A stretch of DNA of 64,000 nucleotides from the NCBI GenBank assembly GCA_964354495.1, contig CAYHAA010000002.1, positions 80,234 through 144,233 of the forward strand, given 5' to 3'. The notes beneath the pieces are model-generated. The model saw only the letters and a list, made by a program, of their open reading frames with translations. It had not been told where the DNA came from and made no database searches. Numbering within the stretch: the stretch's first letter is position 1; each line of letters begins with the position of its first letter. The stretch comes from an uncultured archaeon (GTDB lineage Archaea; Asgardarchaeota; Thorarchaeia; Thorarchaeales; Thorarchaeaceae). The position numbers were made by a program, and so were the translations under genes. Below are positions 1-64,000 of this stretch, piece after piece.

Positions 1-156
1 ATCGAAGCTGTTTAGATTTAGTAAACGTTAATCCATTCGCCCAAACGTCGACCCATTTCTTGGATACATGGCCTCGTTTCTGTGCGAAGCTCAATCTTTA
101 AAACGGGGAGTTCTTGGCCCTTCTACCAATAACAGAGTGTCTTGGACTGAGGAAAT

Positions 157-1110
157 ATGATGCGAATCTTGGTGACCGGTTCATATGGGCAAATTGGAAC
201 AGAGCTAGTTGGCGCTCTACGCAACAAGTATGGTGGCGATAATGTCATTGCATCAGGCCGAAAGAAGCCACCAAAGATTCTCACCGAAGATGGACCGTAT
301 CTTCATCTCGATATTCTCGATACTAATCAGATTCATTCAATGCTTGTCGACAATGACATCAATGTCATAATTCACAATGCTTCTGTCCTATCCGGTGTTG
401 GCGAAAAAGACCCTCAACTTGCGTTCTCCACGAATGTCCAAGGGGCATACAACATACTTGAAGCAGCCAGAATCTTGGATCTCGACCAAGTCATAATACC
501 GAGTTCGATTGCTGCCTTCGGTCCAAGTACTCCTCGTGACAATACGCCCAACGACGTAATTATGCGGCCGACGAGCGCGTATGGTGTTACGAAGGTCTTC
601 ATAGAGCTATGGGGAGAATACTATGCGAAACGATATGGCCTTGACTTCCGTTCCCTGAGATACCCTGGCATCATCAGTGCTGAAGCGCTCCCAGGTGGAG
701 GAACAACAGACTACGCGGTGGAAATCTTCTACGAGGCAATAAAGAACAAGAAGTACACTTCGTTTCTGAATAAAGGCACGTATCTTCCAATGATGTACAT
801 GCCTGACTGCATCAAATGCACAATGAACCTCATGGAAGCAGATGCAAAGAAGCTGAAGCATAGAAGCTTCAATATTACGGCAATGTCATTTGCTCCTGAC
901 GAATTGGCTGCCGAAATCAAGAAACACATTCCAACGTTCAAAATAAGCTATGCACCTGACTTCCGACAAGCAATTGCAGAGTCATGGCCCGCATCGCTTG
1001 ATGATAGTGTGGCTCGGGAAGAATGGGGCTGGAAGCCAGAGTATGACCTAGCGGCGATGACAAAGGATATGCTTGAGAAACTATCCAAGAAACTCGGGAT
1101 ACGCTACTAG
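157..1110 (+). CDS. tdh: L-threonine 3-dehydrogenase of the NAD-dependent epimerase/dehydratase (extended SDR) type
   Basis: N-terminal Rossmann motif LVTGSYGQIGTELV. The blocks TTDYAVEIFY, RSLRYPGIIS and LPMMYMPD are characteristic of the UDP-galactose-4-epimerase-like TDH family at 317 aa. Confidence 0.7.
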   Translation: MMRILVTGSYGQIGTELVGALRNKYGGDNVIASGRKKPPKILTEDGPYLHLDILDTNQIHSMLVDNDINVIIHNASVLSGVGEKDPQLAFSTNVQGAYNILEAARILDLDQVIIPSSIAAFGPSTPRDNTPNDVIMRPTSAYGVTKVFIELWGEYYAKRYGLDFRSLRYPGIISAEALPGGGTTDYAVEIFYEAIKNKKYTSFLNKGTYLPMMYMPDCIKCTMNLMEADAKKLKHRSFNITAMSFAPDELAAEIKKHIPTFKISYAPDFRQAIAESWPASLDDSVAREEWGWKPEYDLAAMTKDMLEKLSKKLGIRY

Positions 1111-1219
1111 CAGCATCGCAGGGGCAGGAAAGGCATTTGTTGTCCTGTCTGCCTCATGGTTGAAGACAGCAAACGGCACATTTATGTCAATTGCGGTTTT
1201 TCAATAGACTATTCATACG

Positions 1220-2983
1220 GTGAGCCTGATGAATCGAGACCCACTCTATCTTTCCGTCTTCATCCTTTCCATTCTAATTGCATCTTCGTTCTACTTGTCT
1301 TGGAGCGTGGATAGAGGAATGGGAGAACTTACTGTCGAGAGATTGCGAATTGAACGGGCTCCAGGACGGCCTGTAGATTTCATAGTCTATTCACCGCGAG
1401 CCGGCATTCATGTTGACCCCATGCCTGTTGCCCTGACACTTCACGGTCTCGCGGGCTCAAAGGAAGGAATGTATGCATTCAACATAGAGCTGGCAAGACG
1501 CAATTTCACTGTCGTTTCTGTCGACCTTGCGGGACACGGGGATTCTAGTCTGCCCTTCATCCTCGAAGATTATGAAGGGATGGCGCAGGACGCGTACGCA
1601 GCTCTTCGTTACGTTCAGGAGAACTGGGCTGACGTCGATAATGAGAGCTATGGTATTCTGTCACATTCCCTGGGCTTTCGTGTAGCGATTGAGATGAAGG
1701 ACATGCCTGTTGCCCCGCTGGCATATGCGACTGTAGGTGATATCGGGCAGATGAGTCTCGGATCATATGTCGACTTTCCAGGCAATCTCCTAATAGCTAT
1801 TGGCGCGTACGATGAAATGATCTCAGAAGAAGATGCCGTTAATGCAATCAGGACTGCCACTGGAAACAGCAGTGCAGAGGCAGGGGTAACCTATGGGTCG
1901 CTTGAGAACCAGACCGCCTATCGTTTGGTGTTTGCACCGACAGACCACGTCTTTGAGGCCCTCGATGGTACAATCGTTCAAGAGTCTGCTTCCTGGCTTA
2001 TTCAGGGCGTTCAAGGCGAAGAACAGCTCTCCCAGACTCTTGACCCAAAAGACCAAATTTACTTCAGCAAGGTCATTGCTACTTTCTCGGGTGCCTTCTC
2101 GCTCCTTGTCAGTGTCGTCCCGGTCATGCTACTTGTCTACAGCTACCTTCCTGAAAGGATGAAACCACGGAAGATACCTCTTCAGACCAAAGAACTCAGC
2201 TACAAGAAGACATTCGCCATCAGCTCAATTCTAGGAGCAATAATGGTGACGATCTTCACTGCGACAACAGCAGGGGGATTCCATCTTGAGAACCTAGGGC
2301 TTGCCTGGCCGAACTCAATGTTTGCTACAGGTCTGATACTCTTCTACACAGTCTCGCTTTTCTGTTTGACTGCAGCAATGTGCGGCCTGATGGGGATATC
2401 GAATACAAAGTTGGCATTTGCATCAATTGGCATACAGAGAATTCCCGTCAAGGAGCATATCATTGATTTCCTCAAGTGCATCGCTGTCGCAGGAGTATGT
2501 ATAATTTGGCTTCTCTTCTGGCTGGCCATAAGCGGCTTGCCTGAACAAATGCAACCATGGATTCTCTTGGCACTGGTGAAGTGGCCCGTCAGCATTCGTG
2601 GTATCAATACGGTCATAGTGATCGCCTTTGCCATTCCCTATCTCGTAGTTGATGCAGCTTGGCTACGAGGACTTCTCTTGAGTGACCGAGAATGGAGCGG
2701 AAGTTGGAAAGAAGTCAAGACCATGATCTTTGCATTCGCGTCGAAGTTTGCGGTTTCAGGCGTGCTTGCCGTAGTAGTGGTGTCTGGCACCACTGCACTT
2801 GGATTCATCGGTGGCAAAATGGTACTGTTGGGTCTCTTGCTCCTATTGATGCTAGTTGTTTCGCTCTTGACGACAGTATTGACTGCATGGACTGCCCTCA
2901 AGTTCCAAAACACATGGCCTGCAATACTTGTTAGTGCGTTCATGCTGTCCATTGTTGCAGTATCAAGTATTCCGCTGATCTAG
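1220..2983 (+). CDS. Membrane-anchored alpha/beta-hydrolase: N-terminal hydrolase domain fused to a C-terminal polytopic membrane domain
   Basis: N-terminal TM helix, then HGLAGSKEG, a GHGDS-type block and a nucleophile-elbow SHSLGF (GxSxG). The last ~300 aa are highly hydrophobic with about 8-10 predicted TM helices. Confidence 0.55.
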   Translation: MSLMNRDPLYLSVFILSILIASSFYLSWSVDRGMGELTVERLRIERAPGRPVDFIVYSPRAGIHVDPMPVALTLHGLAGSKEGMYAFNIELARRNFTVVSVDLAGHGDSSLPFILEDYEGMAQDAYAALRYVQENWADVDNESYGILSHSLGFRVAIEMKDMPVAPLAYATVGDIGQMSLGSYVDFPGNLLIAIGAYDEMISEEDAVNAIRTATGNSSAEAGVTYGSLENQTAYRLVFAPTDHVFEALDGTIVQESASWLIQGVQGEEQLSQTLDPKDQIYFSKVIATFSGAFSLLVSVVPVMLLVYSYLPERMKPRKIPLQTKELSYKKTFAISSILGAIMVTIFTATTAGGFHLENLGLAWPNSMFATGLILFYTVSLFCLTAAMCGLMGISNTKLAFASIGIQRIPVKEHIIDFLKCIAVAGVCIIWLLFWLAISGLPEQMQPWILLALVKWPVSIRGINTVIVIAFAIPYLVVDAAWLRGLLLSDREWSGSWKEVKTMIFAFASKFAVSGVLAVVVVSGTTALGFIGGKMVLLGLLLLLMLVVSLLTTVLTAWTALKFQNTWPAILVSAFMLSIVAVSSIPLI

Positions 2984-3064
2984 AGAGAAAGTAGGGATGA
3001 AGGTATGCTCTCCGTGGTACACTATGTGCCATTAGAGGGACGTCCAGGGCTCACACGGACTCCA

Positions 3065-4315
3065 CTAATGCTCGCGAACTTCAAAGTCCAGCCCCTGTTT
3101 GGCCATTAGCTTTAGCATCTTCTGGAGTGCTCTCTCATCAGGCACTTCGAGAATCAGCTCAACCTCCGCTCTGTTAGGTGGTATCCCAGGGTCAAAACGG
3201 TCCTGGTTGATTTCAATCACACTCACACCGGATTCAGCAACCAAGCTAAGTACTCTGTTCATGCTTCCAACCTTATCCAGAATCGAGCCCCTTACTCTCA
3301 CCGAACGACCTAATCTGAACAGCTCTTTCTCAACAATCCTAGAGAGAAGTGACATGTCAATATTGCCCCCAGAGAGAACTGTAACTGCCTTCTTTCCTTT
3401 TATGGGGATTTTTCCATAGTAGTACGCAGCGAGCCCAACGCAGCCAGATGGCTCAACAACAAGCTTAGCTCTCTCAAGAAGCATGAAGATTGTACGAGTG
3501 ACCTCTAGCTCGTCAACAGTTGCCACTCCAGAAATGAGGTCTCTGGATATCTTGAATGTCAAATTGCCAGGCGTCTTAACTGCTATCCCGTCGCAGACAG
3601 TATCCAAGTTCTCAATGTGGATGATCTTTCCTGCCTCAAGAGAGGCCTTCATTGAGGGGGCACCAGCAGCTTCCACCCCATATATCTCAACCTCAGGGCG
3701 TTGCTCTTTGACTGCAATAGAGATGCCGGAGATCAGCCCTCCGCCGCCTATCGGAACGGAAATCACATCAACATCTGGGCACTCATCAAGTATTTCGAGT
3801 CCAATGGTTCCTTGGCCGGCAATTACATTCTCATCATTGAAGGGGTGCAGGAATGTGACACCACTTTTCTCAGAGGTTTCTTTTGCATAGGCAAGAGCAT
3901 CGTCGAACGTATCGCCATGTTGGATGACCGTGGCTCCATAGGTCTCAGTCGCTTGGATTTTCGCAACAGAAGCATATGTAGGCATGATAATAGTCGAACT
4001 AATACCCAGCCTTGACGCTGCGTAGGCTACCCCCTGTGCGTGGTTGCCCGCTGAGGCTGCAATGACTCCAGCTTTCTTTTCAGAATCCGAGAATTGTGAC
4101 ATTGCGTACGTTGCACCACGGACCTTGAATGAACCGGTTTTCTGCAGATTCTCGAGCTTGAAGTATATCTCTCCCTGCGTTGCATTGCTGAAAGTTGTTG
4201 AGTATTCCATGCGGGTTCTATGCGCGATGCCCTTGATTATCTCGCGAGCATCCAGCATCTTCGAGTATATCGAACTATACTTGCTCATGATAGGCCACGA
4301 TTCCCCATAGAGCAC
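3065..4315 (-). CDS. ilvA: Threonine ammonia-lyase (threonine dehydratase), PLP-dependent, with a single C-terminal ACT-like regulatory domain
   Basis: PLP-lysine motif FKLENLQKTGSFKVRGA and a Gly-rich GGGGLISG loop. The 416 aa length fits a short-form IlvA with one regulatory domain. Confidence 0.75.
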   Translation of the reverse strand: MLYGESWPIMSKYSSIYSKMLDAREIIKGIAHRTRMEYSTTFSNATQGEIYFKLENLQKTGSFKVRGATYAMSQFSDSEKKAGVIAASAGNHAQGVAYAASRLGISSTIIMPTYASVAKIQATETYGATVIQHGDTFDDALAYAKETSEKSGVTFLHPFNDENVIAGQGTIGLEILDECPDVDVISVPIGGGGLISGISIAVKEQRPEVEIYGVEAAGAPSMKASLEAGKIIHIENLDTVCDGIAVKTPGNLTFKISRDLISGVATVDELEVTRTIFMLLERAKLVVEPSGCVGLAAYYYGKIPIKGKKAVTVLSGGNIDMSLLSRIVEKELFRLGRSVRVRGSILDKVGSMNRVLSLVAESGVSVIEINQDRFDPGIPPNRAEVELILEVPDERALQKMLKLMAKQGLDFEVREH

Positions 4316-4411
4316 ACAACCAGATTAAGGATTCCTAGGCAATCAAGAAGATAGTAGGGAGGAGTCACTCCAAGAAAAGGGGTTGACTCTCCCCTTTGAA
4401 TGCGAAACGGT

Positions 4412-4945
4412 TTAGACTGCAAGAATCAGAGAGACAAGGATACTATTTGCAATTAGTGGGAATAGCATCCATGCAATGTAGTTGCCTGGCGGGGCAGTGA
4501 ATCTGTTGTATTTGGCTGGTATGAAGGCGAAGTATCCTTTCCTCACGGATGTCCATCGCCATAGCTCCATGTTTCGGCTCAAGAGAGGTTCAAGCAGCAA
4601 GAAGTCTGTCAAACAAGCAATCACACCAGACATTGTAGCAGCCTGAATCCCAGTGAAACCAAGTGAGAGCGAGAAGAGGAGACTGCTTTGTATGAAGAAG
4701 ATCCAAAGGAAGACAATCCAAATGGGGACGTTCTTCACAAATGGACCATTCCTCTCCTGTTTTGTGTAGTGATAATAGCCTTGGGACGAAACGAAACTCT
4801 CACCAGCTGAAGCGATTGTGAATATCAGTAGTACTTGGAGAAGCATCAACCACCCGAAAATGCTCCACATCAATTGAGACGTGATACTTGCAAGTCCTCC
4901 GAATATTACTAGAAGTACGAAACTCTCTAGCCTCGAGATCATCAA
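4412..4945 (-). CDS. Hypothetical integral membrane protein (about 5 TM)
   Basis: Hydrophobic segments throughout. It starts 6 bp downstream of the small HTH gene on the same strand. Confidence 0.4.
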   Translation of the reverse strand: MMISRLESFVLLVIFGGLASITSQLMWSIFGWLMLLQVLLIFTIASAGESFVSSQGYYHYTKQERNGPFVKNVPIWIVFLWIFFIQSSLLFSLSLGFTGIQAATMSGVIACLTDFLLLEPLLSRNMELWRWTSVRKGYFAFIPAKYNRFTAPPGNYIAWMLFPLIANSILVSLILAV

Positions 4946-4951
4946 AACACC

Positions 4952-5236
4952 TCACCGACGCATTTTCGTCTTCGCACTATCAATCAGTTTAGATGTCTTC
5001 CTAGCGATCGAGATAGTCCAAGTCTTTCCCACTTTCTCCCTCCGCAGCTTCTGAGCAGTCAGACTATCTTGCACCTTCAGAATAAGGTCAACAGCCTTCT
5101 TGACAGTACGACGATCAATGCCTGTGGCCTTTGAAAGGCCAGCAATTGACATCGACGGAGACTCCTTCAGCACCTGCAGTACCGCAGCCATTGCCTGTCC
5201 AAGGTCAACACGCGGAGTGGATAGAGGAAGCATCAT
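4952..5236 (-). CDS. Small helix-turn-helix / winged-helix DNA-binding protein
   Basis: The segment SIAGLSKATGIDRRTVKKAVDLIL is HTH-like. It is basic at 94 aa and sits immediately upstream of a co-oriented membrane protein. Confidence 0.35.
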   Translation of the reverse strand: MMLPLSTPRVDLGQAMAAVLQVLKESPSMSIAGLSKATGIDRRTVKKAVDLILKVQDSLTAQKLRREKVGKTWTISIARKTSKLIDSAKTKMRR

Positions 5237-5425
5237 ATTGAATCATTGTTCATTTGGGCATGTCTGCTTATATACATTATTATGTACACGTTACTATGTC
5301 CACTTAATAATGTACACATTTGATAATCATCAGTCGCTGTGGACCTCTATCCAGGCGTGGGTCAATCAGTTTGCATGAATTGCAGGGATTGAGCATGTAT
5401 CGACATCGGCTGACCTAATCAACGA

Positions 5426-6568
5426 TTAGAAGATCCTATGTTTGATATCAATGCCACGGGACCGTAGCTCTTTTATGAAGAGCTCAGGAGGAATGCATCT
5501 TTCAGGGGTCAATACGCCCCGCTCACTTATGCGGCCATCAGCCATCATCATTGCAGTCACTGCAGCAGGGAAAGAGGTCGTTCGCATCATGGAAGTGAGA
5601 CCAGTAGTCTCATCGAAGTAGTCTATGACCTCGTATTCGATATTTCGTGATTCAGTACCCTTCCAACCTTCAACCATTATTCGGATGAGTGTGACATCCT
5701 TTCCGGCAGGCGGCAGATTCTTTTCCAGTAGGGTTTCAAGCATTTTTCGTGGGCGCACTTTCTTTCCTTCAACCTCTATTGGATCACTACTCATGAGTCC
5801 AAGCTTCATCAAGCACCAGACCTTATGACCATGTCCGGGATAGCGTATCGTCTTGTAGTCCATCTCACCGACTCTTCCTTGATAGGTATATGGAAGTGTT
5901 GACGTACCTCCGCTCGTATTGAACGCCTCTAGTTTTCCAAAGGGCTCAGGGAAGTATATCTCTTCGAATCCGACCAACGGGTCCTCGAGAACTACTTTGC
6001 CATCTCTCAGAGCAACACAAGGTTCCACATATTCGTTGATCAGTCCTTCAACGGAAAAGATTAGAGAGTAGTTCAACGGGGGACGAGGCTCTTGTTGGAG
6101 ACCTCCGACTCGAATCTTCACACTATCAACGCGGTCCAGATACTCGATTCCATGCCTTGCAAGAACACTGACCATTCCGGGTGCAAGCCCGCAATCTGGC
6201 ACAACGGTGATGCCGGCATCTCTCGCCCGATCACTCATCTCAATCTGCTTCTGCACAATCGTCCAGCCTCCTCCTAAGTCGCACATATGCGTGCCAGTCT
6301 CTATCGCGACCTCGGTATGAAGCACATTGACTGTGTAACTCACCGCACTGATGACTGTGTCCACAGTTCCAAAGAAGCCATTGAGCTGCTCTCGATTCCT
6401 AGCATCGACCTTCACCGCTTTTGCCTTTGAGCCCGTTTCTTTGGCTAGTGACTCTGCACATTTCAGATTGATATCGGCTAGCAGAAGTTGTTCAACTGCA
6501 TCTTGTCGAGCTAGGTCAAATGCTGCACCTCTGCCCATCTGACCGCTTCCGAGAATACCTATCTTCAT
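5426..6568 (-). CDS. Saccharopine dehydrogenase-like NAD(P)-binding oxidoreductase
   Basis: N-terminal MKIGILGSGQMGRGAAFDLA Rossmann motif. The 380 aa length and overall layout fit the Sacchrp_dh family. Confidence 0.55.
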   Translation of the reverse strand: MKIGILGSGQMGRGAAFDLARQDAVEQLLLADINLKCAESLAKETGSKAKAVKVDARNREQLNGFFGTVDTVISAVSYTVNVLHTEVAIETGTHMCDLGGGWTIVQKQIEMSDRARDAGITVVPDCGLAPGMVSVLARHGIEYLDRVDSVKIRVGGLQQEPRPPLNYSLIFSVEGLINEYVEPCVALRDGKVVLEDPLVGFEEIYFPEPFGKLEAFNTSGGTSTLPYTYQGRVGEMDYKTIRYPGHGHKVWCLMKLGLMSSDPIEVEGKKVRPRKMLETLLEKNLPPAGKDVTLIRIMVEGWKGTESRNIEYEVIDYFDETTGLTSMMRTTSFPAAVTAMMMADGRISERGVLTPERCIPPELFIKELRSRGIDIKHRIF

Positions 6569-6840
6569 CTCATGCGTTCCTCAAATAGGTGACAACGTCG
6601 ATTAGAGGCATGGTAGGTAAAAACAGTATCGACTCAGGATGTATTGAGTCAAAATGCGATAGCATCCTCTGATTGCCTCTAGTTCATTGGCTCAAAGAAA
6701 GTATGAGGAATCACTCACGACTGGTATCAAGCTGAGTAGTCACAATAATATCCCAAGAAACGGACTAAGTCCTCAAATCAACAGCTAGTCCTGGATTGTC
6801 GGGATCCGGTATATCATTGCAAGATGATCTCAGTCTCTTC

Positions 6841-8775
6841 TCACACTTCTCGTGAGAAAATCGGTTGTTTGGAAACGAGAAACGGCATCATGAGTCTCTG
6901 TTTGGGAGCGAACTTAGTCTTCTCTGAGACTTGCATAGCCAGCTCCTCAGTTGTCATAGTAACTTGGTCTTTGAGTTCTCGTCGTCTTACAGATAACTGG
7001 TGGCTTTCTCTCTCCTTATCGCCGACTACGCAGATGAAGGGTATCCAGAGCTTTTCAGCAGACCGAATCTTCTTGTTCAGAGTTTGCTGACGATCGTCGA
7101 CTTCGTAACGAATACCGTATTTCCCGAGGACCTTGCCGACATCTAGGCAATAGTCTAGCATATTCTCATTCAAGGGGACCAATCTTACCTGAACCGGCGT
7201 CATCCACAGAGGCAAATGGGGTGCCTTGCCAGCTTTCATGTCCTTGCTTGCCTGCTCCAAGACACCATACACAATTCTCTCAATTGATCCTGAGGGAGAA
7301 GTATGCAGAATCAAAGGATAGTGTTCCTTGCCTTCCTCATCCACATATCTGATGTTGAAGCGCTCACCGTTTTCTACGTCTATCTGAATAGTTGCAAGAC
7401 ACGCGGCTTTGAGTTGTTCGTCAACGACATTCCATTCACCCTTGAAAATGAAGTAAGCATAGCGTTCTTCGAACAGCTCGACCATGACAGGCTTGCCGAC
7501 TCCAGCAATGACACCGAGGACAAAGTCCTTGTTCTCTTCGAAGAATGATCTGAGCACCCGGAATGAGACCTCATAGGAGACCTCTAGCTCATTCATTAGT
7601 TTCTCAACAAATATCAGTTGACTCTTGACAGAAGTCTTTGCCATTTCAATATCAGCAACTATCTCATGGATATCCGGCATGGTGAATGCCCTGGGCCGTC
7701 GCATTCCAGCAAGCTCTCCACTCTGTTCCCGTCTGTAGGAAGGGGCGATCTCGAAGAGCTTCAGAGGCAGCTGCTTGTATGACACTTGTGCCTGAGAGAT
7801 CAGTAGGAATTGTCCAAAACACGCTGAGAAGCGGGCAAAGTAATCGCGGTCTCCGGAGCGCACAACATACTGTCGCGACGGAAATCTCTGCAGATACGAC
7901 TTCAATGAAGGATGAGCATAGTCGTAGATCAGAGGAGTCTGCACCACGTTAGCTCCATACTCAATCATTTCGGCAGTGACCCGTTCCTCAACGGTCCTCT
8001 TCAGAGTGAGGCCTCTTGGAGGCCATCTGAAGTTGCCCGCATCTGAACCAGGTTCATAGTCAACTAGCTCAAGGTTCTTCATTATCTCGATATGCGGAGG
8101 TGGTTCTTGGACAGTGCGATCCTTCGCAGTCTCATAGTTGATGTAGATCTCTAGTTCTTTGTACTTTGCATAATTGAACTTCTTCACATCCGTCATCTTA
8201 CCGTTCGGTTCGATGACAAAGAATTGTGAACTCGCTTTTTCCTCAGCCTGAAGAGCAGTGAGGTCCTCGCCCTCAGCTACCTCGACTTCAGCGGTCTTTG
8301 CCAGTTCCTTGGAAATGTCAAGGACCTTCGAACGCTCAGAAAGCGGATGGCCCTTACAATGGATTGAGAATGCCTTGTACCATCCGAACGGCGCACGTAC
8401 AACATGATAACCGCGTTTCTCAAGATTGGATGCTACGGCTTTGAGGAATTGCAGTCCAGCACTAGGTCTTGAAGGGTTCTCTGAGAGATGCACCCAAGGA
8501 TAGACTACAACGTTGGTTTCTTTGACTTCATCAGCAGCAGATGCAATCATGTCTGCAGTTTGCTTGGCAGAGCCCGATACATTACTCTCATCGCTCTTCT
8601 CGACAGCAATGAAATTCACTAAGCAAGAGTCTTCGGTTGCATATACTTTCTCTTTGATATCTTCGGCAGTCTTGAGAGCCTTCCTCTTAGCCTCGTAGCT
8701 GAATCCGTCGGTGTGTATCTGAAGCATTCTCATTCTAAGGACCTCAGTAATGGTATAGAGAAACCTATTTGCCAC
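6841..8775 (-). CDS. thrS: Threonyl-tRNA synthetase, archaeal type with N-terminal archaeal editing domain
   Basis: Class II aaRS motifs and a C-terminal anticodon-binding domain. The N-terminus MRMLQIHTDGFSYEA resembles the archaeal ThrRS editing domain. The track ORF starts at a GTG; an in-frame ATG at 8733 (MRMLQIH) is the more likely start. Confidence 0.85.
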   Translation of the reverse strand: MANRFLYTITEVLRMRMLQIHTDGFSYEAKRKALKTAEDIKEKVYATEDSCLVNFIAVEKSDESNVSGSAKQTADMIASAADEVKETNVVVYPWVHLSENPSRPSAGLQFLKAVASNLEKRGYHVVRAPFGWYKAFSIHCKGHPLSERSKVLDISKELAKTAEVEVAEGEDLTALQAEEKASSQFFVIEPNGKMTDVKKFNYAKYKELEIYINYETAKDRTVQEPPPHIEIMKNLELVDYEPGSDAGNFRWPPRGLTLKRTVEERVTAEMIEYGANVVQTPLIYDYAHPSLKSYLQRFPSRQYVVRSGDRDYFARFSACFGQFLLISQAQVSYKQLPLKLFEIAPSYRREQSGELAGMRRPRAFTMPDIHEIVADIEMAKTSVKSQLIFVEKLMNELEVSYEVSFRVLRSFFEENKDFVLGVIAGVGKPVMVELFEERYAYFIFKGEWNVVDEQLKAACLATIQIDVENGERFNIRYVDEEGKEHYPLILHTSPSGSIERIVYGVLEQASKDMKAGKAPHLPLWMTPVQVRLVPLNENMLDYCLDVGKVLGKYGIRYEVDDRQQTLNKKIRSAEKLWIPFICVVGDKERESHQLSVRRRELKDQVTMTTEELAMQVSEKTKFAPKQRLMMPFLVSKQPIFSREV

Positions 8776-9102
8776 TTAAGCTTGGTGACATGGGTCACTT
8801 TCAAATCAGGTGTCAGGGCAGGCCAAAGAAGAACCTCTAATTGCCTGCCCCTAGTCAGGTTTCTAATCGCGCTTTGTGGGTCCTATCAGGGTGATAAAAT
8901 CACGAAGTCCTGAAACGATATAGATCAACAGTAGTTCCAGTTTCCTGGTGTAGTTCGGAACCAATACCTGACCTGACGCCATACTCACCCCCGTATCTGA
9001 TATTAAATCGACTTGTAGTTCTTGATACACATTGAATTCTGAGATGATCGGACCATTCCTAGAACCAAGCTCAATATAAGGAACAGATGTCGATGAACGG
9101 CT

Positions 9103-10314
9103 ATGAAAGAGATAGTTGTTATATCAGCATGCCGGAGCCCTATTGGCACCTTTGGAGGTTCACTGAAAGAGCTTCAAGCGCCAGAACTGGCTGCGCAGGT
9201 TATCAGGGCGGCGGTGAAGCGAGCTGGCATAGAGCCATCAAGCATTGGCGACGTAAGGCTTGGCAATTGCTTTGAACCACCAAAAGCACTCAATATTGCT
9301 AGAATCTCAGCGCTCTTGGCTGGAATCCCCTATACAGTTCCAGCAGTCACAATCAATCGAGTATGCACATCTGCAATGGAAGCCATTGTCAGTGGAGCGA
9401 TGCAAATTCAGACAGGGTTTTCTGACATTGTTCTTGCTGGAGGTGTTGAATCAATGTCTAATGTTCCATACTGTGTCGAGAATGCGAGGTGGGGAGTGCG
9501 GCTCTTCGATGGCGTCTTCATGGATGCACTTACAACAGGGCTCCATGCCGGGAGTCATTTCTATCCTCACCCCGAAACAGGCAAGCAGTACATCATGGGT
9601 GAAACGGCTGAGTTTCTGAATGCAAAGTATGGATTTACACGGGAGGAGCAAGACGTTGTTGCACTAAAGTCCCATAACAACGCGGAACGTGCAACAAGAG
9701 AGGGCGATTTCAAAGAAGAAATAGTCCCCATTGAGACCAAGGGAAAGAAAGGTACGACACTTGTCGAGAGAGATGAGCACTTCAGGCCGAATCTAACTAT
9801 GGAAGGTCTGGCACAACTACGGCCCGCCTTCAAAAGCGACGGTACGGTCACTGCAGGCAACTCCAGTGGAATCAATGATGGAGCAGCCGCGATGGTCATT
9901 ATGTCAAAGAAAAAAGCAGGTGAGCTAGGACTCAAGCCATTGGCGAAGTTGACGGGATACGGGATGGGTTGCAGTGAACCACATCTCATGGGAGAGTCAC
10001 CAATTGCAGCCGTCCAGGATCTCATCAGGAGAACAGGACAGGGATTCTCTGATTGGGACCTCGTGGAACTGAACGAAGCTTTTGCAAGTCAGTTTCTTGC
10101 TGTCGAGAAGGGTCTCAAACCTCTGGGCTTTGACAGGGATAGGGTCAATGTGAATGGATCCGGAATTGGATTGGGTCACCCAGTAGGATGCGCGGGAGCA
10201 CGGATTGTCATTACGCTCATACATGCCCTGAGAAGAAGAGGGCTCACCAAGGGCATGGCTACTCTCTGCGGCGGCGGAGGTGTCAGTATGGCAACTTCTT
10301 GGGAAATCGTTTAG
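9103..10314 (+). CDS. Acetyl-CoA C-acetyltransferase (thiolase II)
   Basis: N-terminal VVISACRSPIGTFGGSL, active-site Cys region NRVCTSAMEA and C-terminal GxGxG/CGGGG thiolase signature, at 403 aa. Confidence 0.8.
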   Translation: MKEIVVISACRSPIGTFGGSLKELQAPELAAQVIRAAVKRAGIEPSSIGDVRLGNCFEPPKALNIARISALLAGIPYTVPAVTINRVCTSAMEAIVSGAMQIQTGFSDIVLAGGVESMSNVPYCVENARWGVRLFDGVFMDALTTGLHAGSHFYPHPETGKQYIMGETAEFLNAKYGFTREEQDVVALKSHNNAERATREGDFKEEIVPIETKGKKGTTLVERDEHFRPNLTMEGLAQLRPAFKSDGTVTAGNSSGINDGAAAMVIMSKKKAGELGLKPLAKLTGYGMGCSEPHLMGESPIAAVQDLIRRTGQGFSDWDLVELNEAFASQFLAVEKGLKPLGFDRDRVNVNGSGIGLGHPVGCAGARIVITLIHALRRRGLTKGMATLCGGGGVSMATSWEIV

Positions 10315-10402
10315 CCAATACGTTTTGAGTCGCTACTTCGAAATACACAGCACGTGAAACTCCAGCAGTACCTTTATTACGTAGTTCACTATTGTTAATA
10401 AT

Positions 10403-11824
10403 ATGGAAAGATATGACCTGATCGTCATTGGCTCGGGAGCTGGAATGAACGTCGCCTCTGCGGCTTATGAAAAAGGCTTACGCGTTGCAATAGTTGAGAA
10501 TGGGCCGATGGGAGGAACCTGTCTTAATCGAGGATGCATACCTACAAAGATCCTCACGTATGTTACAGATGTCATTACGGAGGCGAAGCACCTCGAGTCA
10601 CTTGGCGTCAAGCTTCAGGTTGAAAATATTGATTATTCCTGGATCATGAAACGGATGAGAGAAGAGGTCGACACTTCCAGCCATCAGCAGGGACAATCTG
10701 TTGACGAAGCAGAGGGAATTGATTGGTACAAAGGCATAGGGCAATTCACAGACGACTACACGATGGAAATCAATGGTAAGAGAATAAGGTCCCCCAATAT
10801 CGTCATTGCTGCCGGTGCGAGACCGGACATTCCTAAAATCAAAGGTCTCGACGAGGTGGAGTACCTCGTGGAAGATGATGCACTTCATCTCATGGAAAAG
10901 CCAAAGTCCATGATTATCATCGGTGGAGGGTACATAGCTGCTGAATTCGGGCACTTCTTTTCCGCCGTTGGAGTAGCTGTAACAATCATAGGCAGAAATT
11001 CCCACCTGGTCAGGAATGAAGATAATGATGTATCTGAGGTCCTGCGAGAAGAGCTCTCAAAGAGGATGAACATCCTTGTGAATCACGAGGTCATAGAAGT
11101 CAAGCAAGATGGACAACAAAAGATGGCCTGGGCACGCGATTGTGACACCGGCGAGGTCAAAGAGTTTAGGGGAGGGGCACTCCTAATTGCTGCAGGCAGA
11201 CGCTCCAATGCAGACGTGTTCAAACCGGAGAAAACAGGAGTGAAGGTGGACGAGCAGGAGTGGGTCATTGTTGATGACTATTTCAGGACAAGCAAGAAGG
11301 GAATCTGGGCGTTTGGGGACGCCATCGGACGCTATCAGTTCCGACACGTCGCAAATGCCGAGTCAGACATTGTATGGTCCAATCTGTCAGAAGTCATGAG
11401 CAATGGCAAAGACGCCGAACTTCTTACAATGGACTATCATGCTGTTCCGAGAGCTGTGTTCTCATATCCTCCAATTGCGACCGTGGGCATGACACTAAGA
11501 GAGGCAAAAGAGTCGGGGCATCAATTATTGGTTGGACAGGGGGACTACTCTATAGCAGCAAAGGGATTCGCCATGGGGAATCCACCAAGTCTGGTCAGGG
11601 TCATTGTGGATGCTGAGAGTAGGAGAATCCTTGGAGCAAGCATCGTCGGGCCTGATGCGCCAGTGTTGATCCAAGAGATTGCGAACCTCATGTACACTCA
11701 AGATGGCAGCTTCTACCCAATGCTTCAGGCAATGCATATTCACCCGTCACTCAGTGAGGTCGTTCAGAGAACCTTCGGAAGATTGGCGCCGCCGGACCAT
11801 GTACACGGACATCATCATCAATAG
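10403..11824 (+). CDS. Class I FAD-dependent pyridine nucleotide-disulfide oxidoreductase (dihydrolipoyl dehydrogenase-like)
   Basis: FAD motif LIVIGSGAGM, redox-active disulfide GGTCLNRGCIPTK, an NAD-binding GGGYIA motif and a C-terminal HIHPSLSE His-Glu dyad. The tail is an unusual His-rich HVHGHHHQ. Confidence 0.65.
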   Translation: MERYDLIVIGSGAGMNVASAAYEKGLRVAIVENGPMGGTCLNRGCIPTKILTYVTDVITEAKHLESLGVKLQVENIDYSWIMKRMREEVDTSSHQQGQSVDEAEGIDWYKGIGQFTDDYTMEINGKRIRSPNIVIAAGARPDIPKIKGLDEVEYLVEDDALHLMEKPKSMIIIGGGYIAAEFGHFFSAVGVAVTIIGRNSHLVRNEDNDVSEVLREELSKRMNILVNHEVIEVKQDGQQKMAWARDCDTGEVKEFRGGALLIAAGRRSNADVFKPEKTGVKVDEQEWVIVDDYFRTSKKGIWAFGDAIGRYQFRHVANAESDIVWSNLSEVMSNGKDAELLTMDYHAVPRAVFSYPPIATVGMTLREAKESGHQLLVGQGDYSIAAKGFAMGNPPSLVRVIVDAESRRILGASIVGPDAPVLIQEIANLMYTQDGSFYPMLQAMHIHPSLSEVVQRTFGRLAPPDHVHGHHHQ

Positions 11825-11994
11825 TCTCGATGGTATGGCGGGTCATTCTACATAGGAGAATGACACTCTCTGAAGAGATTCGTACTCACGAAGTGAATCC
11901 TGCATCATTTACTGTCTGATTTAGAGTCGAAAGACAATATAGTCTGTTTGCTTAACAAGAACGCTGTAGTAGCTACTCTGGACGGAATTAGAAA

Positions 11995-12858
11995 ATGTGC
12001 GAGTGGTGTTTCAAGCACGGAGCTGGAAAAAGATGGTACCTTAACTCCAAGAATTACCTGGAGCAGACAGCACGGGAAACAAATGCTCACGAATATATTT
12101 TCGAGCTCTGGAAGCAATTCGAGAAGATCTATCTCCAGAAGATCTATGGCATCTCAATGAAAGGACCGGGATACAAGTTCAGCACGCCCATTGTTGGCAG
12201 AGCATTGAAAGGCTATGTGAATTCATGGTTCCGCAAGGAGAAGGGAATACGCAACCCCCGGCGTGGCGAAGGGCATCCCGGTCAAGTTGTGACTCTAGAA
12301 GATGCCAAGAAGATACTTGAAATTGCCAGTCCAGTCTTGAAGGTCAATTGTGCGTGTCGACAGATGAGCCGTGGAATCCAGGATCCATGCTGTCTCACAT
12401 TTGGAGCCCTTGCCGAGGAGGTTCCGAAGCTGCCAAGATTCATTCCTGAACGGGGGGCGGAGTGGCTTCATGTGGATGAGGCTCAAGACTTCGTTGAAAC
12501 TATGAACAGATCCGGTCGTGTAAACACGGTCTGGTTTGGACCTATTCCATACATCGCGGCTCTCTGCAGCTGCGAGAGACCGGAGTGCGCTGCAGCTAGG
12601 ATCAGAATGGAGTATGGCCTCAAGTTCTTGTACAAGGGCGAATACGTCGCCCAAGTCAATTTCGAGAAATGCAACGGGTGCGCAGTCTGTAATTCTCGTT
12701 GTCAATTTGGTGCTCTGACATTTAACAGCTTGATGAATGCGCCATATATTGATGCTAGGCGGTGCTTCGGATGCAGTCTGTGTGCTACTGCGTGTCCTGA
12801 GAACGCCATTCAGATGGTGGACAGAAATGAGAATCCTGTCCTGAAGGATGTGTGGTAG
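11995..12858 (+). CDS. Fe-S protein: uncharacterised Cys-rich N-terminal domain plus C-terminal 2x[4Fe-4S] ferredoxin domain
   Basis: Two CxxCxxCxxxCP-type motifs (CNGCAVCNSRC, CFGCSLCATACPEN) at the C-terminus. The N-terminal domain carries a CEWC pair, CACRQ, CC and CSCERPEC motifs; I do not recognise its family. Confidence 0.5.
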   Translation: MCEWCFKHGAGKRWYLNSKNYLEQTARETNAHEYIFELWKQFEKIYLQKIYGISMKGPGYKFSTPIVGRALKGYVNSWFRKEKGIRNPRRGEGHPGQVVTLEDAKKILEIASPVLKVNCACRQMSRGIQDPCCLTFGALAEEVPKLPRFIPERGAEWLHVDEAQDFVETMNRSGRVNTVWFGPIPYIAALCSCERPECAAARIRMEYGLKFLYKGEYVAQVNFEKCNGCAVCNSRCQFGALTFNSLMNAPYIDARRCFGCSLCATACPENAIQMVDRNENPVLKDVW

Positions 12859-13080
12859 ATGAAGACGAAGATTGTAGTTGACTACGACAAATGCAAGGAC
12901 CCCCGAGTGTGCAAGAAGTGCCTCCAAATCTGTCCTCCAGCCATCTTCATCCTGTACTCTCCAGACTACATCAACAATGATCCTACTGATTGGAGGGTAG
13001 ACGTGGCATTCACAGATCTCTGCACGAGATGCAATCAATGTGTTAATGTCTGCCCCTTAGATGCTATCACAATCAAGTAA
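12859..13080 (+). CDS. Small dicluster 4Fe-4S ferredoxin
   Basis: CKKCLQICP and CTRCNQCVNVCP motifs at 73 aa. Its ATG immediately follows the stop of the upstream Fe-S gene. Confidence 0.55.
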   Translation: MKTKIVVDYDKCKDPRVCKKCLQICPPAIFILYSPDYINNDPTDWRVDVAFTDLCTRCNQCVNVCPLDAITIK

Positions 13081-13220
13081 TGCGCTGACGTTCAGCTAGA
13101 CTGTTTTGGCAGAAAAAGCGAATCTATTTCAGTGAGTTTTACGTACAGATTTCCTGAATCTTAGGATTCATATGAACGGAGGTAAAAAAACTGGCCGAAT
13201 CAGGCGGAAAAACCGTAATA

Positions 13221-13979
13221 ATGGCAGCAATGCTGATAGTTGGTATAATTGTCGGCTTTGGGATTGGATACTTCGCACCGTCATTGGTTGCATCTGATGA
13301 TTACGATGTGATCATGGCGCGAGGTTCAATCATTGTAGGAACTAACTCAGGATGGCCACCATTTGAGATGGTCAATACAACTACTGACCAATTAGAAGGA
13401 TTCGATATAGATCTAGGAGAAATGGTCGGTGACTATCTTGGAGTAAATGTAACATGGATTGATATGGACTTTGACTCGCTCGTAGCTGCATGTCAAGGAG
13501 GAACAATCGATATGATTGCCTCTGCGACATTCATAACTCCAGAACGTTGTGCAGTCCTTCAACCAGTGACATGGTATATCAGAACAAATGAGGTCATCGT
13601 TGTCAAGAGCAGTTCGAACTTTACAATGGATAATCTCACGGACCTCGTCGGAATGGACGTTGGTGTTCAGACAGGAACAGTCGAAGATGAAGAGCTATCA
13701 GACATAGCTGGTATCGTTCTACACAGGTATCAATATGTCGAAACAATGTTTGCAGACATGGACGCAGGTGCTCTAGATGCTGTATACGTAGACGAGCCAA
13801 TTGTCGGTATCTATGGAGGTCTCTATAGCATCAAGATAATCTTCACAGTGACTGCTCCACCGACTGCATTCTACATCAGATATGGCAGTGACAGGCTTTC
13901 GGCTGCAATCAACAGTGCTATTGCTGAAGGATTTGCAGATGGCACTGTAGATGCACTCATTGCCAAGTGGTTCGGTTGA
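13221..13979 (+). CDS. ABC transporter substrate-binding protein, polar amino-acid (family 3) type
   Basis: N-terminal signal anchor. The blocks GFDIDL, TIDMIASATFITPER and a VDA/YVDEP segment match the SBP_bac_3 fold. It is first in a 4-gene ABC operon. Confidence 0.65.
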   Translation: MAAMLIVGIIVGFGIGYFAPSLVASDDYDVIMARGSIIVGTNSGWPPFEMVNTTTDQLEGFDIDLGEMVGDYLGVNVTWIDMDFDSLVAACQGGTIDMIASATFITPERCAVLQPVTWYIRTNEVIVVKSSSNFTMDNLTDLVGMDVGVQTGTVEDEELSDIAGIVLHRYQYVETMFADMDAGALDAVYVDEPIVGIYGGLYSIKIIFTVTAPPTAFYIRYGSDRLSAAINSAIAEGFADGTVDALIAKWFG

Positions 13980-14688
13980 AAGGTGGCAACGAATGCAAGA
14001 GTCACAGGGTCTTTTTGACATACTTGTATTGATCATGATACGAGGGCTCCCGATGACTCTTGCTCTCACTCTTTTTGCGCTGGCTATTGGTTTCGTGATT
14101 GGAATCGTACTAGCTGTAGTACGCGTATACGCCCCGAGAGAGTTACAATGGATCGCTCAAGGGTACGAAAAGACGCTTAGAGGGATTCCACTTTTGGTCC
14201 TTCTGATGATTTTTGGAATTGGATTGTCAAGGCTATTCATGTGGGCAGGACCCGGAGAAGGCGCATTGTTCGTTGGTGCAGTGGTTGCGCTTGCACTGAG
14301 AAGTGGTGCCTATCAATCAGAGATTTTCCGTGGAGCAATTATGTCTGTCGATCTCGGGCAGATGATGGCTGCCCAGTCATTAGGGATGACAAGCACTCAA
14401 TCTACACTGCACATAGTTCTTCCACAAGCAATTCGATTGTCTTTGCCAGGATGGGCAAACGAATATGCCGTAATTATCAAAGACTCATCGCTAGCTGTAG
14501 CGATTGGTGTACAAGAGATAATCTATCAGAGTGATGCCTTTCGATGGGTATACCCGGAGCTATTCTTTGGAATCATTTTGGTGGTCGCGTTGATTTACTT
14601 TATGTTTACATATCCAGTCACGAAGTATATGGGAGAGGCTATGACAAAGAAACTTAGACGGCTTGGTCTTGGCGGAGGCAAACAATGA
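13951..14688 (+). CDS. ABC amino-acid permease (His/Gln/Glu family)
   Basis: Polytopic protein with an EAA-like loop [32 protein letters not shown]. The likely start is the internal ATG at 13993. Confidence 0.7.
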
Positions 14689-15455
14689 CAGTAGTTCTTA
14701 AAATTCGAGATGTCTGGAAAGCTTATGACAAACAGGAGGTGCTCAAGGGAATCTCATTCGAAGTTGCGGAAAGAGAGGTGAAGGTTGTCTTTGGCCCAAG
14801 TGGATCCGGAAAGAGCACTCTGCTCAGAGTCATCAATATGCTCACACCCCCTGATGAGGGAGAAGTGCTGCTCCGCGGAAAGAGTCTGATGGATCCAAAA
14901 GCTAATCTTTGCGAGATGCGCTCACACATTGGCTTTGTTTTCCAGAACTTCAACCTATTCGCTCATCTTCGAGCACTAGATAATGTCAGCATTGGGCCTC
15001 GTCTTGTTCTCGGAATGACGAAGGAGGAAGCTCAGGAAGTCGCGAACAAAGCATTGGCGAAGGTGAAGATGGAAGATTGTTGTAGCCATTACCCTGCAGA
15101 ACTAAGTGGAGGTCAGCAACAGCGGGTTGGCATCGCACGCTCGCTGGCCATGAATCCTGATGTGATTCTATTTGATGAGCCAACTAGCGCACTGGACCCA
15201 GAGCTGATAGGCGAGGTATTGCAGGTCATGCTAGATCTCGCAAAGGAAGGCACAACAATGATTGTTGTGACTCATGAAATGGGCTTTGCGCGTGCTGTTT
15301 CAGATGAAATGCTCTTCATGGACGGAGGAGTCATTGCAGAAAGGGGAACCCCGCAACACTTCTTCACGAACCCGGAAACAGACCGAGCAAAGCGGTTCCT
15401 GCATAGACTTGAGGTGCTTTATGGACAAGCCGAGTCTGGAAAGGACTCTGAATGA
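14685..15455 (+). CDS. ABC transporter ATP-binding protein (polar amino-acid importer, GlnQ-like)
   Basis: Walker [13 protein letters not shown] signature LSGGQQQRV, Walker [12 protein letters not shown] and an H-loop THEMGFA. An ATGA start/stop overlap with the upstream permease indicates translational coupling. Confidence 0.85.
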
Positions 15456-16234
15456 TTGGAGGAATCTTGCTGACGACAAGCATGTCATCTACATTCTTCA
15501 TGGCTCTTCAACTAGAGCCGTATTATGATGACCTATTCGCTGGATTCCTCATGTCCATGGGTCTGTATATTTTCGGCATTCTCCTAGGTCTCGGTCTCGG
15601 CATCTTCTTTGCTGTTGTTCGGCATTTTGGCGGTCCACTCACCTCTAGAATTGCTACGGTCTATATCGAGTTTTTTAGAGGCACCCCGCTAATCGCCCAG
15701 ATATTGCTTGTTGTCTATATGCCACCAGCACTAAATGCATGGTTGGAAGCAATGGGCTGGCAGACAATCGATTTCAACTGGCAAGTGGTCATTCCTGATT
15801 TAGGGGGCACATTGAGAATTGTCTTCTCTGCCAGAATTCTCTTATGTGCAATTGTATTGGGTTTGAACAGCGCAGCATATCAAGCTGAGTTCATCCGTAG
15901 TTCGATGGCGTCCATATCAGCCGGACAGTCGCTGGCTGCCATCTCCATTGGGATGACAAGAAGACAAGAAATCAGATATATTATGCTCCCGCAGAGTCTC
16001 AGGCGCGCAATCCCAGCATGGTCGAATGAAGCAGTGTATCTCCCACAGTATACAACTGTTTGTTTCATTGTCGGAGTGGAGGAATTCTTCGCAATGGCAA
16101 GATTAGTCTCTACACGTACTTACCTGGTTCTTCCTGTTTACGCGCTGACTGCTGTTATATTCCTCATTCTAGTGAGTGCAATATCCTTCCTATTGAACCG
16201 CTTCTATGACCGAGTAAAGATTCCAGGAATCTAG
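15452..16234 (+). CDS. ABC amino-acid permease (second transmembrane subunit)
   Basis: Polytopic protein with an EAA-like loop [30 protein letters not shown]. An ATGA overlap with the ATPase gene indicates translational coupling. Confidence 0.7.
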
Positions 16235-16269
16235 TCAGTGAGGACCAATCGCTCGTTTATCCTTCATAT

Positions 16270-17415
16270 TCATGTCAGTCTATCGACTAATTCACTAAGA
16301 TCCAGAATCTCCAAGGAATCGTCAGACTGAGCATCACTAAGTCCTCGTTTACAGAATGGGCATCCGGACACCAGAACACTAGCTCCAGTGCTTTTTGCAT
16401 GGTTCATGCGAATCTTTGCAGTCTCGAGGCTCCAATCAGGGTATGCAGACTTGCAGCCACCTCCTGCTCCGCAACACCAAGCATTCTCGCGTATTCCATC
16501 TTCAGCACTGATTTCCCTGAATGTAATAGGGAGTTGTCCTAAGACATCTCTTGGAGCATCATACTCGTTCATATGCCTTCCAAGGTGACACGGATCATGA
16601 TATGTCACTTGTAAGGGGTTAGGAATTGAGTGAGTTGCCAATCGACCACTCCGAAGAAGTTCCCTGATATACTGCGAGATGTGCATGATTTCCGCATTCA
16701 ATTTAATGCCCATCTTGGGATAATCCCGGGCAAGTGTTCTATAGCATCCCGAACAGGATGTGACAACCCTTTGAGCGCCCGTCGCTTCGATTACTTCTTG
16801 GTTGTGTTCAGCCAGCGCACTGGTCAACGAGAGCTGCCCAGTCCGGAGTAAGGGCGACCCACAGCAATACTCGTCTACGATCGTAAAATCGACTCCGGCC
16901 TTTTTGAGAAGAGAGATTGTTGAGTCACGTATTTCTTCTTCACGATAATTGGATGTGCAGCCAACGAAATAGACCACCGATGCGCTCAGAGGAAGATTGT
17001 GAGCCCTTGTCAATGCTCTTGAATGGTGAGGTGCACCGTAGGGATTGTGATTCTCACTAATTCGCTCGGCAAATTTCCTGTGCTCAGGAAGTGGACCCAG
17101 TTCCTTCACAGCAAGAGCTCTTAGTTCCTCAATGACATCTAAGATATTCTGTCGCTGGGGTGCCAAACACTGTACTTCACAAGCGCCGCATGTCGTACAG
17201 GCAAAGATGGGATCCAGCAGCGATGCATCCCACTCTAGCTCGCCTTTCTGAATTCCATGTGCTATCCACAACCTACCGGATGCAAAGTAGGTTTCAAAAC
17301 TGAATGACTCGCCTGAGGGACATGAAGGACTGTATTCCTTGAAGGTATACTTGCAGTTTCCACAGCGGATGCAACTATGGAGCCACTCCTCAATTGCAGT
17401 TGGCAGAGTGGTCAT
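16270..17415 (-). CDS. (Fe-S)-binding oxidoreductase subunit with two 4Fe-4S motifs and two CCG domains (GlcF / heterodisulfide-reductase-like)
   Basis: CIRCGNCKYTF...CP and CTTCGACEVQC cluster motifs. There are two CCG-type Cys-rich domains (VGCTSN...CCGSP and CCGAGGGC). The start overlaps the stop of the FAD oxidase gene. Confidence 0.65.
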   Translation of the reverse strand: MTTLPTAIEEWLHSCIRCGNCKYTFKEYSPSCPSGESFSFETYFASGRLWIAHGIQKGELEWDASLLDPIFACTTCGACEVQCLAPQRQNILDVIEELRALAVKELGPLPEHRKFAERISENHNPYGAPHHSRALTRAHNLPLSASVVYFVGCTSNYREEEIRDSTISLLKKAGVDFTIVDEYCCGSPLLRTGQLSLTSALAEHNQEVIEATGAQRVVTSCSGCYRTLARDYPKMGIKLNAEIMHISQYIRELLRSGRLATHSIPNPLQVTYHDPCHLGRHMNEYDAPRDVLGQLPITFREISAEDGIRENAWCCGAGGGCKSAYPDWSLETAKIRMNHAKSTGASVLVSGCPFCKRGLSDAQSDDSLEILDLSELVDRLT

Positions 17416-18836
17416 AGGCCAAGCCTCCCGGGATTCATGATATTGTTCGGGTCTAATAGCTTCTTCAGGTCTCTCAGAAGTTTGAAGAAGGCGGGATCAG
17501 CGAACTGCCGTAGTCTTCTTGCTGACCATACGGGAGTCTTGTAGGGAATCGCCTTGAGCTCCAAGGCAAGGTCAAGAAGTTCCTCGTTACATCGACGTAC
17601 ACGTTCAAGAGTTGCAGGATCCTTTGGAAACCTGATGATGAATTTTAACTCTGCAAAATGAAGCATGTGCATGGGTTTGAGAAAGGACATCAACTCGAAA
17701 CCATACTTCTCAACAATCTTTCTCCCGCCCTCCAGAGCAGCTCCCCAGTTTTTGGGATGGATATATGTTCCTACCCAGGTAAGCCCATCATGTTGGGCGA
17801 GCACTTTGAACGCATCGGAAGGAAAATCAATCCAGGCATTCGCCTGTTCACCCATCAGTTTTGTGACCGTTCCCCAATCGATGAGGAGATTTCGTGGTTC
17901 GTCCTTCTTGGAGAGCTCAACAAGATGCTCTAGCTGTCTATACTTCTCATTCAATTCGATTTCCGAATTCGCAGATAGAATGAGGACAGTACCGTAGTCT
18001 GGTTCTCCTCGGTGGGGTTTCACTGGTGGTGCGACGCCCATTAGCATCTTTACAATAGAGAGCGACTGGCAATCAGCATCTTCAATGATACCCTCCCGGA
18101 CAATCCTCTTGAGCAGATCTGTTGTCTGATGTTCTCCAAAGGTGAATAGAGCTGCATAGGCAATTGCCTTCTTCTTCGGCCAGAGCTTGAGTGAAATCTT
18201 CGTTACAATGCCAGTCATTCCTTGCCAGCCAGAAAAGAGACCAACCAAATCTGGAAGAGGATATCTTCCAAACCAATTCCCTTCTCCCATGATTCCAGAA
18301 CCAACACGGACTATGTCGCCATTTGGCAGTACTGCCTCAAGTCCATTGATGAAATCGGACATCGCGCCATGCGTTGTCGAGAGATCACAGAGTCCTTGGA
18401 GTAGCGCGTTCGCCATGACCGAAGTGAAGGGTGGTGCGAGTGGGTACGTGTATCGTAGTGTTGGATAGTGCTTGCTTAGATGTTTCTTGACATCGCCAAA
18501 GGTCACGCCTGGCTCCACGAGCATGTACATCGCTTCCTCATCCACTTCCAGAATTCTATCCATGCGCTTGAGATCTACAATGACTGCTCCTTCGACCTGT
18601 GGTATCGTCAGACCTCCAACACTCTGTCCTGTGACAAAGGGAACCAGAGGCGTTCGGGTCTCATTGGCGAGCCTGATTATTTTCTGAACTTCCTCAACAG
18701 TCGAAGGCATCACAACCATCAGGGGTTCTTTAGAGAGATTCTCTGTCATGTCAAATGAATAGACGTACCGTTCCCCAGCTCCATCAGCAACGTGTTGTTC
18801 CCCAACGATCTGTTGAAACTGCGATTTCAGGTTCAT
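17412..18836 (-). CDS. FAD-linked oxidase (GlcD / D-lactate dehydrogenase family)
   Basis: FAD_binding_4-type N-terminal half with PFVTGQSVGGLTIP and a C-terminal FAD-oxidase_C-like half. It is co-transcribed with the Fe-S subunit. Confidence 0.7.
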   Translation of the reverse strand: MNLKSQFQQIVGEQHVADGAGERYVYSFDMTENLSKEPLMVVMPSTVEEVQKIIRLANETRTPLVPFVTGQSVGGLTIPQVEGAVIVDLKRMDRILEVDEEAMYMLVEPGVTFGDVKKHLSKHYPTLRYTYPLAPPFTSVMANALLQGLCDLSTTHGAMSDFINGLEAVLPNGDIVRVGSGIMGEGNWFGRYPLPDLVGLFSGWQGMTGIVTKISLKLWPKKKAIAYAALFTFGEHQTTDLLKRIVREGIIEDADCQSLSIVKMLMGVAPPVKPHRGEPDYGTVLILSANSEIELNEKYRQLEHLVELSKKDEPRNLLIDWGTVTKLMGEQANAWIDFPSDAFKVLAQHDGLTWVGTYIHPKNWGAALEGGRKIVEKYGFELMSFLKPMHMLHFAELKFIIRFPKDPATLERVRRCNEELLDLALELKAIPYKTPVWSARRLRQFADPAFFKLLRDLKKLLDPNNIMNPGRLGL

Positions 18837-18840
18837 TGGA

Positions 18841-19236
18841 CTATTCTCCCAACATCGAAACCATCAATCGGTAAAACCTGAGCATCGAGAGTGGGTGTCT
18901 TAGCAGACCACGAGTTTTGATTGTCCGCCCGAGAACAGCTCTTATCATTGAGGTTTCACCCCTAAAGAGACCAATGATTGTATTGAACTTCATAGAGAGT
19001 ACGATAGTCGGGTCATCAATATAATCAGCCACAATCTCAATCTGGTCACTGAAGACTATTGAGATGGGGTAGTAGTCAGTGTCCAAAACAACCGACATCC
19101 TCCAGCTTCCCACCTTGCGTCGCACCGATTCATTTTCTAACTGGCGATTTAGGAGCTTTCCGAGAAGGTTGCCAATGAAATCACTTGGCTCATGGAGCAT
19201 TGGAATCGACCTCAACTCGGAGTGACCACAAACCAC
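18841..19236 (-). CDS. SCP2 sterol-carrier-like small protein
   Basis: 131 aa with an alpha/beta pattern and an IIGLFRGE..MIRAVLGRTIKTRG segment reminiscent of SCP2. It sits 4 bp downstream of the FAD oxidase on the same strand. Confidence 0.35.
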   Translation of the reverse strand: MVCGHSELRSIPMLHEPSDFIGNLLGKLLNRQLENESVRRKVGSWRMSVVLDTDYYPISIVFSDQIEIVADYIDDPTIVLSMKFNTIIGLFRGETSMIRAVLGRTIKTRGLLRHPLSMLRFYRLMVSMLGE

Positions 19237-19361
19237 CTCTTGAAGTTGCTCATTCTCTAGAGTCCAGAATAGCAGCTACGAGAGTGTATCAGTGGTTCTA
19301 GAGCATTCTTGAAGAGAGCTCGTCAAAAGCACGATACCCGCAAGTGGTATAAAGAGATACT

Positions 19362-21632
19362 ATGGGATGTATCGTGAGAACAATGCTAGGGCGCAGTTCC
19401 AATTCGCCACTAAGGCTTTCAAGATTGTTGACAATCATAGTAGGCGCACTACTTGCCACATGCCTTGGATTCTTCCTGCTTCTCAATACCTGGAGCTCTT
19501 CACAGACAATCATTGCATATGATTCTATGCTCGCGTTTCTGGCTATCACTTGCTCAGCAGCTATCCTTGTTCAATATCGAGTACGAGAACATGCGGAACA
19601 GACAGTCTTCCATGCCGCCCTTTTTTTTGCCGCAATAATAAGCATGGGACGAGCAATCATGGCCATCTACGAAAACAACCCGCTATATGAATACAGCAGG
19701 ATTCATCTCTTGATTGATCTAGTCTTCCTTGCGATTTTCTCGTCGCTTGTATTCATTGGAATGGTCATGAAGAAGAGGGGCTGGTTGGAGAACAGAAGAC
19801 AGAGTTCCGTGATACTCATAGTTTCAGCAGTTCTGACTCACATTTTTCTATCTTCTGTCATCATTCCAGAGCTTTCTGAAGACAGCTTCATCATTATGGG
19901 GACAATACTGGGGATTTATAGCGGAATTGTCTTGCCCATGTGTGGGTTCATGTGGTCCGCGACTCCCGGAGGCTCCACTACATACGAAGCCAACCTGCTC
20001 GTTGGGGGTTTTGCTATCTATGGCCTTTCGTTTATTCCTTTTATCGTGACATTATACTTTCCATCTAATGCGTGGACTATATCGTACATACTCTGGTCCA
20101 TGGGCCTGGTCATAATGGGGCTAGCACCCTCTGTTGCTTTTCAGGTCCGGATAGGTATGAAATCATCTCGCGCCTATCTGTTACCGTTAGCCCTTTCTCT
20201 TCTGGTCATCATACCAACAGGTACTACCTTAACCGTTGAAACGTACGTGCCAATTCCGCCAACGGCAAACGTTGCCCTGTTCATTGCGCTCCATCTTGGA
20301 GCATCACTAATTGCCCTCTCAATGGCATTCTTGCTGAACCTCTACAATACTCACCGACCAGCTCCGAGGAGACGTCCTGTAATTTTGCTCTTTATCATAT
20401 GGGCGACAGTCGAATCATATCAGGTGATCAAGGCGGCCCTTATTCATCCCGATGCACTAGAACTCTCCATAATCCCATATCTTGTCGGTTCAATTCTTTT
20501 GCTCGTGCAGCTGCCAAATGCCATCAAATGGACAACCAGCACACCGGAAGTGCAACGAGCTATTTCAAGAAGGGATGTCCTTACCGTGCCGGGCGTTTTC
20601 GCAGCCATCCTGTTCTCAGAATACACTCAGATTCTCATGTATGGCTCTGGAAGTTACTGGGGATTTCAACCACTTTGTCGGACATTACTGTTAGCGACAA
20701 CTCTGCTGAATATGTTCGCCTTTTTCTACTACACATCAGTTCAGATACAGGATGGAAAAGGAAGAATCACTGTAGACTTGTTGGCCACAGGCTTCCTTGC
20801 ACTGTGGATCGTCCCTTCGGTGATCAAAGCCAATTTCCAAGAATGGACACTAGGCTGGTGGTCATCGGAGCTCATTCTGCTATTAGCTATCTTGATGGGG
20901 CCATCCTTTCTTGGACTGATGTATCTCAAAGAGATGAGCCGCGCAGAGGCATCTCAGAAACGTGCAACACTCTTCGCGGATCTCTTGGTTCATGACATAT
21001 CCAATTATCATCAGGCACTCGCATTCAGCATTGGCCTGCTTGAAATGGAGGATGCGGGACCTGTAGTGAAAGAGCAGGCAATCAGAGACTCGAAGAACGA
21101 ACTTCAGCGAGCGGATCATCTAATCAGGAATGTTCGTCAGTTGGGAATGGCAGATCAACTTACTCCAGACCGGCTATCCGCAGTGGATCTGATTCCAATC
21201 CTCCAAGAGGCGTTCCAACTTACATCCAGGAAGAGCCCCAGTCAGGAAGTCAGATTTAAGATCGATTATGAGTATGAAACCTGTCCGGTCTTGGCAAACA
21301 GCCTCTTGATTGATGTCTTCCTGAACATCTTCGATAACGCAATAAAGTACTCCAAAGGTACACCTGAGATAGAGGTGGCAATTACAGAAACTGCTCTGAA
21401 TCACGAGCCATGGTGGAGCATTCGTGTAAGCGACCATGGGGAGGGTATCGACCCCGAACGAAGAACTAGAATGTTCGAGCGATACATGAAGGATGCATCA
21501 GGAACAGGGTTGGGAATGAGCGTGGCAGGGACAATCATACATGCATTCGGAGGTTCAATCAAAGTGGAAGAACGGGTCCCCGGCAACTATCATGAGGGCA
21601 CAGTCTTTACTATACTTGTAAGAAGAGCCTAG
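19362..21632 (+). CDS. Membrane sensor histidine kinase with a large (about 14 TM) N-terminal integral-membrane sensor domain
   Basis: H-box LLVHDISNYHQ, N-box DNAIKYS, G1 DHGEGID and G2 GTGLGMS. The first ~520 aa are almost entirely hydrophobic helices. Confidence 0.7.
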   Translation: MGCIVRTMLGRSSNSPLRLSRLLTIIVGALLATCLGFFLLLNTWSSSQTIIAYDSMLAFLAITCSAAILVQYRVREHAEQTVFHAALFFAAIISMGRAIMAIYENNPLYEYSRIHLLIDLVFLAIFSSLVFIGMVMKKRGWLENRRQSSVILIVSAVLTHIFLSSVIIPELSEDSFIIMGTILGIYSGIVLPMCGFMWSATPGGSTTYEANLLVGGFAIYGLSFIPFIVTLYFPSNAWTISYILWSMGLVIMGLAPSVAFQVRIGMKSSRAYLLPLALSLLVIIPTGTTLTVETYVPIPPTANVALFIALHLGASLIALSMAFLLNLYNTHRPAPRRRPVILLFIIWATVESYQVIKAALIHPDALELSIIPYLVGSILLLVQLPNAIKWTTSTPEVQRAISRRDVLTVPGVFAAILFSEYTQILMYGSGSYWGFQPLCRTLLLATTLLNMFAFFYYTSVQIQDGKGRITVDLLATGFLALWIVPSVIKANFQEWTLGWWSSELILLLAILMGPSFLGLMYLKEMSRAEASQKRATLFADLLVHDISNYHQALAFSIGLLEMEDAGPVVKEQAIRDSKNELQRADHLIRNVRQLGMADQLTPDRLSAVDLIPILQEAFQLTSRKSPSQEVRFKIDYEYETCPVLANSLLIDVFLNIFDNAIKYSKGTPEIEVAITETALNHEPWWSIRVSDHGEGIDPERRTRMFERYMKDASGTGLGMSVAGTIIHAFGGSIKVEERVPGNYHEGTVFTILVRRA

Positions 21633-21708
21633 CATCTACTTCTTGGTCATTTTTTGTCACACCCTTGCGGGATATTGTCTGATGCGTGTCTACGTTGATG
21701 GGTGGATA

Positions 21709-24700
21709 CTAGTCGCGTTTTGGAAGCAATGAACCTAGCAGCCTTCGTATGACTTCGAGAGTCGCCATATCGGGTGGGTCGACAAATAAACAGGATGTCA
21801 TAACGCGCTCCTTCCCAGGCATGATTGCTGAGAACTCATCGACTGCATTCAGAATCACCATATCGCCCAAGCAGACTGAGAGCATATTAACTTCAGTTCC
21901 ATTGACCATGTAACAGAGACCTTTTGTCTTCTTTCTGTTCTTCTCGGGTGCTATCCATATGAGATTGTCAGAAGGCGATACAGCCATGGGAACGTGTCCT
22001 CCTCGAATATCATACATTCTTCCAGACCATTTTGCATGTACTCTTCCACCTGATAGCTCTTTGTCAACTTTGGGGTCGATGAGAATCGATGGGAAGAAGC
22101 GAACAGGCGCAGTTGTGCGATTGAGAATCTGCCACTCGATTACGACAATGGGACAAGCAGGAGCTGTCAAGTACCTCAAGTTAAATTGAATCCCTCTTGT
22201 AATCTGTTGGATTTTTCCCTTCCAGCTAATCTCTACTCCTGACCAAATTCCGCGACTGTAGTTCTTTGCTGACATCTTCTCACTATTTGTACGGGCCTTT
22301 CCCAAAGACTCGCCCATTTCGTCATCAAAGACGACAGGTTGCACTCCGCCATGATAGTTGTCAAAGAATGCCCCAGGGCGTGGAGTTGCCTTCGGGAAGG
22401 AACTTGTCAGAAACTCGACACCTCTCTTATTCTTCAATGAGAACAGACAGCCGCCGTAGTCTTTAGAAACTGCAAACTCAATGCATGCATTTCGCACTCG
22501 GTGAACAATGCATCCCTGTTCTTCTGTTTTTGACACTTCAACGGATTTGCCAGAGCTTCCAAGTTGGACCATGGATATCGGGTCTGAAGTATCGTACTCC
22601 ATTCTTAGATTGCATTGTCCATTATAAACCCCAAATTCATCCTTGATTCTAGGACCCGGAGTGAGGACCAAATCGAGTGATGAATCCTCAGCGAAGTTGA
22701 TTTCTGTCTTGAGTCCATCCAGTTCATGAGAATGGGACTTCAAGACAGCTCTCCATCCTCTTGGCGGCGTCACTTCGAGAACACCCCCATGGGGCGTGTG
22801 CAATGGGCTGTGGATGTGTACCTTTGTATGTGCTTCACCGACATGTGGAAGTATAACAGGATCAGTTGAGATTGTTAGTAGATGTTGGGCAGTTTGCTTC
22901 TTTGAAGCTGACAGTCTCTCTTCATAGTAGTGTGCGACTCGGGACCTCCAAAGTCGCTGAATATCTCTCCAGCTTCGCTTGCCAAAGACCAACCATGAAT
23001 CAGTAATCTTGCGCTTTTCTTGAGGTTCAAGAGTCACGACAGGAAATCCGAGCGCACTCAACTGACCTAGAATGATGTGTATCTCTTCTACTTTATCCAG
23101 ACACCACATCTGAGCCTGCACAGAGTCCTCGTTTTCTACGGCAATCCATCCTTCACTATATGCTTTGGGTTCACTGGGAATAGCTGGAAAGGAAAAGAGG
23201 GTGTTGCCTAGGGGTTCACTAACAACGCCAGACGAGAATGGCACATAAACTTGACCTGCCGCAAAACTGACTCCTCCACCTCTGCCCACTAGACGACCTT
23301 GAAATGTCTGGCTCTCACTACTCGAATTCTCTACCCATTGCTCGTGTTTTATGACTCCTGTGCCGAACTCGAATATTGCCCTATCTTCCACAATGAGGGG
23401 CTTGTCTAGGTGTCTGGCCTGCATAGAAACAACCATTGCAGAATCCGAAGGACTCACAGTCAATTTACGTTCTGCAAATCGAAAAGGACTGAGACCAAAT
23501 GGTGGACCTATCTGAGAACTCTGTGTTATGCTTTGAGATGTTTCTGAATTCACGTCTTGCACTGTGAGAATAGCTCCTTCTCTGGCAAATCGTGCAGTAT
23601 AATGCGGTGAAACAATCACTGCCTCGAGTCTGCGATCATCCTCGCCCACTGCAACGTCCTTCTTTCCGAGGCAGAAGATCGGGATACGAAAATCTCGAGT
23701 TGCTACCTTGATGTCTTTCTCAATATCGAGGGTCAGAGTCAACCAGATATCGTGGGTTCCATCCGCAAGGTCTGCGGATGAGGATACTTCAAGCATAGTG
23801 CCTCCTTGTCCCTTTGCTTTCAGCATGACCTCATCAGGCATCACTTTGATTTGCACGGAACTGGAACTGCTTCGTGCGTCAATATGAGCCAGTGACTCCT
23901 GGTTCAGATTGCTGATGACTGTAATAGGAATTGTACTACTGCCGCCTGCAGCTATACGGCACTCTCCCCAGCGCGTCATAATCTCAGCAGGAGATTGCAC
24001 TTTCAATCCTGTATGCAACATTGAAACCTCGCCATTCATCTCGATTTCTGCGGAAATGGATGGAGCCTTAATGTTGTCCCTAAAGAGAGGCGCCGAGGAA
24101 GTCAAATGAAACGGCACATTCCATACTGATTTTTCGCCGGGTTCGATGACTGCTCTTCTACTTGCATCTGCATCGAACTGCAAACCGGAAAACTCTCTCA
24201 GATTGATGCGCGTCGTCAACTGCTTACCGGAGATGTTGTCGATCTCAAGAGAATAGACATAGGGCAGACCGCAGACAACCTCCTGGGAGTCTACGAGAGC
24301 TGCAATACTAATCTTCTCGCCATTCGATGTGCGTTCTATAGCACTGATGCCTCGAGCGTATCTGTCCACTGTAACAGAAAGAGCCGAATCGCCCATTCGG
24401 AACTCATACGGGTAGATGGCCATTCCATGCTTTTTGAAATCATCCGGAGCCTGGGTTGGATTTCTAATATGCACGTCGTACCATTCGTGAACTCCGTGAA
24501 GTAGATCGAAGAAGGGAGCGCAAAGCGGGTGCTTGAGAATTCCAGGAATATAGTCATACATGCTCAGGCCCTGACCTTCTGGATCCCACATCATACCAAC
24601 TTTCTTGTACAGAGGAACTGCACGTATATTGCCTGGCCACGTGTTGAGATCCACACGCGTGTAGCCACCTGCAGATGCTATTCGGATTGACTCTAGGAGG

Positions 24701-25014
24701 AGTTGTTTGCCGACCTTCTTGCTGAGGGCTTCGGGAGACACTCCAAGTGTACCAACATAGGCAGCTTCGTCATCTCTCCAATGACGATGGACGGTGCATG
24801 AGCCCACGGGCTTGTTGGTTTTCTTGTCAATTGCAACTAAGAGAGCAAGTGCACTGATCTTACCGTATTGTTTCTTGACACGATCAGCAGTATAGGGAAC
24901 TCCCTGAGTGAAACCTCCCGGCCATAGGTCGTCCCAGGTGTTCCACATGTGCGCTATGGCTTCGGCTAAAGACTCATCATACTTCCGTATTTCTATCTGC
25001 ATCGTATCGGACAT
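21709..25014 (-). CDS. Giant (1101 aa) protein with an N-terminal GNAT acetyltransferase domain and a C-terminal region of about 950 aa with no recognisable family
   Basis: The first ~150 aa have GNAT motif A: VGTLGVSPEALSKKVGKQLL. The remainder is soluble with no TM helices and no motifs I recognise. Confidence 0.5.
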   Translation of the reverse strand: MSDTMQIEIRKYDESLAEAIAHMWNTWDDLWPGGFTQGVPYTADRVKKQYGKISALALLVAIDKKTNKPVGSCTVHRHWRDDEAAYVGTLGVSPEALSKKVGKQLLLESIRIASAGGYTRVDLNTWPGNIRAVPLYKKVGMMWDPEGQGLSMYDYIPGILKHPLCAPFFDLLHGVHEWYDVHIRNPTQAPDDFKKHGMAIYPYEFRMGDSALSVTVDRYARGISAIERTSNGEKISIAALVDSQEVVCGLPYVYSLEIDNISGKQLTTRINLREFSGLQFDADASRRAVIEPGEKSVWNVPFHLTSSAPLFRDNIKAPSISAEIEMNGEVSMLHTGLKVQSPAEIMTRWGECRIAAGGSSTIPITVISNLNQESLAHIDARSSSSSVQIKVMPDEVMLKAKGQGGTMLEVSSSADLADGTHDIWLTLTLDIEKDIKVATRDFRIPIFCLGKKDVAVGEDDRRLEAVIVSPHYTARFAREGAILTVQDVNSETSQSITQSSQIGPPFGLSPFRFAERKLTVSPSDSAMVVSMQARHLDKPLIVEDRAIFEFGTGVIKHEQWVENSSSESQTFQGRLVGRGGGVSFAAGQVYVPFSSGVVSEPLGNTLFSFPAIPSEPKAYSEGWIAVENEDSVQAQMWCLDKVEEIHIILGQLSALGFPVVTLEPQEKRKITDSWLVFGKRSWRDIQRLWRSRVAHYYEERLSASKKQTAQHLLTISTDPVILPHVGEAHTKVHIHSPLHTPHGGVLEVTPPRGWRAVLKSHSHELDGLKTEINFAEDSSLDLVLTPGPRIKDEFGVYNGQCNLRMEYDTSDPISMVQLGSSGKSVEVSKTEEQGCIVHRVRNACIEFAVSKDYGGCLFSLKNKRGVEFLTSSFPKATPRPGAFFDNYHGGVQPVVFDDEMGESLGKARTNSEKMSAKNYSRGIWSGVEISWKGKIQQITRGIQFNLRYLTAPACPIVVIEWQILNRTTAPVRFFPSILIDPKVDKELSGGRVHAKWSGRMYDIRGGHVPMAVSPSDNLIWIAPEKNRKKTKGLCYMVNGTEVNMLSVCLGDMVILNAVDEFSAIMPGKERVMTSCLFVDPPDMATLEVIRRLLGSLLPKRD

Positions 25015-25163
25015 GTCACATCAACCCAAGAGATGCTTGTTAAGAAGGAATACGGATTGATTAGTATATTCCTCGGAGCATGGAACGCCAACATGCCTAG
25101 TGCGACTTGTTTCTGCGGCTGTCTGCAGCCAAGAAGGTAGAATCACTAAACTATTCAGAACGT

Positions 25164-25643
25164 CTATTTGTACGCTGGAGGCGGCCAGAATCCTAGAGCC
25201 TGACGCGTGGCCACAATTTCACCAATGTGGTAGGTGTTGTGTTGAGCAATGGACATGATTGCAGCAAAACGCGGAACCTTTGGCCATGCAGGAAGATCTT
25301 CCATTGATTCTATTCTGCTAGCCTGCGTATCTGCTTCGATAAGACCTTGCTCAAACTTCTGAACAAGCTTCAACCAGTCATCGGCATTCTTTGAGATGGT
25401 GTCAGATAGCCAGCTCTTCTCGTTGTTATTAGGCCAGTCGACAGCCTCGCCCCTCAGTGCTTTTAGCATCAATTCCTGCCAATACACGATGTGATGAAGG
25501 ATACTCCAACATGAATGAGTTCCCGGTTTGGGAACCCTGCGGGCTGTGTCCGCAGTCAGACCTCCAATCGCTTTCATTGGGTCGATATGGATGTATTTTC
25601 CTCTGAGTCCTCTCTTGAGAACACCTTCCAGTATCTCGAACAT
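25164..25643 (-). CDS. DinB/YfiT-like (DinB_2) four-helix-bundle protein
   Basis: 159 aa with conserved His residues (HxxxYW...QHNTYHIGE pattern) typical of DinB_2 metal-binding bundles. Confidence 0.45.
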   Translation of the reverse strand: MFEILEGVLKRGLRGKYIHIDPMKAIGGLTADTARRVPKPGTHSCWSILHHIVYWQELMLKALRGEAVDWPNNNEKSWLSDTISKNADDWLKLVQKFEQGLIEADTQASRIESMEDLPAWPKVPRFAAIMSIAQHNTYHIGEIVATRQALGFWPPPAYK

Positions 25644-25791
25644 GCAAATACCATGGTATAGCTTCCTGATGAACCTTGCTGATTGAGTAGTTCAAGTAGA
25701 GCGCCTGATTTCGCAGGAGATAGTCCATCCGAGAGAAACCTATAACTCATCCCATGAAATAGAAGTTCCATCATAAAACGGTTGATGAATC

Positions 25792-26202
25792 ATGAAAGAA
25801 AGCTCTAGTGGAAAAAGAATAGCCACCATGGTAGTAGGCATGATTGTCATAGTCGGTGGTTTCTTTGGAGGATTCATGCAATTCTTTTGGACGGATACCC
25901 ATGATGTGGGAACGATTTTGCTCTATGTTCTAGTTGTCCCAATGATCAGTGCCCTTGTCGGTACTGGCATCATCCTCTATGGGATCCGAGACTCTCTAGG
26001 GCATTTCGGATTGGCAGGGCTGGCTGCAACTCGTCAAGTGGGAAACGTTGCGACGGAGAAATCATACGTTCATGAACCTCCTCGGTTCTGCAAAGACTGC
26101 GGCGCAACTCTTACTGCTAAGGATGTCGAATGGGTGGGGCCACTCACTGTAAAATGTCCATACTGCGGGGCTACTCATCCAACTGAGAAACGCGAAGTCT
26201 AG
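25792..26202 (+). CDS. Small membrane protein (2-3 TM) with a C-terminal Zn-ribbon
   Basis: Hydrophobic N-terminal two thirds. C-terminal CKDCGA...(17 aa)...CPYCGA forms a four-Cys zinc ribbon. Confidence 0.4.
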   Translation: MKESSSGKRIATMVVGMIVIVGGFFGGFMQFFWTDTHDVGTILLYVLVVPMISALVGTGIILYGIRDSLGHFGLAGLAATRQVGNVATEKSYVHEPPRFCKDCGATLTAKDVEWVGPLTVKCPYCGATHPTEKREV

Positions 26203-26212
26203 GCTTCTCATA

Positions 26213-27364
26213 ATGCGCAAGCAAGGTACTGCGAGCGCAATCCACAATCTATATGAAATGAATCACATTTCCAGAATCAGAGGTATCGATATGGATCCCA
26301 GAATCGAAGAGCATGCAAGAATACTCGTTGAATGGAGTACTGAAGTGAAACCAGGAGACATGGTCGTCATCAATGCAACACCAGATGCCCATGAACTCGT
26401 TGTCGCGCTTCACAAGGAGATTGCCAAAGCTGGCGGGAGAGTCGTCACCCTGATGAGCAGTGAGGAGGCTCTTCGAGCGTACTTTGATGGTGCTTCAGAG
26501 GAAACACTGCGCCTAGTCCCGAAACATCTCAAGGCAATAACTGAGAACTGTGATGTCTACATTGCACTACGCTCGCCGGTGAACACGAAAGCACTGGCAA
26601 GTGTCGACCCGAAACGAGTTCTGCTAGATAATAAATCACAGCAGGAAATTCAAGACATACGTCTCGGAAAACGATGGACTCTGTCAGTTCATCCATGTCA
26701 GACATTGGCACAGCAGGCGAATATGAGCCTCGAGGAGTATCGTAACTTTGTTTATGGAGCGACACTTGTCAACTGGGCAGAAGAGAGCAAGATGATGTAT
26801 GTAATGAAAGAGCACCTTGAGAAGCACAATGATATCAGATACATCGGGCCGAAGACTGACCTCTTCGCCTCCACTGAAGGAAGAATCTGGGTAGCGAGCA
26901 TCGGAAAGCACAACATGCCCAGCGGCGAGGTGTTTACTGCTCCGGTCGAGGATAGCGTCGAGGGAAAGATCTACTTTGATATTCCTTTCCTCCAACAGGG
27001 CAAGGTGATAGAGGGAGTCAAGCTTTCCTTTGTGGAGGGTCAGGTCACGGACTTCTCGGCCGAAAAAGAAGAAGCCACGCTCAAGCAAATCATAGAGACT
27101 GATGAAGGTTCCCGCAGACTGGGTGAGATGGCAATTGGTACAAACCGGGGAATCAAACAGTATACGCTTAACATGCTGTTTGATGAAAAGATCGGGGATA
27201 CAGTTCATTGCGCTCTGGGAAGGGCTTACGAAGAATGCAAGGGCATAAACAAGTCCGCCGTTCATGTGGATATGATTAAGTCAATGCATAAAGGCGAGAT
27301 TTATGCCGGCGATGAACTGATCTACAGCAAGGGCAAGTACTTCTACGAAAAAGCAAACAAGTGA
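26213..27364 (+). CDS. Aminopeptidase, M29 family (AmpS / aminopeptidase T-like)
   Basis: Blocks EHARILVEWSTEVKPGDMVVI, a conserved central region and the C-terminal HVDMI typical of Peptidase_M29. The true start is probably an internal ATG near 26279-26291. Confidence 0.6.
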   Translation: MRKQGTASAIHNLYEMNHISRIRGIDMDPRIEEHARILVEWSTEVKPGDMVVINATPDAHELVVALHKEIAKAGGRVVTLMSSEEALRAYFDGASEETLRLVPKHLKAITENCDVYIALRSPVNTKALASVDPKRVLLDNKSQQEIQDIRLGKRWTLSVHPCQTLAQQANMSLEEYRNFVYGATLVNWAEESKMMYVMKEHLEKHNDIRYIGPKTDLFASTEGRIWVASIGKHNMPSGEVFTAPVEDSVEGKIYFDIPFLQQGKVIEGVKLSFVEGQVTDFSAEKEEATLKQIIETDEGSRRLGEMAIGTNRGIKQYTLNMLFDEKIGDTVHCALGRAYEECKGINKSAVHVDMIKSMHKGEIYAGDELIYSKGKYFYEKANK

Positions 27365-27471
27365 ACTGAGAAACTCATGGCCCTGCCTTCGAAGTAGTTC
27401 ACAGCGGCGTTGCCCGGTCAGCTCTAGTGTGGCTTGTCCACCATGGACCAAGGCGATGAAAGAATACTCGA

Positions 27472-28977
27472 TCATTCCGCGATGGTTTCAACAATGTACT
27501 CAATCTCCTCGCTAGGGGCCTCAGAGCTCAATTCATTGGGAAGTTCTTGTTTGGGTAGCACGACAGTTTCTTCAACCCTCTCAGCAATAGGTTTCTCTAA
27601 TGTCAGGGCATATCTGATTATCAGAACGCCACAGAGAGACACGGCTGCACATATGAGAAGTGTCACAGGAAAACCAAAGAGAGGAATCACCCACCCGAGA
27701 ATGGCTATCTGAGGCGTTGACAGAAGCAGCAGAATGGTTGGCTGCAGCGAGTATATGGAGTTTCGATTTCTGTTCGGGATGGCATCAAGTAAGACTCTCT
27801 GTGTCAGGATTTCTGCGAAGCCACCAAAAAACATAGTCACCGTAAATAGACAGAAGAGGACAATAATAGGAATCACATGTTGAATAGGAATCTTGATTAT
27901 TACTAGGCTCGTAAATGGCCACATGAGAGTGAGCATCTGATTAGTGTCAGTCACTGGAGGGAATACAAACATCATGATTGCCAGCAACAAGAAGAAGACG
28001 AAACCGCAAGTCTGCAGTAGTCTGAAACGTGGAATCCATTTCCTTGGCTCGAACTTCTGCGACCACACTCCCGATCTCTCGTTTGCAGCAACGCCCGGAA
28101 TGAATACGATAGTCCGATATGAAGCCACAGCTACATCAGTAATCAAGTAACTGAAGTAGAGAGGGAAGAGAATCAACTGGCCCCAGACTGAGATTGCACT
28201 TGCAGCCAGCATGGTGCCCAGAACGAGGTACTTCACAAAAGGCGTGTGCCACAGGTAGCTGACTCCTTCACGAAGTAGAGAAGTGTATTCGTGCATTGAT
28301 GGGCGCTTCTCCCGCATTGCCTCTACTTCGGGGAAGTCTCTGATGTACCTCAGGACGAGCAAGGCAAAGAAGAAGGCTCCGACAGCCTCAATCTGGAAGA
28401 CAAAGGTACGTTGGAAGACGACGGCAAGGATACTGCCTGGGATAAGAGCAGCAGTTGCAGCTATTTGTGATATCATACCCATCCTACCCCAAAATACGCC
28501 ATACTGTTTCCTCTCTTTGTCTTGTGGCATAGCGACCCTGTAGTTGTTATCGAACCATGCGTTCCAAGCTCCACTGATCTGGGACTGCGCCAAGCCCTGA
28601 ACCACAAAGATTACGACTAGATAGAGAAATGGGGTTGTTGAAGTCACGAACGAAACCAGCAAGAAAGCGACACCGTACAAGGAGTTCCCTATGGCGATTA
28701 CCCACCTCTGCCCAATTGCGTCTCCGAGCGCGCCGCTTGGATAATCAAGAATGGTCTGAGTCACCATTTCTACTGCAACGAGCACTCCCAAGAGACCCAA
28801 GCCTGCAATATATCCTCCAGATCCTCCTAGAGCCTCTGCAATATAGATGGTATAGAATGTGGTGCTCATTGTGAAGATTATGCTGGCTGTCGGCAAGAGG
28901 ATCATCAGGACCCGACCAAGGTGGATTGCTTTATCGTCAGCCTCTGAGAAACCCATGAAACTCGAAGTTCTACTCAT
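27472..28977 (-). CDS. MFS transporter with an acidic C-terminal cytoplasmic tail
   Basis: About 12 TM helices and MFS-like loop motifs. The last ~60 aa are soluble and acidic (EEIEYIVETIAE). Confidence 0.6.
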   Translation of the reverse strand: MSRTSSFMGFSEADDKAIHLGRVLMILLPTASIIFTMSTTFYTIYIAEALGGSGGYIAGLGLLGVLVAVEMVTQTILDYPSGALGDAIGQRWVIAIGNSLYGVAFLLVSFVTSTTPFLYLVVIFVVQGLAQSQISGAWNAWFDNNYRVAMPQDKERKQYGVFWGRMGMISQIAATAALIPGSILAVVFQRTFVFQIEAVGAFFFALLVLRYIRDFPEVEAMREKRPSMHEYTSLLREGVSYLWHTPFVKYLVLGTMLAASAISVWGQLILFPLYFSYLITDVAVASYRTIVFIPGVAANERSGVWSQKFEPRKWIPRFRLLQTCGFVFFLLLAIMMFVFPPVTDTNQMLTLMWPFTSLVIIKIPIQHVIPIIVLFCLFTVTMFFGGFAEILTQRVLLDAIPNRNRNSIYSLQPTILLLLSTPQIAILGWVIPLFGFPVTLLICAAVSLCGVLIIRYALTLEKPIAERVEETVVLPKQELPNELSSEAPSEEIEYIVETIAE

Positions 28978-29189
28978 CTCTTCTATCTCCCCAAGAAGAC
29001 TTCACATTACTGGAAATCACGAGTATATAATGAAAAGGCACTACAGGGGGACACATCGTGGGGACACGTGCTGTGACCCATACTCTATGCCCATGGTAGA
29101 GTCAAGAATGGAAGCAACTTGTCCTAGAGTCAATAGCAAACTTCATCTGCTTAATACGTACAATCTGCATCGGAAGGGGATAGTCACAA

Positions 29190-29519
29190 TTGAAGACAGA
29201 AGGAGAGAGTGCATGTTCATCAGGACTGCTCATTCTCGTAATGCTTGTCACAGTGACTGGAGCGATTGTCAATTGGCCAAATCCCAATCCCACTGTTGAT
29301 ATTGTCTATGGACCAGAGATTGAAACCTCTGCAGGCTCAGAGATTATCTCGACTCCCATTATTCCCAAGACACTGATTACTATTGCTAACATCACATCCT
29401 TCGATTACTGGCGCAAGTATGAGTTTTCTGCGGGCACTTATTCTATTCAGTCTGAGATCAATATCCCTCTATTGAAAGTGACTGAAATACGAATGGGATT
29501 TTTCTTTTTCTATCATTAA
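29190..29519 (+). CDS. Signal-peptide-bearing N-terminal fragment, probably the 5' part of the downstream glycoprotein gene (see findings)
   Basis: N-terminal hydrophobic signal or anchor LLILVMLVTVTGAIV. The ORF ends inside a TTTTTCTTTTTC run 14 bp before the next ORF, which is in another frame. Confidence 0.35.
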   Translation: MKTEGESACSSGLLILVMLVTVTGAIVNWPNPNPTVDIVYGPEIETSAGSEIISTPIIPKTLITIANITSFDYWRKYEFSAGTYSIQSEINIPLLKVTEIRMGFFFFYH

Positions 29520-29532
29520 CGATACAGCTACG

Positions 29533-30924
29533 GTGACAGCGGCAGCTGAAGATTGGAATTATGGTGAAGCCCATTACATAACCAATTCATCAGCCTTAGG
29601 AATAGGTGCCCATTCGCTCACCCTTGCATTTCCATGGAGTGGTTCTGGCAGTACCTATCATGGATGGGCAGACCAAGTATTTGTCCGGCTTTCAGTGAAA
29701 GATTGTCAAGAGGATTCCGTACAGCTAATCAGATACTGGCTCCAAGTGGCTGTTTCAGAGAGCGTGTGTCCACTCGTAGTGGACATCAGGAGGACAAATG
29801 GCGAGAGCCTTTACTCGAGTCCTTTCATCTATCAAATCTACCAGAGCGAATATGCTCCAAAGGTGGTTCTAGTCTATAATAATTCCTACACAGTGTTCAG
29901 TCCAACTCGTGTCAACGATACTCTCTTAGTCCCTGCTGGAAATCTGTCTGCTAGATTCCAATGGCCCTATCGGGATCTATTGATCCACAACTTCACCACT
30001 CAGACGAATCAATCCATGTTCCTTCGTTTCAGTGCTCAATTCGTGCGTCTCGATGTCGAGTGTAGCCAGCGCATGCCTGAACTCGAAATCAGAGTTGCGT
30101 ACTATTACGGCTCTTGTGAATACGAGCATATTCTCGCCTACTCCTCTCCCTTCTTCTACACTCCGTCTAATAGAACTCTCGTTATCGAAGTTGGATCATT
30201 TGATTCGTCTTTTGAGATTCTTGTTTCAACAGTTCGGGTTCGAACATTCTTGACTGCAGTCAACACGGGTTTCAATAGAAACATGACGCTAGTCATTCAT
30301 CCTAATTGGATTCAGATTGGTAACCTATTGATTCCTCCGGGGAAACTCATGTCACTTCTTTCGTTTGCAATGATAGTTCTGATAGCACCAGTTTACTACA
30401 AGTCAAAGATAGTGAAAAGCAGAGCTTTCATACCCTGGGGTTTTCTGAATCTTAGCCTCATTATCCCCTGGCTAAGCTCGTTTGATGAGTCGCCCTATGT
30501 GGAATCAACTCCAATTATGAACTATATTACCTATCGGACTGGCAGTCCAATCTTTAGTACGATAGTTTACAACAGTGATTCGAATGCCGTCCTCATGGCA
30601 CAATCAGAGAGAGATATTGGGATCGCCATTTTGCTGTGGATGATTATATTTTTGGTCTTCGTTGTGACCACTGGTCAGCTTGAAGGATTTGAATCAAAGA
30701 TGAAAGAAAAAGCTGCGGGATTAGGAATAGTCATTTGTTGTTGCATTGAGTTTCTCTATCTTGCATATCTCTTTCAGACCTACGGCTATATTGGTCTGAC
30801 GCTTGAGATGGGCCCCTTTTTCTCCATAGTGGCTGTCATCTTTTGGCTAATCCATCCTCTAATCATACCGAAGGTATATAGCTCTAAGCCTCAAGTTGAT
30901 TCAATTGAAACTGCCAATGCTTGA
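29533..30924 (+). CDS. Putative surface glycoprotein with C-terminal polytopic membrane region (hypothetical)
   Basis: Starts at GTG with no signal peptide of its own. It has many N-x-S/T sequons (NSS, NNSYT, NDTL, NLSA, NFTT, NQSM, NRTL, NRNMT, NLSL) and hydrophobic helices in the last ~170 aa. Confidence 0.4.
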   Translation: MTAAAEDWNYGEAHYITNSSALGIGAHSLTLAFPWSGSGSTYHGWADQVFVRLSVKDCQEDSVQLIRYWLQVAVSESVCPLVVDIRRTNGESLYSSPFIYQIYQSEYAPKVVLVYNNSYTVFSPTRVNDTLLVPAGNLSARFQWPYRDLLIHNFTTQTNQSMFLRFSAQFVRLDVECSQRMPELEIRVAYYYGSCEYEHILAYSSPFFYTPSNRTLVIEVGSFDSSFEILVSTVRVRTFLTAVNTGFNRNMTLVIHPNWIQIGNLLIPPGKLMSLLSFAMIVLIAPVYYKSKIVKSRAFIPWGFLNLSLIIPWLSSFDESPYVESTPIMNYITYRTGSPIFSTIVYNSDSNAVLMAQSERDIGIAILLWMIIFLVFVVTTGQLEGFESKMKEKAAGLGIVICCCIEFLYLAYLFQTYGYIGLTLEMGPFFSIVAVIFWLIHPLIIPKVYSSKPQVDSIETANA

Positions 30925-30945
30925 ATTGCCTAGAATTCGCAGATT

Positions 30946-31902
30946 GTGCAATGGAATAGCTTCAATAGTACCTTCCGAAGTTCCATCGTTGGTTTCTCTA
31001 TGCAGCTAACGCCCGAACTCACGATTGGAATCCTGATTGGACTTTTCACATCGCTCCTCTGGGCGATATCCACGAATGTATACAAGTCTCAGAGCAAGGA
31101 AGCCAAGCCGCTAGCAATCTCAGCTCTCAAGATGTGGGCCGCCTTAGCTGTTATGTCAGTCATTGTCATCCTGCCTTTTCGGACAACTCCATTCTACGTG
31201 CCTTTGGATTCACTCATCTTCCTTGTCCTATCTGTGACGATTGGACTGGTTATTGGAGATTCCATCTATCTCATCAGCCAAGAGAGGATTGGCGTCTCAT
31301 ATGCATACCCCATCGCAAATACGTATCCAATATTGACATACATAATAGCCATTTTCCTTGTTAACGAAACTGTTCTACTCAGCCGATTCGTGGGAATCAT
31401 CGTTGCAGTCATTGGCATCGCACTCATATCAAGAGCCCAGGCTGCGAATGGGGAGTCAAGCGGGGCCCGCAAGTTCGACGCTTTCGGAATCGGAGTTTCG
31501 TTCTCTGCTGCAATCTGTTGGGCGTCTGGAAGTGTACTGCTTCAAATGGGGGTCACCAACATTGATCCCATCGATGCCAATTTCGTGAGGATGTTCTTTG
31601 GCGGAGCGATATTCATCCCTGTCTTCCTCGGGTTGGTCAAGCGTGGAATGCCATTGCCAACTCGCAGAGCAACCAAGATTGTTCTAGCTGCCGGATTTCT
31701 CGGAATGACAATAGGCTCACTCTTGTACACTTTCACTGTAAAACTCATTGGCGCATCAATTGCCGCTCTTCTTGGTTCAATGTCGCCGCTATACGCAGTA
31801 CCAATCTCTGTGTTCTTCCTAAAAGAGAAGTTCAGTCCGAAATCCCTAGTCGGGGCGGTGCTCACCGTTCTAGGCGTAGTGCTGGTTGTGCTCGCGGTCT
31901 AG
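30946..31902 (+). CDS. EamA/DMT-family transporter
   Basis: 10-TM protein with the two-repeat EamA architecture. The likely start is the internal ATG at MQLTPEL (about 30997). Confidence 0.65.
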   Translation: MQWNSFNSTFRSSIVGFSMQLTPELTIGILIGLFTSLLWAISTNVYKSQSKEAKPLAISALKMWAALAVMSVIVILPFRTTPFYVPLDSLIFLVLSVTIGLVIGDSIYLISQERIGVSYAYPIANTYPILTYIIAIFLVNETVLLSRFVGIIVAVIGIALISRAQAANGESSGARKFDAFGIGVSFSAAICWASGSVLLQMGVTNIDPIDANFVRMFFGGAIFIPVFLGLVKRGMPLPTRRATKIVLAAGFLGMTIGSLLYTFTVKLIGASIAALLGSMSPLYAVPISVFFLKEKFSPKSLVGAVLTVLGVVLVVLAV

Positions 31903-32031
31903 TTCGGGACTGAGTCATCAAACGATAGTTAGCTAATAGACTGTTGGCGGATATCGGTGCGACTCCGTTGGCGTTGAACGTGTGAGTATTAAGCACTCAT
32001 TACTCTATGATATTGCATTAGGTGGCAGTCT

Positions 32032-32880
32032 GTGAAGGAACCTAGATCGGACTTAGTGAGAAGAATCCTCCTCACAATAGATCAGAATCCTTCTTCAGTC
32101 TATGACATCCAGTATTCATTACTTGAGGCTTCGGATCCGACAAGGAATAGGCTGCCCAAGTTACTCAAGGCGATGGAAGATGAGAATCTAGTTCGTAGTG
32201 CGCTGCAGCCGGGACCTCTTGGTCCATACAGACGGATGTATGAGCTTGGACCAAAAGCTCAGGATTATTTGAACGCGAATCTGAGGGATGGAATTCAGAC
32301 TCTACTCCATTTCTACAGAGTTTTCAGGCGTGAGAATCCCGGGAGGCTCTACAACCTCAATAAGAGACCTGAGCAAATGCAAGCATCAGGAGTGATCCTT
32401 TTCGCTTCTTTTCCAAATCTGGCTATCGATGATTTGAGAACGATACGGGAGCTGCTGACTACATCGGAGGGAGTATCAGTGGCAATAGTGGGCTCAGATG
32501 ATATCCTAACTAAGACAGGAATCCTCTATCAAAACATGGGAATGAGAATCACAAGTATCGACGCTCCGAATGAGTCTGTGTCTGAGATTCACCTACATGG
32601 CGTTCCTCCTCCGAACGAATTGTCGCCTGCCATAGAAGAGTGCAAGAGAGTCCTCACGCGAAATGGATTGCTGCAAATTACTGCTCCTTTCGTGTTCTTT
32701 AAAGAATCAAATAGCCCTGAACTTGAGAACTTCATCAAGAGAACTGCAGCCTCGCTATTCCCAGAGTTGGGCGTCATAGATGGCAATAGTGTCCGAGACA
32801 TTATAGAAACAGAATTCTCAACAAATGGAGCGTATGAAACGCAGCAGGGAGAAGTCGTATTTTGGGGTGTAAAACCCTAA
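32032..32880 (+). CDS. Hypothetical protein with N-terminal winged-helix-like domain and C-terminal alpha/beta domain
   Basis: N-terminal IDQNPSSVYDIQYSLLEASD...LLKAMEDENLVRS resembles a PadR/wH fold. The C-terminal half is Rossmann-like but lacks a clear SAM motif. Confidence 0.3.
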   Translation: MKEPRSDLVRRILLTIDQNPSSVYDIQYSLLEASDPTRNRLPKLLKAMEDENLVRSALQPGPLGPYRRMYELGPKAQDYLNANLRDGIQTLLHFYRVFRRENPGRLYNLNKRPEQMQASGVILFASFPNLAIDDLRTIRELLTTSEGVSVAIVGSDDILTKTGILYQNMGMRITSIDAPNESVSEIHLHGVPPPNELSPAIEECKRVLTRNGLLQITAPFVFFKESNSPELENFIKRTAASLFPELGVIDGNSVRDIIETEFSTNGAYETQQGEVVFWGVKP

Positions 32881-32890
32881 CTATGACTTC

Positions 32891-33550
32891 TTATGTTGGC
32901 TTTCTGGCGACTGCCCAGACATAGCCTCTAAGGTCATTGGGTTTGATGATTCGCTCTTCAGTACCAAATGCATGTAGTGTCCATCCTTTCAGTTCTTTCC
33001 GAAGTTCATTCGCCGTCACAAATCGGATTGGTGGATCGGTGTTGTAGTGAGGTAGGATATTGCCACTATAGACGAAGAATCCGCCAGATTTGACTGCCGC
33101 CATTGCCTCTCTCATTCGAGGAATCGTGCGGTCGAAGAGGTACTGGAGACACTGTATTGCTATAACGACATCATATGATTCGCGTTCTATTGGCCACCCA
33201 TCAATATCATCCAAACGGAACTCAACACGCTCACTTAAGTTGAGTATCCTGGCTTTCCTCTGAGCAACAGCTATCGCACTAGCAAGAGCGTCAACTGCAA
33301 CAATGCGGCATCCAAGCCTGGCTAGATAACATGCGACATTTCCATCTCCACTACCAAGTTCAAGAATCCTGAGACCATTGGTGTTTGTTCCGGTTATTGC
33401 AAGTGCATGTTCCAATTGCTGGGTTCGATGCCCAACGTCGATGCGGGCCAGTTCTTCATCGGTTGCAGAGAGCATTTGACTGTAGGTCTTATCCCATGCA
33501 TCCATCCACTTCTTTGGAGCTGCCACTTCGATATTGTCACACAATGTCAT
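32891..33550 (-). CDS. Class I SAM-dependent methyltransferase
   Basis: Motif I ILELGSGDGNVACYLARLGCRIVAVD, post-I acidic residue and motif II VVIAIQCLQY, at 219 aa. Confidence 0.7.
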   Translation of the reverse strand: MTLCDNIEVAAPKKWMDAWDKTYSQMLSATDEELARIDVGHRTQQLEHALAITGTNTNGLRILELGSGDGNVACYLARLGCRIVAVDALASAIAVAQRKARILNLSERVEFRLDDIDGWPIERESYDVVIAIQCLQYLFDRTIPRMREAMAAVKSGGFFVYSGNILPHYNTDPPIRFVTANELRKELKGWTLHAFGTEERIIKPNDLRGYVWAVARKPT

Positions 33551-33636
33551 TTCGAGTCGATGGCGAGGCCAACAAGGCGATGTATAAAGTGTGTGGTTTC
33601 AGCGTACCAAGACCTACTCATAGAGAAAGATAGATA

Positions 33637-34149
33637 TTGACTTGCAAAAGGGATTATTCCCAGAGAGGAGAACGGTTCAGCGCTGCATTGAGTTCAGCAT
33701 CCAACTGGGGAATGATAATGAAAGACAAAAGCGAACTGCTTGCAAAGCTCATTCTGGAGGAGAGCATCAGCGCGATTGCGGTCCTAAGTGAGAGGACCGG
33801 CCTGAAAACAGACGAAGTTGTTGAAATGATAGCCGAACTCAAGAGTAAGGGCAGACTGAACGGTTCATTGACAGAAGATGGCTCGCGTTTCTTCAAGAGT
33901 ACTGTAAAGGTCTCTGATGCACGAGTAATTCCCAGGGAAGAGAAGCTTCCAGAGTTTCTATCCTATAATACGAAACCTGGAAAAGTGACAGCCATTGTCG
34001 GTCTTCTGATCCTTGTTTCCGGAGCGGTAATCACTGTTCTCGCCTCGGATATAGAGGAACAGAACTTCGCAGCAGTCCTCATACTCATCGGACTGCTTGT
34101 GTTCTTACTCGGCCTCTATCTCATCGCTCGAAGGGGCTCGCCGAGCTGA
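33637..34149 (+). CDS. Membrane-anchored winged-helix protein (hypothetical)
   Basis: N-terminal HTH-like segment (ISAIAVLSERTGLKTDEVVEMIAELKSKGRL) and two C-terminal TM helices. Confidence 0.3.
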   Translation: MTCKRDYSQRGERFSAALSSASNWGMIMKDKSELLAKLILEESISAIAVLSERTGLKTDEVVEMIAELKSKGRLNGSLTEDGSRFFKSTVKVSDARVIPREEKLPEFLSYNTKPGKVTAIVGLLILVSGAVITVLASDIEEQNFAAVLILIGLLVFLLGLYLIARRGSPS

Positions 34150-34210
34150 ACAAAGCGGAATTCAGCAACCGCAACTAACTCCTTAAGTAGGGGACAACGC
34201 CGGTCCTTAG

Positions 34211-35203
34211 TTGAAAGAAGGTGCTTTTTTGCAGGAAATTCTTCTGCTTGACATTGTGTTCGTAGCCATATTCGCTGTAGGCGTGGGAACACTGTCATCT
34301 ATGATTGGCATGGGCGGAGGAGTCCTAAATACACCTTTGCTTCTCATTGTCTTCTATAGCGTATTCGATGAGCAATCAGCACCAGCAACAGCACTTGTTG
34401 GAGCACTCTTTGTGTCTCTGGCTGCAACAATCATATATTGGCGGCAGAGCCCACGACCAACGCTTGTCAAGGCTGGACTGATTATGGCCATGTTTTCGGT
34501 CCCAGGTTCTCTCGGTGGAGTCATACTTAGGACATTGATAACAGCACCATATGCACTGAGACTCATCTTCGGACTTTCACTTATGCCACTGGCGCTCAAG
34601 ATGCTCTTCGCCAAGAAAAAAGGAAAAGGAGACTTAGCCTCCGAATTGTCGAGCTGGAGCATCTCCCAGATAACGACCAAACGATGGATTATCTCATTGT
34701 TTGGAGCATTCATCGGAGGCGTTGCCGCAGGCCTGCTTGGGCTAGGTGGAGGGGCTGTTTTAGTGCCTGTGCTCTGCATGTTCATGGGCGTGCCCATGCA
34801 CGCAGCAGTCGCCACTTCAATGTTCATTATGATATTCACAACAACAGCAGGCACTGTGCTCAACTTCTACGTCGGGGATGTAAACATATACTTCGCGATT
34901 GCATTAGGTATTGGAATGCTTATCGGGGGTCAAATCGGATCTAGACTTTCTTGTCGGGTCAATGCTGTTCAATTGAAGCAAATCTTTGGCGTGCTCTTGG
35001 TCCTTCCTCTCATTACAATGATGAAGCTGGGACTAATATGGCTCGATCCCACGGGCACTAGAGGTTTCCTATCAACTCTTGGGGATGTGATCATCTGGCT
35101 AGCAATAGTTGTTCCAGTCGGTCTTCTAAGGCTCTACCAACTGCGCAGGGCGCGTGGCACTTCGGAAGCCTTAGAGCCATGCGATTTGCCTGCCCCTGAA
35201 TGA
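34211..35203 (+). CDS. TauE/SafE (TSUP) family anion exporter
   Basis: Two GxGGG-containing repeats (MIGMGGGVLNTPLL and LGLGGGAVLVPVL) in an 8-TM layout. The likely start is the internal ATG at 34301. Confidence 0.65.
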   Translation: MKEGAFLQEILLLDIVFVAIFAVGVGTLSSMIGMGGGVLNTPLLLIVFYSVFDEQSAPATALVGALFVSLAATIIYWRQSPRPTLVKAGLIMAMFSVPGSLGGVILRTLITAPYALRLIFGLSLMPLALKMLFAKKKGKGDLASELSSWSISQITTKRWIISLFGAFIGGVAAGLLGLGGGAVLVPVLCMFMGVPMHAAVATSMFIMIFTTTAGTVLNFYVGDVNIYFAIALGIGMLIGGQIGSRLSCRVNAVQLKQIFGVLLVLPLITMMKLGLIWLDPTGTRGFLSTLGDVIIWLAIVVPVGLLRLYQLRRARGTSEALEPCDLPAPE

Positions 35204-35269
35204 CATATCTATGCTGATTTCAGAACAGACAAATCCTCGACACGATGTGTGTCACTAGAGTGAAATAAC

Positions 35270-35728
35270 GTGGTCATGATTAGAAGAGCCGGTTCAGGTG
35301 ACATTCAGGTGATTCTTCATCATCGCGTTGAGATGCTCAAGTCCATGGGATATTCAGAGGAACAGCTGTCAGCAACGGGAAACGCGATGGAGAGGTTTCT
35401 TTCGGAACCTTGGGATCCAAGCATTGAGTTCTATCTGGCAATCGAAGATGAAAGGATCATCGGTGGGTGCGCAGTGAGCTTCTGCATTGCATTTCCATCT
35501 ACAAGAAATCCAAGCGGCAAGTTTGCATATCTCTACAATATGTTTGTTGAACCTGATTATCGTGGAAGAGGTGTCGCTACTTCTCTCGTCAGGCATATTG
35601 CTCTAGTCTGCAAAAAGAAGGGAGTCGAAAAAATGACACTTCATGACACAAAGATGAGTAGAGGCATCTATGAAAAAGAAGGCTTTGTACGTTCTGAGAA
35701 CTACTATACGAAAATCATCGAAAGCTGA
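35270..35728 (+). CDS. GNAT family N-acetyltransferase
   Basis: Motif A/B: VEPDYRGRGVATSLVRHI, at 152 aa. Confidence 0.7.
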   Translation: MVMIRRAGSGDIQVILHHRVEMLKSMGYSEEQLSATGNAMERFLSEPWDPSIEFYLAIEDERIIGGCAVSFCIAFPSTRNPSGKFAYLYNMFVEPDYRGRGVATSLVRHIALVCKKKGVEKMTLHDTKMSRGIYEKEGFVRSENYYTKIIES

Positions 35729-35790
35729 GAAGATATGATTGATTCCAGATGCCTGCTTTTATTAGGGGGTCTTTCTACTAGAGCCACATT

Positions 35791-36579
35791 TTGGTCAATC
35801 TGGAGAGAATTTCAATGAAATACAATCTTGATGGAAAAGTGGCAATTATCACTGGCGCTTCGGCTGGCCTTGGAGAGCAGTTCGCTAACGGATTCGCGGA
35901 ATCAGGTGCTCACGTGGTTCTTGCTGCAAGACGTATGGATCTTCTGACGAAAATCGCTGACGAGGTCTCTCACAAGCACGGAGTTACAGCGCTCCCACTC
36001 AAGATAGATGTAACAAAAGAGGCAGACATCATACGGCTAGTTGAGAAGACTGTCAAGGAACTCGGTACTGTAGATATACTGGTGAACAACGCAGGAATGT
36101 ATATCGTTAAGCCGCTCGTTGAACAGACCCTTGCTGACTGGAACTTGGTGATGAATGTCAATCTCACGTCAGCGTTTCTCGCAAGCAGAGAGGCTGCAAA
36201 AGTGATGATTCCCAAGAAGTCCGGTTCAATCATCAACATCTCATCGACTTTCGCATATGGAGGCACCGAGTTCACCGAATTAAGCTACTACACATCCAAG
36301 GGTGGGCTGGTGTCCATGACGAAGGCACTAGCGGTCGAGCTTGGAAAGAAGAACATTCGAGTGAACGCAATCGCGCCAGGTTTCTTCCCTACTGCGATGT
36401 CAAAGGGTGCAATTGAGGATGATGCAATAAGAAAGAGGCTAATCGAGCCAAGAACAGCACTTCCAATGCTTGCAAAGAATGAATGGATACGTGGTGCGGC
36501 GTGTTTCCTGGCTAGCGAAGACGCGAAATACATCACCGGTCACATCCTAGCAGTCGATGGCGGCTGGCTGGCATTCTAG
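35791..36579 (+). CDS. Short-chain dehydrogenase/reductase (FabG-like SDR)
   Basis: TGASAGLG cofactor motif, NNAG, catalytic S...YxxxK (YTSKGGLVSMTK) and PG motif. The probable start is MKYNLDGK at 35815. Confidence 0.8.
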   Translation: MVNLERISMKYNLDGKVAIITGASAGLGEQFANGFAESGAHVVLAARRMDLLTKIADEVSHKHGVTALPLKIDVTKEADIIRLVEKTVKELGTVDILVNNAGMYIVKPLVEQTLADWNLVMNVNLTSAFLASREAAKVMIPKKSGSIINISSTFAYGGTEFTELSYYTSKGGLVSMTKALAVELGKKNIRVNAIAPGFFPTAMSKGAIEDDAIRKRLIEPRTALPMLAKNEWIRGAACFLASEDAKYITGHILAVDGGWLAF

Positions 36580-36629
36580 AGAAAAAAGAGAGATGATGGT
36601 AGTTCCATAGCTACCATCACTCCTTGAAC

Positions 36630-37703
36630 CTAGTCTTTCCAATCCAGAGTTTCAAAATCCCGCAACTTCTTCCACTGAGCAGCCCCGGCAATGGCAGCAA
36701 TAATCAAGAGAGAAACCAGGAACACTGCGAAATTCTGATAGGCATTGAAGCTGTCAGCGAAGAACCAGAACCAGAGCGTCAGGACCACTAACCATGCGAA
36801 ACCTATGCCAATTGAGAACCAGCTCTCTGGGCCTTCGCCTCTCACTCGTGCCCATGGAAGCCACAGACCTAGAGCGAGCAATCCGAAGATCACGAAAGAG
36901 AGAAGGACTGTTCCAACATTCTGGTTTCCTGAGAACATCCCAGCAAAGAACCACATCCAGATGATGATGAACACAACCCATAGAATGAATCCAATGGCTG
37001 AGAGCTTCACTCTCTTTTCAGCACCCTCTCCTGCCTCAACTTCAATTCTCATTTCTTTGCGCCATGGCAAAGCAACTATTCCTACCATCACAAGAAAGGA
37101 TGTTAAGATCACTGCAACAGCGTGGTATGCGTCAAGTCCGAGGTCGTTCGCAAAAGGCAGGAACAGAACCATGAACATAAGCCACCCAATGCCTCCAATC
37201 GCACTCACACGTGCCCCCCAGGCGTCGCCATGGCTTGGGACCCACAGCAGCACATTGAAAGCTCCTACTGTCAGCAGCGATGCAAGAGCTATGCCAATGT
37301 TCTCATAGATGCCGAAGCCGCCAGAGAAGAAGATGATCCAAATGGCGAGAAACACTAACCAGATCAGTGCTCCAATTGCACTGGTCCTGGCTTTGATGCC
37401 TTCTCGATCTGATGGAATCCAGAGGATTGAGTTCAAAGCAACAACAACAAGTAGCGCCACAAATACAACTGCAATATTCTCAAAGATGCCATATGCGCCT
37501 GCGAAAAAGAACAGCCACAGAATGAGAAATGCCATCCACACAATGAAGCTGCCCAGAGAGGCGTATGCCTTAAGCGTAGGCATTCTATGGCCATGCTTCT
37601 TCTCTGCTTTCTTTCTTATTTCATCTTCGAGGTCGAATGGCTCCTTCTCAGCATCATCAGATGGCTTTTCAGAAGGAGCATCATCTTCATTATTGGACTT
37701 CAT
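36630..37703 (-). CDS. Integral membrane protein built from five tandem ~55-aa two-TM hairpin repeats, with an acidic N-terminal cytoplasmic tail
   Basis: Repeats share the pattern S(A)IG..W..F....W..FF.G.....N...........L......W.P: KAYASLGSFIVW..., KARTSAIGALIW..., ARVSAIGGIGW..., KLSAIGFILW..., SWFSIGIGFAW.... The start is set at the MKSNNEDD ATG (37703), not the upstream track start. Confidence 0.5.
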   Translation of the reverse strand: MKSNNEDDAPSEKPSDDAEKEPFDLEDEIRKKAEKKHGHRMPTLKAYASLGSFIVWMAFLILWLFFFAGAYGIFENIAVVFVALLVVVALNSILWIPSDREGIKARTSAIGALIWLVFLAIWIIFFSGGFGIYENIGIALASLLTVGAFNVLLWVPSHGDAWGARVSAIGGIGWLMFMVLFLPFANDLGLDAYHAVAVILTSFLVMVGIVALPWRKEMRIEVEAGEGAEKRVKLSAIGFILWVVFIIIWMWFFAGMFSGNQNVGTVLLSFVIFGLLALGLWLPWARVRGEGPESWFSIGIGFAWLVVLTLWFWFFADSFNAYQNFAVFLVSLLIIAAIAGAAQWKKLRDFETLDWKD

Positions 37704-37834
37704 AAGTTCAACTCTCCAACCAATCTGGAACCTCTGTACGCGCAAGCCCCTTAAATCGCTTTGGAATAGCACGGAGATTCCATTATCATGGCATATCCTA
37801 CATAACAATAGTTAAATGAAGTTCTCTTGGGATT

Positions 37835-38323
37835 ATGGGGATGATGGAGGAGCGAAACGTGTCAGAAGAAAAAATGACGATTGAAGAATTCCACAAGAGA
37901 ATGGCTATCAATACGAATAACGGCATCTGGCCTATCCTAGATAAATCAGCGCCCACGAAAGATGAGCTCGAAGAGGCACTTCATATGGCACACACGTCTC
38001 TCTATCATTGGAGTGAGGTGGGTCAGCCGATCAATATTGCGCGAGCAGAATACATGGTTTCACGAGTCTACTGTGCCTTCTCATGGGCAGAGCCTGCGCT
38101 CTATCACGCTCAGAGATGTCTCAAACTTACTGAGGAGATAGGAACTGGCGACTTCGACCTAGCTTTCGCATACGAAGTAATGACCCGGGCATATTCGGTG
38201 GCAGGAGAGAAAGCAAGGTGCAAGAAGTATCGAGCCCTCACGCAGAAGGCCACAGATGCAGTAAAGAATGAAGAGGACCGTAAGATCTGCCAAGCGGAGC
38301 TTGATAAGATCAAATGCAGCTAG
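37835..38323 (+). CDS. Hypothetical soluble alpha-helical protein
   Basis: 162 aa with no motifs recognised. Its 3' end overlaps the long-ORF version of the PhzF gene. Confidence 0.3.
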   Translation: MGMMEERNVSEEKMTIEEFHKRMAINTNNGIWPILDKSAPTKDELEEALHMAHTSLYHWSEVGQPINIARAEYMVSRVYCAFSWAEPALYHAQRCLKLTEEIGTGDFDLAFAYEVMTRAYSVAGEKARCKKYRALTQKATDAVKNEEDRKICQAELDKIKCS

Positions 38324-38378
38324 TCGCGCAACTTTCGCTTGCGGAGTTTTCATAAGGGCGCCTTGTACCAAATCCACC

Positions 38379-39308
38379 ATGCGAAATATCCCGTATGTTC
38401 AGACAAGTGTATTTGTGGACGACAAGTATCCCTTTGGTGGGAATCAACTTGCCACCTTCTGGGATGCTACTCTCAACAAGCGACTAACTCTTGAGATGAT
38501 GCAGGGGATTGCGCTTGAGCTCAATTTCTCGGAAACCACATTCCTAGAAGAACCGACAATCAAGGGGTGCGCTTCAAAGATTCGGATCTTCACTCCAGGC
38601 AGCGAACTTGAATTCGCAGGGCATCCAACTTTAGGCTCTTCTTTTGTAATGATGCACAAAGGAATCGTAGCAGCCTCGCAGAAGAGTGCAGTCGTGCAGC
38701 TTGGGATTGGCCCTATTCGTGTTGACTTTCAACCAGATAGTCATGTTAGGATGACACAACCGTCACCCACTTTCTTGGAGGAAGTAGAAGAAGCATCACC
38801 CATTACAAGCGCTCTTGGACTCGACCCCCTGGATGTTTCGGATGCTTTCCCCATACAGGTGGTTTCAACCGGATTTCCATTTCTCATCGTTCCGCTGAAG
38901 AAGCTCTCTGCTGTGCAGAAGGCAGCGCCGAATGCCCAAATGATAATGAATAATCTTAAGGGCTTGCCAAGCTCAGAGGTCCTCATCTTCTCGACTGAAA
39001 CTGTACATCCCAACAATGACGTGCACGCAAGAATGTTCGCGCCCGATGTTGGAGTTCTTGAGGACCCAGCAACAGGAAGTGCTGCAGGACCCTTGGGAGC
39101 ATACCTCGAGAAGTATAATGTTCTAGACAAACATACCTTTGGTGAGTCCATACAGATAGAGCAGGGTTACGAGGTCAGAAGACCCAGCAAATTGACAGTG
39201 AAGGTACCTAGTGAAAAAATGGAAGAGGTATTCGTCTCGGGAAAAGTCAGGCTAGTTGCAGAAGGGACATTGTTCCTTCCGCAAAAGATGTTGCCTCCCT
39301 CCGAATAA
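38379..39308 (+). CDS. PhzF-family isomerase (phenazine biosynthesis PhzF-like)
   Basis: N-terminal block YVQTSVFVDDKYPFGGNQLATF and overall DAP-epimerase-like two-domain length. The start is set at MRNIPYV; the track ORF begins earlier at 38268. Confidence 0.65.
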   Translation: MRNIPYVQTSVFVDDKYPFGGNQLATFWDATLNKRLTLEMMQGIALELNFSETTFLEEPTIKGCASKIRIFTPGSELEFAGHPTLGSSFVMMHKGIVAASQKSAVVQLGIGPIRVDFQPDSHVRMTQPSPTFLEEVEEASPITSALGLDPLDVSDAFPIQVVSTGFPFLIVPLKKLSAVQKAAPNAQMIMNNLKGLPSSEVLIFSTETVHPNNDVHARMFAPDVGVLEDPATGSAAGPLGAYLEKYNVLDKHTFGESIQIEQGYEVRRPSKLTVKVPSEKMEEVFVSGKVRLVAEGTLFLPQKMLPPSE

Positions 39309-39337
39309 CCTTCATATGCTGGTTCACGCTTTTCAAC

Positions 39338-39898
39338 TTGGAGCTGCAAGACTTGACTACACGCAATCCAATCTTTAAGGTAGCATTGATTGGAGAAGGT
39401 GGCGTCGGAAAGACAAGCCTAGCTGTACGTTACACTGAAGACCGATTCGACCAGCAGATGAAAATGACGATTGGTGTGAACTTCGCTACCAAGAGAGTCA
39501 ATGTCGCTGGTACTGACCTGACCCTCCTCATTTGGGACTTGGGCGGACAACCTAGATTCCAAGATGTGGTCATGGACTACTTCAAGGGTTCAAAACTAGG
39601 AATTGCGGTCTACGAGGTTAGCAGGTCTTTCACCATGTACAGGCTCGATAATTGGATTGCAAAGCTTCACAACAGTGTCCCCAACTGCGATATCTTTCTT
39701 GTAGGCAACAAGATCGATGAGCGTCTTCCGGGGATGGGAGTGACAAAAGAAGAGGCTCAGCAATTCGCGGATCAGTACCATGCTCAAGTCTTCGAAGTAT
39801 CAGCAAAGACAGGGGAGGGTGTAAGCCAGATGTTCGAGGCAGCAGGCAAAGTTCTCTCAGAGCGAAGCACTAAAACTAGTTCCGGAGTTGAACACTGA
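39338..39898 (+). CDS. Rab/Ras-like small GTPase
   Basis: G1 GEGGVGKTS, switch-I T in TIGVNF (a RabF1-like IGVxF), G3 WDLGGQ, G4 GNKID and G5 SAKTGEGV. There is no C-terminal Cys prenylation motif. Confidence 0.8.
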   Translation: MELQDLTTRNPIFKVALIGEGGVGKTSLAVRYTEDRFDQQMKMTIGVNFATKRVNVAGTDLTLLIWDLGGQPRFQDVVMDYFKGSKLGIAVYEVSRSFTMYRLDNWIAKLHNSVPNCDIFLVGNKIDERLPGMGVTKEEAQQFADQYHAQVFEVSAKTGEGVSQMFEAAGKVLSERSTKTSSGVEH

Positions 39899-39994
39899 GT
39901 CAATCCTGAATCGATTTGTACGCAGTATCATTAAATATCGCCTAGTATTCCTTAATCAAGGACCACTAGCAGATCGCAAGACGGAGACCTAGGC

Positions 39995-40255
39995 TTGGCA
40001 AAAGTGAAACTCAGACCGTTTGCTTGTCCCTCCTGTGGGCAAGGCAAACTGGTCTATGTGGAAGTCGATGAATTGACTATCACAAGAGCGAAACGGTTTC
40101 CAACCATCGTGCAAGCCAAGTGTGGAAAGGGCCATCCTTTGGTTGTCTTTGTCGATGCGAACTTTCAAGTTCGAGATGTCGAAGCTTCAGCTGTGGCGAC
40201 GGAAGAGGAAAAAGACGCAGTCGAGAAGACAAAGGGCTGGTTCGAGTCATTCTAG
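39995..40255 (+). CDS. Small Zn-ribbon protein
   Basis: CPSCGQ...(27 aa)...CGKGH four-ligand zinc ribbon and an acidic C-terminus, at 86 aa. Confidence 0.4.
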   Translation: MAKVKLRPFACPSCGQGKLVYVEVDELTITRAKRFPTIVQAKCGKGHPLVVFVDANFQVRDVEASAVATEEEKDAVEKTKGWFESF

Positions 40256-40420
40256 TCGTGAGATGCTACGAGGTTCAAGAGGCAGTGGAAAACGAATGGC
40301 ATGTGCCACTACGTGGGCATTTCGTTGCTTACGAATGGAAGTCTAGTGTTACGCTCGGACTCGAACACGAAGCTCCATGGTGCAGACGTGGATAGCACAT
40401 GGTAACGGGGACTAAACACG

Positions 40421-40855
40421 ATGTATGGAATCTTCGTCATCAATGATGCGGGTGAAACAATCGCTTCCGTAGGATGGGAGAACCTCGAAGGCGACACGGC
40501 ACTTATTGGTGGATTTGTCTCGGCACTACAGATGTTCATCAAGAAGATTTCCGGAAACGAGATGAACGAACTCCTTTTTGGCGAACTCAAGTTGCTTATC
40601 GGAAAAGCTGGAGACAACTATATTGTGACACTGCACTCGGTTGATGACAAAGAAGCCAAAGCCCACAATCGAGAGGTCATCAAATTCGTCACTGAACGGG
40701 GTGACGAGATCGATGACGGTGTTCTCATCTTGGTCAACGAGATGATATCCGGTGAAACTACTCCTGAGGAAGAAGAGAAGGTGCGTCGCGGCGTACGCGA
40801 ATGGACAAGCGGAGCAGGTACGGCTGCAAAAGAGTGGGGAAAGAAGGTGTTTTAG
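40421..40855 (+). CDS. Roadblock/LC7 (MglB-like) or longin-like domain protein
   Basis: The segment GIFVINDAGETIASVGWEN...DTALIGGFVSALQMF...GELKLLIGKAGDNYIVTLHSV matches the roadblock alpha-beta-alpha pattern. It is followed by an acidic or Lys-rich tail. Confidence 0.5.
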   Translation: MYGIFVINDAGETIASVGWENLEGDTALIGGFVSALQMFIKKISGNEMNELLFGELKLLIGKAGDNYIVTLHSVDDKEAKAHNREVIKFVTERGDEIDDGVLILVNEMISGETTPEEEEKVRRGVREWTSGAGTAAKEWGKKVF

Positions 40856-40867
40856 GAGGACAAGTTC

Positions 40868-42283
40868 ATGGAAGTATACGAGATAGCATATGTGTTTCTT
40901 GGACTGGCAACATTAGTGGCCGCTGGAACCATTATTAACTATAGTCACAAGAGATCCGTAGCATCTCCGGACCCTGAGATTAAGAAAGCCTTCAGACCGC
41001 TCTATATCTTCGCCATCGGTCTAATCGTTTTTGGAATTGGAGCTCTGCTTACATTCCTCGTGCGCAACAATCAGATTTTCCCATGGGATGATACTTCTTT
41101 CGTCAGATTGCATAATCCGTACCTGAGATATTACACGATATTCTATGTATTCACTCTTGTTGAGTTGTTCTTCCTGACTATCGCAGCTGCGATGATTCTG
41201 AAACAATGGTTGATTTCTGTATTCATGGCCATTATGATTCTTATTGCGTTTCTTCTAATCTTCAATGCTGTTCTAATCGTCGAAGACATGAGAACAAGCA
41301 ATGTGGCGGAATTCTATATCAATTTTGGTAACGTATTGAGTATAATTCTGCTATCTGCAAATGCTGCCCTTTTTTCATGGATAGCAAATGATACAAGAAG
41401 GAGCACTAGCATGGCATTGGGCTACGCTATGATTGTGCAAGTCCTAGCAGTTCCACGTTTCTATGCAATACTGCCAACAGAACTGATATTCGCAATTACT
41501 GTCTTCGCACTTATGGGTCCAGCAATGATTGCTTTTGCGTTTCTGCGGCCGGACCAGAAGATATCAGTTGAACTCCTTGGTTATGGCGCCAGCTTTGCTG
41601 GGCCGGTTGTCATCTTCGCCAGTCTCATTTCGGCAGAACTTATCTCTAATCCCTTTATTGTTATTATAGCAGTATTTGGAGCAATAGCTATTGCCTTGGC
41701 GACTGGAACAGCTTCATACGCCTATGGCAGGTGGAGAGAGACTCGTCAGCTGCCTACAGCATTACTGATGGTCATCTTCGCAGCTATAGCGGCAGGACAA
41801 ATGATTGGCATGTTGGGTACCTTTCAGGTACTGCCGAACCTATGGTCAATTTACTTTGATTTTGCCGTGACTTCCTTTGCACTGGCTGTTTTCACATCTG
41901 TGGGAATCATGGCAGCCGGATATCGCACCTTGGCGTCATTACCCCTACTAGTCTATCTGCCAACAGCGATACTCATTACTCAACGCTTTCCGAATTCAAT
42001 CAGCCAGGCGTTTCTTGATTACGCCTATCTCGCAATTCCGGCGATGCTGTTCTTCTTCGTACCAGTGTTCCTTTTTGCAGGAGCTTGGAGGAGAATGAAG
42101 AAAGCTGGAACTGCTGGGAGAATGAGACCACTGGGGATGTCGGTTGGATTATTGCTGTTCTTAATAATCAGAGTCGCTTCTCTTCTCGCCGACATTCAAT
42201 TTGGAGATCCTGGTTACGGATTGGTGGCAATTGCGCTTGCAGTCCTCTGGTTGTCAATCACTGGCAGACTCGATAGATACTAG
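40868..42283 (+). CDS. Large polytopic membrane protein (about 12-14 TM), hypothetical
   Basis: Hydrophobic throughout. It starts 12 bp after the roadblock-like gene stop on the same strand. Confidence 0.45.
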   Translation: MEVYEIAYVFLGLATLVAAGTIINYSHKRSVASPDPEIKKAFRPLYIFAIGLIVFGIGALLTFLVRNNQIFPWDDTSFVRLHNPYLRYYTIFYVFTLVELFFLTIAAAMILKQWLISVFMAIMILIAFLLIFNAVLIVEDMRTSNVAEFYINFGNVLSIILLSANAALFSWIANDTRRSTSMALGYAMIVQVLAVPRFYAILPTELIFAITVFALMGPAMIAFAFLRPDQKISVELLGYGASFAGPVVIFASLISAELISNPFIVIIAVFGAIAIALATGTASYAYGRWRETRQLPTALLMVIFAAIAAGQMIGMLGTFQVLPNLWSIYFDFAVTSFALAVFTSVGIMAAGYRTLASLPLLVYLPTAILITQRFPNSISQAFLDYAYLAIPAMLFFFVPVFLFAGAWRRMKKAGTAGRMRPLGMSVGLLLFLIIRVASLLADIQFGDPGYGLVAIALAVLWLSITGRLDRY

Positions 42284-42401
42284 TACGAAGCATAGTGCCG
42301 TTCTGTCTCTCATGACTTGGATGGCGTGATAGCCTGCACTCATCTTTCAGAGAACTCTAGAAACAAACGTATTTCTACTCTAATATGAGAGAAAGTATGC
42401 T

Positions 42402-43169
42402 ATGCAATTCGAGAGTATCGTCATCAGAGTCTTTGATGCTGATTTCATGTTCTTCGACCTTGCATTGACCGGGCTCTGGATTCTTCTACTCTACAAGAAG
42501 GGTCTCATAGTACCGTTACTATTCGGCTTCTTTGGAATCTTAGTGAATTTCATCGTTGACTATTTCTACTGGTACAGCATTCTTGGCATTCGAACAGTTG
42601 AGGGGTTGCCAAGTTGGATGTCGCCATTGGGTTTTTTCGTGTACTTCTCAATCACATATGGCATGATACAATACTCATATGTCCAGGTCATGTTCATACG
42701 TAGACCTGAGCAACCAAGGACTGAAAGGGAAAATCGAATAAAGTGGTCACTATTCCTCTTCACAGGTTGGCTTGCAATAGGTCTTCTATCGAACGTTATC
42801 CCAATCAACGATTCCGAAGTGACAGTAGCACGAGTCATGACGGAACAACGAATCACTGAGGTCTATGCTGTCATTGCTGAATACGCTCTATTGTTCCTAC
42901 TAGCAGTCAAGAAGAAATTCGAACTGAGTCCTAAGCGGATGTTGTATGTTTTTCTTGTCGGTATCTTTGTTCACTTCTCCATGGAGATTACTCTTGTACT
43001 GTCTGGAATGAGGGCATCAAGCGTCTTTGACATTCTCTTCAATAGCGTCTTTGAGTTCAACACCGGAACACCAATCCTCTATCTCATGATGTTTGCACTC
43101 ATCTCCTGCGTTGAGAAACTCAAAAAGAGGACTCCTCAGGGCTTACCGACAGAGTCTAGGAGACATTGA
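42402..43169 (+). CDS. Hypothetical integral membrane protein (about 7 TM)
   Basis: Multiple hydrophobic helices. It is co-oriented with the GTPase/roadblock genes. Confidence 0.4.
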   Translation: MQFESIVIRVFDADFMFFDLALTGLWILLLYKKGLIVPLLFGFFGILVNFIVDYFYWYSILGIRTVEGLPSWMSPLGFFVYFSITYGMIQYSYVQVMFIRRPEQPRTERENRIKWSLFLFTGWLAIGLLSNVIPINDSEVTVARVMTEQRITEVYAVIAEYALLFLLAVKKKFELSPKRMLYVFLVGIFVHFSMEITLVLSGMRASSVFDILFNSVFEFNTGTPILYLMMFALISCVEKLKKRTPQGLPTESRRH

Positions 43170-43266
43170 AATCTTTACTCATGAGCTGGGACTCACAATC
43201 AGCTGCAGAAGACACTCTAGACAGAGGAATAGGACAGATGACGACTGAGTGAAATCCATCTCGGTA

Positions 43267-45912
43267 TCAGTCCCTGAAATCTTGATTCTCATATTCATTG
43301 GGATCGGCATCAAAGGTTGTCTTGCAGTATGGGCTGCAGAAGTAGTACTTCTTCCCCTTGTACTCACTAGTCAGTGATGCGCTGGCAATCTCGACATCCA
43401 TCTTACATATTGGGTCTATCGCTACTTTGGGTACATTCGGCACAGTCTGTTTCTCTCCCGGAACATCAACTATGTCTTTTGGTTCAAAACGCCCAAGTAG
43501 TAGAGCATTAGATACAACGCTCACACTTGACAGTGCCATTGCGAGACCCGCGAACTCAGGTCGAAGCGCAAGTCCAGTGAATGGAAAGAAGACACCTGCT
43601 GCGACGGGCACCAAAATCATGTTGTAAATGAGGGCCCAGAAGAAACCTTGGCGGATCTTTGAAACAGTTCTTCGACCCAGCTCAATACCTGATACGACAT
43701 CGGTCAGTTCATTGCGAACCAGGACTATGTCACCAGTTTCGACTGAAACATCGGTCCCCGAACCAAGAGCTATTCCGACATCTGCCTGAGCAAGAGCAGG
43801 AGCGTCATTGACACCGTCTCCTACAAAGGCCACTGTCTTGCCCTCATCTTGAAGTCTTTTGACATTCTCAGCTTTCTCGCTTGGAAGAACCTCGAAGAGG
43901 ACGTTGGAAATACCAAGTCTCTCAGCAATTGCGTATGCTGTTCGCTTCTTGTCTCCTGTTATCATCCATATCTCTATGCCAAGTTGCTTCAACGCATCGA
44001 TGGCATACGTTGAGCTTGACTTTAACGGATCAGATATTGCAGCAAGAGCCAATGCACTCGAATCTGCCGCAGCAAAGACCGTTGTCTTGGCTTGTTTTTC
44101 TAGCTCCTCTGCGTGAGTTTCAAGCTGGCTGATATCCACTCCGTTTTCGTTCATGAAACGACTGCTGCCCACAAGAACTGTTATTCCATTGATTATCGAA
44201 GTCACACCCCGGCCAGAATGCGATTGAAATTCCATCGGTTTTGTAATATGAACATCCATCTCCTCTGCATAGCGCACAATTGCCTCAGCAAGGGGATGCT
44301 CACTTCCTTTCTCAACAGAAGCCATGAGCGCGAGCGCGTCCTCGCTCTTCACTTTCGGTGCCGTGATGAAGTCAGTCACAGCAGGTCGTCCAATGGTCAG
44401 AGTTCCTGTCTTATCGAAGACAATCGTATCAATGTTAGGAATTGTCTCTAGCCCTGCTCCATTCTTAATGAGAATACCATTCTGAGCCCCCTTCCCAAGG
44501 CCGACCATGATTGCAGTTGGTGTCGCAAGACCCAATGCACAAGGACATGCTGCGACAATGACAGCAGTTGTGAAATTGAGGGCAACGTCCCAAGTTACAC
44601 CGCCCAAGAATACCCATCCAAGAAATGTAGCCAACCCGATTATGAGAACAATTGGCACAAAGTACTCTGCTATAGCATCAGCTTTCCGTTGAATTGGAGG
44701 TTTTTGTGTTTGGGCCTCCTCGACTAAACGGACTATCTGTGAGAGTGCAGTGTCTTGTCCGACCTTCGTAGCTCTAATCCGGAGCAAGCCGTTCTTGTTA
44801 ATTGTAGCTCCGATCACCTGGTCGCCAATATTCTTCTCCACCGGAATTGATTCACCAGTGATCATCGACTCATCAACCGATGACTTGCCTTCAGAGACTT
44901 GACCATCAACAGGGATTTTGTCGCCAGGTTTGATGACCAATAGATCCCCGACTTCAACATCCTCTGCTGGGATGGTAACCTCCTCCCCATTCCTAATAAC
45001 CACAGCAACTGTGGCTTGAAGGTCCATTAGACTACGTATCGCTATTGAGGTTCTTCCTTTCGCATATGCCTCTAGCCACCTGCCAAGAAGAATGAAGGTG
45101 ATTAGCGCAGCTGATGTATCATAGAACGACATGTAGCCCGTGAGAAAGAATGTTGCAGCCACTGAATAGAAATATGCAACACTCGTTCCAAGCATGATGA
45201 GAGTATCCATGTTCGTCTTGCCATGAACTAGTGCTCTGAAACTGGACCGATAGAATGGATAACCTGCAATGAACTGAATCGGTGTCGCAAGAATGAACAT
45301 GATCAGGTCCAAAGGAAGTCCGGCGGGAAGGAGTGCACTTCCGAAAGTCATGAACATAATCGGAATAGTGAGAATGAGCGCGAAGACAAACCGGTATTTG
45401 AAATACTTAATCTCTTCTTCCCTTGCAAGGGTCTCCCTATCGACACCCGAAACTGTACTTTCTCCAATTTCGAATCCTAATGAATGCAATTGGCGGCGCA
45501 CAATCTTGGGAGTCAATAGGTCTTCATCATACTCTACAAGGACACGGCCTGACTCCGAGTATGTACTCACTGATATTGCACCAGTAAGAGCTTCTATCGA
45601 CTCAGCAATCCCATTCCATTGGCCATCTCTGGGAGCAGGCTCAAGCGTGAGAGTCATCACAGAGCGTTTTGCGCGGTAGCCGCTGGATTCGACAGCTCTC
45701 TCCAATGCGGATCTGTCAGTCTTCGCTGACTCGAACTCAACCACTGCCTTCTCATCCAAGAGGCTGACTGTTGCATGTATGACTCCATCCTGACTCATCA
45801 GCGATTTCTCAACGGTAGCTACACAAGATGCACAATGCATGCCTTCAATCTTCATGGATATGCGTTCTTTGCCATCACCGACTGTAGTCTGCGCGCTCAT
45901 GATATCGTCCAC
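43267..45912 (-). CDS. copA: Cu+-translocating P1B-type ATPase with an N-terminal HMA domain, a degenerate second HMA-like domain and a C-terminal TRASH/YHS-type metal-binding domain
   Basis: GMHCASC metal-binding site, CPC transmembrane motif [16 protein letters not shown] phosphorylation site and GDGVNDAP hinge. The C-terminus has CKMDVE...YYFCSPYC, a TRASH/YHS-like motif. Confidence 0.85.
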
Positions 45913-45953
45913 CTAAAGCACAGCAAATAAACAATAGTTAATACCATATGCGC

Positions 45954-45961
45954 TTTATAAA
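45954..45961 (-). promoter_or_regulatory. Palindromic TATA-box candidate (TTTATAAA) upstream of copA
   Basis: TTTATAAA lies about 42 bp upstream of the copA start codon in an AT-rich 80-bp intergenic region. Its position fits an archaeal TATA box with a short 5' UTR. Confidence 0.3.
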
Positions 45962-45991
45962 TCCTAGGATGCTGCCATGAAAACGCAGCCA

Positions 45992-46597
45992 TCATCCAAT
46001 GAAGAAGTCGCTCTCCTTCTTCCCCTCAGCCTCGTCCATCAAGCGCAATAGCTCTGTGAAAGCATCTTGGATCCCATCTCCGGTCTTGGCACTGGTTTCG
46101 CGAAAGATAGCGGGAACTCCAAGTTTGTTAATGAAGTACTTAGTGAAGTCCTTGCCCTCCTCAGTTGTCACATACTTGGACTTGTCAAGTGAATACCGCA
46201 GGTCTGTCTTGTTTCCAATAATGACAGTGGGTGGCAATGGACCCATATTCTTGAAAGCCTCAACTAGCCACTTGGAGGCATTCTCGAACGTTGACCGATT
46301 CACTACTGAGTATACCAACAGAATGCCATTGCAGCCCGAATAATAGTGGCCTCTGACTTTCTCGAATGTTGGCTGACCAGCAAGATCCCAAATGATGAAT
46401 TTTACGATATCCTGGTTAAACAAGACCCGCTTTGTCGCCAAGTCAACACCAATCGTAGCAATGTGACCTTCAATGAACTCCTCGCCAAGATAGTTGCGGC
46501 GGATACTAGTTTTGCCAACTGCGCCGTCCCCTATGAGAACTGCCTTCAAAATTATGCTGCCATCATCTTGGTCCTTCACTATACGGTACCCTCGCAT
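45992..46597 (-). CDS. Rab/Ras-like small GTPase (second copy)
   Basis: G1 GDGAVGKTS, switch-I TIGVDL, G3 WDLAGQ, G4 GNKTD and G5 SAKTGDGI, at 201 aa. Confidence 0.8.
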   Translation of the reverse strand: MRGYRIVKDQDDGSIILKAVLIGDGAVGKTSIRRNYLGEEFIEGHIATIGVDLATKRVLFNQDIVKFIIWDLAGQPTFEKVRGHYYSGCNGILLVYSVVNRSTFENASKWLVEAFKNMGPLPPTVIIGNKTDLRYSLDKSKYVTTEEGKDFTKYFINKLGVPAIFRETSAKTGDGIQDAFTELLRLMDEAEGKKESDFFIG

Positions 46598-46720
46598 TCA
46601 TAGAATCGTGGGCTTTCATTTGCATTGGGTTGGTAAGAACCTCCCAATTCCACGCGTTACAATACTTCATGGCCTCACGCAAATAAGGTTAGCGATATGA
46701 TAGGTTCGGATATGTCATTG

Positions 46721-47188
46721 TTACACCTGATCCACAGGATTCATCGAAGGATCTTGTTCATCTTCGGTAGTTTTCTTCGGATTCTTGGAATCAAGTCCTT
46801 CATACCTTCTATTGAATCGCCTTAATCCAATGTACAGAAGCCAGTAGACCCCCGCCATAAGCAGAATAGGCGGAAAATGCCAGAGGACAATGAAGCTGAA
46901 TGTCGAAATCGAGAGAGGAGTCCCTTCGTAAACATAAGTTGTTAGTCGCAGCTCATCTCCGCCAGTAAGTTTGACAAGGATGGAAAAACTGTAGAAAAAT
47001 GTGGCCACATACATATCCCATCCAGCATCATTCACGTCCTCTTTATCGATAACGAACTGAGCAACTACTCTTGCCTCATCACCTACTGCGGTCCATGGAT
47101 TGTTTATTGTCATTTCACCAGTATAATTTGTTTCTGTCATCACTGTTGCCTGGAATACCAGCTCCTGAAAATCAGCAACAGATCCCAC
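46721..47188 (-). CDS. Hypothetical small membrane protein (2-3 TM)
   Basis: Hydrophobic helices with an acidic C-terminus. It lies upstream of and co-oriented with the second GTPase gene. Confidence 0.3.
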   Translation of the reverse strand: MGSVADFQELVFQATVMTETNYTGEMTINNPWTAVGDEARVVAQFVIDKEDVNDAGWDMYVATFFYSFSILVKLTGGDELRLTTYVYEGTPLSISTFSFIVLWHFPPILLMAGVYWLLYIGLRRFNRRYEGLDSKNPKKTTEDEQDPSMNPVDQV

Positions 47189-47270
47189 TTCAAGAAGCCT
47201 TAGAACAAAGTATAATTCTGAAACGGAATCAGTTGTCCAAAAATCATAGTGAAATGAGGGCGGATCAAGA

Positions 47271-48299
47271 ATGAGAATGCTGCTATTCGTGGGTGTCTTG
47301 GTAGCGATATTGCTCTATTCGATTGGATTTGATGGGACGTACATGTCAGATGACATAGAATCAGTGAGCAATTCAAGGCCCAGTCAAACCTACACACCTC
47401 ATGCTCCGATGGTCATAGACTCCAACGATGATTTTGCCAGTGAAGGTTGGTCGGGGGGAGGAATTCAAGGCAATCCCTATACGATTGAGTGGCTCGAATT
47501 CACAAGCGCAATTGACGAAGCATGCATAAGTATAAGCATGACAACCGCTTGGTTCAGAATTCGGTACTGCTGTTTTGCTCCAACCGATTTTGCTTATGCT
47601 GTTACCCTATGGAATGTTTCAAATGGTGAAATCCTGCATTGCATTACAGCTGAACCTGCAGGGATTATCTCAGTCGGCCTGTCCTCAGACATTCAGCTAG
47701 GACAGCTAGAATTACATGGAACATGCATAATCATGGAGTACTCCTGGATGTGTAGTGTTTCAGAGTGTAATACCTATTACGCGCCTGGAGATGGCGTGTT
47801 TTTCAATGGTTGCAGTCAAATGACAGTTGAAGGATGCGAAATCTCGTTTTCCACAGCAGCTGGAATCTCTCTAGCAGATACAGGATATTCATCATTTCTT
47901 GACAACATCATCTATGAGAATTCTATGGAACCGATATTCATCACTGGGACCTCTTCCGAAAATCAAATTTACAATAATGAGATTCATTTAGTTTCTTACT
48001 GGGAAGCCAAGGATGACGGAGTCACTAACTACTGGGACAATGGTGTGTCTATAGGGAATATGTGGTCGGATTATGATGGGACTGGCTATTACTACGTCCC
48101 CGGTTCAGCCGGGTCCATTGACCATTATCCAAGAGTGATATCTTCGACTACAAATACAACGAATACTTCACCGGGACCTGCAGAGGTCTTGATAACAACT
48201 TGGGCACCAATGGATATGTCAGTGAGGGTCATACTGGCAGTGTCAATTGGAATGCTATATGGCGCTCTCGTTATCATAATCATCAAACGACTCAGGTAA
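47271..48299 (+). CDS. Secreted, C-terminally membrane-anchored protein with a right-handed parallel beta-helix (pectin-lyase-fold / NosD-like) domain
   Basis: N-terminal signal peptide. It has repeated G/N-rich beta-helix turns (ISLADTGYSSFLDNIIYEN, ITGTSSENQIYNNEIH), N-x-S/T sequons, a Thr-rich linker NTTNTS and a C-terminal TM helix with KRLR stop-transfer. Confidence 0.45.
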   Translation: MRMLLFVGVLVAILLYSIGFDGTYMSDDIESVSNSRPSQTYTPHAPMVIDSNDDFASEGWSGGGIQGNPYTIEWLEFTSAIDEACISISMTTAWFRIRYCCFAPTDFAYAVTLWNVSNGEILHCITAEPAGIISVGLSSDIQLGQLELHGTCIIMEYSWMCSVSECNTYYAPGDGVFFNGCSQMTVEGCEISFSTAAGISLADTGYSSFLDNIIYENSMEPIFITGTSSENQIYNNEIHLVSYWEAKDDGVTNYWDNGVSIGNMWSDYDGTGYYYVPGSAGSIDHYPRVISSTTNTTNTSPGPAEVLITTWAPMDMSVRVILAVSIGMLYGALVIIIIKRLR

Positions 48300-48402
48300 A
48301 GAAACAGCTGCATTCATTCTTCATTCATTGACATCAACAGGTCCTGAAGGAGCAGGGTCGTTTTCGCTGAAGTGACGGAAAGAAGAGATGTCCGTTGAAT
48401 GT

Positions 48403-49086
48403 TTAGATCTTCTTGGAACCTTCTCGAATTACAAGTTTGGTCATCCTATCTCGATGAGTTTCGAAGTATCTAGCGACTAACTCAGGTTCCCTCTTACTTA
48501 ACTCACGTAAAACCCACCCGGCAGCCTTTCCAACAAAGAACTCCTCGTCAGAGATGTGAGGCGTGACTCCATCAAGTATCCTCTTGCTATATTCCTGTCT
48601 GTATTGAGCCTTTAGTGATAGGTAGAGATAAGGCAACACTGAACAGCGGCGCCTCCAGAAGTTCTCAGACTTGCGCCATGACTTGATGACATTCTCTACC
48701 TCAGGGTCGCGAAGTAAGAGGATTCCAATTGTGGGAGAGCAGAGAGGGTCGGTGATCCCCCACGTATCAGCTTCGTCAATCCAAGAGTCAGCGATTCCTA
48801 AAGCCACAATAACATCGCCTTTCCGCGCGTATTCCCTCATAACATCGATTGCTGCAGCTCGAGTTTCAAAAGTCTTGGTATTCCACAGCATCTTCATGAG
48901 AACAGGCAAATCATCAATCAACAGGTTGTGGATATTCGCCTTCACAATCCGATGGATGCCCGGGAGCTCAACTCCTATGAAGGCAAGACTTGATGTCCTA
49001 AGATAGCTGGCCGACCTCGCTTTTCTTTCCGAATTGCCACTCGACTCAAGCTCTGAGTAAATACGTCCGCATACCTGTTCAATCAC
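48403..49086 (-). CDS. DNA alkylation repair protein, AlkD/AlkC-like HEAT-repeat glycosylase family
   Basis: 227 aa all-alpha protein with conserved Trp/Arg positions (FVGKAAGWVLRELSK, WRRRCSVLPY) typical of the DNA_alkylation family. Confidence 0.55.
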   Translation of the reverse strand: MIEQVCGRIYSELESSGNSERKARSASYLRTSSLAFIGVELPGIHRIVKANIHNLLIDDLPVLMKMLWNTKTFETRAAAIDVMREYARKGDVIVALGIADSWIDEADTWGITDPLCSPTIGILLLRDPEVENVIKSWRKSENFWRRRCSVLPYLYLSLKAQYRQEYSKRILDGVTPHISDEEFFVGKAAGWVLRELSKREPELVARYFETHRDRMTKLVIREGSKKI

Positions 49087-49170
49087 ATCTTAGAAAGTGT
49101 GTGACTCTGATATAACAATGCTTGGTCTTCAAATGCTTGTCGAAGACTCTCTAGCAAGTAACTGAACCAC

Positions 49171-50217
49171 TCAGGTGCCCTGGAGGAAGGACATATCCGC
49201 CTTCTTGAAAGCAGCGAACGCGCTCTTGCCTTTCTTTTCGTCGAGTGCTTTCGCATATGACTGGAGAGTCTTGAGAGATGTCATGCCGCCAAGAGCATCA
49301 TCAAATGAAATCTTCAGAGCCCAGACGGGCTCACCTGTGACCGGAATGCGCTCCCGCAACCAACCGGTGGGAGTCATGAGCTTGTTCCTCTCCCGAGTGA
49401 AAAACTCCATCTCAGAGAGAATGCCTATTCCAGACATTACGTCAAGCCATCGTTTCCAAGCATCTTCACTAGTGGGAAAACCTGATGTTCCTGTCTTATT
49501 CGCATTAATCGTTATCGAGTCAACTGAAACCTTTGTATCTTTCAATGTTCCATAACTCGCTATGATCCACAGAAGACGGAGCAGGACTTCGCGATGAACA
49601 ATGAGTAGCTCCTGACCTGCGATTGTATCGATATCGCTCAAGCCGAGGGAGGATGTGATGACTTTGGAGAGAGCATTATGGAGTGCCAGATACGCTGTGC
49701 TCTTCTTGTCCATCTTCACCTTGGGAAACGCCAGTGTCTTTGGCGTTTTCAGATCGACTCCTTCCACTTCACGAATTTGGTCAGGACCAAGACCAGCTCG
49801 TATTTCATCGAGGGCCTTCTTTCCTTCGTAGGGTCTTAGGTATACTTGATACTTGTCATTCGGGATAGGTTCGCCTAGACGTTCTTCTGCTTCTTGTACC
49901 CTATCAACACGATTCATCGCTTGGATTTTATCACACGGGTACCTTGAACAAAACGCACAATTCTCAAAATGATTATGAAAGGCACACTTACGGGAAGGGC
50001 AACCTCTGATGAAGTTGTGGACTCCTACATCCTTTGCTAGTTTCTCATTCGGCGTTTGACAGCCTTGACAGGGATTCTTCGCTGGCGTGAATCCCAAATA
50101 CCTCTTTGCATCCTCGACATATGACTCCCACTCTCCTGGGCTTTGATTCGTTCGAATCCAATGACCCCACGGGCATATTGAGCACAAATTCCCACACTTG
50201 CTGATTACTGGTTTCAT
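49171..50217 (-). CDS. Cys-rich (DUF3795-like zinc-binding) N-terminal domain fused to a ~240-aa domain with no recognisable family
   Basis: The N-terminal ~100 aa carry CGNLCSICPW, CQGCQTP, CPSRKCAFHNHFENCAFCSRYPC (10+ Cys). The C-terminal domain is soluble with no motifs I recognise. Confidence 0.4.
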   Translation of the reverse strand: MKPVISKCGNLCSICPWGHWIRTNQSPGEWESYVEDAKRYLGFTPAKNPCQGCQTPNEKLAKDVGVHNFIRGCPSRKCAFHNHFENCAFCSRYPCDKIQAMNRVDRVQEAEERLGEPIPNDKYQVYLRPYEGKKALDEIRAGLGPDQIREVEGVDLKTPKTLAFPKVKMDKKSTAYLALHNALSKVITSSLGLSDIDTIAGQELLIVHREVLLRLLWIIASYGTLKDTKVSVDSITINANKTGTSGFPTSEDAWKRWLDVMSGIGILSEMEFFTRERNKLMTPTGWLRERIPVTGEPVWALKISFDDALGGMTSLKTLQSYAKALDEKKGKSAFAAFKKADMSFLQGT

Positions 50218-50465
50218 GATCCCGACATCTCCGTTTTTCCAGCTCGTAAGAGCACAATAATCTCCCTCCTATTAATAAGCAACGCGTGGTTGTCAATTGC
50301 GACTAGTCGCACACAAAATGGGACTTTCCACTGATGGATCATGGAGAACAAAACGAAGAATCAGGTGACTGGGATTTTATGGTGGGATATTAGTTCCGCA
50401 CGATTCCGAAATCTTCTTCAACTGACTGACCAAATAGAACCGGGTTTGCCACCAAGCGCCATCAT

Positions 50466-51323
50466 ATGGAGACAACTGGGATGAGTGTTGAGCTACCTGA
50501 AGCAATGATTCTTGCTGAGCAAATGACAAAGACGTTACTCGGCAAACAAATCAAAGCATGTGAAATGTGGGACTATGAGAAACTGCAGAAAATCGGGTTC
50601 TTCAATAAAGACATCAAAGAATTCAATCGCCTCATAGGCTGTAAGATAGCGTCAATTCATCAGCGCGGAAACGTGATTCGCATTCAATTGAATAAAAAAC
50701 TGAATCTCGTGTTGAGTCCGGACTATGGGGCAGAAATCCTCTACCATTCATCCGAGGAGTCACTGCCAAAGAAGCATCATTTGAAAGTCGGCTTTGCAGA
50801 TGGCTCATATCTGACAATAAGGCAGACAGGCATGGGGATGATATACTGTGCAGCAGACAATGAGGTCAATAATCTATATGTTGTCAAACGGGATTTCTCA
50901 GAAACTCCGTCCCCTATTGGAGAGAATCAATTCACCTTCGACAAATTCACTGAGCTACTGGATAAAAGGGGTCAGAACATCAAGGCAGCTCTCGTCGGAA
51001 AGACTGCAGTTGTAGTAGGTCTAAGTAATGCTGCATTTCAAGAGATAATCTACAAAGCAGGAATCCATCCAAAGAGGAACACCTCCACATTATCAGAGAG
51101 TGAGAAACACGCCGTCTTCGAGGCTATGAAGGAGATTCTCAATGCACGCGTTTCTTCAGGTGGAAAGGAAAACTGGATTGACCTCTATGGAAAACCAGGG
51201 CGTCATACTCCAGTAATGGGTTCCAACATGAAGGACAAGAGCTGTCCTCAATGCGGGGCAAGAATTGAGATGATAGCTCATGGAGGCGGTCAGGTCTACT
51301 TCTGTCCAAGATGTCAGAAATGA
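50466..51323 (+). CDS. Fpg/Nei-family DNA glycosylase (H2TH + C-terminal zinc finger) with non-canonical N-terminus
   Basis: N-terminal SVELPEAMILAEQM aligns to Fpg PELPEVE with Val at the Pro2 position. H2TH motif LVGKTAVVVGLSNAAFQEIIYKAGIHP and zinc finger CPQCGARIEM...GQVYFCPRCQ are present. The probable start is the ATG at 50481 (MSVELPE). Confidence 0.7.
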   Translation: METTGMSVELPEAMILAEQMTKTLLGKQIKACEMWDYEKLQKIGFFNKDIKEFNRLIGCKIASIHQRGNVIRIQLNKKLNLVLSPDYGAEILYHSSEESLPKKHHLKVGFADGSYLTIRQTGMGMIYCAADNEVNNLYVVKRDFSETPSPIGENQFTFDKFTELLDKRGQNIKAALVGKTAVVVGLSNAAFQEIIYKAGIHPKRNTSTLSESEKHAVFEAMKEILNARVSSGGKENWIDLYGKPGRHTPVMGSNMKDKSCPQCGARIEMIAHGGGQVYFCPRCQK

Positions 51324-51408
51324 GGAGTCCTGATGACTTAGGAGAACAGAATGAGGCAGACTAGCAATAATGAAATAGTCCTCTACTTCTCCTTTTGACC
51401 GTCGTGAA

Positions 51409-52149
51409 ATGGTAGATCTATTCTTTGGAGACTTGACCCTTCCGGATGTCACAATGGCAGCTGCAACTGGAGTAGTTGCTTCACTGGTTTTGACAGTTGC
51501 ATACTACATGGCGTCGTCAGGGAGACCTAGATGGAAGGCAAGAAAACTCGTTCATGCTTCAATGGGTACTGTTGTGGGTCTTACTCTTGTGGGATACTCG
51601 AATTTGAGCGGGCCGACATTGGCGGCAGCAATCTTCTTGTTCATTCTCTTTTACGCCTGGGCTCACAAGAGCGAGCTCATCTGGGACTTGCTGCTCGCAG
51701 GCAGTCGTGAGGGCGAATCTCGCGCGAATACATTCATGGCAGGTCTAATGGGCATGATTTCCTTTGGCACCGTTTTCCTTTTGTTTTTCTCCAGACCAGA
51801 GATTTTCGTGGCGGCTATCCTCGCTGTTGCATGGGGAGATGCAGCCGGAGAGGTGATAGGGAGGCCTTATGGAGGCAGAGTCTTCAAACGTAGGTTCCGG
51901 AATAAAACAGTCGAGGGGAGCATTGGCGTATTCATATTCACCGTTCTCTCAATCTTGGCATCGTTGGTCGCTTATTCTCCGGACACATGCATTTCTTGTG
52001 TCTTTCCTCTAGTTCTCATAGTAGCGGCCTGTGCCACAATTGCTGAAGTTCTCAGTATTGGATGGACTGACAACTTCTTTATCCCTATGGTAACGGCCAT
52101 AGCTATGTGGTTGTTTATCTTTCCAGGAATAATCCTTCTTCCACTGTAG
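51409..52149 (+). CDS. Polyprenol/dolichol-kinase-like CTP-dependent membrane protein (CdsA/DolK/VTE5 family)
   Basis: 7-TM protein with the C-terminal signature WGDAAGEVIGRPYGG...NKTVEGSIGVF. Confidence 0.45.
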   Translation: MVDLFFGDLTLPDVTMAAATGVVASLVLTVAYYMASSGRPRWKARKLVHASMGTVVGLTLVGYSNLSGPTLAAAIFLFILFYAWAHKSELIWDLLLAGSREGESRANTFMAGLMGMISFGTVFLLFFSRPEIFVAAILAVAWGDAAGEVIGRPYGGRVFKRRFRNKTVEGSIGVFIFTVLSILASLVAYSPDTCISCVFPLVLIVAACATIAEVLSIGWTDNFFIPMVTAIAMWLFIFPGIILLPL

Positions 52150-52155
52150 ATTAGC

Positions 52156-53073
52156 TCAAATCTGACCCCAATCACTGATGCGTTCTATGCCTGACTCGCC
52201 AAGTTCACAGACAAGTTTGAGTTCTGCAAGTATGCCAGACCATCCAACATCATAGCCAATGACAGCAGAGGGTGACTTGAAACCGTGATGATGGACGGTG
52301 ACCAGGGTATGATCATTGACCTCTTCGAACCGAACATTCACGAGGGTCTCAGGCTCATCGCCATGTACCCACGAGAATTCCAGCTCCTTGTCAGGAATCA
52401 TTTTCTTGAATACTACAGGACCCTTTCCTTCAGCCCACCATGTGTATATTCCAGCGTACTGCCTATCCACAACCGGTCGGTCCGCCCTGATGAAGTGTTT
52501 CAGTTTTTCAGGATTCGTCCACACATCAAAGGGCAATGAAGGTGGCGTCTTACAGATGACACTAAGCCGGACATCCACAGGGTCATAACGCGTGACTCTG
52601 AGAGGATGATAATCTTCGTAGTCAAATCGCAAGGCGGGAGCGCCTAGTTCAACCGCACTCTTGAAATTGGCCAAAAGCAAGTTCCAGTGCTCAGGCAAAT
52701 GATAGTTTCTCGCTGAAACTGGTACTGCGCCATGGTTGACCTGTATCATTGTGCCAGGACCTATTGGATTGAATCGGATGACCAAGAGGGTATCGACCCC
52801 CATGATTCTCCAGCTCAGGAGGAGGATCTTCTTCTGTTTGACTTCCTTAATCTCCCACTGATTTGCTATCTCAGGAGTTGTGGGCGCATTTGGTCCAAGA
52901 AACCTGATTGCACCTCCAACGCGAATGTCAGCACTTATCTCATTCCCCAGCCAGAGAAGCATCATGATCGGGTCAAGGAATGCCGCCCAGACTTCGTCTA
53001 GGGGTCTGGAGATGCGTATCTGAAGGTGAATCACTGGAAGTATGTCTTCCTTTGGTTCGGCCATGGTATCCAC
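52156..53073 (-). CDS. Tandem SRPBCC (AHSA1/Aha1-like) domain protein
   Basis: Two ~140-aa halves each begin with an IxRxIxAPxxxVWxAFTDP-like block (IHLQIRISRPLDEVWAAFLDP; VRLSVICKTPPSLPFDVWTNPEKL). Confidence 0.5.
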   Translation of the reverse strand: MDTMAEPKEDILPVIHLQIRISRPLDEVWAAFLDPIMMLLWLGNEISADIRVGGAIRFLGPNAPTTPEIANQWEIKEVKQKKILLLSWRIMGVDTLLVIRFNPIGPGTMIQVNHGAVPVSARNYHLPEHWNLLLANFKSAVELGAPALRFDYEDYHPLRVTRYDPVDVRLSVICKTPPSLPFDVWTNPEKLKHFIRADRPVVDRQYAGIYTWWAEGKGPVVFKKMIPDKELEFSWVHGDEPETLVNVRFEEVNDHTLVTVHHHGFKSPSAVIGYDVGWSGILAELKLVCELGESGIERISDWGQI

Positions 53074-53254
53074 CTTGTAGCAATTTGATTGAGCAGTTCA
53101 CCCTTATCTCTGTGATGGTAGATAACCATTGTCATGAAATCTAAGGCAATTTCAATTCACCTCTTTCTGAGAAGACATCAATGACAAGGGTAATATCCAG
53201 TCTCCTGCATTTCAAGTAGTGAACAGCTTAGTCTAGGCTTGAGGTGGAGAGGCA

Positions 53255-54589
53255 TTGAAGATACGGGTCTTGGTAGTAGATGATGATGAGGACCTTCTCT
53301 TTCTTGCCACTAAGTTCTTTGAGAAAGAAGACCAGTCGTTTGAACTAGTTGGGGCCAATACTGACCAAGAGGCTCTTCAGAAGCTTGAGGAGGAGGAGTT
53401 TGACGCGATTGTTTGTGACCACTATCTCGGTCCCCACAGCATGACAGGTCTTGGTCTTCTCGAATGGGTGAGAGAGGGGAATCCCAATATTCCTTTCATC
53501 ATCTTCACTGGGCGAAGTCAAGAGGCTGTTGCCATACGAGCTCTCAATCTTGGAGCAGACTACTATCTGAAGAAAGGAACGGATGAGGTGCGTGAGCTCT
53601 TCAGCCAAATAGCTTTGCGAATCAAATCAGAAGTAGAACAGAGAAGGACTGGAGAGGCACTTGAAGCTGCATACACTGACCTTGAGAAACGTGTCGCAGA
53701 GCGCACAGCAGAACTTGAGGAGATGAATGAGCGCCTCATCCACGAAATAGACGAACGCCAAAAAGCGGAGAGCTCACTGTTGATACAACAGGAATTGGGA
53801 AACACTCTTTGTCGGGCTGGAAACCTAACAGATGCACTGGATGCAATTCTCAAGACTGCAGTGCAGCTTGAAGGTGTTGATAGCGGAGGTATCTATCTGC
53901 TAGATGGTCAGACAGGCAAATCCGGATTCTCCTCAAACCATGGTCTTTCGGCTCAGTTTCTTCGCAGCTTCTTCAAGGAGAACAAGAATCCGTCCATCGA
54001 TGGGCCAATCTATTTGTCGAAATCAGATATTCAATCATCCACTATCGTTGAAGGGAAAGACAAGAGTCTCACTGCAGCAGCCATCATACCAGTTCAGTCT
54101 GAGGACAAGACGGTCGCAATTCTGAATCTGGTATCGCACACCCATGATGAGATACCTGAGAGGGTTAGACGTGCGCTAGAGGCGATTTCGATTCAGATAG
54201 CAGCATACATGACGAGAATCAGTGCGGAGAACATAATCTCAGAATCAAAATCCGGGGTTGAAGCAGTCACAGAACTACTAGATGACATGTTTCTAATTGT
54301 CAGCAAGGACTTCAATGTTCTTTATGCGAATAGCGCAGTTCTTGAACGGTTTGGATTGTCCCTGAATGCCTTATCGAAGAAGCACTTTCAGGAACTTTAC
54401 GATAGCCAAAGGACGGAGGAAGTCGCATCGAGCCTGCGGCAAGCATTTAATGGCAAAAGCGTGACTCTGGATGCTCCTTTGGGCCTTGATGGCGGGGCTG
54501 ACTTGAGAGTCACCACTAGAATCGCCAAGGCAATGCATGATAACCAAGAAGTACTTTATGCAATCGTGCACGAAATCAAGTCCCAATAA
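53255..54589 (+). CDS. Response regulator: REC domain + coiled coil + GAF/PAS-like sensory domains, no DNA-binding output domain
   Basis: REC with the VLVVDDDEDLL acidic pocket, phospho-acceptor Asp in AIVCDHY and the conserved Lys in YYLKKG. It is followed by a coiled-coil and about 280 aa of GAF/PAS-like fold. Confidence 0.6.
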   Translation: MKIRVLVVDDDEDLLFLATKFFEKEDQSFELVGANTDQEALQKLEEEEFDAIVCDHYLGPHSMTGLGLLEWVREGNPNIPFIIFTGRSQEAVAIRALNLGADYYLKKGTDEVRELFSQIALRIKSEVEQRRTGEALEAAYTDLEKRVAERTAELEEMNERLIHEIDERQKAESSLLIQQELGNTLCRAGNLTDALDAILKTAVQLEGVDSGGIYLLDGQTGKSGFSSNHGLSAQFLRSFFKENKNPSIDGPIYLSKSDIQSSTIVEGKDKSLTAAAIIPVQSEDKTVAILNLVSHTHDEIPERVRRALEAISIQIAAYMTRISAENIISESKSGVEAVTELLDDMFLIVSKDFNVLYANSAVLERFGLSLNALSKKHFQELYDSQRTEEVASSLRQAFNGKSVTLDAPLGLDGGADLRVTTRIAKAMHDNQEVLYAIVHEIKSQ

Positions 54590-54675
54590 TCATAAATAGT
54601 CAGTTGGGAGTAAGAAGATGAATGCAAGCCAACTCTGGCACGCCGCATAATTCAACCCAAGGTTGTTAAGATGGT

Positions 54676-55158
54676 ATGGGTGAAACTAACGGTTTCATGA
54701 AGGGACCCGCGACGAGACTCTTTGAAAAGGTTGCTCGATGGATAGGGCTCTCATCGAATGCAGGACCAGTTCTTGCAGCGTTCTTCCTTGAACAATACGG
54801 CACAGCTAAGAAACTCAGCTCAGAAGATATCTGTCGGATCACCGGCTATTCCAGAGCTAATGCAGGTCTCATCATCTCCCAGCTGGAAGCCCTCGGGGTC
54901 ATTGAGGGAGCAAGAGACTACGACCAGACAGGTCGCGGTAGAAAGCGTGTTCTCTACTCAATCACTGGAAGTTTCACAGAAGTCTTCGAGATAGGAGTCA
55001 TTAGCATGCAGGATAGGCTTGATGGAATGATAAGAGACTTGGATACCATAGAGAACCTCGATTCATCCTTCAAGCAATCTCTGACTCATTTACTCAAGGA
55101 AGTAAGGACAGCAGTAGAGAACGGGCGAGAAGATCTGCAGATGACAGTCTCCCGGTAA
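54676..55158 (+). CDS. Winged-helix (MarR/TrmB-like) transcription-regulator candidate
   Basis: The segment LSSEDICRITGYSRANAGLIISQLEALGVIEG...GRGRKRVLYSI is HTH plus wing. It lies between the response regulator and the PAS kinase. Confidence 0.35.
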   Translation: MGETNGFMKGPATRLFEKVARWIGLSSNAGPVLAAFFLEQYGTAKKLSSEDICRITGYSRANAGLIISQLEALGVIEGARDYDQTGRGRKRVLYSITGSFTEVFEIGVISMQDRLDGMIRDLDTIENLDSSFKQSLTHLLKEVRTAVENGREDLQMTVSR

Positions 55159-55479
55159 TGCAATCTGTCTATTTCTGCAGATAATCTCTCATGACTTCGA
55201 CTAGTGGTCTGTCTGTAAGAATCGTTTCTACACACCAGTCAACGCAAGATGTCGGAAGTCGCACTATGCGTTTCTTGCAGTTCTTTTCGGCTTTCCCATG
55301 CTTCCTCACGTTGTTCCAACACCATGGCGGCGGAAGAAAAACACTCACTTGTCTGTGGCACTCTTTTGGTCGCGTTTCTGCAGTTACAGGCGACTCAAGA
55401 TGCCTAGGGTCTGCAATACATAAGGAGAAAAAGAACAAATGGCAATACCATTTAGTCTAATCAAAAGAGGCTCTAGCTG

Positions 55480-57306
55480 ATGGCTTCTGAACATCAAAAC
55501 GGAAACAGTATGGATTTCGATTCTCTCGAAGAGCTGCTCCGACACCGAGTTCTGCTAGAGTCTTTGAGTGAAGGCTTCGGAGTTGTTGACGAGAAGAACG
55601 CCTTCTCCTATGTTAATAGGAGATTTGGTGAATTGCTTGGCTACTCTACAGGGGAGATGATTGGTAAACCAATATCTGAGTTCCTCGACAAACACAATCG
55701 CGAGGCTCAGCGCGAACACATCTCCAAACGTGCGCAAGGGCTGACATCGAAATATGAACTACATTGGATATCTAAATCGCAACGCATAATTCCGACACTT
55801 GTTTCAGGTGTGCCAATAATTGATAAGAAGGGCCATTTCAGGGGTTCATTTGCAGTAATCACTGATCTATCCGGCTATAGAGCATCAGAGAAAAAGTACC
55901 GGATGTTGGCAGAGCAGTCACTACAAGGGCTGACAGTCATTCAGAACGAAAAATACGTGTATGTCAACCCAGCGTTTGGTAAGATAGTAGGGTATACTCC
56001 GGAAGAGATTGTTGCCATGCCATCTGACATCGCATGGGATTTGATCTATCCCGAAGATAAGGGACTCCTTCTGAAGATTGCTCAAAACAGAGATTCAGGC
56101 AAACCAGTGCCAATGCCTTACATGTACCGATTCGTCCACAGAGACGGAAGCGTCAGATGGGTTGAGGCATTCTCAGGGAGTATTGAGTACGAAGGTGCAT
56201 TAGCACTACAGGTCCTCATTATCGACATAACCGATGTTAAGGAGTTCGAGGAGAATCTCAAGAAGTCCGAGGCAAAGTACCGGAATTTGGCGGAGCAATC
56301 ACCGCAGGGCATCACTATCATGGCAGAGAACAGGTTCCTCTACTACAATCCAGCATTCAAGGAACTTGTCGGATATGACGATGACGAATTAAGGCGTATG
56401 TCTGTTGATGACACATGGAATCTGGTGCATCCGGATGACCGAGAGGATCTCACAAAAAGAATACGTGACAAAACTGCGGGGAGAGCAATTGCCCCAAGAT
56501 ACGAGTATCGATACGTGAGGAAGAATGGAGAGGTTCGATGGGTAGAGAGCTATTCCAGCCAAGTTGAATATGACGGACAGCCAGCAATTCAGACGGTCAT
56601 AGTCGACATCACTGGAAGACGGCAATCAGAGAGGGAGTTAAGGTCTGCAAAAGACAGAGCCCTCCTCTATCTGGATCTCATGGGGCACGACCTGACGCAG
56701 CAGCTACAAGTCATTCTCAATAGCGCAGCGCTCATGATGAATGCAACAGATGAAAGCGTCCAAAACTCATTCTACAAAGTCATAGGTGATGCAATAAAGC
56801 GTTGCTCAAGAATCATTCAAGAGGCAAATTCGACAGAGCAGCTCCTTTCAGTGCCGCTCATTGAGAGATCCTTGACACAGGCAGTCACAACTTGCGTAGA
56901 AGCCATGTCACATGCTGAGAACATCACCTTTGAAACACTGATCATGGGAGGAAACGCCAGAGTAATGGCGGATGAATATCTCGAGCTTATGGTCTCCAAT
57001 ATTCTGATGAACTCTGTGGAACACAATGTCAAGGAGCGGAAGAAGGTCTGGATTCGCCTTGAACCATCAGGTCCAGACTATCTCCTCTCCATCAGTGATG
57101 ACGGGCCGGGCATTCCGGATTCTACGAAGGCAGGACTATTCGATATGTCACGGAGATTCGGAGGATTGGGTCTCCACACTGTGAATCACCTTGTTGAGAA
57201 ATACGGCGGCAGAATCGAACTCCATGATAGAGTGCCAGAACATTATTCTCATGGGCTCGAAGTAAGAATATGGCTTCCAATGCTCATCAAACAGGAAGAG
57301 GAGTGA
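55480..57306 (+). CDS. Cytoplasmic multi-PAS sensor histidine kinase
   Basis: Three PAS-like repeats (conserved W..PDD, RYVRKNGEVRWVE), H-box LMGHDLTQQLQ, N-box NSVEHN, G1 DDGPGI and G2 GGLGLH. There are no TM helices. Confidence 0.7.
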   Translation: MASEHQNGNSMDFDSLEELLRHRVLLESLSEGFGVVDEKNAFSYVNRRFGELLGYSTGEMIGKPISEFLDKHNREAQREHISKRAQGLTSKYELHWISKSQRIIPTLVSGVPIIDKKGHFRGSFAVITDLSGYRASEKKYRMLAEQSLQGLTVIQNEKYVYVNPAFGKIVGYTPEEIVAMPSDIAWDLIYPEDKGLLLKIAQNRDSGKPVPMPYMYRFVHRDGSVRWVEAFSGSIEYEGALALQVLIIDITDVKEFEENLKKSEAKYRNLAEQSPQGITIMAENRFLYYNPAFKELVGYDDDELRRMSVDDTWNLVHPDDREDLTKRIRDKTAGRAIAPRYEYRYVRKNGEVRWVESYSSQVEYDGQPAIQTVIVDITGRRQSERELRSAKDRALLYLDLMGHDLTQQLQVILNSAALMMNATDESVQNSFYKVIGDAIKRCSRIIQEANSTEQLLSVPLIERSLTQAVTTCVEAMSHAENITFETLIMGGNARVMADEYLELMVSNILMNSVEHNVKERKKVWIRLEPSGPDYLLSISDDGPGIPDSTKAGLFDMSRRFGGLGLHTVNHLVEKYGGRIELHDRVPEHYSHGLEVRIWLPMLIKQEEE

Positions 57307-57394
57307 TTGCACTACACTGCAAATCAGGTCATTCCAACCTGTTGTATCATGTAGGTGCGTGAGAGAGTTTTTTGCAGCCGCGAAGTCATCTCTT

Positions 57395-58246
57395 TCATCC
57401 ATTGATTACTTTGATGTCATCATCACTTCTTGACCCGAAACCGATTTCCACTGCGCGTTTGATCTGAGGGATACTCCATGCATCCATCTTTAGTTTGTTA
57501 TCACCATTGCAGCATTGGATCGTACGGACCCCTTCAACATCTATGGCTACCATATCGCCGCTTGCCAGGATCAGATTCGGAGTAGAACATGTGCCTGACG
57601 CAGGACCACCAGTAATGAAGCAGGTTCTTGCATCCATCACAACCAAGTCAGGTTTGAAATACGATGCGATATCTGCAATCTTCGGCTCTAGGTCATGCAT
57701 GTGCATTTTAATCCGTTCTGAAGGCTTCAACCAACCCACGAATAGCTTCATGCTCCCTGTGTATCTAGCCAGGAAATGGGTCTTGAGGCAGGGCGCAAGA
57801 ACCGTCTTCCCACGGTCCAATAGAGGTCTTCCGATTGAACCACTCCTCATGTATTTCCCCTTCGGAAAATCCACCTTGACCCAATCATGCTCATCGAGGA
57901 AAATCAACTCTGCATCCAGTTCTTGGGCAATCTCTGTTAGACCCATCGATTCGGCTACTTCACGCGTGGAGAGCCGCATCATTGAACTATCGATGATCTT
58001 GACTTTTCCAGCTCCAGCCTCCAGAATCAGTTCGCCAAGTGCTTTTATGAATTGGGGGTCGCTTGAGGCAGGATAGGGGTCTGCTGTGTTAAGATTCGGT
58101 TTGATGGTTGCAGTATCATCCCTGCTAATGACCTTCTCAAATCCACCAATCAACCTCACAGCTTCTTCGATAGTGTGCTTTAGGTCTCCAGAGAATGGAA
58201 TCTTACTTACAAGATACCGGCCGTCAGCCATATACGGTGAATTCAC
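57395..58246 (-). CDS. DUF362-family protein
   Basis: The blocks TIKPNLNTADPYPASSDPQFIKAL and conserved C-terminal Cys/Asp positions match DUF362, at 283 aa. Confidence 0.55.
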   Translation of the reverse strand: MNSPYMADGRYLVSKIPFSGDLKHTIEEAVRLIGGFEKVISRDDTATIKPNLNTADPYPASSDPQFIKALGELILEAGAGKVKIIDSSMMRLSTREVAESMGLTEIAQELDAELIFLDEHDWVKVDFPKGKYMRSGSIGRPLLDRGKTVLAPCLKTHFLARYTGSMKLFVGWLKPSERIKMHMHDLEPKIADIASYFKPDLVVMDARTCFITGGPASGTCSTPNLILASGDMVAIDVEGVRTIQCCNGDNKLKMDAWSIPQIKRAVEIGFGSRSDDDIKVING

Positions 58247-58389
58247 TATGATTCCTCTTCTGCCATATAGATCTCGAGTATGAAATGCTTTACTGTAGAG
58301 CTCAGCGCTTCTCCGATTCTCCGCAATATCAATAAGGCTAGCAAGAAATCAGAATGGCAGCGTAGCAGAATCATTAGAGAGGGTTTCTC

Positions 58390-59103
58390 ATGGCCAAAGA
58401 AAGCGGCTACTCGTTTGGATTACTGATTCCGATTGCTGTCCTACTTATCGTAATGTTTGGAATTGGTGAAAGATGGCTACTGGTTCCGATTGCCATCCTA
58501 TTGCTCATCTTCATTGGGGATTTCTTCGAGACCAGCCAAATCAAGAAACGAGAAGAACAGGTCCACCACTGGAAAGTTCAGGAACCTGCTGCAGACACGT
58601 TAGGATACACGCCAGACCAATCCACCACTGAAGCAAAACCCATCTATGACCAGAAGAAACAGAAGGATCAAGGGGTGACATGCGGAACACTGGTTCCAAC
58701 CATTATTGTGGGATGGCTATACTGGGAGTCGCGGTCTTGGGTGTTCCTCATTCCGCTCCTCTTCCTAGTCATCGGGCTGATTGAGAGTCTATTGAGTAGT
58801 GTGAGGGGGAAATCAAGAATTAGAGAGGAAATAGAGAGAGAGAAGGTAGGGACAGTGTCGGATCTATCAGACAAGACTGGTCTGCCTGAGGAGAGGATAC
58901 GGCAGCATATAGTGACTGAAAAGAGAAGCGGCTCAACAGACATTTGGTTTGATCCATCATCCGGGGAAATCACTCATTCACCAGTTCGTGCAGCTGATGA
59001 GCGAGTCAGGTCGTCAGTTGGCTGCTCATATTGCGGATTTGCTCTGAGGCCTGAAGATAGGTACTGCCCCTTCTGTGGCGCGCCAATCAAGGTCACTGAA
59101 TGA
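58390..59103 (+). CDS. Membrane protein (about 4 TM) with cytoplasmic or extracytoplasmic linker and C-terminal Zn-ribbon
   Basis: Two pairs of TM helices and a charged linker. C-terminal CSYCGF...(11 aa)...CPFCGAP is a four-Cys zinc ribbon. Its 3' end overlaps the long-ORF form of the HtrA gene. Confidence 0.4.
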   Translation: MAKESGYSFGLLIPIAVLLIVMFGIGERWLLVPIAILLLIFIGDFFETSQIKKREEQVHHWKVQEPAADTLGYTPDQSTTEAKPIYDQKKQKDQGVTCGTLVPTIIVGWLYWESRSWVFLIPLLFLVIGLIESLLSSVRGKSRIREEIEREKVGTVSDLSDKTGLPEERIRQHIVTEKRSGSTDIWFDPSSGEITHSPVRAADERVRSSVGCSYCGFALRPEDRYCPFCGAPIKVTE

Positions 59104-59188
59104 GTCTTCCTTCTGCCATTCGATTGGATTCTTTGTCAAAGGAAGCACAAAAGAACAGGTTAATATCTTCTTAATTATTGTTAATAGT

Positions 59189-60118
59189 ATGTTTCTAGAA
59201 CTTGAAAAAAGATTAGTTGAAGTGGTCCAGCGAGTTGTTCCATGTGTCGTAAGTGTTTCAACAACACACCTGGCACGAACGCATCTTTCAAACATAGTCC
59301 CTGTTCAGGGTCAGGGCTCAGGTGTCATCCTGTCGAATAGGGGTTTTGTTGTTACCAACGCTCATGTTGTGGAAGGAGCCCGAGATGTGGAAGTGACTCT
59401 CCATCAGGGACAGACTTACAAGGCGGTCGTCGTTGGAGAATCTAAGACGAGAGACCTTGCCATCCTAAAGATTGATGCAGAAGGACTCGTTCCAATAGAG
59501 ATGGGAAACTCGAGTTCCCTCAAAGTCGGTCAATTTGCCATCGCCATTGGGAATCCGCTTGGTCTCGGTTCCTCTGTGACTCTAGGGCTGGTCAGTGCAG
59601 TAGATAGGACCATTCAGGGCGAGAGCTCATTCCTAGAGGGCCTGATTCAGACTTCAGCCCAGATCAATCCAGGCAACAGTGGCGGCGCCCTTGTGGACTC
59701 TGACGGAAAGCTCATCGGAGTTCCGACTGCTATGATTCCATGGAGCCAAGGTATAGGCTTTGCCATTGGAGTAGATGCCCTAAAGGATGTCTTCGACGAA
59801 CTCATAGAGACTGGCACCGTAAGAACTCCCTGGATGGGCATTGTTGGCGTCACATTGAACAAAGGGATAGCATCTCACTATGGACTAGCAATGGACAAAG
59901 GAGCACTATTACTAGAGGTACCGAAAGGGCCATCGCGTGCTGCAGGTCTTCGACCAGGCGACGTCATTATCGCTATCGATGAAGGAGAAATAAACGGCAT
60001 GGAAGACCTCAGAAAAAAAGTCCTGCGAGGCAAGCTTGGTCAGAAACTCCGAGTGAGATTGTCCAGGGAACATGACGTACTCGAAACATATGTTGAATTG
60101 ATATCAGCTCCCCAGTGA
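59189..60118 (+). CDS. HtrA/DegP-family trypsin-like serine protease with C-terminal PDZ domain
   Basis: Catalytic triad context TNAHVV (His), RDLAIL (Asp) and GNSGGAL (Ser), plus a PDZ segment GLRPGDVIIAIDEGEI. The start is set at the MFLELEK ATG; the track ORF begins at 59075. Confidence 0.7.
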   Translation: MFLELEKRLVEVVQRVVPCVVSVSTTHLARTHLSNIVPVQGQGSGVILSNRGFVVTNAHVVEGARDVEVTLHQGQTYKAVVVGESKTRDLAILKIDAEGLVPIEMGNSSSLKVGQFAIAIGNPLGLGSSVTLGLVSAVDRTIQGESSFLEGLIQTSAQINPGNSGGALVDSDGKLIGVPTAMIPWSQGIGFAIGVDALKDVFDELIETGTVRTPWMGIVGVTLNKGIASHYGLAMDKGALLLEVPKGPSRAAGLRPGDVIIAIDEGEINGMEDLRKKVLRGKLGQKLRVRLSREHDVLETYVELISAPQ

Positions 60119-60119
60119 A

Positions 60120-61025
60120 TCAGAAGCCAATCAAGACAAGTACGACTCCGAGAAGTGCTGCCGTGATTCCGATCACTGCGAGTGGAGTCAGGTTCTCTTT
60201 GAGGATTAGTACTGATACGGGTATTGCGAAGAGAGGAGCTGTTGACGAGATGACAGACATAATTGTAGCACCCACTGAAGCGACTGCGGTAACGAAGAGA
60301 AGCGAGCCTACACCCATTCCGAAGAAACCTGCAATACTGACCAAGGCGACAGCCTTGCTTGTTGGCTTTGTCATCCCCTGATGCTTGGCAACCGCAAACA
60401 AAGGGATGAATGCAATGGAGCCAAAGAGTACTCGTACAAGATTGCCGCCGATGGGATCAACGCCTTCAATACCAACCTGCAGAGCAATTATTCCTACTGC
60501 ATATAGGACTGATGTCAGTAAGGCACCAGCAATTCCCCACAGGTCGAACCTACGCGGTGCATCATCGTCCTTTCCTTTTCTATTCTGCTCATTCGACAGT
60601 AGAATAACACCGAGAACAGCAATGATTACTCCAGCAAGTCTTGAGAGGATCGGGGGCTCGCCAAGAAAAACGATGGTGAGAAAGTAAGTGATGATAGGAA
60701 AAGACATAGCAATAGGGAATGCATAAGAAACCCCAATTCGTTCTTGGCTCCAGAGATATACTGTGTCTCCAATCACCGCACCCAATATGGCAGAGGTGGC
60801 CAGAAGGGCTATTGCCACGAGCGGGAGGAATACAGAGTCAATACCAGGCAGGAGAATCACCATGAGAGCCATGAGGGGCAATGCAACCCACATCTTGATC
60901 GAACTTGCAGCAACCGGTCCAATCTCTCTGGCCTGAGAGCGATAGACAACCACTGACAATCCGTAGAGGGCTGTTCCTAGGAGACCTATCAAGCTGCCAA
61001 TAAGAAACTCTGGGGTGACCTGCAT
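60120..61025 (-). CDS. EamA/DMT-family transporter
   Basis: 10-TM protein with the two-repeat EamA architecture. It is paralogous in layout to the 30946-31902 gene. Confidence 0.65.
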   Translation of the reverse strand: MQVTPEFLIGSLIGLLGTALYGLSVVVYRSQAREIGPVAASSIKMWVALPLMALMVILLPGIDSVFLPLVAIALLATSAILGAVIGDTVYLWSQERIGVSYAFPIAMSFPIITYFLTIVFLGEPPILSRLAGVIIAVLGVILLSNEQNRKGKDDDAPRRFDLWGIAGALLTSVLYAVGIIALQVGIEGVDPIGGNLVRVLFGSIAFIPLFAVAKHQGMTKPTSKAVALVSIAGFFGMGVGSLLFVTAVASVGATIMSVISSTAPLFAIPVSVLILKENLTPLAVIGITAALLGVVLVLIGF

Positions 61026-61293
61026 GAAGACCCGCGGGAGGTATCCTACCCTAATATTCTATCGGAAGGACCCAGAGAAGCGGTTGCAGTCACTCTGTTT
61101 GGCGTATGTGATAAAGTACTTATAGAAACTCACAATCCCCGAGCAACAGGTGTTTACGCATGCTCACAGGACTTAAGCGGGACTAACACCCGAGCGCGGA
61201 CTCCTTCTCACTCGGGTCTGACCGAATCCGAGCGAATCTGCTGAGCTAGTCAAACACTAGCATTCTCACCCGCCATCGGGGGAGGTTATACCA

Positions 61294-62286
61294 TTGAATC
61301 AGAATGCTGTAGAGATACGAGACCTTTCGAAGACATTCATCAGCGTCAGAAGACGGGCGATAGTCATCCCCGTTGAAAAGACGAAAGCAGATGCATTAAG
61401 GTCAATCACAATGGACATTCCGAAAGGTCAGACCTACGGCCTCTTAGGGCCAAACGGGGCAGGGAAAACGACACTCATAAAATGCCTCGCGACTCTCGTG
61501 CTGCCAAGTTCAGGAACCGCCAGAGTGAACGGCTATGATGTTCTCAAGGAGTCCACATATGCCAGAGCATCAATGGGCGTATGCCAAGGTAATGAACGAT
61601 CAATCTATTGGAAACTGAGCGCGCGAGAGAATTTGATTTTCTTCGCCAAGCTGTATCGAATGTCACAAAGCGAGGCAAGGGAGAGAGCTGACGAGCTTCT
61701 GGGAAGAATGGGATTGCTTGATAGGGCTGACGAGAAGACTGAGAACTTGTCACATGGCATGCGGATGAAAATAGTATTCGCCAGAGCGCTATTGCATGAC
61801 CCTCCAATCTTGCTACTCGACGAACCGACTCAGGGGCTGGACCCGACTTTCGCTGCAGATCTTCGCAGGTTCATCAAGGAACAACTCAGGGATAGGACCA
61901 TACTGCTGACGACACACTATATGCACGAAGCAGATATGCTATGCGACAAGATTGCACTCATAGATGAGGGGGAACTCAAGAGCTTCGGTACTCCGAAAGA
62001 ACTCAAAGAAGAGGTAAGGGACTATGATAGTCTGCACATGAAGCTCGTGGGGACGCCTGATATCGAGACGATCAAAGGTATGGACACGGTGATGTCAGCC
62101 TCTTATAGTACCCGAAACGGACACTCAGAGCTCGTTGTGACTGCCCAGGACGGCTACGAGCTTGCCTACCAGCTTCTTTCACTCATGCACAACACACCAG
62201 GAGTCAGGGTCGAGCATTTCGAGGTCAAAGAACCAACACTAGATGACGTATTCATGAAACTAACCGGCAGGAGGATTGAGGATTGA
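61294..62286 (+). CDS. ABC transporter ATP-binding protein (ABC-2 / DrrA-like exporter type)
   Basis: Walker A GPNGAGKTT, signature LSHGMRMK, Walker B LLLDEPTQGLD and H-loop TTHYMHEA. The C-terminal ~100 aa extension is typical of ABC-2 ATPases. Confidence 0.8.
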   Translation: MNQNAVEIRDLSKTFISVRRRAIVIPVEKTKADALRSITMDIPKGQTYGLLGPNGAGKTTLIKCLATLVLPSSGTARVNGYDVLKESTYARASMGVCQGNERSIYWKLSARENLIFFAKLYRMSQSEARERADELLGRMGLLDRADEKTENLSHGMRMKIVFARALLHDPPILLLDEPTQGLDPTFAADLRRFIKEQLRDRTILLTTHYMHEADMLCDKIALIDEGELKSFGTPKELKEEVRDYDSLHMKLVGTPDIETIKGMDTVMSASYSTRNGHSELVVTAQDGYELAYQLLSLMHNTPGVRVEHFEVKEPTLDDVFMKLTGRRIED

Positions 62287-63182
62287 CGCTAGCCGAAGAC
62301 GCTACTCCTGAGGTTGAGAGAATCAAGACACCGTATCTCTCAACTTTCAAACCCAGATTGATGGATTGGAGCGCAGCTAAGGTCTTCGCTCTAAAGAACC
62401 TCAGGATTGCGATACGCTATCCGACCAATTTCCTGATATGGGGAATCCTCCCGCTGCTGTGGTATGCACCCTATATCCTCATGATGATAGCAATTGCAGG
62501 GCCAGGTACAAGTCAGTCATTCACAGAGCTGTCGGGCTTCGATGACTTCATCACATTCTCAATCATCGCAGTCTTCGTCTATCAGTATGTTGACAAGAGC
62601 ATCTGGTCAGTCGGAAACAACTTCCGCTGGGAGCAATTCTCAGGCACTCTTGAGCCACTCTTCGTGACTCCAGTGCCGCGAATCAGTATCCTAGTGGGAG
62701 CAGCGTTCTCAGACACCCTACAATGCACGTTCTCGGCAACGGTCCTACTGGTGATCTCCTCGTTGCTTTTCGGAGTGAGCTACGCAATCACAATGGTATC
62801 TCCCATAGTAGTGATGCTGACCATGATGGTCTTCGCCCTCTACGGATTCAGCTTCACGATTGCTGGTCTTATCCTCGTGTTTAAGGATCCAAGTGTGCTG
62901 ACGGAGTTGATATCGAACATCACGTATGTCCTTTCACCAATAACGTACCCATTACAGGCATTACCAGCCGCAGCCAGATATGCTGCAATACTTGTCCCAT
63001 CCACGATTGCCATCGTAACCATCCGTGAACTGGCAATCACAGGCCTCTTTCAACCCCTCTCATTCCTTCAAGCCTTTGTGTCTATGCTTGGCCTAGTGAT
63101 AGGTTTCTGGGTGCTAGGCGTGCTGGCGTTCAGGTGGGGAGAGAAATGGACAAAGGAGAAAGGAAGTATGGGAGGTTTCTGA
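62283..63182 (+). CDS. ABC-2 type permease
   Basis: 6-TM polytopic protein. A TTG start overlaps the ATPase stop (TTGA), indicating translational coupling. Confidence 0.55.
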   Translation: MTLAEDATPEVERIKTPYLSTFKPRLMDWSAAKVFALKNLRIAIRYPTNFLIWGILPLLWYAPYILMMIAIAGPGTSQSFTELSGFDDFITFSIIAVFVYQYVDKSIWSVGNNFRWEQFSGTLEPLFVTPVPRISILVGAAFSDTLQCTFSATVLLVISSLLFGVSYAITMVSPIVVMLTMMVFALYGFSFTIAGLILVFKDPSVLTELISNITYVLSPITYPLQALPAAARYAAILVPSTIAIVTIRELAITGLFQPLSFLQAFVSMLGLVIGFWVLGVLAFRWGEKWTKEKGSMGGF

Positions 63183-63183
63183 C

Positions 63184-64000
63184 ATGAAGCACGAGGAGAC
63201 CGAGTCGTTTCGAAGAATGTGGGCTCGTGCGGGCATTAGAGCTGAAGCCAAGGCTGCCTGGGCCATCTCGGTCAACATATGGAAGATAGAGCTGAGTTAC
63301 CCACTAAGCGTGCTCTGGTTCATTGTCATGCCCTTTCTATGGTTCATCCCTATGCTTATCACGGGATCCGCTGTCGCGGGAGGAACTGAGTCCGAAGTAC
63401 TCAACGACCTCGTAGGTACAAGGGACTGGGTGACCTACATCGCTGTAGGGACGTCCATCGTTGGTCTGACAATCAGCATCATGTGGGGGACTGGATTCTC
63501 GCTCAGGAGAGAGCAAAACTCTGGGACGCTGGAGACGCTCATGAGTACGCCCATGGGAAGAAGCACGCTCGTCTGGGGCTCGATGCTCCACAATCTGCAA
63601 CACGGTGGTCTCGGAGTCATTCTGCAACTCAGTGCGGCAGTCATATTTTTCGGAGTCACAATTAACGCGTGGGGCATATTTCCAGCGTTGGGCATCATTG
63701 CGCTCGCAGTCATCGGTCTACAGGGTGTTGCCTTTGCGGTTACGTGCATCGTCCTGCTGGCGAAACAGGGTTGGATGATTGTCGAGTTCATCTCAAGCGG
63801 GCTACTCCTTATAGCACCGATGTCGTATCCACTCTCCGTGCTGCCGCCAGTACTGCAGTATGTTGGGATGGCATCGCCCTTGACGTGGAGCGTTGAGGGA
63901 TTCAGAGGCTTCTTGATGAACGGCCTAGCATATCAGGGCGTTGTTCAAGCTGTAGTTACGCTAATCGTTCTCGACGTGATCTTCTTTGCCTTTGGTGCCT
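63184..64000 (+). CDS. Second ABC-2 type permease, 3' partial (runs off the window end)
   Basis: An ATG 1 bp after the upstream stop opens a reading frame of hydrophobic helices that continues to position 64000. It is not in the provided track because no stop is reached. Confidence 0.45.
   Translation, partial: MKHEETESFRRMWARAGIRAEAKAAWAISVNIWKIELSYPLSVLWFIVMPFLWFIPMLITGSAVAGGTESEVLNDLVGTRDWVTYIAVGTSIVGLTISIMWGTGFSLRREQNSGTLETLMSTPMGRSTLVWGSMLHNLQHGGLGVILQLSAAVIFFGVTINAWGIFPALGIIALAVIGLQGVAFAVTCIVLLAKQGWMIVEFISSGLLLIAPMSYPLSVLPPVLQYVGMASPLTWSVEGFRGFLMNGLAYQGVVQAVVTLIVLDVIFFAFGA

Follow-up and report, generated by a model that had tools for sequence, protein, structure and literature searches.

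GNATs rank among the enzymes that archaeal genomes encode in the largest numbers and that are hardest to assign. The structures in the GNAT superfamily (PF00583) nearest by sequence to the protein described here are 2ge3 (Agrobacterium) and 2vi7 (PA1377), which are stand-alone, single-domain GNATs of ~170 aa. O-GlcNAcase (OGA) is a glycosidase/GNAT fusion in which a true GH84 domain is joined to a C-terminal GNAT-like domain that is non-catalytic in animals. Supersandwich accessory domains are carried by multidomain glycoside hydrolases and phosphorylases (GH38, GH2 β-galactosidase, GH36, GH65, and GH94). The GH174 papers leave the fold of the catalytic domain unstated. Thorarchaeota relatives have been reported for the double-GNAT enzymes (HisAT/NAT16, NMT, and MshD) (PMC12219266), and 63 candidate acetylation writers (GNAT-domain proteins) have been counted in one Loki strain (bioRxiv 10.64898/2026.07.02.735847).

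The window, a 64-kb stretch of Thorarchaeaceae DNA, contains a complete ORF of 1101 codons plus a stop on the minus strand (positions 21709 to 25014, stop codon at 21709 to 21711). The gene is real, with full-length homologues at 89 to 25% identity. Its ATG start codon is supported because the N terminus and the length (1030 to 1120 aa) are kept in homologues. A preliminary description had called the product a GNAT domain fused to a long soluble region without transmembrane (TM) helices, encoded by the largest gene of the window among sensor-kinase and accessory genes. We found all of this to be so. A Pfam scan of the protein matched Acetyltransf_1 (PF00583) at residues 44 to 141 (E, 1.8e-11; 44.8 bits against a cutoff of 20.7) and gave no other match. 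A TM segment is unlikely, as the highest 19-residue Kyte-Doolittle mean is 1.45, and a signal peptide is absent because GNAT strand β1 begins at residue ~7. The runner-up ORF in the window has 881 aa. The gene lies between a HATPase_c kinase gene (19362 to 21632, plus strand) and a DinB gene (25164 to 25643, minus strand), and the other neighbors encode a Zn-ribbon protein, an M29 peptidase, and an MFS transporter. We found no match to the PADLOC-DB anti-phage defense profiles at an E of ≤1e-3 for the protein and four neighbors.

The preliminary description had also recognized no repeats or motifs and had remarked that such large fusions are often lineage-specific enzymes or scaffold proteins. 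The acetyltransferase fusion stood, whereas the protein is not lineage specific and does contain repeated domains. We found 630 clusters at 50% identity, and at least 159 species genomes contain a relative. The family spans Thor-, Hermod-, Loki-, and Heimdallarchaeota, Bathyarchaeia, Thermoplasmata, Nitrososphaerales, and Aenigmatarchaeota, with a few members in Chloroflexi. The fusion of GNAT and β domains was kept in all 102 full-length representatives. It recurs as a fixed seven-domain protein in Asgard archaea, Bathyarchaeia, Thermoplasmata, and other archaea of sediments, and few GNAT proteins in these organisms are larger. Most short representatives are truncated gene calls, beginning within the GNAT or lacking a Met; P0162 (790 aa), whose start codon is putative, may be without the GNAT. 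As for repeats, the fold level shows three Ig-like and two supersandwich domains. This domain combination is so far uncovered by Pfam and other profile libraries, and our literature search found nothing on a GNAT, Ig, and supersandwich architecture. NCBIfam and PDB sequence searches recognized the GNAT part alone, and Acetyltransf_1 was also matched in eight of nine distant relatives.

The GNAT domain (residues ~1 to 166; positions 24517 to 25014, minus strand) has the GNAT fold, with the order β1-α1-α2-β2-4-α3-β5-α4-β6-7, and is conserved more strongly than any other part of the protein. Motif A (consensus, Q/R-x-x-G-x-G/A) reads L-S-K-K-V-G in the window, and its loop length is invariant in the family. 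In the alignment of 73 sequences, the final Gly of the motif (Gly102) is present in every one and K103 in 71; the first Gly is S98 in the window protein but is G in 55 of the 73. Tyr136, Asn129, and Arg120 are invariant, and position 122 is D in 71 sequences and E in 2. Across nine phylum-level groups, these four positions are invariant or nearly so. Since the residues for catalysis and CoA binding do not vary between phyla, we predict that the GNAT is active. Read from its sequence, the protein is an intact acetyl-CoA-dependent acetyltransferase, predicted to be cytoplasmic. With 2ge3 and 2vi7 it shares the fold, the acetyl-CoA pyrophosphate loop, the β5 acidic residue, and the α4 Tyr. In contrast to them, it has ~930 extra residues in six β domains and an unusually long, highly conserved α1-α2 loop (W31-P-G-G-F...P40).

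In the AF2 model, the body after the GNAT consists of a cap, two Ig-like domains, a mutarotase-like supersandwich, a third Ig-like domain, and a second mutarotase-like supersandwich, all on the minus strand. A short helical linker leads into a β-meander, the cap (residues ~167 to 249; 24268 to 24516). The cap is the second most conserved segment of the protein, with W178, Y179, R184, D191, Y203, F205, D217, and R218 at ≥90%. Ig-like β-sandwich 1 (residues ~250 to 351; 23962 to 24267) corresponds in homologues to weak Pfam matches to FixG_C, Cep192_D4, and NPCBM_assoc. Ig-like β-sandwich 2 (residues ~352 to 451; 23662 to 23961) is homologous to Ig-like β-sandwich 3 by hhalign (probability, 73%; E, 3e-5). 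The latter follows a disordered linker (~700 to 710) and with it takes up residues ~704 to 820 (22555 to 22905); the pLDDT is <50 at model residues 699 to 709, and the strands lie at 713 to 816. The two largest domains are the supersandwiches, SS1 (residues ~452 to 703; 22906 to 23661) and SS2 (residues ~821 to 1101; 21712 to 22554), each with a terminal helix. Their conserved positions include G503-P505, N563, E621, and W623 in SS1 and E912, W924, and N965 in SS2.

The best fold matches of SS1 and SS2 are carbohydrate-enzyme modules. At the fold level, they show the β-supersandwich of aldose 1-epimerase/galactose mutarotase (PF01263) and resemble aldose-1-epimerase and galactose-mutarotase-like proteins (3mwx, 3os7, 3ty1, and the N-terminal domain of BDI_1685, 5cd6). 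Unlike in the epimerases, with which there is no detectable sequence relation, the domain occurs twice per chain, an Ig-like domain precedes each copy, and the whole is fused to a GNAT. The multidomain glycoside hydrolases and phosphorylases are likewise similar at the fold level, whereas the catalytic domain here is a GNAT and not a glycosidase barrel, and we found no Pfam match to the GH38 domains PF01074, PF07748, and PF09261. Sequence profiles tied the SS domains to no carbohydrate-active family in Pfam and PDB-sequence searches. At an E of ≤10, the SS2 profile had no PDB match, and that of SS1 gave only sub-threshold LacZ domain 5 (E, 0.26 to 1.1). Like OGA, the protein is a single cytoplasmic chain that joins a GNAT fold to modules of the carbohydrate-enzyme type. 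In contrast to OGA, its GNAT is N-terminal and intact, and there is no glycosidase domain.

We monitored which genes recur beside the family. Beyond lineage synteny, the sole recurrent neighbor, found across clades, is a GH38 α-mannosidase gene immediately upstream. It is present in ~10 of 84 loci, eight of which form one clade, and two of the GH38 loci are sugar-utilization clusters (GalT-GalK-GH38 and MFS_2 transporter-isomerase-GH38). Most lineages, including that of this window, have no sugar-related neighbors and no GH38 beside the family gene, and tblastn found no homologue of GH38, GalK, GalT, or MFS_2 in the window. No operon other than the GH38 pairing is kept across phyla, and the other close same-strand neighbors are heterogeneous.

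The best explanation of these data, to which we give about an even chance, is that the protein is a cytoplasmic GNAT N-acetyltransferase whose β domains bind a carbohydrate-containing acceptor. Fold and gene context suggest that the family most likely acetylates a sugar-containing molecule, a putative substrate. In the proposed mechanism, conservation indicates that acetyl-CoA is held by the β4-α3 pyrophosphate loop with G102 and K103, that the α4 residue Tyr136 serves as the general acid, and that Asp122 of β5 is the likely base. The α1-α2 loop, the cap, and conserved Glu, Trp, and Asn residues of the two SS domains would jointly shape a specific acceptor site, and we infer that the cap takes part in the acceptor pocket. 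The catalytic domain would sit in a rigid β-rich body. The SS domains may bind glycans and shape the site as in GH2, GH38, GH65, and GH94, but here the enzyme that they surround would be an acetyltransferase and not a glycosidase. The supersandwich fold is in itself no proof of sugar binding, as it also occurs in YidC P1 and the NDH subunit PnsB2. Candidate acceptors suggested by fold and gene context include amino sugars, glycosides, oligosaccharides, and glycopeptides, which would be made or used as glycans are turned over in the cytoplasm; in some lineages, this would take place downstream of the GH38 α-mannosidase. With the remaining 85% of the protein resolved at the fold level as carbohydrate-enzyme-type modules and a recurring coupling to GH38, a blank annotation becomes a testable hypothesis, that of an enzyme that acetylates sugars or glycoconjugates during glycan turnover in the cytoplasm.

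A broader version of this model is tentative, and we consider it rather unlikely. It holds that the family is a pan-archaeal, previously unrecognized class of glycan- or amino-sugar-directed acetyltransferases, in which duplicated mutarotase-like domains and the cap form a composite acceptor site and which is coupled through GH38 to cytoplasmic glycan or glycopeptide salvage. If this is true, prokaryotes would have an equivalent of the cytosolic breakdown of free oligosaccharides in eukaryotes, and Asgard archaea would be especially rich in it.

The strongest alternative, which we would expect to be correct about one time in four, is an N-α- or N-ε-acetyltransferase for proteins or peptides, with the Ig-like and supersandwich domains as an oligomerization or docking scaffold for those substrates. 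Many GNATs act on proteins, dozens in Asgard archaea among them (bioRxiv 10.64898/2026.07.02.735847). Peptidase genes are also found repeatedly in the vicinity. One for M29 occurs in Thor and lies directly downstream in one Bathyarchaeia locus (L046), and two Thermoplasmata loci have a DUF5700 Zn-peptidase gene directly downstream. Source databases name the relatives "GNAT family N-acetyltransferase" or "RimI/RimJ-like," and RimI is the label that JGI gives to relatives. The RimI-like label is misleading, however, since the architecture exceeds that of RimI sevenfold in size and the RimI equivalog TIGR01575 (S18-alanine N-acetyltransferase) scored 18.7 bits, below its cutoff of 86.4. The best whole-chain Foldseek matches in the PDB were protein-binding Ig arrays (α-2-macroglobulin, hydin, and TRAPPII), but these are generic (TM, ~0.1) and uninformative. 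Against a protein substrate also stand the carbohydrate-enzyme matches of the two largest domains and the glycosidase as the only neighbor conserved across clades.

In a bolder variant of the sugar-directed model, the supersandwich domains are themselves catalytic, making the protein a bifunctional enzyme. One or both would then act in series with the GNAT, as an aldose epimerase/mutarotase or by cleaving glycosides. We consider this improbable. The His of the "HGG"-like motif, whose equivalence is by pattern resemblance only, is not conserved in the family (Y in 21, H in 11, S in 10, L in 10, and F in 7 of 73 sequences). The protein has no Pfam match to Aldose_epim at an E of ≤1, the SS1 and SS2 profiles found no PDB epimerase at an E of ≤10, and only 4 to 5% of SS positions are conserved, which is low compared with the GNAT.

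It is very improbable that the GNAT lacks catalysis, as a pseudo-acetyltransferase like the C-terminal domain of eukaryotic OGA, within a lectin-like or structural scaffold: motif A does depart from the textbook form, but its loop length, its final Gly, and the four residues named above are kept, and a degenerate domain would not be expected to be the protein's most conserved part. We ruled out a double GNAT of the HisAT/NAT16 type. The likeness is that a further domain after the GNAT completes, or here would complete, the acceptor site, whereas residues 190 to 1100 here are almost wholly β-strand in the AF2 model, with no second α/β GNAT repeat, and PDB sequence searches returned no NAT16 or NMT chain. 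Homology of the β region to the C-terminal domains of the neighboring GH38 proteins was likewise ruled out (hhalign probability, <4%), and their likeness is at the fold level.

The remaining neighbors that recur throughout Thor (Mo-oxidoreductase, Cob_adeno_trans, DinB, and FAD oxidase/CCG) reflect lineage synteny. Upstream of the gene, the intergenic region (25015 to 25163, minus strand) contains an A/T-rich, TATA-like element, AATATACTAA, ~45 to 55 nt before the ATG, which is a putative promoter element.

We found that the GNAT-fusion gene (window positions 21709 to 25014, minus strand) is an unbroken ATG-to-stop open reading frame (ORF) of 1101 residues. It is the longest in the window, the runner-up being an 881-residue P-type ATPase, and is a solitary gene preceded by 149 bp of intergenic sequence that contains a TATA-like AATATACTAA. 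Pfam recognized Acetyltransf_1 at residues 44 to 141 (E = 1.8e-11; 44.8 bits against a cutoff of 20.7) and nothing beyond it, which agrees with the preliminary description of a large GNAT fusion. NCBIfam gave only GNAT matches far below threshold (WecD, 21.6 bits versus 219; RimI, 18.7 bits versus 86.4), and failure of the RimI equivalog model excludes that identity. Searched against PDB sequences, both the protein by itself and a 70-sequence profile retrieved nothing but small stand-alone GNATs (e.g., 2ge3 and 2vi7). The maximum 19-residue hydropathy was 1.45, which bears out the earlier view of a soluble non-GNAT part lacking transmembrane helices, and GNAT strand β1 is the direct start of the chain. 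The protein should therefore be soluble and cytoplasmic. We concluded that the gene is real and that its product is a real, well-conserved protein.

An AlphaFold2 model built with a 70-sequence alignment was confident over the full length (mean pLDDT, 88.2; pTM, 0.82), with disorder only at residues ~699 to 709; residue numbers in the model are one lower than those in the protein. In protein numbering, the GNAT domain (residues 1 to 166) is followed by short helices and a β-meander, the cap (167 to 249), two Ig-like domains (Ig1, 250 to 351; Ig2, 352 to 451), a large β domain with a terminal helix (SS1, 452 to 703), a third Ig-like domain (Ig3, 704 to 820), and a second large β domain with a terminal helix (SS2, 821 to 1101). 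Because pTM is high for a seven-domain chain, the model suggests that the domains are held in a fixed, compact arrangement rather than as beads on a string. No Pfam family covers the region outside the GNAT domain, and homologues gave only faint matches there to FixG_C, NPCBM_assoc, Cep192_D4, and GH94-supersandwich. Foldseek with the whole chain found only generic Ig arrays (TM, ~0.1), and sequence profiles of SS1 and SS2 matched no solved structure. Each domain's fold is established on confident predicted models, and the ~950 residues first described as having no recognizable motifs resolve in the predicted model into familiar folds.

Profile-profile comparison matched Ig2 to Ig3 (probability, 73%; E = 3e-5) and SS1 to SS2 (probability, 24%; E = 8e-4; 157 collinear columns). 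The latter match is suggestive of duplication but not conclusive; the comparisons support a putative ancient internal duplication of an Ig, supersandwich, and helix unit. Its profile match, fold, and motifs all place the protein in the GNAT superfamily. Its overall build is like that of large multidomain glycosidases (GH2 and GH38), but it has an acetyltransferase in place of the catalytic barrel. It shares with the aldose-epimerase family a fold that occurs twice here, although it is not a member at the sequence level. We rejected identity as a double-GNAT enzyme and as a GH38 enzyme; the β region has no sequence homology to the GH38s encoded next to family members. We found no description of the architecture in the searchable literature, and it constitutes an undescribed, carbohydrate-enzyme-like accessory architecture on a GNAT.

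An initial homology search yielded 157 proteins, nearly all of them 1085 to 1121 residues long, with query coverage of 98 to 100%, and encoded by Thor-, Hermod-, or Lokiarchaeota; identities ran from 89% (Thorarchaeota OWC2, the nearest relative, which marks the window as belonging to a related Thorarchaeote) down to 27%. A profile restricted to the non-GNAT part (residue 180 to the end), run against 1.84 billion cluster representatives, hit 630 of them at an E value of ≤1e-3 and 175 at ≤1e-30. These matches almost always start at residue ~175 to 190 of a protein of 1030 to 1120 residues. Among the matches listed, 102 of 102 representatives of at least 1000 residues were also hit by an HMM built from the GNAT region of the family itself, Pfam GNAT was present in eight of nine distant representatives, and shorter entries were mostly truncated gene calls. 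The fusion of the GNAT with the β region is obligate.

When one genome per species was scanned, relatives turned up in at least 159 genomes; the patterns used derived from an Asgard-centered alignment, which makes this count a lower bound. Among the matches listed, 80 loci were assigned to Thorarchaeota (~32), Bathyarchaeia (15), Heimdallarchaeota or other Asgard (10), Thermoplasmata (9, Saliniplasma and Natronoplasma among them), Hermodarchaeota (5), Promethearchaeota (Loki; 4), Chloroflexi bins (2), Nitrososphaerales (1), and Aenigmatarchaeota (1). Given this wide distribution across archaeal phyla, the family forms an ordinary, broad set of orthologues rather than the lineage-specific invention that had been suggested. 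We also judged it not to be toxin-like, as had been considered. With its "dark" region made of familiar folds, the protein is less exotic than the preliminary description suggested; the family is sizeable, uncharacterized, and pan-archaeal. Two loci labeled as bacterial, L028 (Firmicutes UBA994) and L044 (Latescibacterota), carry genes whose products are 39 to 45% identical to the window protein; that of L028 groups inside the Thor/Hermod clade, and both are probably misbinned archaeal contigs, not bacterial homologues. The Bathyarchaeota MAG CSMAG_2157 has two paralogous copies on separate contigs (L045 and L060).

In an alignment of 73 sequences that covers nine phylum-level groups, N25, Y86, G102, R120, T125, W126, G128, N129, A132, P134, Y136, K137, G140, W143, and P145 are invariant. 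K103 is kept in 71 of 73; position 122 holds D in 71 sequences and E in the other 2. On what is established for GNATs, G102, with K103, sits in the pyrophosphate-binding β4-α3 loop, and N129 to Y136 is the α4 motif N-x-x-A-x-x-L-Y, which bears the general-acid Tyr. D122 lies on β5 and aligns with the Glu of "RIEL" in 2ge3. Motif A of the window protein (L-S-K-K-V-G) departs from the textbook form, with loop length and last Gly fixed. At the sequence level, the GNAT is intact and strongly constrained. The fraction of positions at least 90% conserved falls along the chain, from 27% in the GNAT and 12 to 17% in the linker and cap to 5.3% in SS2, 4.4% in SS1, 3.9% in Ig1, 1% in Ig2, and 0% in Ig3. 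This gradient is the pattern of what would be a working catalytic core and a specific, conserved acceptor site, with structural domains around them evolving more freely. Invariant or at least 96% conserved are G503-P-P505, N563, E621, and W623 in SS1 and N842, G889-G890, E912, W924, and N965 in SS2; the Glu, Trp, and Asn residues would be of the type that lines sugar-binding sites.

In Thorarchaeota, synteny around the gene takes in DinB, a Zn-ribbon protein, an M29 peptidase, a Mo-oxidoreductase, Cob_adeno_trans, and a GlcD-like FAD oxidase with its CCG/Fe-S subunit, none of which reaches other phyla. We clustered all ORFs of 84 loci and pooled 119 immediate neighbors from the non-Thor loci for a Pfam count. 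The sole recurrent partner was a GH38 α-mannosidase (~935 to 990 residues), directly upstream on the same strand at nine loci, and this linkage is recurrent. The Heimdall-type clade accounts for eight of the nine. The ninth, L034, falls in the Thor/Hermod/Loki clade and has a GH38 with only ~29% identity to those of the Heimdall loci, so the pairing either is ancient or arose twice. The order at L034 is GalT, GalK, GH38, a small opposite-strand ORF, and the family gene; at L057, a single strand carries, in order, an MFS_2 glycoside transporter, a xylose-isomerase-like TIM barrel, GH38, and the family gene. Homologues of GH38, GalK, GalT, and MFS_2 are absent from the window. Close same-strand neighbors at other loci are heterogeneous (EamA, AIR-synthase-like, PEPCK, ABC ATPases, nitroreductases, RIO kinase, ZIP, and SfsA).

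We give about an even chance to the family being a carbohydrate- or glycoconjugate-directed acetyltransferase, a functional hypothesis that is now testable. The cap and supersandwich domains would build the acceptor site, and the acceptor would contain a sugar. Peptidases are the only second neighbor theme: M29 occurs in Thor and at one Bathy locus, and DUF5700 at two Thermoplasmata loci. That the enzyme instead acetylates proteins or peptides, with the β body as a scaffold, is possible but doubtful. A bifunctional enzyme, in which one or both supersandwich domains are catalytic, seems unlikely: the His of an epimerase-like "HGG" motif in SS2 is variable (H in 11 of 73), which argues against canonical mutarotase activity for the whole family. 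A pseudoenzyme or scaffold carrying so constrained a GNAT is very improbable.

Several further features were observed at the Heimdall-type loci. Giant proteins of ~1760 to 1800 residues (Big_7, FG-GAP, Glucodextran_B, and HYR) are encoded directly downstream of the family gene on the same strand (L062, 9400 to 14691; L073, 9387 to 14807; L078, 9430 to 14775; L004, 11445 to 16739), and upstream of it, a PF12746 "GNAT_acetyltran" gene and one for a HerA/DUF87 ATPase are found repeatedly. L078, labeled Bathyarchaeia (447-kb contig), is collinear with the Heimdallarchaeota loci (HerA/DUF87, PF12746 GNAT, GH38, GNAT-fusion gene, and giant Big-domain protein), and its protein falls in the Heimdall clade, which indicates either block transfer or taxonomic misassignment. 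In Hermodarchaeota (L002 and L003, positions 1 to 7569, minus strand), an ORF of >4066 residues with only a faint CFSR match lies directly upstream of the GNAT-fusion gene.

Within the window, a GlcD-like FAD-linked oxidase (17412 to 18836, minus strand) is followed by a CCG/4Fe-4S subunit (16270 to 17415) and preceded by a 131-residue ORF without a Pfam family (18841 to 19236, minus strand). This trio, which also occurs close to the family gene at other Thorarchaeota loci (e.g., L001, 13165 to 16088), resembles a module of the glycolate or D-lactate oxidase type with a small partner. A 756-residue protein (19362 to 21632, plus strand), whose gene runs toward the 3′ end of the GNAT fusion, has a recognized C-terminal HATPase_c (residues 648 to 754) and ~640 N-terminal residues without a Pfam assignment. 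ORFs of 463 residues (29533 to 30924, plus strand) and 471 residues (40868 to 42283, plus strand) matched no Pfam family at the thresholds used, and neither a tRNA gene nor an Rfam family reaching the gathering threshold was detected in the 64 kb. The window is rich in signaling proteins, among them a multi-PAS histidine kinase (55480 to 57306) and a response regulator-GAF-PAS protein (53255 to 54589).

Follow-up and report, generated by a model that had tools for sequence, protein, structure and literature searches.

Reading frames at the locus

Two neighbouring open reading frames on the forward strand of a 64,000-nucleotide stretch of DNA from an uncultured archaeon (GCA_964354495.1 CAYHAA010000002.1:80234-144233; the whole stretch is referred to as the window) raise the question whether they encode two separate proteins or the two parts of a single one, and what the break between them represents. 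ORF1 (29190..29519, frame 0) starts with TTG and encodes 109 amino acids up to the TAA at 29517-29519, while ORF2 (29533..30924, frame 1) starts with GTG 14 nucleotides past this stop, encodes 463 amino acids and has no Shine-Dalgarno-like element in the sequence ahead of its start codon. Frame 1 is open back to 29482, and frames 0 and 1 are thus both open at 29482..29516. This zone contains the tract GGGA-T5-C-T5-C (GGGATTTTTCTTTTTC; 29495..29510), with T5 runs at 29499..29503 and 29505-29509. The original prediction had read the two ORFs as one gene of about 575 amino acids interrupted at this tract, and had named a sequencing error, a pseudogene, and phase-variable or programmed frameshifting of a surface protein as possible causes. 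Its description of ORF2 (start at GTG 29533, end at 30924, a different frame that is open to 29482) was reproduced in the sequence, as were the extent of ORF1 and its hydrophobic N-terminus; the ORF1 stop, which it had placed inside the tract, lies 7 nucleotides past the tract end.

The TTG at 29190 was preferred as the start codon because no other start yields the N-terminal hydrophobic segment of about 20 amino acids that is common to all homologues described below. This codon lies together with GGGGAT, a Shine-Dalgarno-like element that probably acts as the ribosome-binding site, in an island (29176..29208, forward strand) that is conserved between the window and the genome of Candidatus Thorarchaeota archaeon OWC2, while the intergenic DNA around the island has diverged. 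The OWC2 gene is annotated at NCBI in a TTG-start form of 577 amino acids (P0003, RDE15247.1).

An uninterrupted orthologue in the OWC2 lineage

Fusing the two frames and looking for a continuous homologue, as the original prediction had proposed, gave a clear result. Among 5.8 billion protein clusters the fused protein matched one cluster, whose representative, P0001, is a continuous protein of 560 amino acids that is 96% identical to the fused translation over 97% of the query. P0001 and P0003 both read RMGFSFSIINDTATV across the junction. The proposed comparison of orthologous loci agreed, in that the counterpart is a single continuous protein and differs at the junction by one T: the DNA of the gene is 97.6% identical between the window and the OWC2 lineage, and where the orthologue has GGGA-T4-C-T5 followed by C, the window has GGGA-T5-C-T5 and hence exactly one extra T. 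In two alignments (A1 and A2) L001, L002 and L003 show this difference as a gap of one column relative to the window, L005, L006 and L007, and it assigns the lesion to the first T5 run (29499..29503). Deleting one T from the window restores an open frame of 577 amino acids. The comparison demonstrates that the locus (29190..30924, forward strand) is ancestrally a single coding sequence of 577 codons with a TTG start, split by a 1-nucleotide insertion. The frame shifts after codon 104, the ancestral gene is coding in frame 1 from 29500 on, and the final five residues of ORF1, FFFYH, are out-of-frame. Both ORFs should therefore be annotated as one disrupted gene.

P0001 is encoded on L001 and L002, two contigs of JGI wetland metagenomes (3300012931 and 3300012964). 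Among the GTDB species genomes, a scan for the sequence pattern located the intact allele in PRDH01000026.1 of OWC2, and in total the intact gene of this lineage was present in four assemblies, namely the two JGI metagenomes, the metagenome-assembled genome PRDH01000026.1 and the Logan assembly SRR15532676. L001, L002 and PRDH01000026.1 are mutually 99.97% identical and thus represent one lineage, while the window is overall about 89% identical to it and thus belongs to a different, related Thorarchaeota species. When genome and metagenome collections (exclusive of the window's own record) were scanned for the junction pattern with any tract length, OWC2 was the only match and no further alleles were found. 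L001, L002 and the window share the gene order M29 peptidase, MFS transporter (reverse strand), disrupted gene, EamA transporter, PadR-like gene and methyltransferase (reverse strand). A segment of about 2.5 kb in OWC2 (L001 3367-5908), which includes a gene for a 737-amino-acid molybdopterin oxidoreductase, is missing from the window at 25135-25147, so that the gene content at this point is not the same in both lineages. Elsewhere in the window, a second EamA-family transporter (60123-61058, reverse strand) is 45% identical to the one adjoining the broken gene, and a second Arf/Ras-like small GTPase (45995-46597, reverse strand) shares 34% identity with that encoded at 39215-39895; the presence of two such GTPases agrees with an Asgard origin of the DNA.

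Distant homologues and range of the family

The wider family came to light when 1.84 billion representatives were searched exhaustively with HMMER, which returned 34 matches. About 27 of these are full-length (540-580 amino acids, 22-34% identity) and align without a break across the junction from the N-terminus to the last helix, with G-x-S-F-S/D-like residues recurring at the junction itself. When the close orthologue was left out in building a family HMM, the model aligned ORF1 with its positions 14-111 and the ORF2 frame with positions 110-550, the two halves being colinear. Since the orthologue as well as the approximately 27 distant homologues are continuous, the intact single gene is the ancestral state and the T5 run is derived, which bears out the original reading of one gene broken at a T-rich tract. 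All family members with a named taxon are labelled "hypothetical protein" from Candidatus Thorarchaeota or Promethearchaeota, and the known range of the family is so far confined to Thorarchaeota and other Asgard archaea related to them. Scans against Pfam, with the full proteins as well as with six C-terminal domains at E <= 10, gave nothing meaningful, a PDB sequence search with the family profile gave no match, and a word-indexed search returned one close cluster with the fused protein and P0001 again, but no more, with the family alignment.

Presence of the extra T in separate assemblies

A change of one nucleotide in a homopolymer is a classic class of sequencing error, and the remainder of the gene looks fully intact, as would be expected if the genome truly carried T4 and the additional base had been introduced during sequencing or assembly. 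The T5 allele was recovered, however, from separate Logan assemblies of three different runs in addition to the NCBI record: a 236-kb contig of ERR3804374 (100% identity to the window), a 2.7-kb contig of ERR4334727 (99.96%) and a 1.9-kb contig of ERR4334728 (100%). The exact 463-amino-acid ORF2 product (P0002) is recorded in NCBI and Logan on five contigs. All five contigs of the window's lineage carry T5, and all readable OWC2 contigs (L001-L003) carry T4. A collection of 15 billion proteins held no intact protein with the diagnostic residues of the window's lineage, and a run of four or five Ts is short for a systematic error. A counterpart in the window exists for 18 OWC2 genes, of which the disrupted gene is the only one split, the other 17 being contained in single intact ORFs; over the 19 kb aligned to L001 the remaining indels are all compensated within a few bases or lie outside genes. 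An artefact of one assembly is thereby excluded, and we regard a sequencing or assembly error, the first of the causes originally named, as very unlikely. The inserted base is real, belongs to the DNA of the population, and is young. The evidence for T5 is at the level of assemblies, and the three runs possibly stem from one site or study, so that a minor intact allele could exist alongside it. The same comparison of separate assemblies for one allele makes it possible to test a homopolymer frameshift in a metagenome-assembled genome without recourse to the reads.

Ribosomal frameshifting, phase variation and split function

A genuine T5 allele could still yield full-length protein if ribosomes changed frame at the tract. 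Because the window DNA has one base extra, restoration of the frame needs either a 1-nucleotide deletion or a +1 ribosomal shift, and the latter would occur if tRNA-Phe slipped from the UUU at 29499-29501 to that at 29500-29502, or correspondingly at the second run. Perfect re-pairing of tRNA-Phe in the +1 frame is possible at UUU_UUC, of which there are two adjacent sites, and a trace of full-length protein may consequently be made. The product would span RMGFSFSIINDT or GFFFSII at the junction, a slip at the first run recreating the orthologue's GFSFSII exactly, and the downstream ORF shows no degradation. Shifting might further be favoured in a lineage reported to be without diphthamide biosynthesis, given that the dph genes were reported missing from Thorarchaeota OWC bins and that diphthamide loss raises frameshifting in yeast (PMC6143161).

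The features that define a programmed site are nevertheless absent. The shifted arrangement is not conserved, OWC2 and all distant homologues being in frame. The A site is occupied by neither a slow codon nor a stop codon but by UUC, the commonest Phe codon in the neighbouring genes (37.5 per 1000), and the stop comes 5 codons after the first slip site. No stimulatory structure was found, the RNA fold of 29490-29610 giving z = -0.05 relative to shuffles. The frameshifting that accompanies loss of diphthamide is known in the -1 direction, whereas +1 is needed here, and the reported lack of dph genes therefore provides context only. Compared with the bacterial prfB type of +1 frameshifting (CUU UGA C), the tract shares the direction of the shift and a P-site tRNA that re-pairs perfectly in the +1 frame. 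What it lacks by comparison is an A-site codon that is rare or a stop, a stimulator either upstream (Shine-Dalgarno-like) or downstream, and a shifted arrangement shared with the orthologues. Programmed or tolerated frameshifting at a level that produces the full-length protein is accordingly highly improbable.

Similarly, the location of the lesion in a tract that resembles a repeat, TTTT(T)C TTTTTC, within a gene that codes for a glycosylated surface protein would suit a reversible on/off switch of a surface antigen by slipped-strand mispairing, and alleles in the off state also occur in other lineages of the family, as detailed below. Contingency homopolymers are usually 7-8 nucleotides or longer, however, and a tract of only 4-5 Ts is too short for transcriptional slippage or classical phase variation; A/T runs of this kind are frequent in the window, with 234 of length 4 and 57 of length 5. 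No lineage contained a mixture of T4 and T5 among its assembled contigs, and the other off alleles are a nonsense substitution and a 4-nucleotide insertion rather than changes of the tract. There is consequently little to recommend phase variation, which we judge very unlikely.

The two ORFs might alternatively have become functional in their own right, as a short secreted N-terminal peptide and a 463-amino-acid membrane protein re-initiated at GTG 29533. With this GTG so close behind the ORF1 stop, coupling of termination and re-initiation is conceivable, and ORF2 has remained undegraded. Against such a division of function, no homologue is split at the position of the junction, the break interrupts a predicted beta-sandwich domain, the GTG has no Shine-Dalgarno-like element ahead of it, and ORF2 would be without a signal to export its N-terminal ectodomain of about 265 amino acids. 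Taken together these observations render a functional split extremely improbable.

Consequences and age of the lesion

The reading that we consider best fitting, with a probability of roughly 80%, is a genuine frameshift of recent origin (a pseudogene, as among the causes proposed originally, or a loss-of-function allele), after which the gene is inactive or retains no more than a trace of function. According to this reading, a single T was inserted into the T4 run in the window's lineage to give T5 at 29499-29503. Ribosomes would then stop at the TAA (29517-29519) past the signal anchor and about 73 ectodomain residues, inside the predicted beta-sandwich, and the remaining 80% of the gene would be left without a ribosome-binding signal and without a signal sequence for export of the N-terminal ectodomain. 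Since the stop comes early and neither signal is found downstream, functional protein has most likely been lost.

No second lesion was found in the broken copy, and the fused product fits the family HMM as the intact orthologue does (357.3 versus 359.5 bits), which together indicate that the lesion is young. The fused product and P0001 differ at 20 of the 560 amino acids they share, and in the family alignment these differences showed no bias toward the window copy at conserved columns (41 versus 53 matches). The ratio of nonsynonymous to synonymous changes was 27:14 in the disrupted gene, as compared with 158:396 in five of its neighbours (P = 2e-6, Fisher test), corresponding to a dN/dS of 0.60 versus 0.06-0.14; this elevation could reflect relaxed constraint, a fast-evolving surface protein or the short divergence time. 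The lesion resembles the short-homopolymer frameshift pseudogenes of prokaryotes in consisting of a 1-base insertion in a T run with a stop few codons on, and in having an intact colinear orthologue in a sister lineage and no compensating change. It differs from them in being very young, with an unchanged HMM score, and in affecting a gene that bears signs of recent interspecies exchange. As a frameshift the lesion is an ordinary mutation; less ordinary is that it affects an uncharacterized family without a Pfam or PDB sequence match.

A block of low divergence coinciding with the gene

The signs of exchange consist of a block (29229..30930, forward strand) that coincides with the coding sequence and in which divergence from the OWC2 lineage is unusually low. 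Inside this block 0-3 differences per 50 nucleotides were observed versus 7-13 outside, and the 97.6% DNA identity of the gene compares with 78-94% in its flanks. With a value of 0.035, dS in the disrupted gene was approximately 10-fold lower than in the five flanking genes (0.23-0.57). Most simply, the pattern suggests that the two Thorarchaeota species have recently exchanged this gene alone. A mobile element was considered as the source of the block and rejected, as there are no flanking direct or inverted repeats. An assembly chimera was likewise rejected, as both edges of the block are covered by the 2.7-kb contig of ERR4334727 (99.96% identity), which stems from a different run, and three assemblies reproduce the OWC2 side.

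Predicted topology, glycosylation and structure of the encoded protein

The intact protein is predicted to consist of a signal anchor, glycosylated beta-sandwich ectodomains and five C-terminal membrane helices. An N-terminal signal peptide or signal anchor (amino acids 7-31; 29208..29282, forward strand) reaches a maximum of 2.28 in a 19-residue Kyte-Doolittle window, and an equivalent segment occurs in all full-length homologues. It is followed by the predicted extracellular region (fused amino acids 32-382; 29283..30336) with beta-sandwich domains. Several hydrophobic helices, spanning fused amino acids 383-564, make up the C-terminus, in agreement with the C-terminal membrane block originally predicted for ORF2: a transmembrane helix directly behind the ectodomain (383-404; 30337..30402) and a claudin-like four-helix membrane module (413-558; 30427..30864), all on the forward strand.

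At least 9 N-x-S/T sequons had been predicted for ORF2 and 10 were counted. The 10 sequons of the fused ectodomain compare with 3.2 +/- 1.6 in shuffled sequences (P about 0.0005), and several of them are located in conserved motifs (NDT, NxNIT and NVS). With its exported domain thus enriched in sequons, the product qualifies as a putative archaeal N-glycoprotein.

For the structural model, AlphaFold2 was run with an alignment of 28 sequences, and the result was confident (pLDDT 82.9, pTM 0.79); it replaced a single-sequence AlphaFold model of P0001 that had been discarded (pLDDT 37.7). In the model, the membrane module comprises a short helix, four strands (loop 1), a helix, a long helix, one strand (loop 2) and a final helix, an order that we take to be the claudin arrangement. 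The tetraspan fold of the eukaryotic Claudin / PMP22 / TARP-gamma proteins, in which the beta-sheet of loop 1 is joined by a strand of loop 2, is accordingly found in the predicted structure. In contrast to claudins, however, the archaeal module matches neither Pfam PMP22_Claudin nor Claudin_2, even when six C-terminal domains were scanned at E <= 10; its loop 1 is without the conserved cysteines of the W-LW-C-C type, only a Pro, usually then followed by Trp, being invariant there; and it is fused behind a large ectodomain plus an extra helix. The likeness to claudins is a resemblance at the level of the predicted fold and not family membership. A literature search combining claudin and Asgard gave coincidental matches only. 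The ectodomain, on the other hand, is alike in predicted fold to the beta-sandwiches of the carbohydrate-binding modules CBM22, CBM61, CBM16 and CBM4, a very widespread fold; sequence identity to these domains is 8-13%, and no residues for ligand binding were recognized. The presence of a fold of the claudin type in Asgard archaea, if true, would be relevant to how the membrane-contact proteins of eukaryotes arose.

Lesions in other members of the family

Disrupted alleles were also observed elsewhere in the family. In the Logan assembly SRR31656001 (L008 43-1767), a family member carries a nonsense change of Gln153 to TAA and is otherwise identical to an intact protein of 574 amino acids in SRR31656008 and SRR31655995 of the same accession series; the change from CAA to TAA was deduced from the intact protein sequence. 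In the ENA assembly ATLA15-1 (SAMN03981646; L009 2254-3328), a 4-nucleotide insertion after codon 78 frameshifts the gene, and removal of the insertion restores 355/357 identities. The contig with this insertion is also without the tandem paralogue of 585 amino acids that is present in L010-L012. In these latter contigs (L010 4113-7728, L011 and L012) two tandem family paralogues of 585 and 575 amino acids, 28% identical to each other, are situated between a gene for an S8 peptidase and, one small gene on, a gene for a GT87 glycosyltransferase. The window contains a single family copy, the broken one. A further contig of 1.25 kb (L013 1-1250, compared with L014 7462-8166) holds only the last approximately 127 codons of a family member joined to unrelated DNA with a HEAT-repeat gene, which could have arisen by deletion or rearrangement, or else as a chimera during assembly.

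The three types of lesion in three lineages (the additional T, the nonsense change and the 4-nucleotide insertion) suggest recurrent inactivation, counted here as raw occurrences. The three independent lesions, the missing paralogue next to the 4-nucleotide insertion and the 10-fold lower dS of the window gene led us to consider, as a tentative and rather doubtful reading, that antagonistic selection acts on this Asgard-specific family of surface glycoproteins, whose members might for instance be receptors for viruses or for cell contact, with disabling alleles repeatedly becoming dominant and alleles being swapped between species. For the family itself, the lesions point to repeated inactivation in wild populations, accompanied in the pair of the window and OWC2 by an apparent recent exchange between species.

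Follow-up and report, generated by a model that had tools for sequence, protein, structure and literature searches.

We find that the second of two small GTPase genes in the window (by which we mean the whole 64,000-nt stretch of Thorarchaeaceae DNA analyzed here) encodes an ordinary Asgard Rab-like GTPase, a protein of an already known kind, which we call Rab2. The explanation that we favor, and that we consider as a whole very likely, is that Rab2 would be a stand-alone Rab-like switch with a promoter of its own, that the membrane-protein ORF beside it would be a remnant placed there by deletion, and that the copper ATPase gene copA on its other side would be separately promoted.

Gene model and affinities of Rab2

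The minus-strand ORF at 45992..46597 encodes 201 aa and carries GDGAVGKT (G1), the switch-I Thr, WDLAGQ (G3), NKTD (G4) and SAK (G5), so that the complete motif set predicted for a second GTPase, with WDLAGQ in G3, is all found. With G1 to G5 in a G domain of ~170 aa and a match to Pfam Ras (PF00071; 137.8 bits, E=3.2e-40), Rab2 belongs to the small GTPases of the Ras superfamily; the sole NCBIfam assignment for both window GTPases is the generic small_GTP domain. The gene most likely starts at the GTG at 46579 and not at the ATG at 46597, which lies six codons upstream in frame, because nearly all orthologues, found in 52 species-representative Thorarchaeota loci, have 195 aa. These begin M[KR]DQDDGS, a Shine-Dalgarno-like GAGG lies 11 nt upstream of the GTG, a gene call made independently on this sequence is likewise 195 aa long (the catalogued form, P0133 at locus L061), and an exact-sequence look-up with the 201-aa ORF returned no match. 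On this model Rab2 occupies 45992..46579 on the minus strand, with K23/T24 in the P-loop, T42 in switch I, D65-G68-Q69 in switch II, N123-K-T-D126 and S163-A-K165, and it ends in ...KKESDFFIG, where Cys is absent.

The orthologues in the 52 loci are 65–94% identical, with hardly any variation in the switch regions or at either terminus. None of 49 orthologues has a Cys in its last 28 residues, and the C-terminal CC/CXC geranylgeranylation motif of eukaryotic Rabs is missing from Rab2. Relatives of the GTPase number at least 899, and the NCBI records for several orthologues already read "Rab family GTPase". In the PDB the best match of Rab2 is the Thorarchaeota Rab 7EZB (E=9e-32, 41% identity), followed by ~59 eukaryotic Rab entries including Rab11, Rab14, Rab1 and Sec4; identity is 32–39% to eukaryotic Rabs, 27–29% to HRAS, RALA, RAP1A and RHEB, and 24–27% to Arf. 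The phmmer scores follow the same direction, with 72–100 bits for eukaryotic Rab, 73 for Ran, 60–70 for Rho (compared by this score only), 39–59 for Ras and 28–35 for Arf, and phmmer and blastp together rank the families as Rab > Ran > Rho > Ras > Arf > Rag for both GTPases. A neighbor-joining tree, the only tree method used, unites eukaryotic Rabs and the Thor sequences in one clade with support of 100/100; among the reference sequences for the tree, phmmer and blastp, 7EZB and RABA1a came from the PDB search. Taken together, the PDB matches, the scores and the tree put Rab2 nearer to Rab than to any of the Ras, Rho, Ran, Arf and Rag families. The Rab affinity proposed for both GTPases is thus borne out. 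The RabF1–RabF5 motif set, discussed in PMC4915359 and reportedly that of Pereira-Leal and Seabra from 2000, has the consensus IGVDF, KLQIW, RFRSIT, YYRGA and LVYDIT; judged by inspection against this consensus, Rab2 has IGVDL (4/5), KFIIW (3/5), TFEKVR (1–2/6), YYSGC (3/5) and LVYSVV (3/6).

One could instead regard Rab2 as a prokaryotic polarity GTPase of the MglA/Rup type that is not Rab-like, which would suit its prokaryotic host and the absence of prenylation cysteines, and published ML and Bayesian analyses were inconclusive about where archaeal Rab-like proteins branch deep in the tree (PMC4915359). We hold this to be highly improbable, since neither window GTPase matches Myxococcus xanthus MglA at E<=10 in phmmer, where Rabs reach 72–111 bits (the prokaryotic reference in the comparison was MglA), the G3 motif WDLAGQ differs from the MglA-type motif, the best 60 PDB matches are all Rab or Thor-Rab, and no roadblock/longin gene adjoins Rab2 in any of the 52 loci. 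With the bacterial MglA/MglB polarity module Rab2 shares that it is a prokaryotic small Ras-like GTPase, but sequence similarity to MglA was not detected, and while the roadblock/longin-fold neighbor of the first window GTPase recalls MglB, Rab2 has no such neighbor.

As a Rab-like GTPase, Rab2 has its best solved relative in Thor-Rab of Candidatus Thorarchaeota SMTZ1-45 (KXH73347.1; PDB 7EZB, 7EZD, 7EZE), to which it is 41% identical over 175 residues and with which it shares the single G domain, the WDLAGQP switch II, a short C-terminus without Cys and the phylum. Rab2 therefore fits the Asgard Rab-like proteins of the Thor-Rab type. The two are paralogues, as the SMTZ1-45 orthologue of Rab2 sits on another contig (L012, 85–86% identity). 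Rab2 differs in having Ala41 at the position of the switch-I Arg37 of Thor-Rab, small insertions after G4 and before G5, a conserved acidic N-terminus, an ...F-x-G tail and more degenerate RabF3–F5 motifs. Thor-Rab binds GDP and GTP-gamma-S, hydrolyzes GTP slowly in a manner like Rab11B, has no prenylation Cys, and carries an Arg37 that is absent from its paralogues; the same study reports neither REP nor RabGGT homologues among Asgard archaea (Tran et al. 2024, PMC10933270). Eukaryotic Rabs (Rab1, Rab11/RABA1a, Rab14, Sec4, Ypt7) come second to Thor-Rab, with E-values of 1e-28 to 1e-23. Rab2 resembles them in having all G motifs, in RabF1 (IGVDL vs IGVDF) and in its neighbor-joining grouping, but lacks their prenylation motif and hypervariable region and matches their RabF2–F5 only in part, and no Rab subfamily can be assigned. 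Family-level likeness to Rab, no prenylation Cys, a shorter C-terminus and membership in a set of several paralogues per Asgard genome are also features of the archaeal "Rab-like" GTPases described from Lokiarchaeum and a few other archaea, a study that did not describe the Rab2 orthogroup or its synteny with copA (Surkont & Pereira-Leal 2016, PMC4915359).

The membrane-protein ORF beside Rab2

A minus-strand membrane-protein ORF of 155 aa with a GTG start is present at 46721..47188, as predicted, but it is not a complete gene. In-frame homology to a family of 205–228 aa runs upstream to ~47245, without a start codon, and then ends, and the feature at 46721..47245 on the minus strand is best described as what is left, after loss of the 5' part, of a gene for a Thorarchaeota-specific secreted protein with a C-terminal anchor. 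Homologues are 190–228 aa long, and most have an MRGKGVVLGLL... signal peptide, which is among the first ~47 codons that the window copy has lost. The family is small, with 12 clusters as against the GTPase relatives counted above. At its C-terminus the remnant has a TM segment and then a basic stretch on the cytoplasmic side, RRFNRRY, and of the full-length protein only ~20–30 C-terminal residues are predicted to be cytoplasmic. An NCBIfam JDVT-CTERM match on the TM tail (E=0.008) is below the cut-off and is not relied on. In the WPFPP motif a nearly invariant Pro (12/12 homologues) is His in the window, which is consistent with relaxed constraint on the remnant, and is Pro in an assembly 99.95% identical to it. 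As the frame is still open over ~174 codons, some residual expression or function of the remnant may persist.

The comparison with relatives indicates that two lineage-specific deletions have placed the remnant beside Rab2. In relatives the order is a NosD-like and a 110-aa gene, divergent from the membrane gene, AlkZ, Rab and CopA, with the NosD-like gene following and overlapping the 110-aa gene. At the first junction (47243..47245), blastn against locus L006 shows 549 bp to be gone, which removed the 110-aa gene together with the divergent promoter region and cut 141 nt from the 5' end of the membrane gene, so that the start of the gene for a NosD-like beta-helix protein with an N-terminal hydrophobic segment (47271..48299, plus strand) is now joined head-to-head to codon ~48 of the membrane gene. 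At the second junction (46698..46720) an AlkZ-like gene of ~1.3 kb is absent, and homology to the AlkZ–GTPase spacer of L008 restarts at 46697. Both junctions are clean in blastn. The independent, 99.95%-identical assembly (L060) has the same first junction and structure, and in L061 the genes stand in this order too, with the ORF again called at 155 aa.

The membrane protein had been proposed to act as the effector of Rab2 or to recruit it, the two genes making up a module that recurs at the first GTPase. The two genes are indeed adjacent on the same strand, 123–141 nt apart depending on the GTPase start, the frame of the remnant is open with its C-terminal TM segment and basic RRFNRRY, and membrane proteins do occur in the conserved cluster of the first GTPase. 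The adjacency is, on the other hand, confined to the window lineage and was made by AlkZ loss: in L004 and L006 the membrane gene and the GTPase have an AlkZ-like gene between them, and in L008 and ~20 other species such a gene immediately precedes the GTPase. This membrane gene was found near the Rab2 orthologue at none of the 52 species-representative loci, and a metagenome scan for further membrane-gene loci returned a single one. AlkZ intervenes wherever both genes occur, and no conserved, intact pair was seen. The steady partners of the membrane gene are the divergent 110-aa gene, plus the following NosD-like gene in L003–L007, and a distant homologue (L063) retains the 110-aa partner where the GTPase is absent. 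The window copy has moreover lost its signal peptide, start context and promoter, Rab2 retains a putative promoter of its own in the spacer, and the His in WPFPP is consistent with relaxed constraint. We regard such a module as most improbable; as far as the genomes compared here can tell, it is unsupported and the pairing refuted, because the membrane gene is a decapitated leftover brought adjacent by two deletions. Two outcomes had been named as telling against the original prediction, namely a common MglA/Rup-like clade for both GTPases and a flanking membrane gene that is not conserved, and only the second was found.

The first window GTPase, Rab1, was correctly predicted to lie within 7 kb of Rab2. 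Its Ras-family ORF (39338–39898, plus strand; Pfam Ras 1.3e-39), at a distance of 6.1 kb, opens a plus-strand cluster at 39338..43169, convergent with copA, that continues with genes for an 86-aa Cys-rich protein (39995–40255), a 144-aa longin-like protein (40421–40855), a 471-aa polytopic membrane protein starting 12 nt past the longin gene (40868–42283) and a 255-aa membrane protein (42402–43169). The statement that each GTPase is next to a membrane protein does not hold here either, as the 86-aa and 144-aa genes separate Rab1 from the 471-aa membrane protein. Rab1 and Rab2 are 34% identical, and their sequences mark them as old paralogues, not as copies of a repeated module. The Rab1 cluster with its longin-like and polytopic membrane proteins is conserved, and this cluster, not the Rab2 locus, is the better place to seek a GTPase/regulator/membrane module.

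Promoters and the conserved order with copA

We infer that Rab2 has its own conserved promoter. The near-invariant CGCTAACCTTATTTGCG at 46678..46694 on the minus strand, ~100–115 nt upstream of the start, would be its BRE/TATA element; the near-invariant ACACTAACCTTATTTTG stands ~105 nt upstream of Rab2 in ~37 of 39 aligned loci, and the core 11-mer of the motif occurs once in the window. A conserved GGGAGG (46640..46645, minus strand) lies at a fixed 43–49 nt from the TATA-like motif, within a predicted leader of ~60–80 nt. RNAalifold on a MAFFT alignment of the leaders predicted no structure, and an Rfam scan of 45800–47400 returned nothing. Several clades show a hairpin that presents GGGAGG, with a mean z of -0.6 against shuffles, 5 of 38 sequences individually below 0.05 and a combined p of 0.002 from non-independent sequences; with so weak a signal we do not claim a structured RNA. 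An upstream ORF after GGGAGG was rejected on inspection, its start codon and frame being inconsistent among the leaders.

The copA gene (43267..45900, minus strand) encodes a Cu(I) P1B-type ATPase with HMA, E1-E2 ATPase, HAD hydrolase and C-terminal YHS domains. Its start is most likely the ATG at 45900 (SD GGTGG; 877 aa, as in the L002 and L061 calls), so that the gap to Rab2, predicted as ~80 bp, is 79 nt to the listed ORF (GTG at 45912) but 91 nt to the likely start. The palindromic box predicted in this gap does exist, as TTTATAAA at 45954..45961 on the minus strand, but the best reading makes it the copA TATA box; ~27 loci show GTTATTAG or TTTATAAG, both TATA-like, at this position before copA. 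Separate from it, and ~12 nt downstream, is a conserved palindrome, TTAAC-N4-GTTAA, of which the window has a copy with one mismatch, TTAACTATTGTTTA, at 45928..45941 on the minus strand, at the predicted copA transcription start. The positions of both elements are fixed upstream of copA across loci, and the palindrome appears to be operator-like. A gene for a PadR+TRASH regulator stands between the GTPase and copA in 12 loci, and none was found within the window. Loci with this regulator are without the palindrome, and PadR+TRASH is therefore probably not the factor that binds it. Just past the Rab2 stop, a hairpin, GCTGC-GTTTTCATG-GCAGC, with a T4 run (45971..45989, minus strand) is possibly a weak terminator of the Rab2 gene; a run of at least four T within the first 45 nt past the GTPase stop is seen in 9 of 27 loci.

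In 43 of the 45 loci that could be evaluated, copA lies downstream of the GTPase in the same orientation, by far the best-kept adjacency in the loci sampled, and the spacer is 50–125 nt in 24 of these 43, with a mode of ~79 nt. What we take as mere synteny could mean a functional link. Rab2 might have a functional tie with the copper ATPase, or with metal homeostasis, either by read-through co-transcription or as a switch on CopA activity, assembly or localization. The order outlasts inserted cop regulators, a YHS gene or an FTR1 iron permease, it persists although CopA has diverged to ~56–65% identity, and clear terminators are rare after the GTPase gene; with T-runs so few and the spacer constant at ~79 nt, some read-through from Rab2 into copA may occur. 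The FeoB iron transporter, which is controlled by a G domain, offers a loose analogy, while we know of no precedent for coupling of a Rab-like GTPase to a copper ATPase. We nevertheless judge the coupling unlikely, as copA has a conserved putative TATA box and operator-like palindrome and the GTPase a conserved, putative promoter of its own, insertions of 0.5–7 kb between the genes are tolerated, L037 and L056 have no copA within 10 kb of the GTPase, and the GTPase has changed far less than CopA, which points to constraint of another, housekeeping kind. There is, likewise, only a slim chance that Rab2 is kept beside copA through a tie to metal-transporter biology, be it control of CopA activity, membrane insertion or localization, or read-through co-expression; if true, archaea would supply a precedent for a small GTPase that controls a P-type ATPase. 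We favor separate transcription units, given the TATA-like box and palindrome between the genes and the putative promoter of the GTPase itself.

Rab2 as a stand-alone switch

Rab2 is thus proposed to be most likely a GTP/GDP molecular switch, with nucleotide-binding and catalytic motifs intact, the switch-II Gln included. With Ala41 in the place where MglA and Thor-Rab have an intrinsic Arg finger, it probably depends on a GAP and a GEF from genes at other sites. Having no Cys, it cannot be prenylated, and the likeliest docking elements would be its conserved acidic N-terminus, M[KR]DQDDGS, and its conserved C-terminal tail, E-S-[DE]-x-[FY]-x-G. Judged from its promoter and leader, expression would be monocistronic. 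The membrane remnant would be a 3' piece, without promoter or signal peptide, of a surface-protein gene from the NosD-like/110-aa unit, and copA a copper-efflux gene under its own putative promoter and operator, so that the GTPase–copA order would be synteny kept at the border of a gene cluster for metal homeostasis.

A suggestive pair of GTPase and membrane protein here dissolves on comparison with related genomes because it is a deletion scar, which is a caution for similar cases. The synteny of Rab2, which almost always has copA next to it, is a mild curiosity. What we offer for Rab2 is a corrected gene model, of 195 aa, with a candidate promoter of its own and N- and C-terminal tails that are kept. 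Asgard Rab-like GTPases bear on how membrane trafficking arose in eukaryotes, and what is now sought is their partners; the Rab2 orthogroup, with 52 loci and conserved tails, is a good candidate for partner-fishing.

Gene models and Rab affinity of the GTPase

The minus-strand GTPase gene, first listed at 45992–46597 (201 aa), lies where the original prediction had placed it and carries the full small-GTPase motif set (GDGAVGKT, the switch-I Thr, WDLAGQ, NKTD and SAK). Also present are the membrane ORF upstream on the same strand (46721–47188; 155 aa, GTG start, hydrophobic C-terminal segment), copA directly downstream of the GTPase (43267–45912 as listed, minus strand; Pfam HMA, E1-E2 ATPase, HAD and YHS), and a second Ras-family ORF at 39338–39898 on the plus strand, here called Rab1. 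Pfam places both GTPases in the Ras family (E=3e-40 for the one under study, 1e-39 for Rab1).

The source label of nearly all homologues of the GTPase is Candidatus Thorarchaeota, and when one genome per GTDB species was scanned, orthologues turned up in 52 loci at 65–94% identity, the closest being that of Thorarchaeota OWC2 (L008; 93–94%). In nearly all of them the protein is 195 aa long and starts with M[KR]DQDDGS, from a variable start codon (ATG, GTG or TTG) with a GGAG-type Shine-Dalgarno sequence about 10 nt upstream. The equivalent start in the window is GTG 46579, with GAGG upstream, and the gene call is also 195 aa in L061, a 236-kb Logan contig with the gene order of the window and an identical copy of its 144-aa protein; the GTPase therefore probably starts at GTG 46579 and not at the originally proposed ATG 46597. 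For copA the most likely start is ATG 45900 (Shine-Dalgarno GGTGG), which gives the 877 aa found in L061 and in the related locus L002.

The Rab-like assignment is supported by several comparisons. In a PDB search the best solved relative was the crystallised Thorarchaeota Rab 7EZB (Thor-Rab; E=9e-32, 41% identity), and the 59 matches listed after it are all eukaryotic Rabs (RABA1a, Rab14, Sec4, Rab1, Ypt31/32, Rab11, Rab2, Rab21, Ypt7 and others). Against a small reference panel, whose scores are only indicative, the GTPase scored 111 bits with Thor-Rab, 72–100 with eukaryotic Rabs, 73 with Ran, 60–70 with Rho, 39–59 with Ras, 28–35 with Arf and 14 with RagA, and M. xanthus MglA gave no match in this panel. 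In a neighbour-joining tree (200 bootstraps; likewise indicative) a single clade with a support of 100 holds all eukaryotic Rabs as well as 7EZB and the two window GTPases with their orthologues, and Ras, Rho, Ran, Arf, Rag and MglA lie outside it, so that both GTPases group with Rabs and not with MglA; branching inside the clade was without resolution. Published maximum likelihood and Bayesian analyses likewise describe archaeal Rab-like proteins as Rab-like at the family level with an inconclusive deep placement, and as always devoid of prenylation cysteines (PMC4915359). Among the Rab family motifs, RabF1 is well preserved (IGVDL) and RabF2–F5 match partially. The GTPase belongs to an already catalogued kind, the Asgard Rab-like GTPases, and several orthologues already carry the NCBI name 'Rab family GTPase'.

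The C-terminus of the protein reads ...KKESDFFIG, and the C-terminal tail contains no Cys in any of the 49 orthologues compared. These 49 sequences hardly vary in their switch regions, at their acidic N-terminus or in the tail E-S-[DE]-x-[FY]-x-G, and such strong conservation of the switches and both termini points to conserved partners. Both GDP and GTP-gamma-S are bound by Thor-Rab, whose GTP hydrolysis is slow, much as in Rab11B, and whose switch-I Arg37 is absent from its paralogues (Tran et al., PMC10933270). The window GTPase is such a paralogue, with Ala in place of Arg37. We suggest that it would act as a conventional GTP/GDP switch needing external GAP and GEF proteins, and that docking to a membrane or partner, if any, would occur by means other than a lipid anchor.

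Origin of the adjacency with the membrane ORF

The pairing of the membrane ORF with the GTPase as its membrane effector is refuted by comparative genomics. The membrane gene was found within 10 kb of the GTPase in none of the 52 species-representative loci, so their synteny is not conserved. In relatives with a full-length membrane gene (L003–L007), a NosD-like and a 110-aa gene (both minus) diverge from the membrane gene (plus), which is followed by a gene for an AlkZ-like DNA glycosylase (plus); where the contigs reach further, in L004 and L006, the Rab gene (plus) follows AlkZ, and L006 continues into copA (plus).

By these comparisons, the adjacency is the outcome of two deletions. Positions 47845–47243 of the window align to 165–767 of L006, and the abutting positions 47245–46788 to 1317–1774, which means that 549 bp of L006 are absent from the window. 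These 549 bp hold the 110-aa gene, the (promoter) region between it and the divergent membrane gene, and 141 nt at the start of the latter. The same junction occurs in L060, an independent assembly 99.95% identical to the window over 2137 bp, and L061 agrees in gene order and in its 155-aa call, which excludes a local assembly error. Gene order from Fpg to Rab1 is the same in L008 and the window, except that AlkZ stands in L008 where the window has the NosD-like gene and the membrane remnant. The window matches the AlkZ-Rab spacer of L008 again from 46697, 24 nt past the remnant stop codon; the lineage of the window has therefore lost an AlkZ gene of about 1.3 kb. The NosD-like beta-helix gene (within 47243–48299) may now be promoter-less with its ORF intact, since the 549-bp deletion also took away the 110-aa gene that overlaps it upstream, together with the shared promoter region.

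Relatives of the membrane ORF form only 12 protein clusters in a collection of 5.8 billion sequences, and those bearing a source name are all labelled Thorarchaeota. Ten of the 11 non-identical homologues are 205–228 aa long, the exception being the 190-aa P0124, whose gene call begins within the signal peptide. In order, full-length homologues have an N-terminal signal peptide (MRGKGVVLGLLVLFIICQFPMQVEA|G), a domain of about 140 aa, the motif W-P-F-P-P, then a TM helix and the basic stretch RRFNRRY; the full-length protein is accordingly a secreted surface protein with a C-terminal anchor, of which only some 20–30 residues would be cytoplasmic. The window copy lacks the first 47 or so codons: in-frame homology (…DFWTTDSVSELYFVLRLLEVGSV…) extends upstream of the remnant GTG to about 47245 and stops there, with no start codon in between. 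The sole difference between the window and L060 in 2137 bp changes the WPFPP Pro to His in the window remnant. This position is Pro in 12 of 12 homologues, and the change, a single case, would fit a dead gene under relaxed constraint. It is the 110-aa gene that forms the conserved partner of the membrane gene, with the NosD-like gene standing behind it in L003–L007; the 110-aa gene is retained, divergent, even beside a distant homologue (L063; 39% identity), which has neither AlkZ nor a GTPase downstream.

Rab1 and its gene cluster

A repeated architecture of GTPase plus membrane effector had also been proposed. The idea of a GTPase accompanied by a regulator and membrane proteins finds no support at the GTPase/remnant locus and some at Rab1. 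The two GTPases are only 34% identical, and Rab1 forms a separate orthogroup in the tree; they are old paralogues and no recent repeat. Rab1 heads a plus-strand cluster (39338–43169), convergent with copA. Next come genes for a Cys-rich, zinc-ribbon-like protein of 86 aa and a protein of 144 aa, then, after a gap of just 12 nt, one for a polytopic membrane protein of 471 aa, and last one for a membrane protein of 255 aa. L008 and L020 have the whole cluster, L017 and L027 lack the 255-aa gene, and L011, L012, L026 and L058 retain part of it, always convergent with copA. The structure model of the 144-aa protein has a beta-beta-alpha-beta-beta-beta-alpha longin fold (pLDDT 74), and Foldseek matched it, with E values around 1e-4, to VAMP7 longin, AP2 sigma, Mon1-Ccz1 and LAMTOR. 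This lends some support to the combination of GTPase, regulator and membrane protein, a known theme in Asgard genomes, and makes the cluster the better candidate for such a module.

Predicted promoters and the synteny with copA

Upstream of the GTPase start (46598–46700), a near-invariant ACACTAACCTTATTTTG is found in about 37 of 39 aligned loci. Its window copy, the 17-nt CGCTAACCTTATTTGCG (46678–46694, minus strand), has a core 11-mer that occurs once in the 64 kb, and by archaeal promoter architecture we take it as a putative gene-specific BRE/TATA promoter. GGGAGG (46640–46645, minus strand) follows this element at a fixed 43–49 nt and precedes a variable part and the GGAG Shine-Dalgarno sequence, within a leader of about 60–80 nt. 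In some clades a hairpin, or a DNA palindrome (GTCAATTGAC), surrounds GGGAGG, with weak statistics; Rfam gave no match in this region.

A TATA-like box (TTTATAA or GTTATTAG) in the GTPase-copA spacer is common to 27 loci, together with the palindrome TTAAC-N4-GTTAA some 12 nt beyond it; the window copy of the palindrome (TTAACTATTGTTTA, 45928–45941) lies where copA transcription is expected to start. The 772 kb of loci contain only 17 exact copies, and the palindrome is missing from loci with a PadR-winged-helix + TRASH regulator gene beside copA. The conserved motifs predict that copA has its own promoter and operator. The TTTATAAA originally described as a palindromic box is indeed in the gap (45954–45961), and is most simply the copA TATA box, the conserved palindrome being separate. 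With up to one mismatch, the window holds six palindromes against 0.75 expected, the others at 10385, 37802, 48498, 56227 and 59171. That at 37802–37815 lies between the divergent genes 36630–37808 and 37835–38323, the former (minus strand) encoding a 392-aa membrane protein of repeated two-helix units that matches Pfam PEN-2 (presenilin enhancer 2, a gamma-secretase subunit; 28.1 bits, cut-off 25, E=2.9e-6).

copA lies downstream on the same strand in 43 of the 45 loci with enough downstream sequence, at a spacing of 50–125 nt in 24 (mode about 79 nt), 0.5–1.8 kb in 16 and about 7 kb in three; L037 and L056 have no copA within 10 kb. Twelve loci with longer spacers have the PadR/TRASH regulator gene in between, sometimes with a small YHS gene; an FTR1 iron permease gene takes this place in a few further loci. 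In L015 (11512–17486), L035 and L037, an FTR1-type permease, a NIF3-like protein and a LonB-like protease stand between the GTPase and the cop regulator or copA, so that the GTPase borders a variable metal-homeostasis cluster. L056 has a different Ras-family GTPase (177 aa; 10719–11252) directly after the orthologue in place of copA. In L034, L038–L041 and L052 the orthologue is preceded, at a distance of about 200 nt, by a second copy of the GTPase (60–64% identical), and L042 and L048 have one further upstream; the tandem copies sit between AlkZ and the orthologue.

The main rival reading, a functional link between the GTPase and copA, could draw on an adjacency far better kept than any other there (AlkZ is upstream in about 21–23 of 52 loci) and on clear T-runs past the GTPase stop in only 9 of 27 loci, so that transcription may read through into copA. 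We regard such a link as improbable and treat the order as conserved synteny at the border of a metal-homeostasis cluster. The synteny with copA, the conserved tails and the conserved putative promoter are left as modest leads.

Follow-up and report, generated by a model that had tools for sequence, protein, structure and literature searches.

The window analysed here, a 64,000-nucleotide stretch of a Thorarchaeaceae contig, carries a gene for a 348-aa DUF3795 protein that we call X (49171-50217, minus strand). An AlkD-type gene (48403-49086, minus strand, 227 aa, GTG start) follows 84 bp downstream on the same strand (spacer 49087-49170, minus strand), and a gene of the Fpg/Nei superfamily is transcribed divergently from X on the plus strand. 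All three open reading frames lie where an earlier note on this DNA had placed them, and its annotations (AlkD, DUF3795, Fpg/Nei superfamily) proved right by Pfam matches. The genes are real, since X has 75 close homologues and the Fpg-like protein 422. Next to the Fpg-like gene lie a family-less multi-pass membrane protein of 246 aa (51409-52149, plus strand), with no match in Pfam or NCBIfam, and a tandem AHSA1/SRPBCC small-molecule-binding protein (52156-53073, minus strand; PF08327 in two stretches, E=1.6e-27). Homologue searches found no AlkZ-like or Xth homologue elsewhere in the window, and Rfam and tRNA scans of it returned nothing. As X, AlkD, the Fpg-like protein and two neighbours matched none of the PADLOC defence models, membership of the locus in a defence system was dropped.

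The AlkD-type protein matches PF08713 (DNA_alkylation) over profile positions 3-213 of 213 (E=7.6e-44; 150.4 bits, cut-off 21) and the B. cereus AlkD structures with E~1e-20. The residues W109, D113 and W187 of B. cereus AlkD are identical in it, according to a phmmer alignment to 3jxz. The product of 48403-49086 is thus predicted to be a HEAT-like-repeat alkylpurine DNA glycosylase of AlkD type.

The divergent gene was initially read from 50466 to 51323 on the plus strand. Its H2TH (PF06831), N-terminal Fapy_DNA_glyco (PF01149) and zf-FPG (PF06827) domains all score above threshold, the latter with a Cys4 zinc finger (CPQC...CPRC). Homologues have a common N-terminus, [M/V/L]-S-[V/I]-E-L-P-E (112 of 120), and their modal length is 280 aa. 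This makes the ATG at 50481, and not 50466, the most likely start and gives a gene of 280 aa at 50481-51323. With this start, the intergenic region shared with X spans 50218-50480, that is 263 bp, correcting the 248 bp (50218-50465) of the earlier note.

In Fpg/Nei enzymes the Pro after the initiator Met, the Schiff-base nucleophile, is described as absolutely conserved, and Glu and Lys are among the core active-site residues (PMC4075521). The Fpg-like protein begins M-S-V-E-L-P-E, with Val3 aligned to Pro1 of L. lactis Fpg and E4 to its E2: the Pro is absent from the nucleophile position and the helix-1 Glu is kept. In the beta-loop RGK is replaced by RGN (111 of 120 homologues), turning the catalytic Lys into Asn, and the zinc-finger Arg is Gly or Gln in the alignment to L. 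lactis Fpg and homologues. The NCBIfam fpg score is about half the equivalog cut-offs (104 bits against 203-212), and the nei score is 53.9 bits against 252. By these features, the product of 50481-51323 is predicted to be a non-canonical Fpg/Nei-superfamily protein. Its former designation as an Fpg/Nei glycosylase stands as far as the three-domain architecture goes; the canonical Pro, Lys and Arg, as catalytic or contact residues, are missing, so that "BER triad" overstates what is shown.

The layout of N-domain, H2TH and Cys4 zinc finger, together with the Glu, is common to the Fpg-like protein and to Fpg/MutM/Nei, including NEIL3 and mimivirus Nei2. The latter two make use of an N-terminal Val, to which the Val or Ile at the Pro1 position can be compared; unlike in Fpg, Nei and NEIL3, however, an extra Ser precedes it, which shifts the free N-terminus by one residue. 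In view of the N-terminal Val of NEIL3, a conserved Pro-less Fpg/Nei subfamily bears on the chemical evolution of the superfamily. We found no literature on Thorarchaeota glycosylases relevant to the locus.

The N-terminal domain of X (aa 5-99; 49921-50205, minus strand) matches PF12675 with E=4.4e-10 and 40.3 bits in the whole protein, and with 2.1e-11 and 44.5 bits when searched alone (cut-off 22.6). Ten cysteines are invariant across 44 homologues (C8-x3-C12-x2-C15, C50-x2-C53, C73-x4-C78 and C87-x2-C90-x4-C95), as is H67; the motifs include C-x3-C-x2-C-P and C-x2-C-x4-C. The domain probably binds metal, either as Fe-S, Zn or both. A ferredoxin with E=0.82 was the sole Fe-S hint among PDB sequences, and a search with the domain alone returned only two proteins and gave no further information. 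The AF2 model has low confidence over aa 1-17 and 49-72.

An acidic helical linker region (aa 101-165; 49723-49917, minus strand; median pI 5.6), with AF2 helices at 106-141, leads to a basic C-terminal alpha/beta domain (aa 166-348; 49174-49722, minus strand; median pI 9.3). The AF2 model of the latter is confident, and its resemblance to known folds is limited to a tentatively winged-helix-like topology; structure comparison detected no similarity to glycosylases or nucleases. The earlier observation that this domain has no recognisable family is upheld: for the ~250 aa of X beyond DUF3795 there is no Pfam match at E<=10, no NCBIfam match and no matching PDB sequence, and the same resources gave no homology to a metabolic enzyme family. 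Across 182 clusters, drawn from 1.84e9 representatives, the C-terminal domain is always joined to DUF3795. Fusions to L14, ADH_N and KARI_N, which resemble chimeric gene calls, were discounted, and the genuine full-length matches all have DUF3795. Outside the Cys domain, R113, D197 and R288 are invariant in the 44 homologues, with T198, D233, K241 and D341 nearly so. X probably binds nucleic acid via its C-terminal domain. The candidate recognition helix (aa 251-263), with a median net charge of 0 and differences between subgroups, is neither basic nor conserved. The X family is small and mostly Asgard-archaeal; it appears single-copy, with conserved length across Asgard archaea.

The 84-bp spacer between X and AlkD contains a TTATAT element ~20-25 nt ahead of the GTG start of AlkD, possibly AlkD's own promoter; in other loci the spacers measure 29-85 bp. 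The 263-bp region between X and the Fpg-like gene carries TATA-like elements, the direct repeat TGGGAT(T/A)TTA in two copies (50370-50392, overlapping a TATA-like sequence) and the perfect 12-bp palindrome GCGACTAGTCGC (50299-50310). Roughly 0.06 such palindromes are estimated to occur by chance in 263 bp; this one was set aside as close to chance expectation and is not conserved in the orthologous locus L001 (77% identical). Conservation upstream of X in other loci comes down to BRE/TATA-like elements. For this region, which the earlier note had singled out for shared regulatory elements, our motif search gave no convincing shared regulatory motif, and neither the sequence upstream of X nor the intergenic region itself showed a conserved operator-like motif.

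The adjacency seen in the window is conserved elsewhere: of 23 informative Thorarchaeota-type loci, 20 have X adjoining an AlkD or Fpg-like gene, and the arrangements number at least three. In the first (11 distinct loci), X is followed by AlkD after 29-85 bp or ~0.4-0.8 kb, with an AlkZ-like gene further downstream. In the second, a divergent Xth gene accompanies X followed by the Fpg-like gene; the gap from X to the Fpg-like gene is 4-19 bp in the seven loci with a clean measurement and 58 bp in another. The third, where the Fpg-like gene diverges from X, occurs in the window and in L001. X still adjoins a glycosylase gene where its identity has fallen to 42%. The Fpg-like gene itself lies more than 2.5 kb from X, or is missing from the flanks, in many group A loci. 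AlkZ-like, Xth and UvrA partners differ by lineage. By score, the Xth qualifies as an equivalog (308 bits; cut-off 99 bits), UvrA reaches 1283 bits, and the AlkZ-like protein matches PF06224 at 1.6e-47. A double-length UvrA is placed between X and AlkD in L015 and found ~5 kb from X in L005. X is the constant component of this variable Thorarchaeota DNA-repair and genotoxin-defence island, whose other members are AlkD, AlkZ-like, Pro-less Fpg/Nei-like, Xth and UvrA proteins along with GyrI-like and SRPBCC small-molecule binders. Genuine transcription factors are already present in these islands (ArsR-GyrI/Cass2, PadR, MarR).

Non-repair genes, namely OCD, the 246-aa membrane protein, AHSA1 and Ras, are also syntenic in the Thorarchaeota block. 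Homologues of the membrane protein lie near X or Fpg in L001, L002, L019, L021, L023 and L024, and the tandem AHSA1/SRPBCC gene is syntenic in L002, L019, L023 and L024. Because of this co-synteny, part of the linkage between X and repair genes may go back to inheritance and not to selection.

Only Thorarchaeota-type loci show the linkage. None of the 24 loci from other Asgard lineages has a repair gene inside the ±8 kb around X, where TrpRS-like, GTPase, Lrp, thermosome and AOR genes are found instead. Repair genes are likewise absent near X in one divergent member and in one bacterial member, the latter with patatin-Omp85 and peptidase genes adjacent.

We tentatively propose that X acts in the DNA-damage response, combining a nucleic-acid-binding C-terminal domain with a Cys cluster inside the Thorarchaeota repair island. 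The putative nucleic-acid binding would be coupled to a Cys cluster serving as a redox- or alkylation-sensitive or a structural cofactor. X would then be a sensor or regulator of the adjacent repair genes; we find this slightly more likely than a role as stoichiometric accessory to the Fpg-like protein or AlkD. The non-basic, non-conserved recognition helix, the lack of an operator-like motif and the other transcription factors in the islands count against this proposal, as do the absence of repair genes near X outside Thorarchaeota and the co-synteny of non-repair genes. The earlier suggestion of a BER-associated or damage-responsive candidate is partly supported. Neither objection foreseen in that note holds, as X has no homology to a metabolic enzyme and its glycosylase adjacency recurs in 20 of the 23 informative Thorarchaeota-type loci; the suggestion is limited by the absence of the linkage elsewhere, the possible part played by inheritance, the non-canonical Fpg-like protein and the lack of a convincing shared motif. 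X is a credible but unproven DNA-damage factor, whose function, including any role in repair, we infer from gene context.

It is possible, if somewhat unlikely, that X is instead a general Fe-S/Zn housekeeping or redox protein and that its linkage to Thorarchaeota repair genes reflects inherited synteny and carries no functional meaning. Such a protein would fit the Asgard orthologues without repair genes nearby, the bacterial member beside patatin-Omp85 and peptidase genes and the co-syntenic non-repair genes, and a family that is apparently single-copy and length-conserved across Asgard archaea suits a core function. Yet AlkD, AlkZ-like, Fpg-like, Xth and UvrA genes gather by X in varied Thorarchaeota sublineages and orientations, the glycosylase adjacency survives considerable divergence of X (to 42% identity), and the 4-19 bp gaps between X and the Fpg-like gene suggest co-transcription.

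The same operon-like gaps speak for a stoichiometric repair partner or enzyme rather than a regulator, for instance an Fe-S lesion-recognition or catalytic subunit for the Fpg-like protein or AlkD, which we consider unlikely. In its favour are also the Fpg-like protein's loss of the canonical nucleophile, Lys and zinc-finger Arg and the invariant polar residues of X outside its Cys domain. Many repair enzymes carry [4Fe-4S] clusters, and the Cys spacing of X at C78-x8-C87-x2-C90-x4-C95 may loosely resemble that of the EndoIII/MutY cluster loop. However, X is kept in lineages with no Fpg-like or AlkD gene nearby, many group A loci have the Fpg-like gene far off or lack it in the flanks, and the fold of X is unlike any glycosylase or nuclease. 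It seems quite improbable that a two-component repair activity of Thorarchaeota has its missing half in X, as an Fe-S/Zn lesion-sensing or catalytic partner of the Pro-less, Lys-less Fpg/Nei-like protein and possibly of AlkD; if true, this would establish BER accessories or glycosylase subunits of a new class, with a previously undescribed fold, in the archaeal lineage closest to eukaryotes. Finally, the C8-x3-C12-x2-C15 spacing is the same as in the radical SAM motif, but a radical-SAM-like or other metabolic Fe-S enzyme is highly implausible and radical SAM identity was rejected, as neither PF04055 nor another enzyme family matches X at E<=10, the Cys domain has only ~95 aa, and the rest is a helical linker and a winged-helix-like domain with no TIM barrel in the models.

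As a damage-response factor, X would follow a logic similar to that of the Cys-cluster winged-helix/HTH stress sensors, such as IscR/NsrR of the Rrf2 family, SoxR and Ada with its Cys4-Zn methyl acceptor. In these, a Cys-ligated metal site is coupled to a DNA-binding domain, and the sensor is encoded beside the stress or repair genes under its control, which for Ada are alkylation-repair genes. X has no sequence or fold homology to IscR/NsrR, SoxR or Ada. It differs from such sensors in that its Cys site is a separate 95-aa ten-Cys domain, the candidate recognition helix is not conserved or basic, and no operator was found.

Bacterial genotoxin resistance is known to involve AlkD, AlkZ and GyrI-like proteins as partners, and the island resembles bacterial self-resistance clusters (YtkR2/AlkD, GyrI-like YtkR7 and nucleases; AlkZ/YcaQ interstrand-crosslink glycosylases) in joining AlkD-/AlkZ-type glycosylases with GyrI-like binders and AP-processing nucleases (PMC8626424, PMC9040887, PMC7367128). 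Unlike those clusters, it resides in an Asgard host with no biosynthetic gene cluster evident, and it also has the Pro-less Fpg/Nei-like gene and X, neither of which we found reported in them. This archaeal island brings glycosylases for bulky and crosslinking alkylation (AlkD, AlkZ-like) together with Xth and UvrA. Eukaryotes have their closest known relatives in the Asgard archaea, whose DNA-repair toolkits are almost wholly deduced from homology; X is a candidate, amenable to testing, for a new family of repair-associated proteins, with a domain that has no known family or solved-fold match. As a Cys-cluster damage sensor or glycosylase partner, it would be a new component of base excision repair; otherwise it stays one among many conserved unknowns.

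The term "DUF3795" was found in the literature in an unrelated context only. Stand-alone DUF3795 proteins (PF12675) have ~100-160 aa; X joins them through its N-terminal domain, which scores above the gathering threshold, whereas its additional linker and C-terminal domain (~250 aa) are specific to this architecture. One related island contains a stand-alone DUF3795 gene of 153 aa.

The three open reading frames described in the earlier note, 48403-49086 (minus strand), 49171-50217 (minus strand) and 50466-51323 (plus strand, as first called), are all found at these positions in the window. The first matches PF08713 over its full length (E=7.6e-44) and aligns to the B. cereus AlkD structures (E~1e-20) with equivalents of the catalytic residues Trp109, Asp113 and Trp187 retained: the AlkD-family call holds, and we accept the product as a predicted AlkD-type glycosylase. 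The second encodes X, a 348-aa protein whose cysteine-rich N-terminus, described earlier as DUF3795-like, indeed matches that domain at aa 5-99 (E=4.4e-10). The third, termed here the Fpg-like gene, carries H2TH, Fapy N-terminal and zf-FPG domains. For both X and the Fpg-like protein, the nearest homologues are without exception named Thorarchaeota or Promethearchaeota; by its sequence, the window is part of a Thorarchaeota (Asgard) chromosome. It also encodes an archaeal-type ThrRS and Ras-family GTPases; the two small Ras/Arf-family genes (45992-46597 and 39338-39898) are a typical Asgard feature.

In Thorarchaeota homologues of the Fpg-like protein the N-terminus reads [M/V/L]-S-[V/I]-E-L-P-E throughout, and the modal length is 280 aa. 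Its start is therefore very probably ATG 50481, so that the called start is probably 15 nt too early; the divergent region is shared with X as claimed, but spans 263 bp (50218-50480) instead of 248 bp. When the protein is aligned to L. lactis Fpg, its Glu4 corresponds to Glu2, while Val3, preceded by Ser2, occupies the position of the Pro1 nucleophile; the lysine of RGK is changed to Asn and the zinc-finger Arg is replaced (H-G-G-G-Q-V-Y). The family counts 422 homologues, and the substitutions are kept in 111-112 of 120. In score, the protein reaches about half of the NCBIfam fpg cut-offs. The Fpg proline has been described as absolutely conserved, and the core active-site residues include conserved Glu residue(s) and a Lys (PMC4075521). 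Fold and architecture place the Fpg-like protein in the Fpg/Nei superfamily, yet it lacks two catalytic features of its members. NEIL3 and mimivirus Nei2 rely on a Val at the N-terminus; in the Fpg-like protein, the extra Ser shifts the free amine by one residue. The protein is non-canonical and only a putative glycosylase/lyase: of the DNA-repair triad and Fpg/Nei glycosylase proposed at first, the three genes and the superfamily architecture stand, but to speak of a "BER triad" overstates the case. Sequence comparison delineates a conserved Thorarchaeota subfamily with M-S-[V/I]-E-L-P-E at its start, without Pro2, with RGN for RGK and without the zinc-finger Arg. This Pro-less Fpg/Nei subfamily is an interesting by-product of the analysis.

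In the N-terminal domain of X, ten cysteines are invariant across the 44 homologues of alignment A1, with the spacing C8-x3-C12-x2-C15, C50-x2-C53, C73-x4-C78 and C87-x2-C90-x4-C95; His67 is invariant too, as are several Pro and Trp residues. Such a pattern is the putative signature of a metal or cluster-binding module, which may take up Fe-S or Zn. One sequence hint alone bears on this choice: CGNxCSxCPW resembles a ferredoxin cluster motif, though below threshold (E=0.82). The C-terminal part has no recognised family, as the earlier note had claimed: the NCBIfam search with X is empty, aa 101-348 have no Pfam match even at E<=10, and a 44-sequence profile search found no relative among PDB sequences. 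Searched against 1.84 billion cluster representatives (E<=1e-3), the profile of aa 101-348 retrieved only 182 proteins. Every full-length match has a ~100-aa N-terminal segment ahead of it, which is DUF3795 wherever tested, and the two-domain architecture of X is therefore a fixed, rare unit. Odd fusions of the C-terminal region (to L14, ADH_N or KARI_N) are few and look like chimeric gene calls. The NCBI name of the family is "DUF3795 domain-containing protein", nothing more specific, and in the literature searched the term "DUF3795" was met in one unrelated paper only. A divergent 313-aa member (locus L054, 3572-4513) lies on an apparently bacterial contig near patatin-Omp85, GGDEF and acetate kinase genes, so the family is not strictly limited to Asgard archaea.

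An AlphaFold2 model of X built from the 44-homologue alignment has a pLDDT of 82.7 and a pTM of 0.80; confidence exceeds 90 throughout aa 140-348 and is low only in the Cys loops 1-17 and 49-72. Modelled separately, aa 166-348 reach a pLDDT of 91.9 and a pTM of 0.87. This family-less domain, confidently modelled with a predicted winged-helix-like topology, is basic as a whole (median pI 9.3, net charge +5), but its would-be recognition helix (251-263) shows neither basic charge nor conservation. Outside the core, the most conserved residues are the D-x-D-T loop 195-198, K241-x-G243, the "wing" G-W-L-R 285-288 and the C-terminal K-A-D-M-R-F.

Gene neighbourhoods were compared in 46 genomic loci and annotated contigs, whose ORFs were searched with the window proteins and with AlkZ, Xth, GyrI and OCD queries from related loci. 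In group A (Thorarchaeota, X at least 50% identical), X is followed by AlkD on the same strand after 29-85 bp or ~0.4-0.8 kb. The wider-gap loci encode between the two, on the opposite strand, a ~200-aa membrane protein. A conserved membrane-anchored protein of this size, without Pfam family and absent from the window, has that position and strand in several Thorarchaeota loci (L011 4143-4736, L013 3845-4498, L016 9084-9683, L027 9061-9684, L015 15195-15821). An AlkZ-like glycosylase (PF06224, E=1.6e-47) is encoded 0.8-4.6 kb further on in many group A loci. In the closest loci, L001 (4047-5393) and L002 (10246-11499), its gene lies between AlkD and the Ras GTPase gene; the corresponding slot of the window (46721-48299) is occupied instead by a 155-aa membrane protein (46721-47188) and a NosD/beta-helix protein (47271-48299), and no AlkZ homologue is found anywhere in the window. 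The Fpg-like gene is divergent from and adjacent to X in the window and L001, 2.7 kb away in L002 and ~7 kb away in L012 and L016; in the remaining group A loci it is not found in the flanks. The gene for a double-length UvrA (10163-15082; 1639 aa, 1283 bits for NCBIfam UvrA) is inserted, together with a squalene-hopene-cyclase-like gene, between X and AlkD in L015. The pair recurs ~5 kb from X in another Thorarchaeota MAG, L005 (12152-13038, running off the locus end). Such a double-length UvrA has ~1630-1640 aa and four ABC modules.

Group B (X 40-50% identical) includes Thorarchaeota and one MAG labelled Hermodarchaeota. Here X is divergent from a gene for the exonuclease III Xth, which scores 308 bits with TIGR00633 (cut-off 99 bits), and the Fpg-like gene follows X with operon-like spacing: 4-19 bp in seven cleanly measured loci and 58 bp in one more. 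Further downstream are a GyrI-like protein, an ArsR-GyrI/Cass2 regulator and OCD. Altogether, AlkD or the Fpg-like gene stands beside X in 20 of the 23 informative distinct loci of groups A and B, usually within 1 kb (6.9 kb in L015, with UvrA between). Two further genes are syntenic with the Fpg-like one across Thorarchaeota loci: those for a 246-aa multi-pass membrane protein without family (51409-52149) and for a tandem AHSA1/SRPBCC protein (52156-53073). In related loci, the GTPase gene 45992-46597 is likewise syntenic with the island, the variable set of repair and genotoxin-defence genes around X. In group C (other Asgard lineages, X ~31-37% identical), AlkD, Fpg, Xth, AlkZ and UvrA are all absent within ±8 kb of X in 24 loci; TrpRS-like, GTPase, Lrp, thermosome and AOR genes recur there. 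The bacterial member in L054 and the divergent one in L055 have no repair neighbours.

The 263-bp X/Fpg-like intergenic region holds TATA-like elements, a perfect 12-bp palindrome, GCGACTAGTCGC (50299-50310), and a short direct repeat (50370-50392). By our estimate ~0.06 such palindromes are expected by chance per 263 bp; GCGACTAGTCGC is not kept in the orthologous locus L001, 77% identical, its matches with up to 2 mismatches are not enriched elsewhere in the window, and its occurrence is near chance expectation. The regions upstream of X across loci have in common only BRE/TATA-like blocks. Neither there nor in the intergenic region, where shared regulatory elements had been suggested, was an operator candidate found.

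Within Thorarchaeota, the linkage of X to repair genes is conserved. In favour of a functional link, five repair families collect around X across sublineages and orientations, and glycosylase adjacency persists down to 42% X identity. The partners also make sense together: the established defence against bulky and crosslinking alkylating natural products consists of AlkD, AlkZ and GyrI-like proteins (PMC8626424, PMC9040887, PMC7367128), and the AP sites and adducts that arise are handled by Xth and UvrA. Tentatively, X may bind a metal cluster and nucleic acid and take part in the DNA-damage response of the island. Against a functional link, OCD, the 246-aa membrane protein, AHSA1 and the Ras GTPase are also co-syntenic in groups A and B, which are clearly the same ancestral region, so that their loci are not independent; moreover, the repair linkage is gone outside Thorarchaeota. 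The main rival, in which X serves some general function outside repair and its linkage reflects inherited synteny, seems to us somewhat less likely than this reading of X in the damage response. Within a damage response, we slightly favour X as a sensor or regulator, because its Cys module is paired with a winged-helix-like domain, it stands at the head of the variable gene set, its promoters are divergent, and it persists elsewhere in other lineages. A stoichiometric accessory or enzyme, to which the tight coupling with a catalytically incomplete Fpg-like gene and the invariant polar residues of X would point, is less favoured.

Gene clusters for repair and genotoxin resistance are known; the island is an archaeal variant of this kind, and it includes in X an uncharacterised component with one domain without family. 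Nothing yet overturns expectations, and we infer the function of X from context alone; the locus is a well-defined, testable lead.

Elsewhere in the window, a 1101-aa ORF (21709-25014) is recognised only over ~100 aa at its N-terminus, as a GNAT acetyltransferase domain; the other ~950 aa are without Pfam match at E<=1e-5. A predicted copper-type P-type ATPase of 881 aa (43267-45912), which has a Cys-rich C-terminal tail, borders the island in related Thorarchaeota loci too; for its syntenic orthologues, precomputed Pfam matches name HMA, E1-E2_ATPase and YHS domains.
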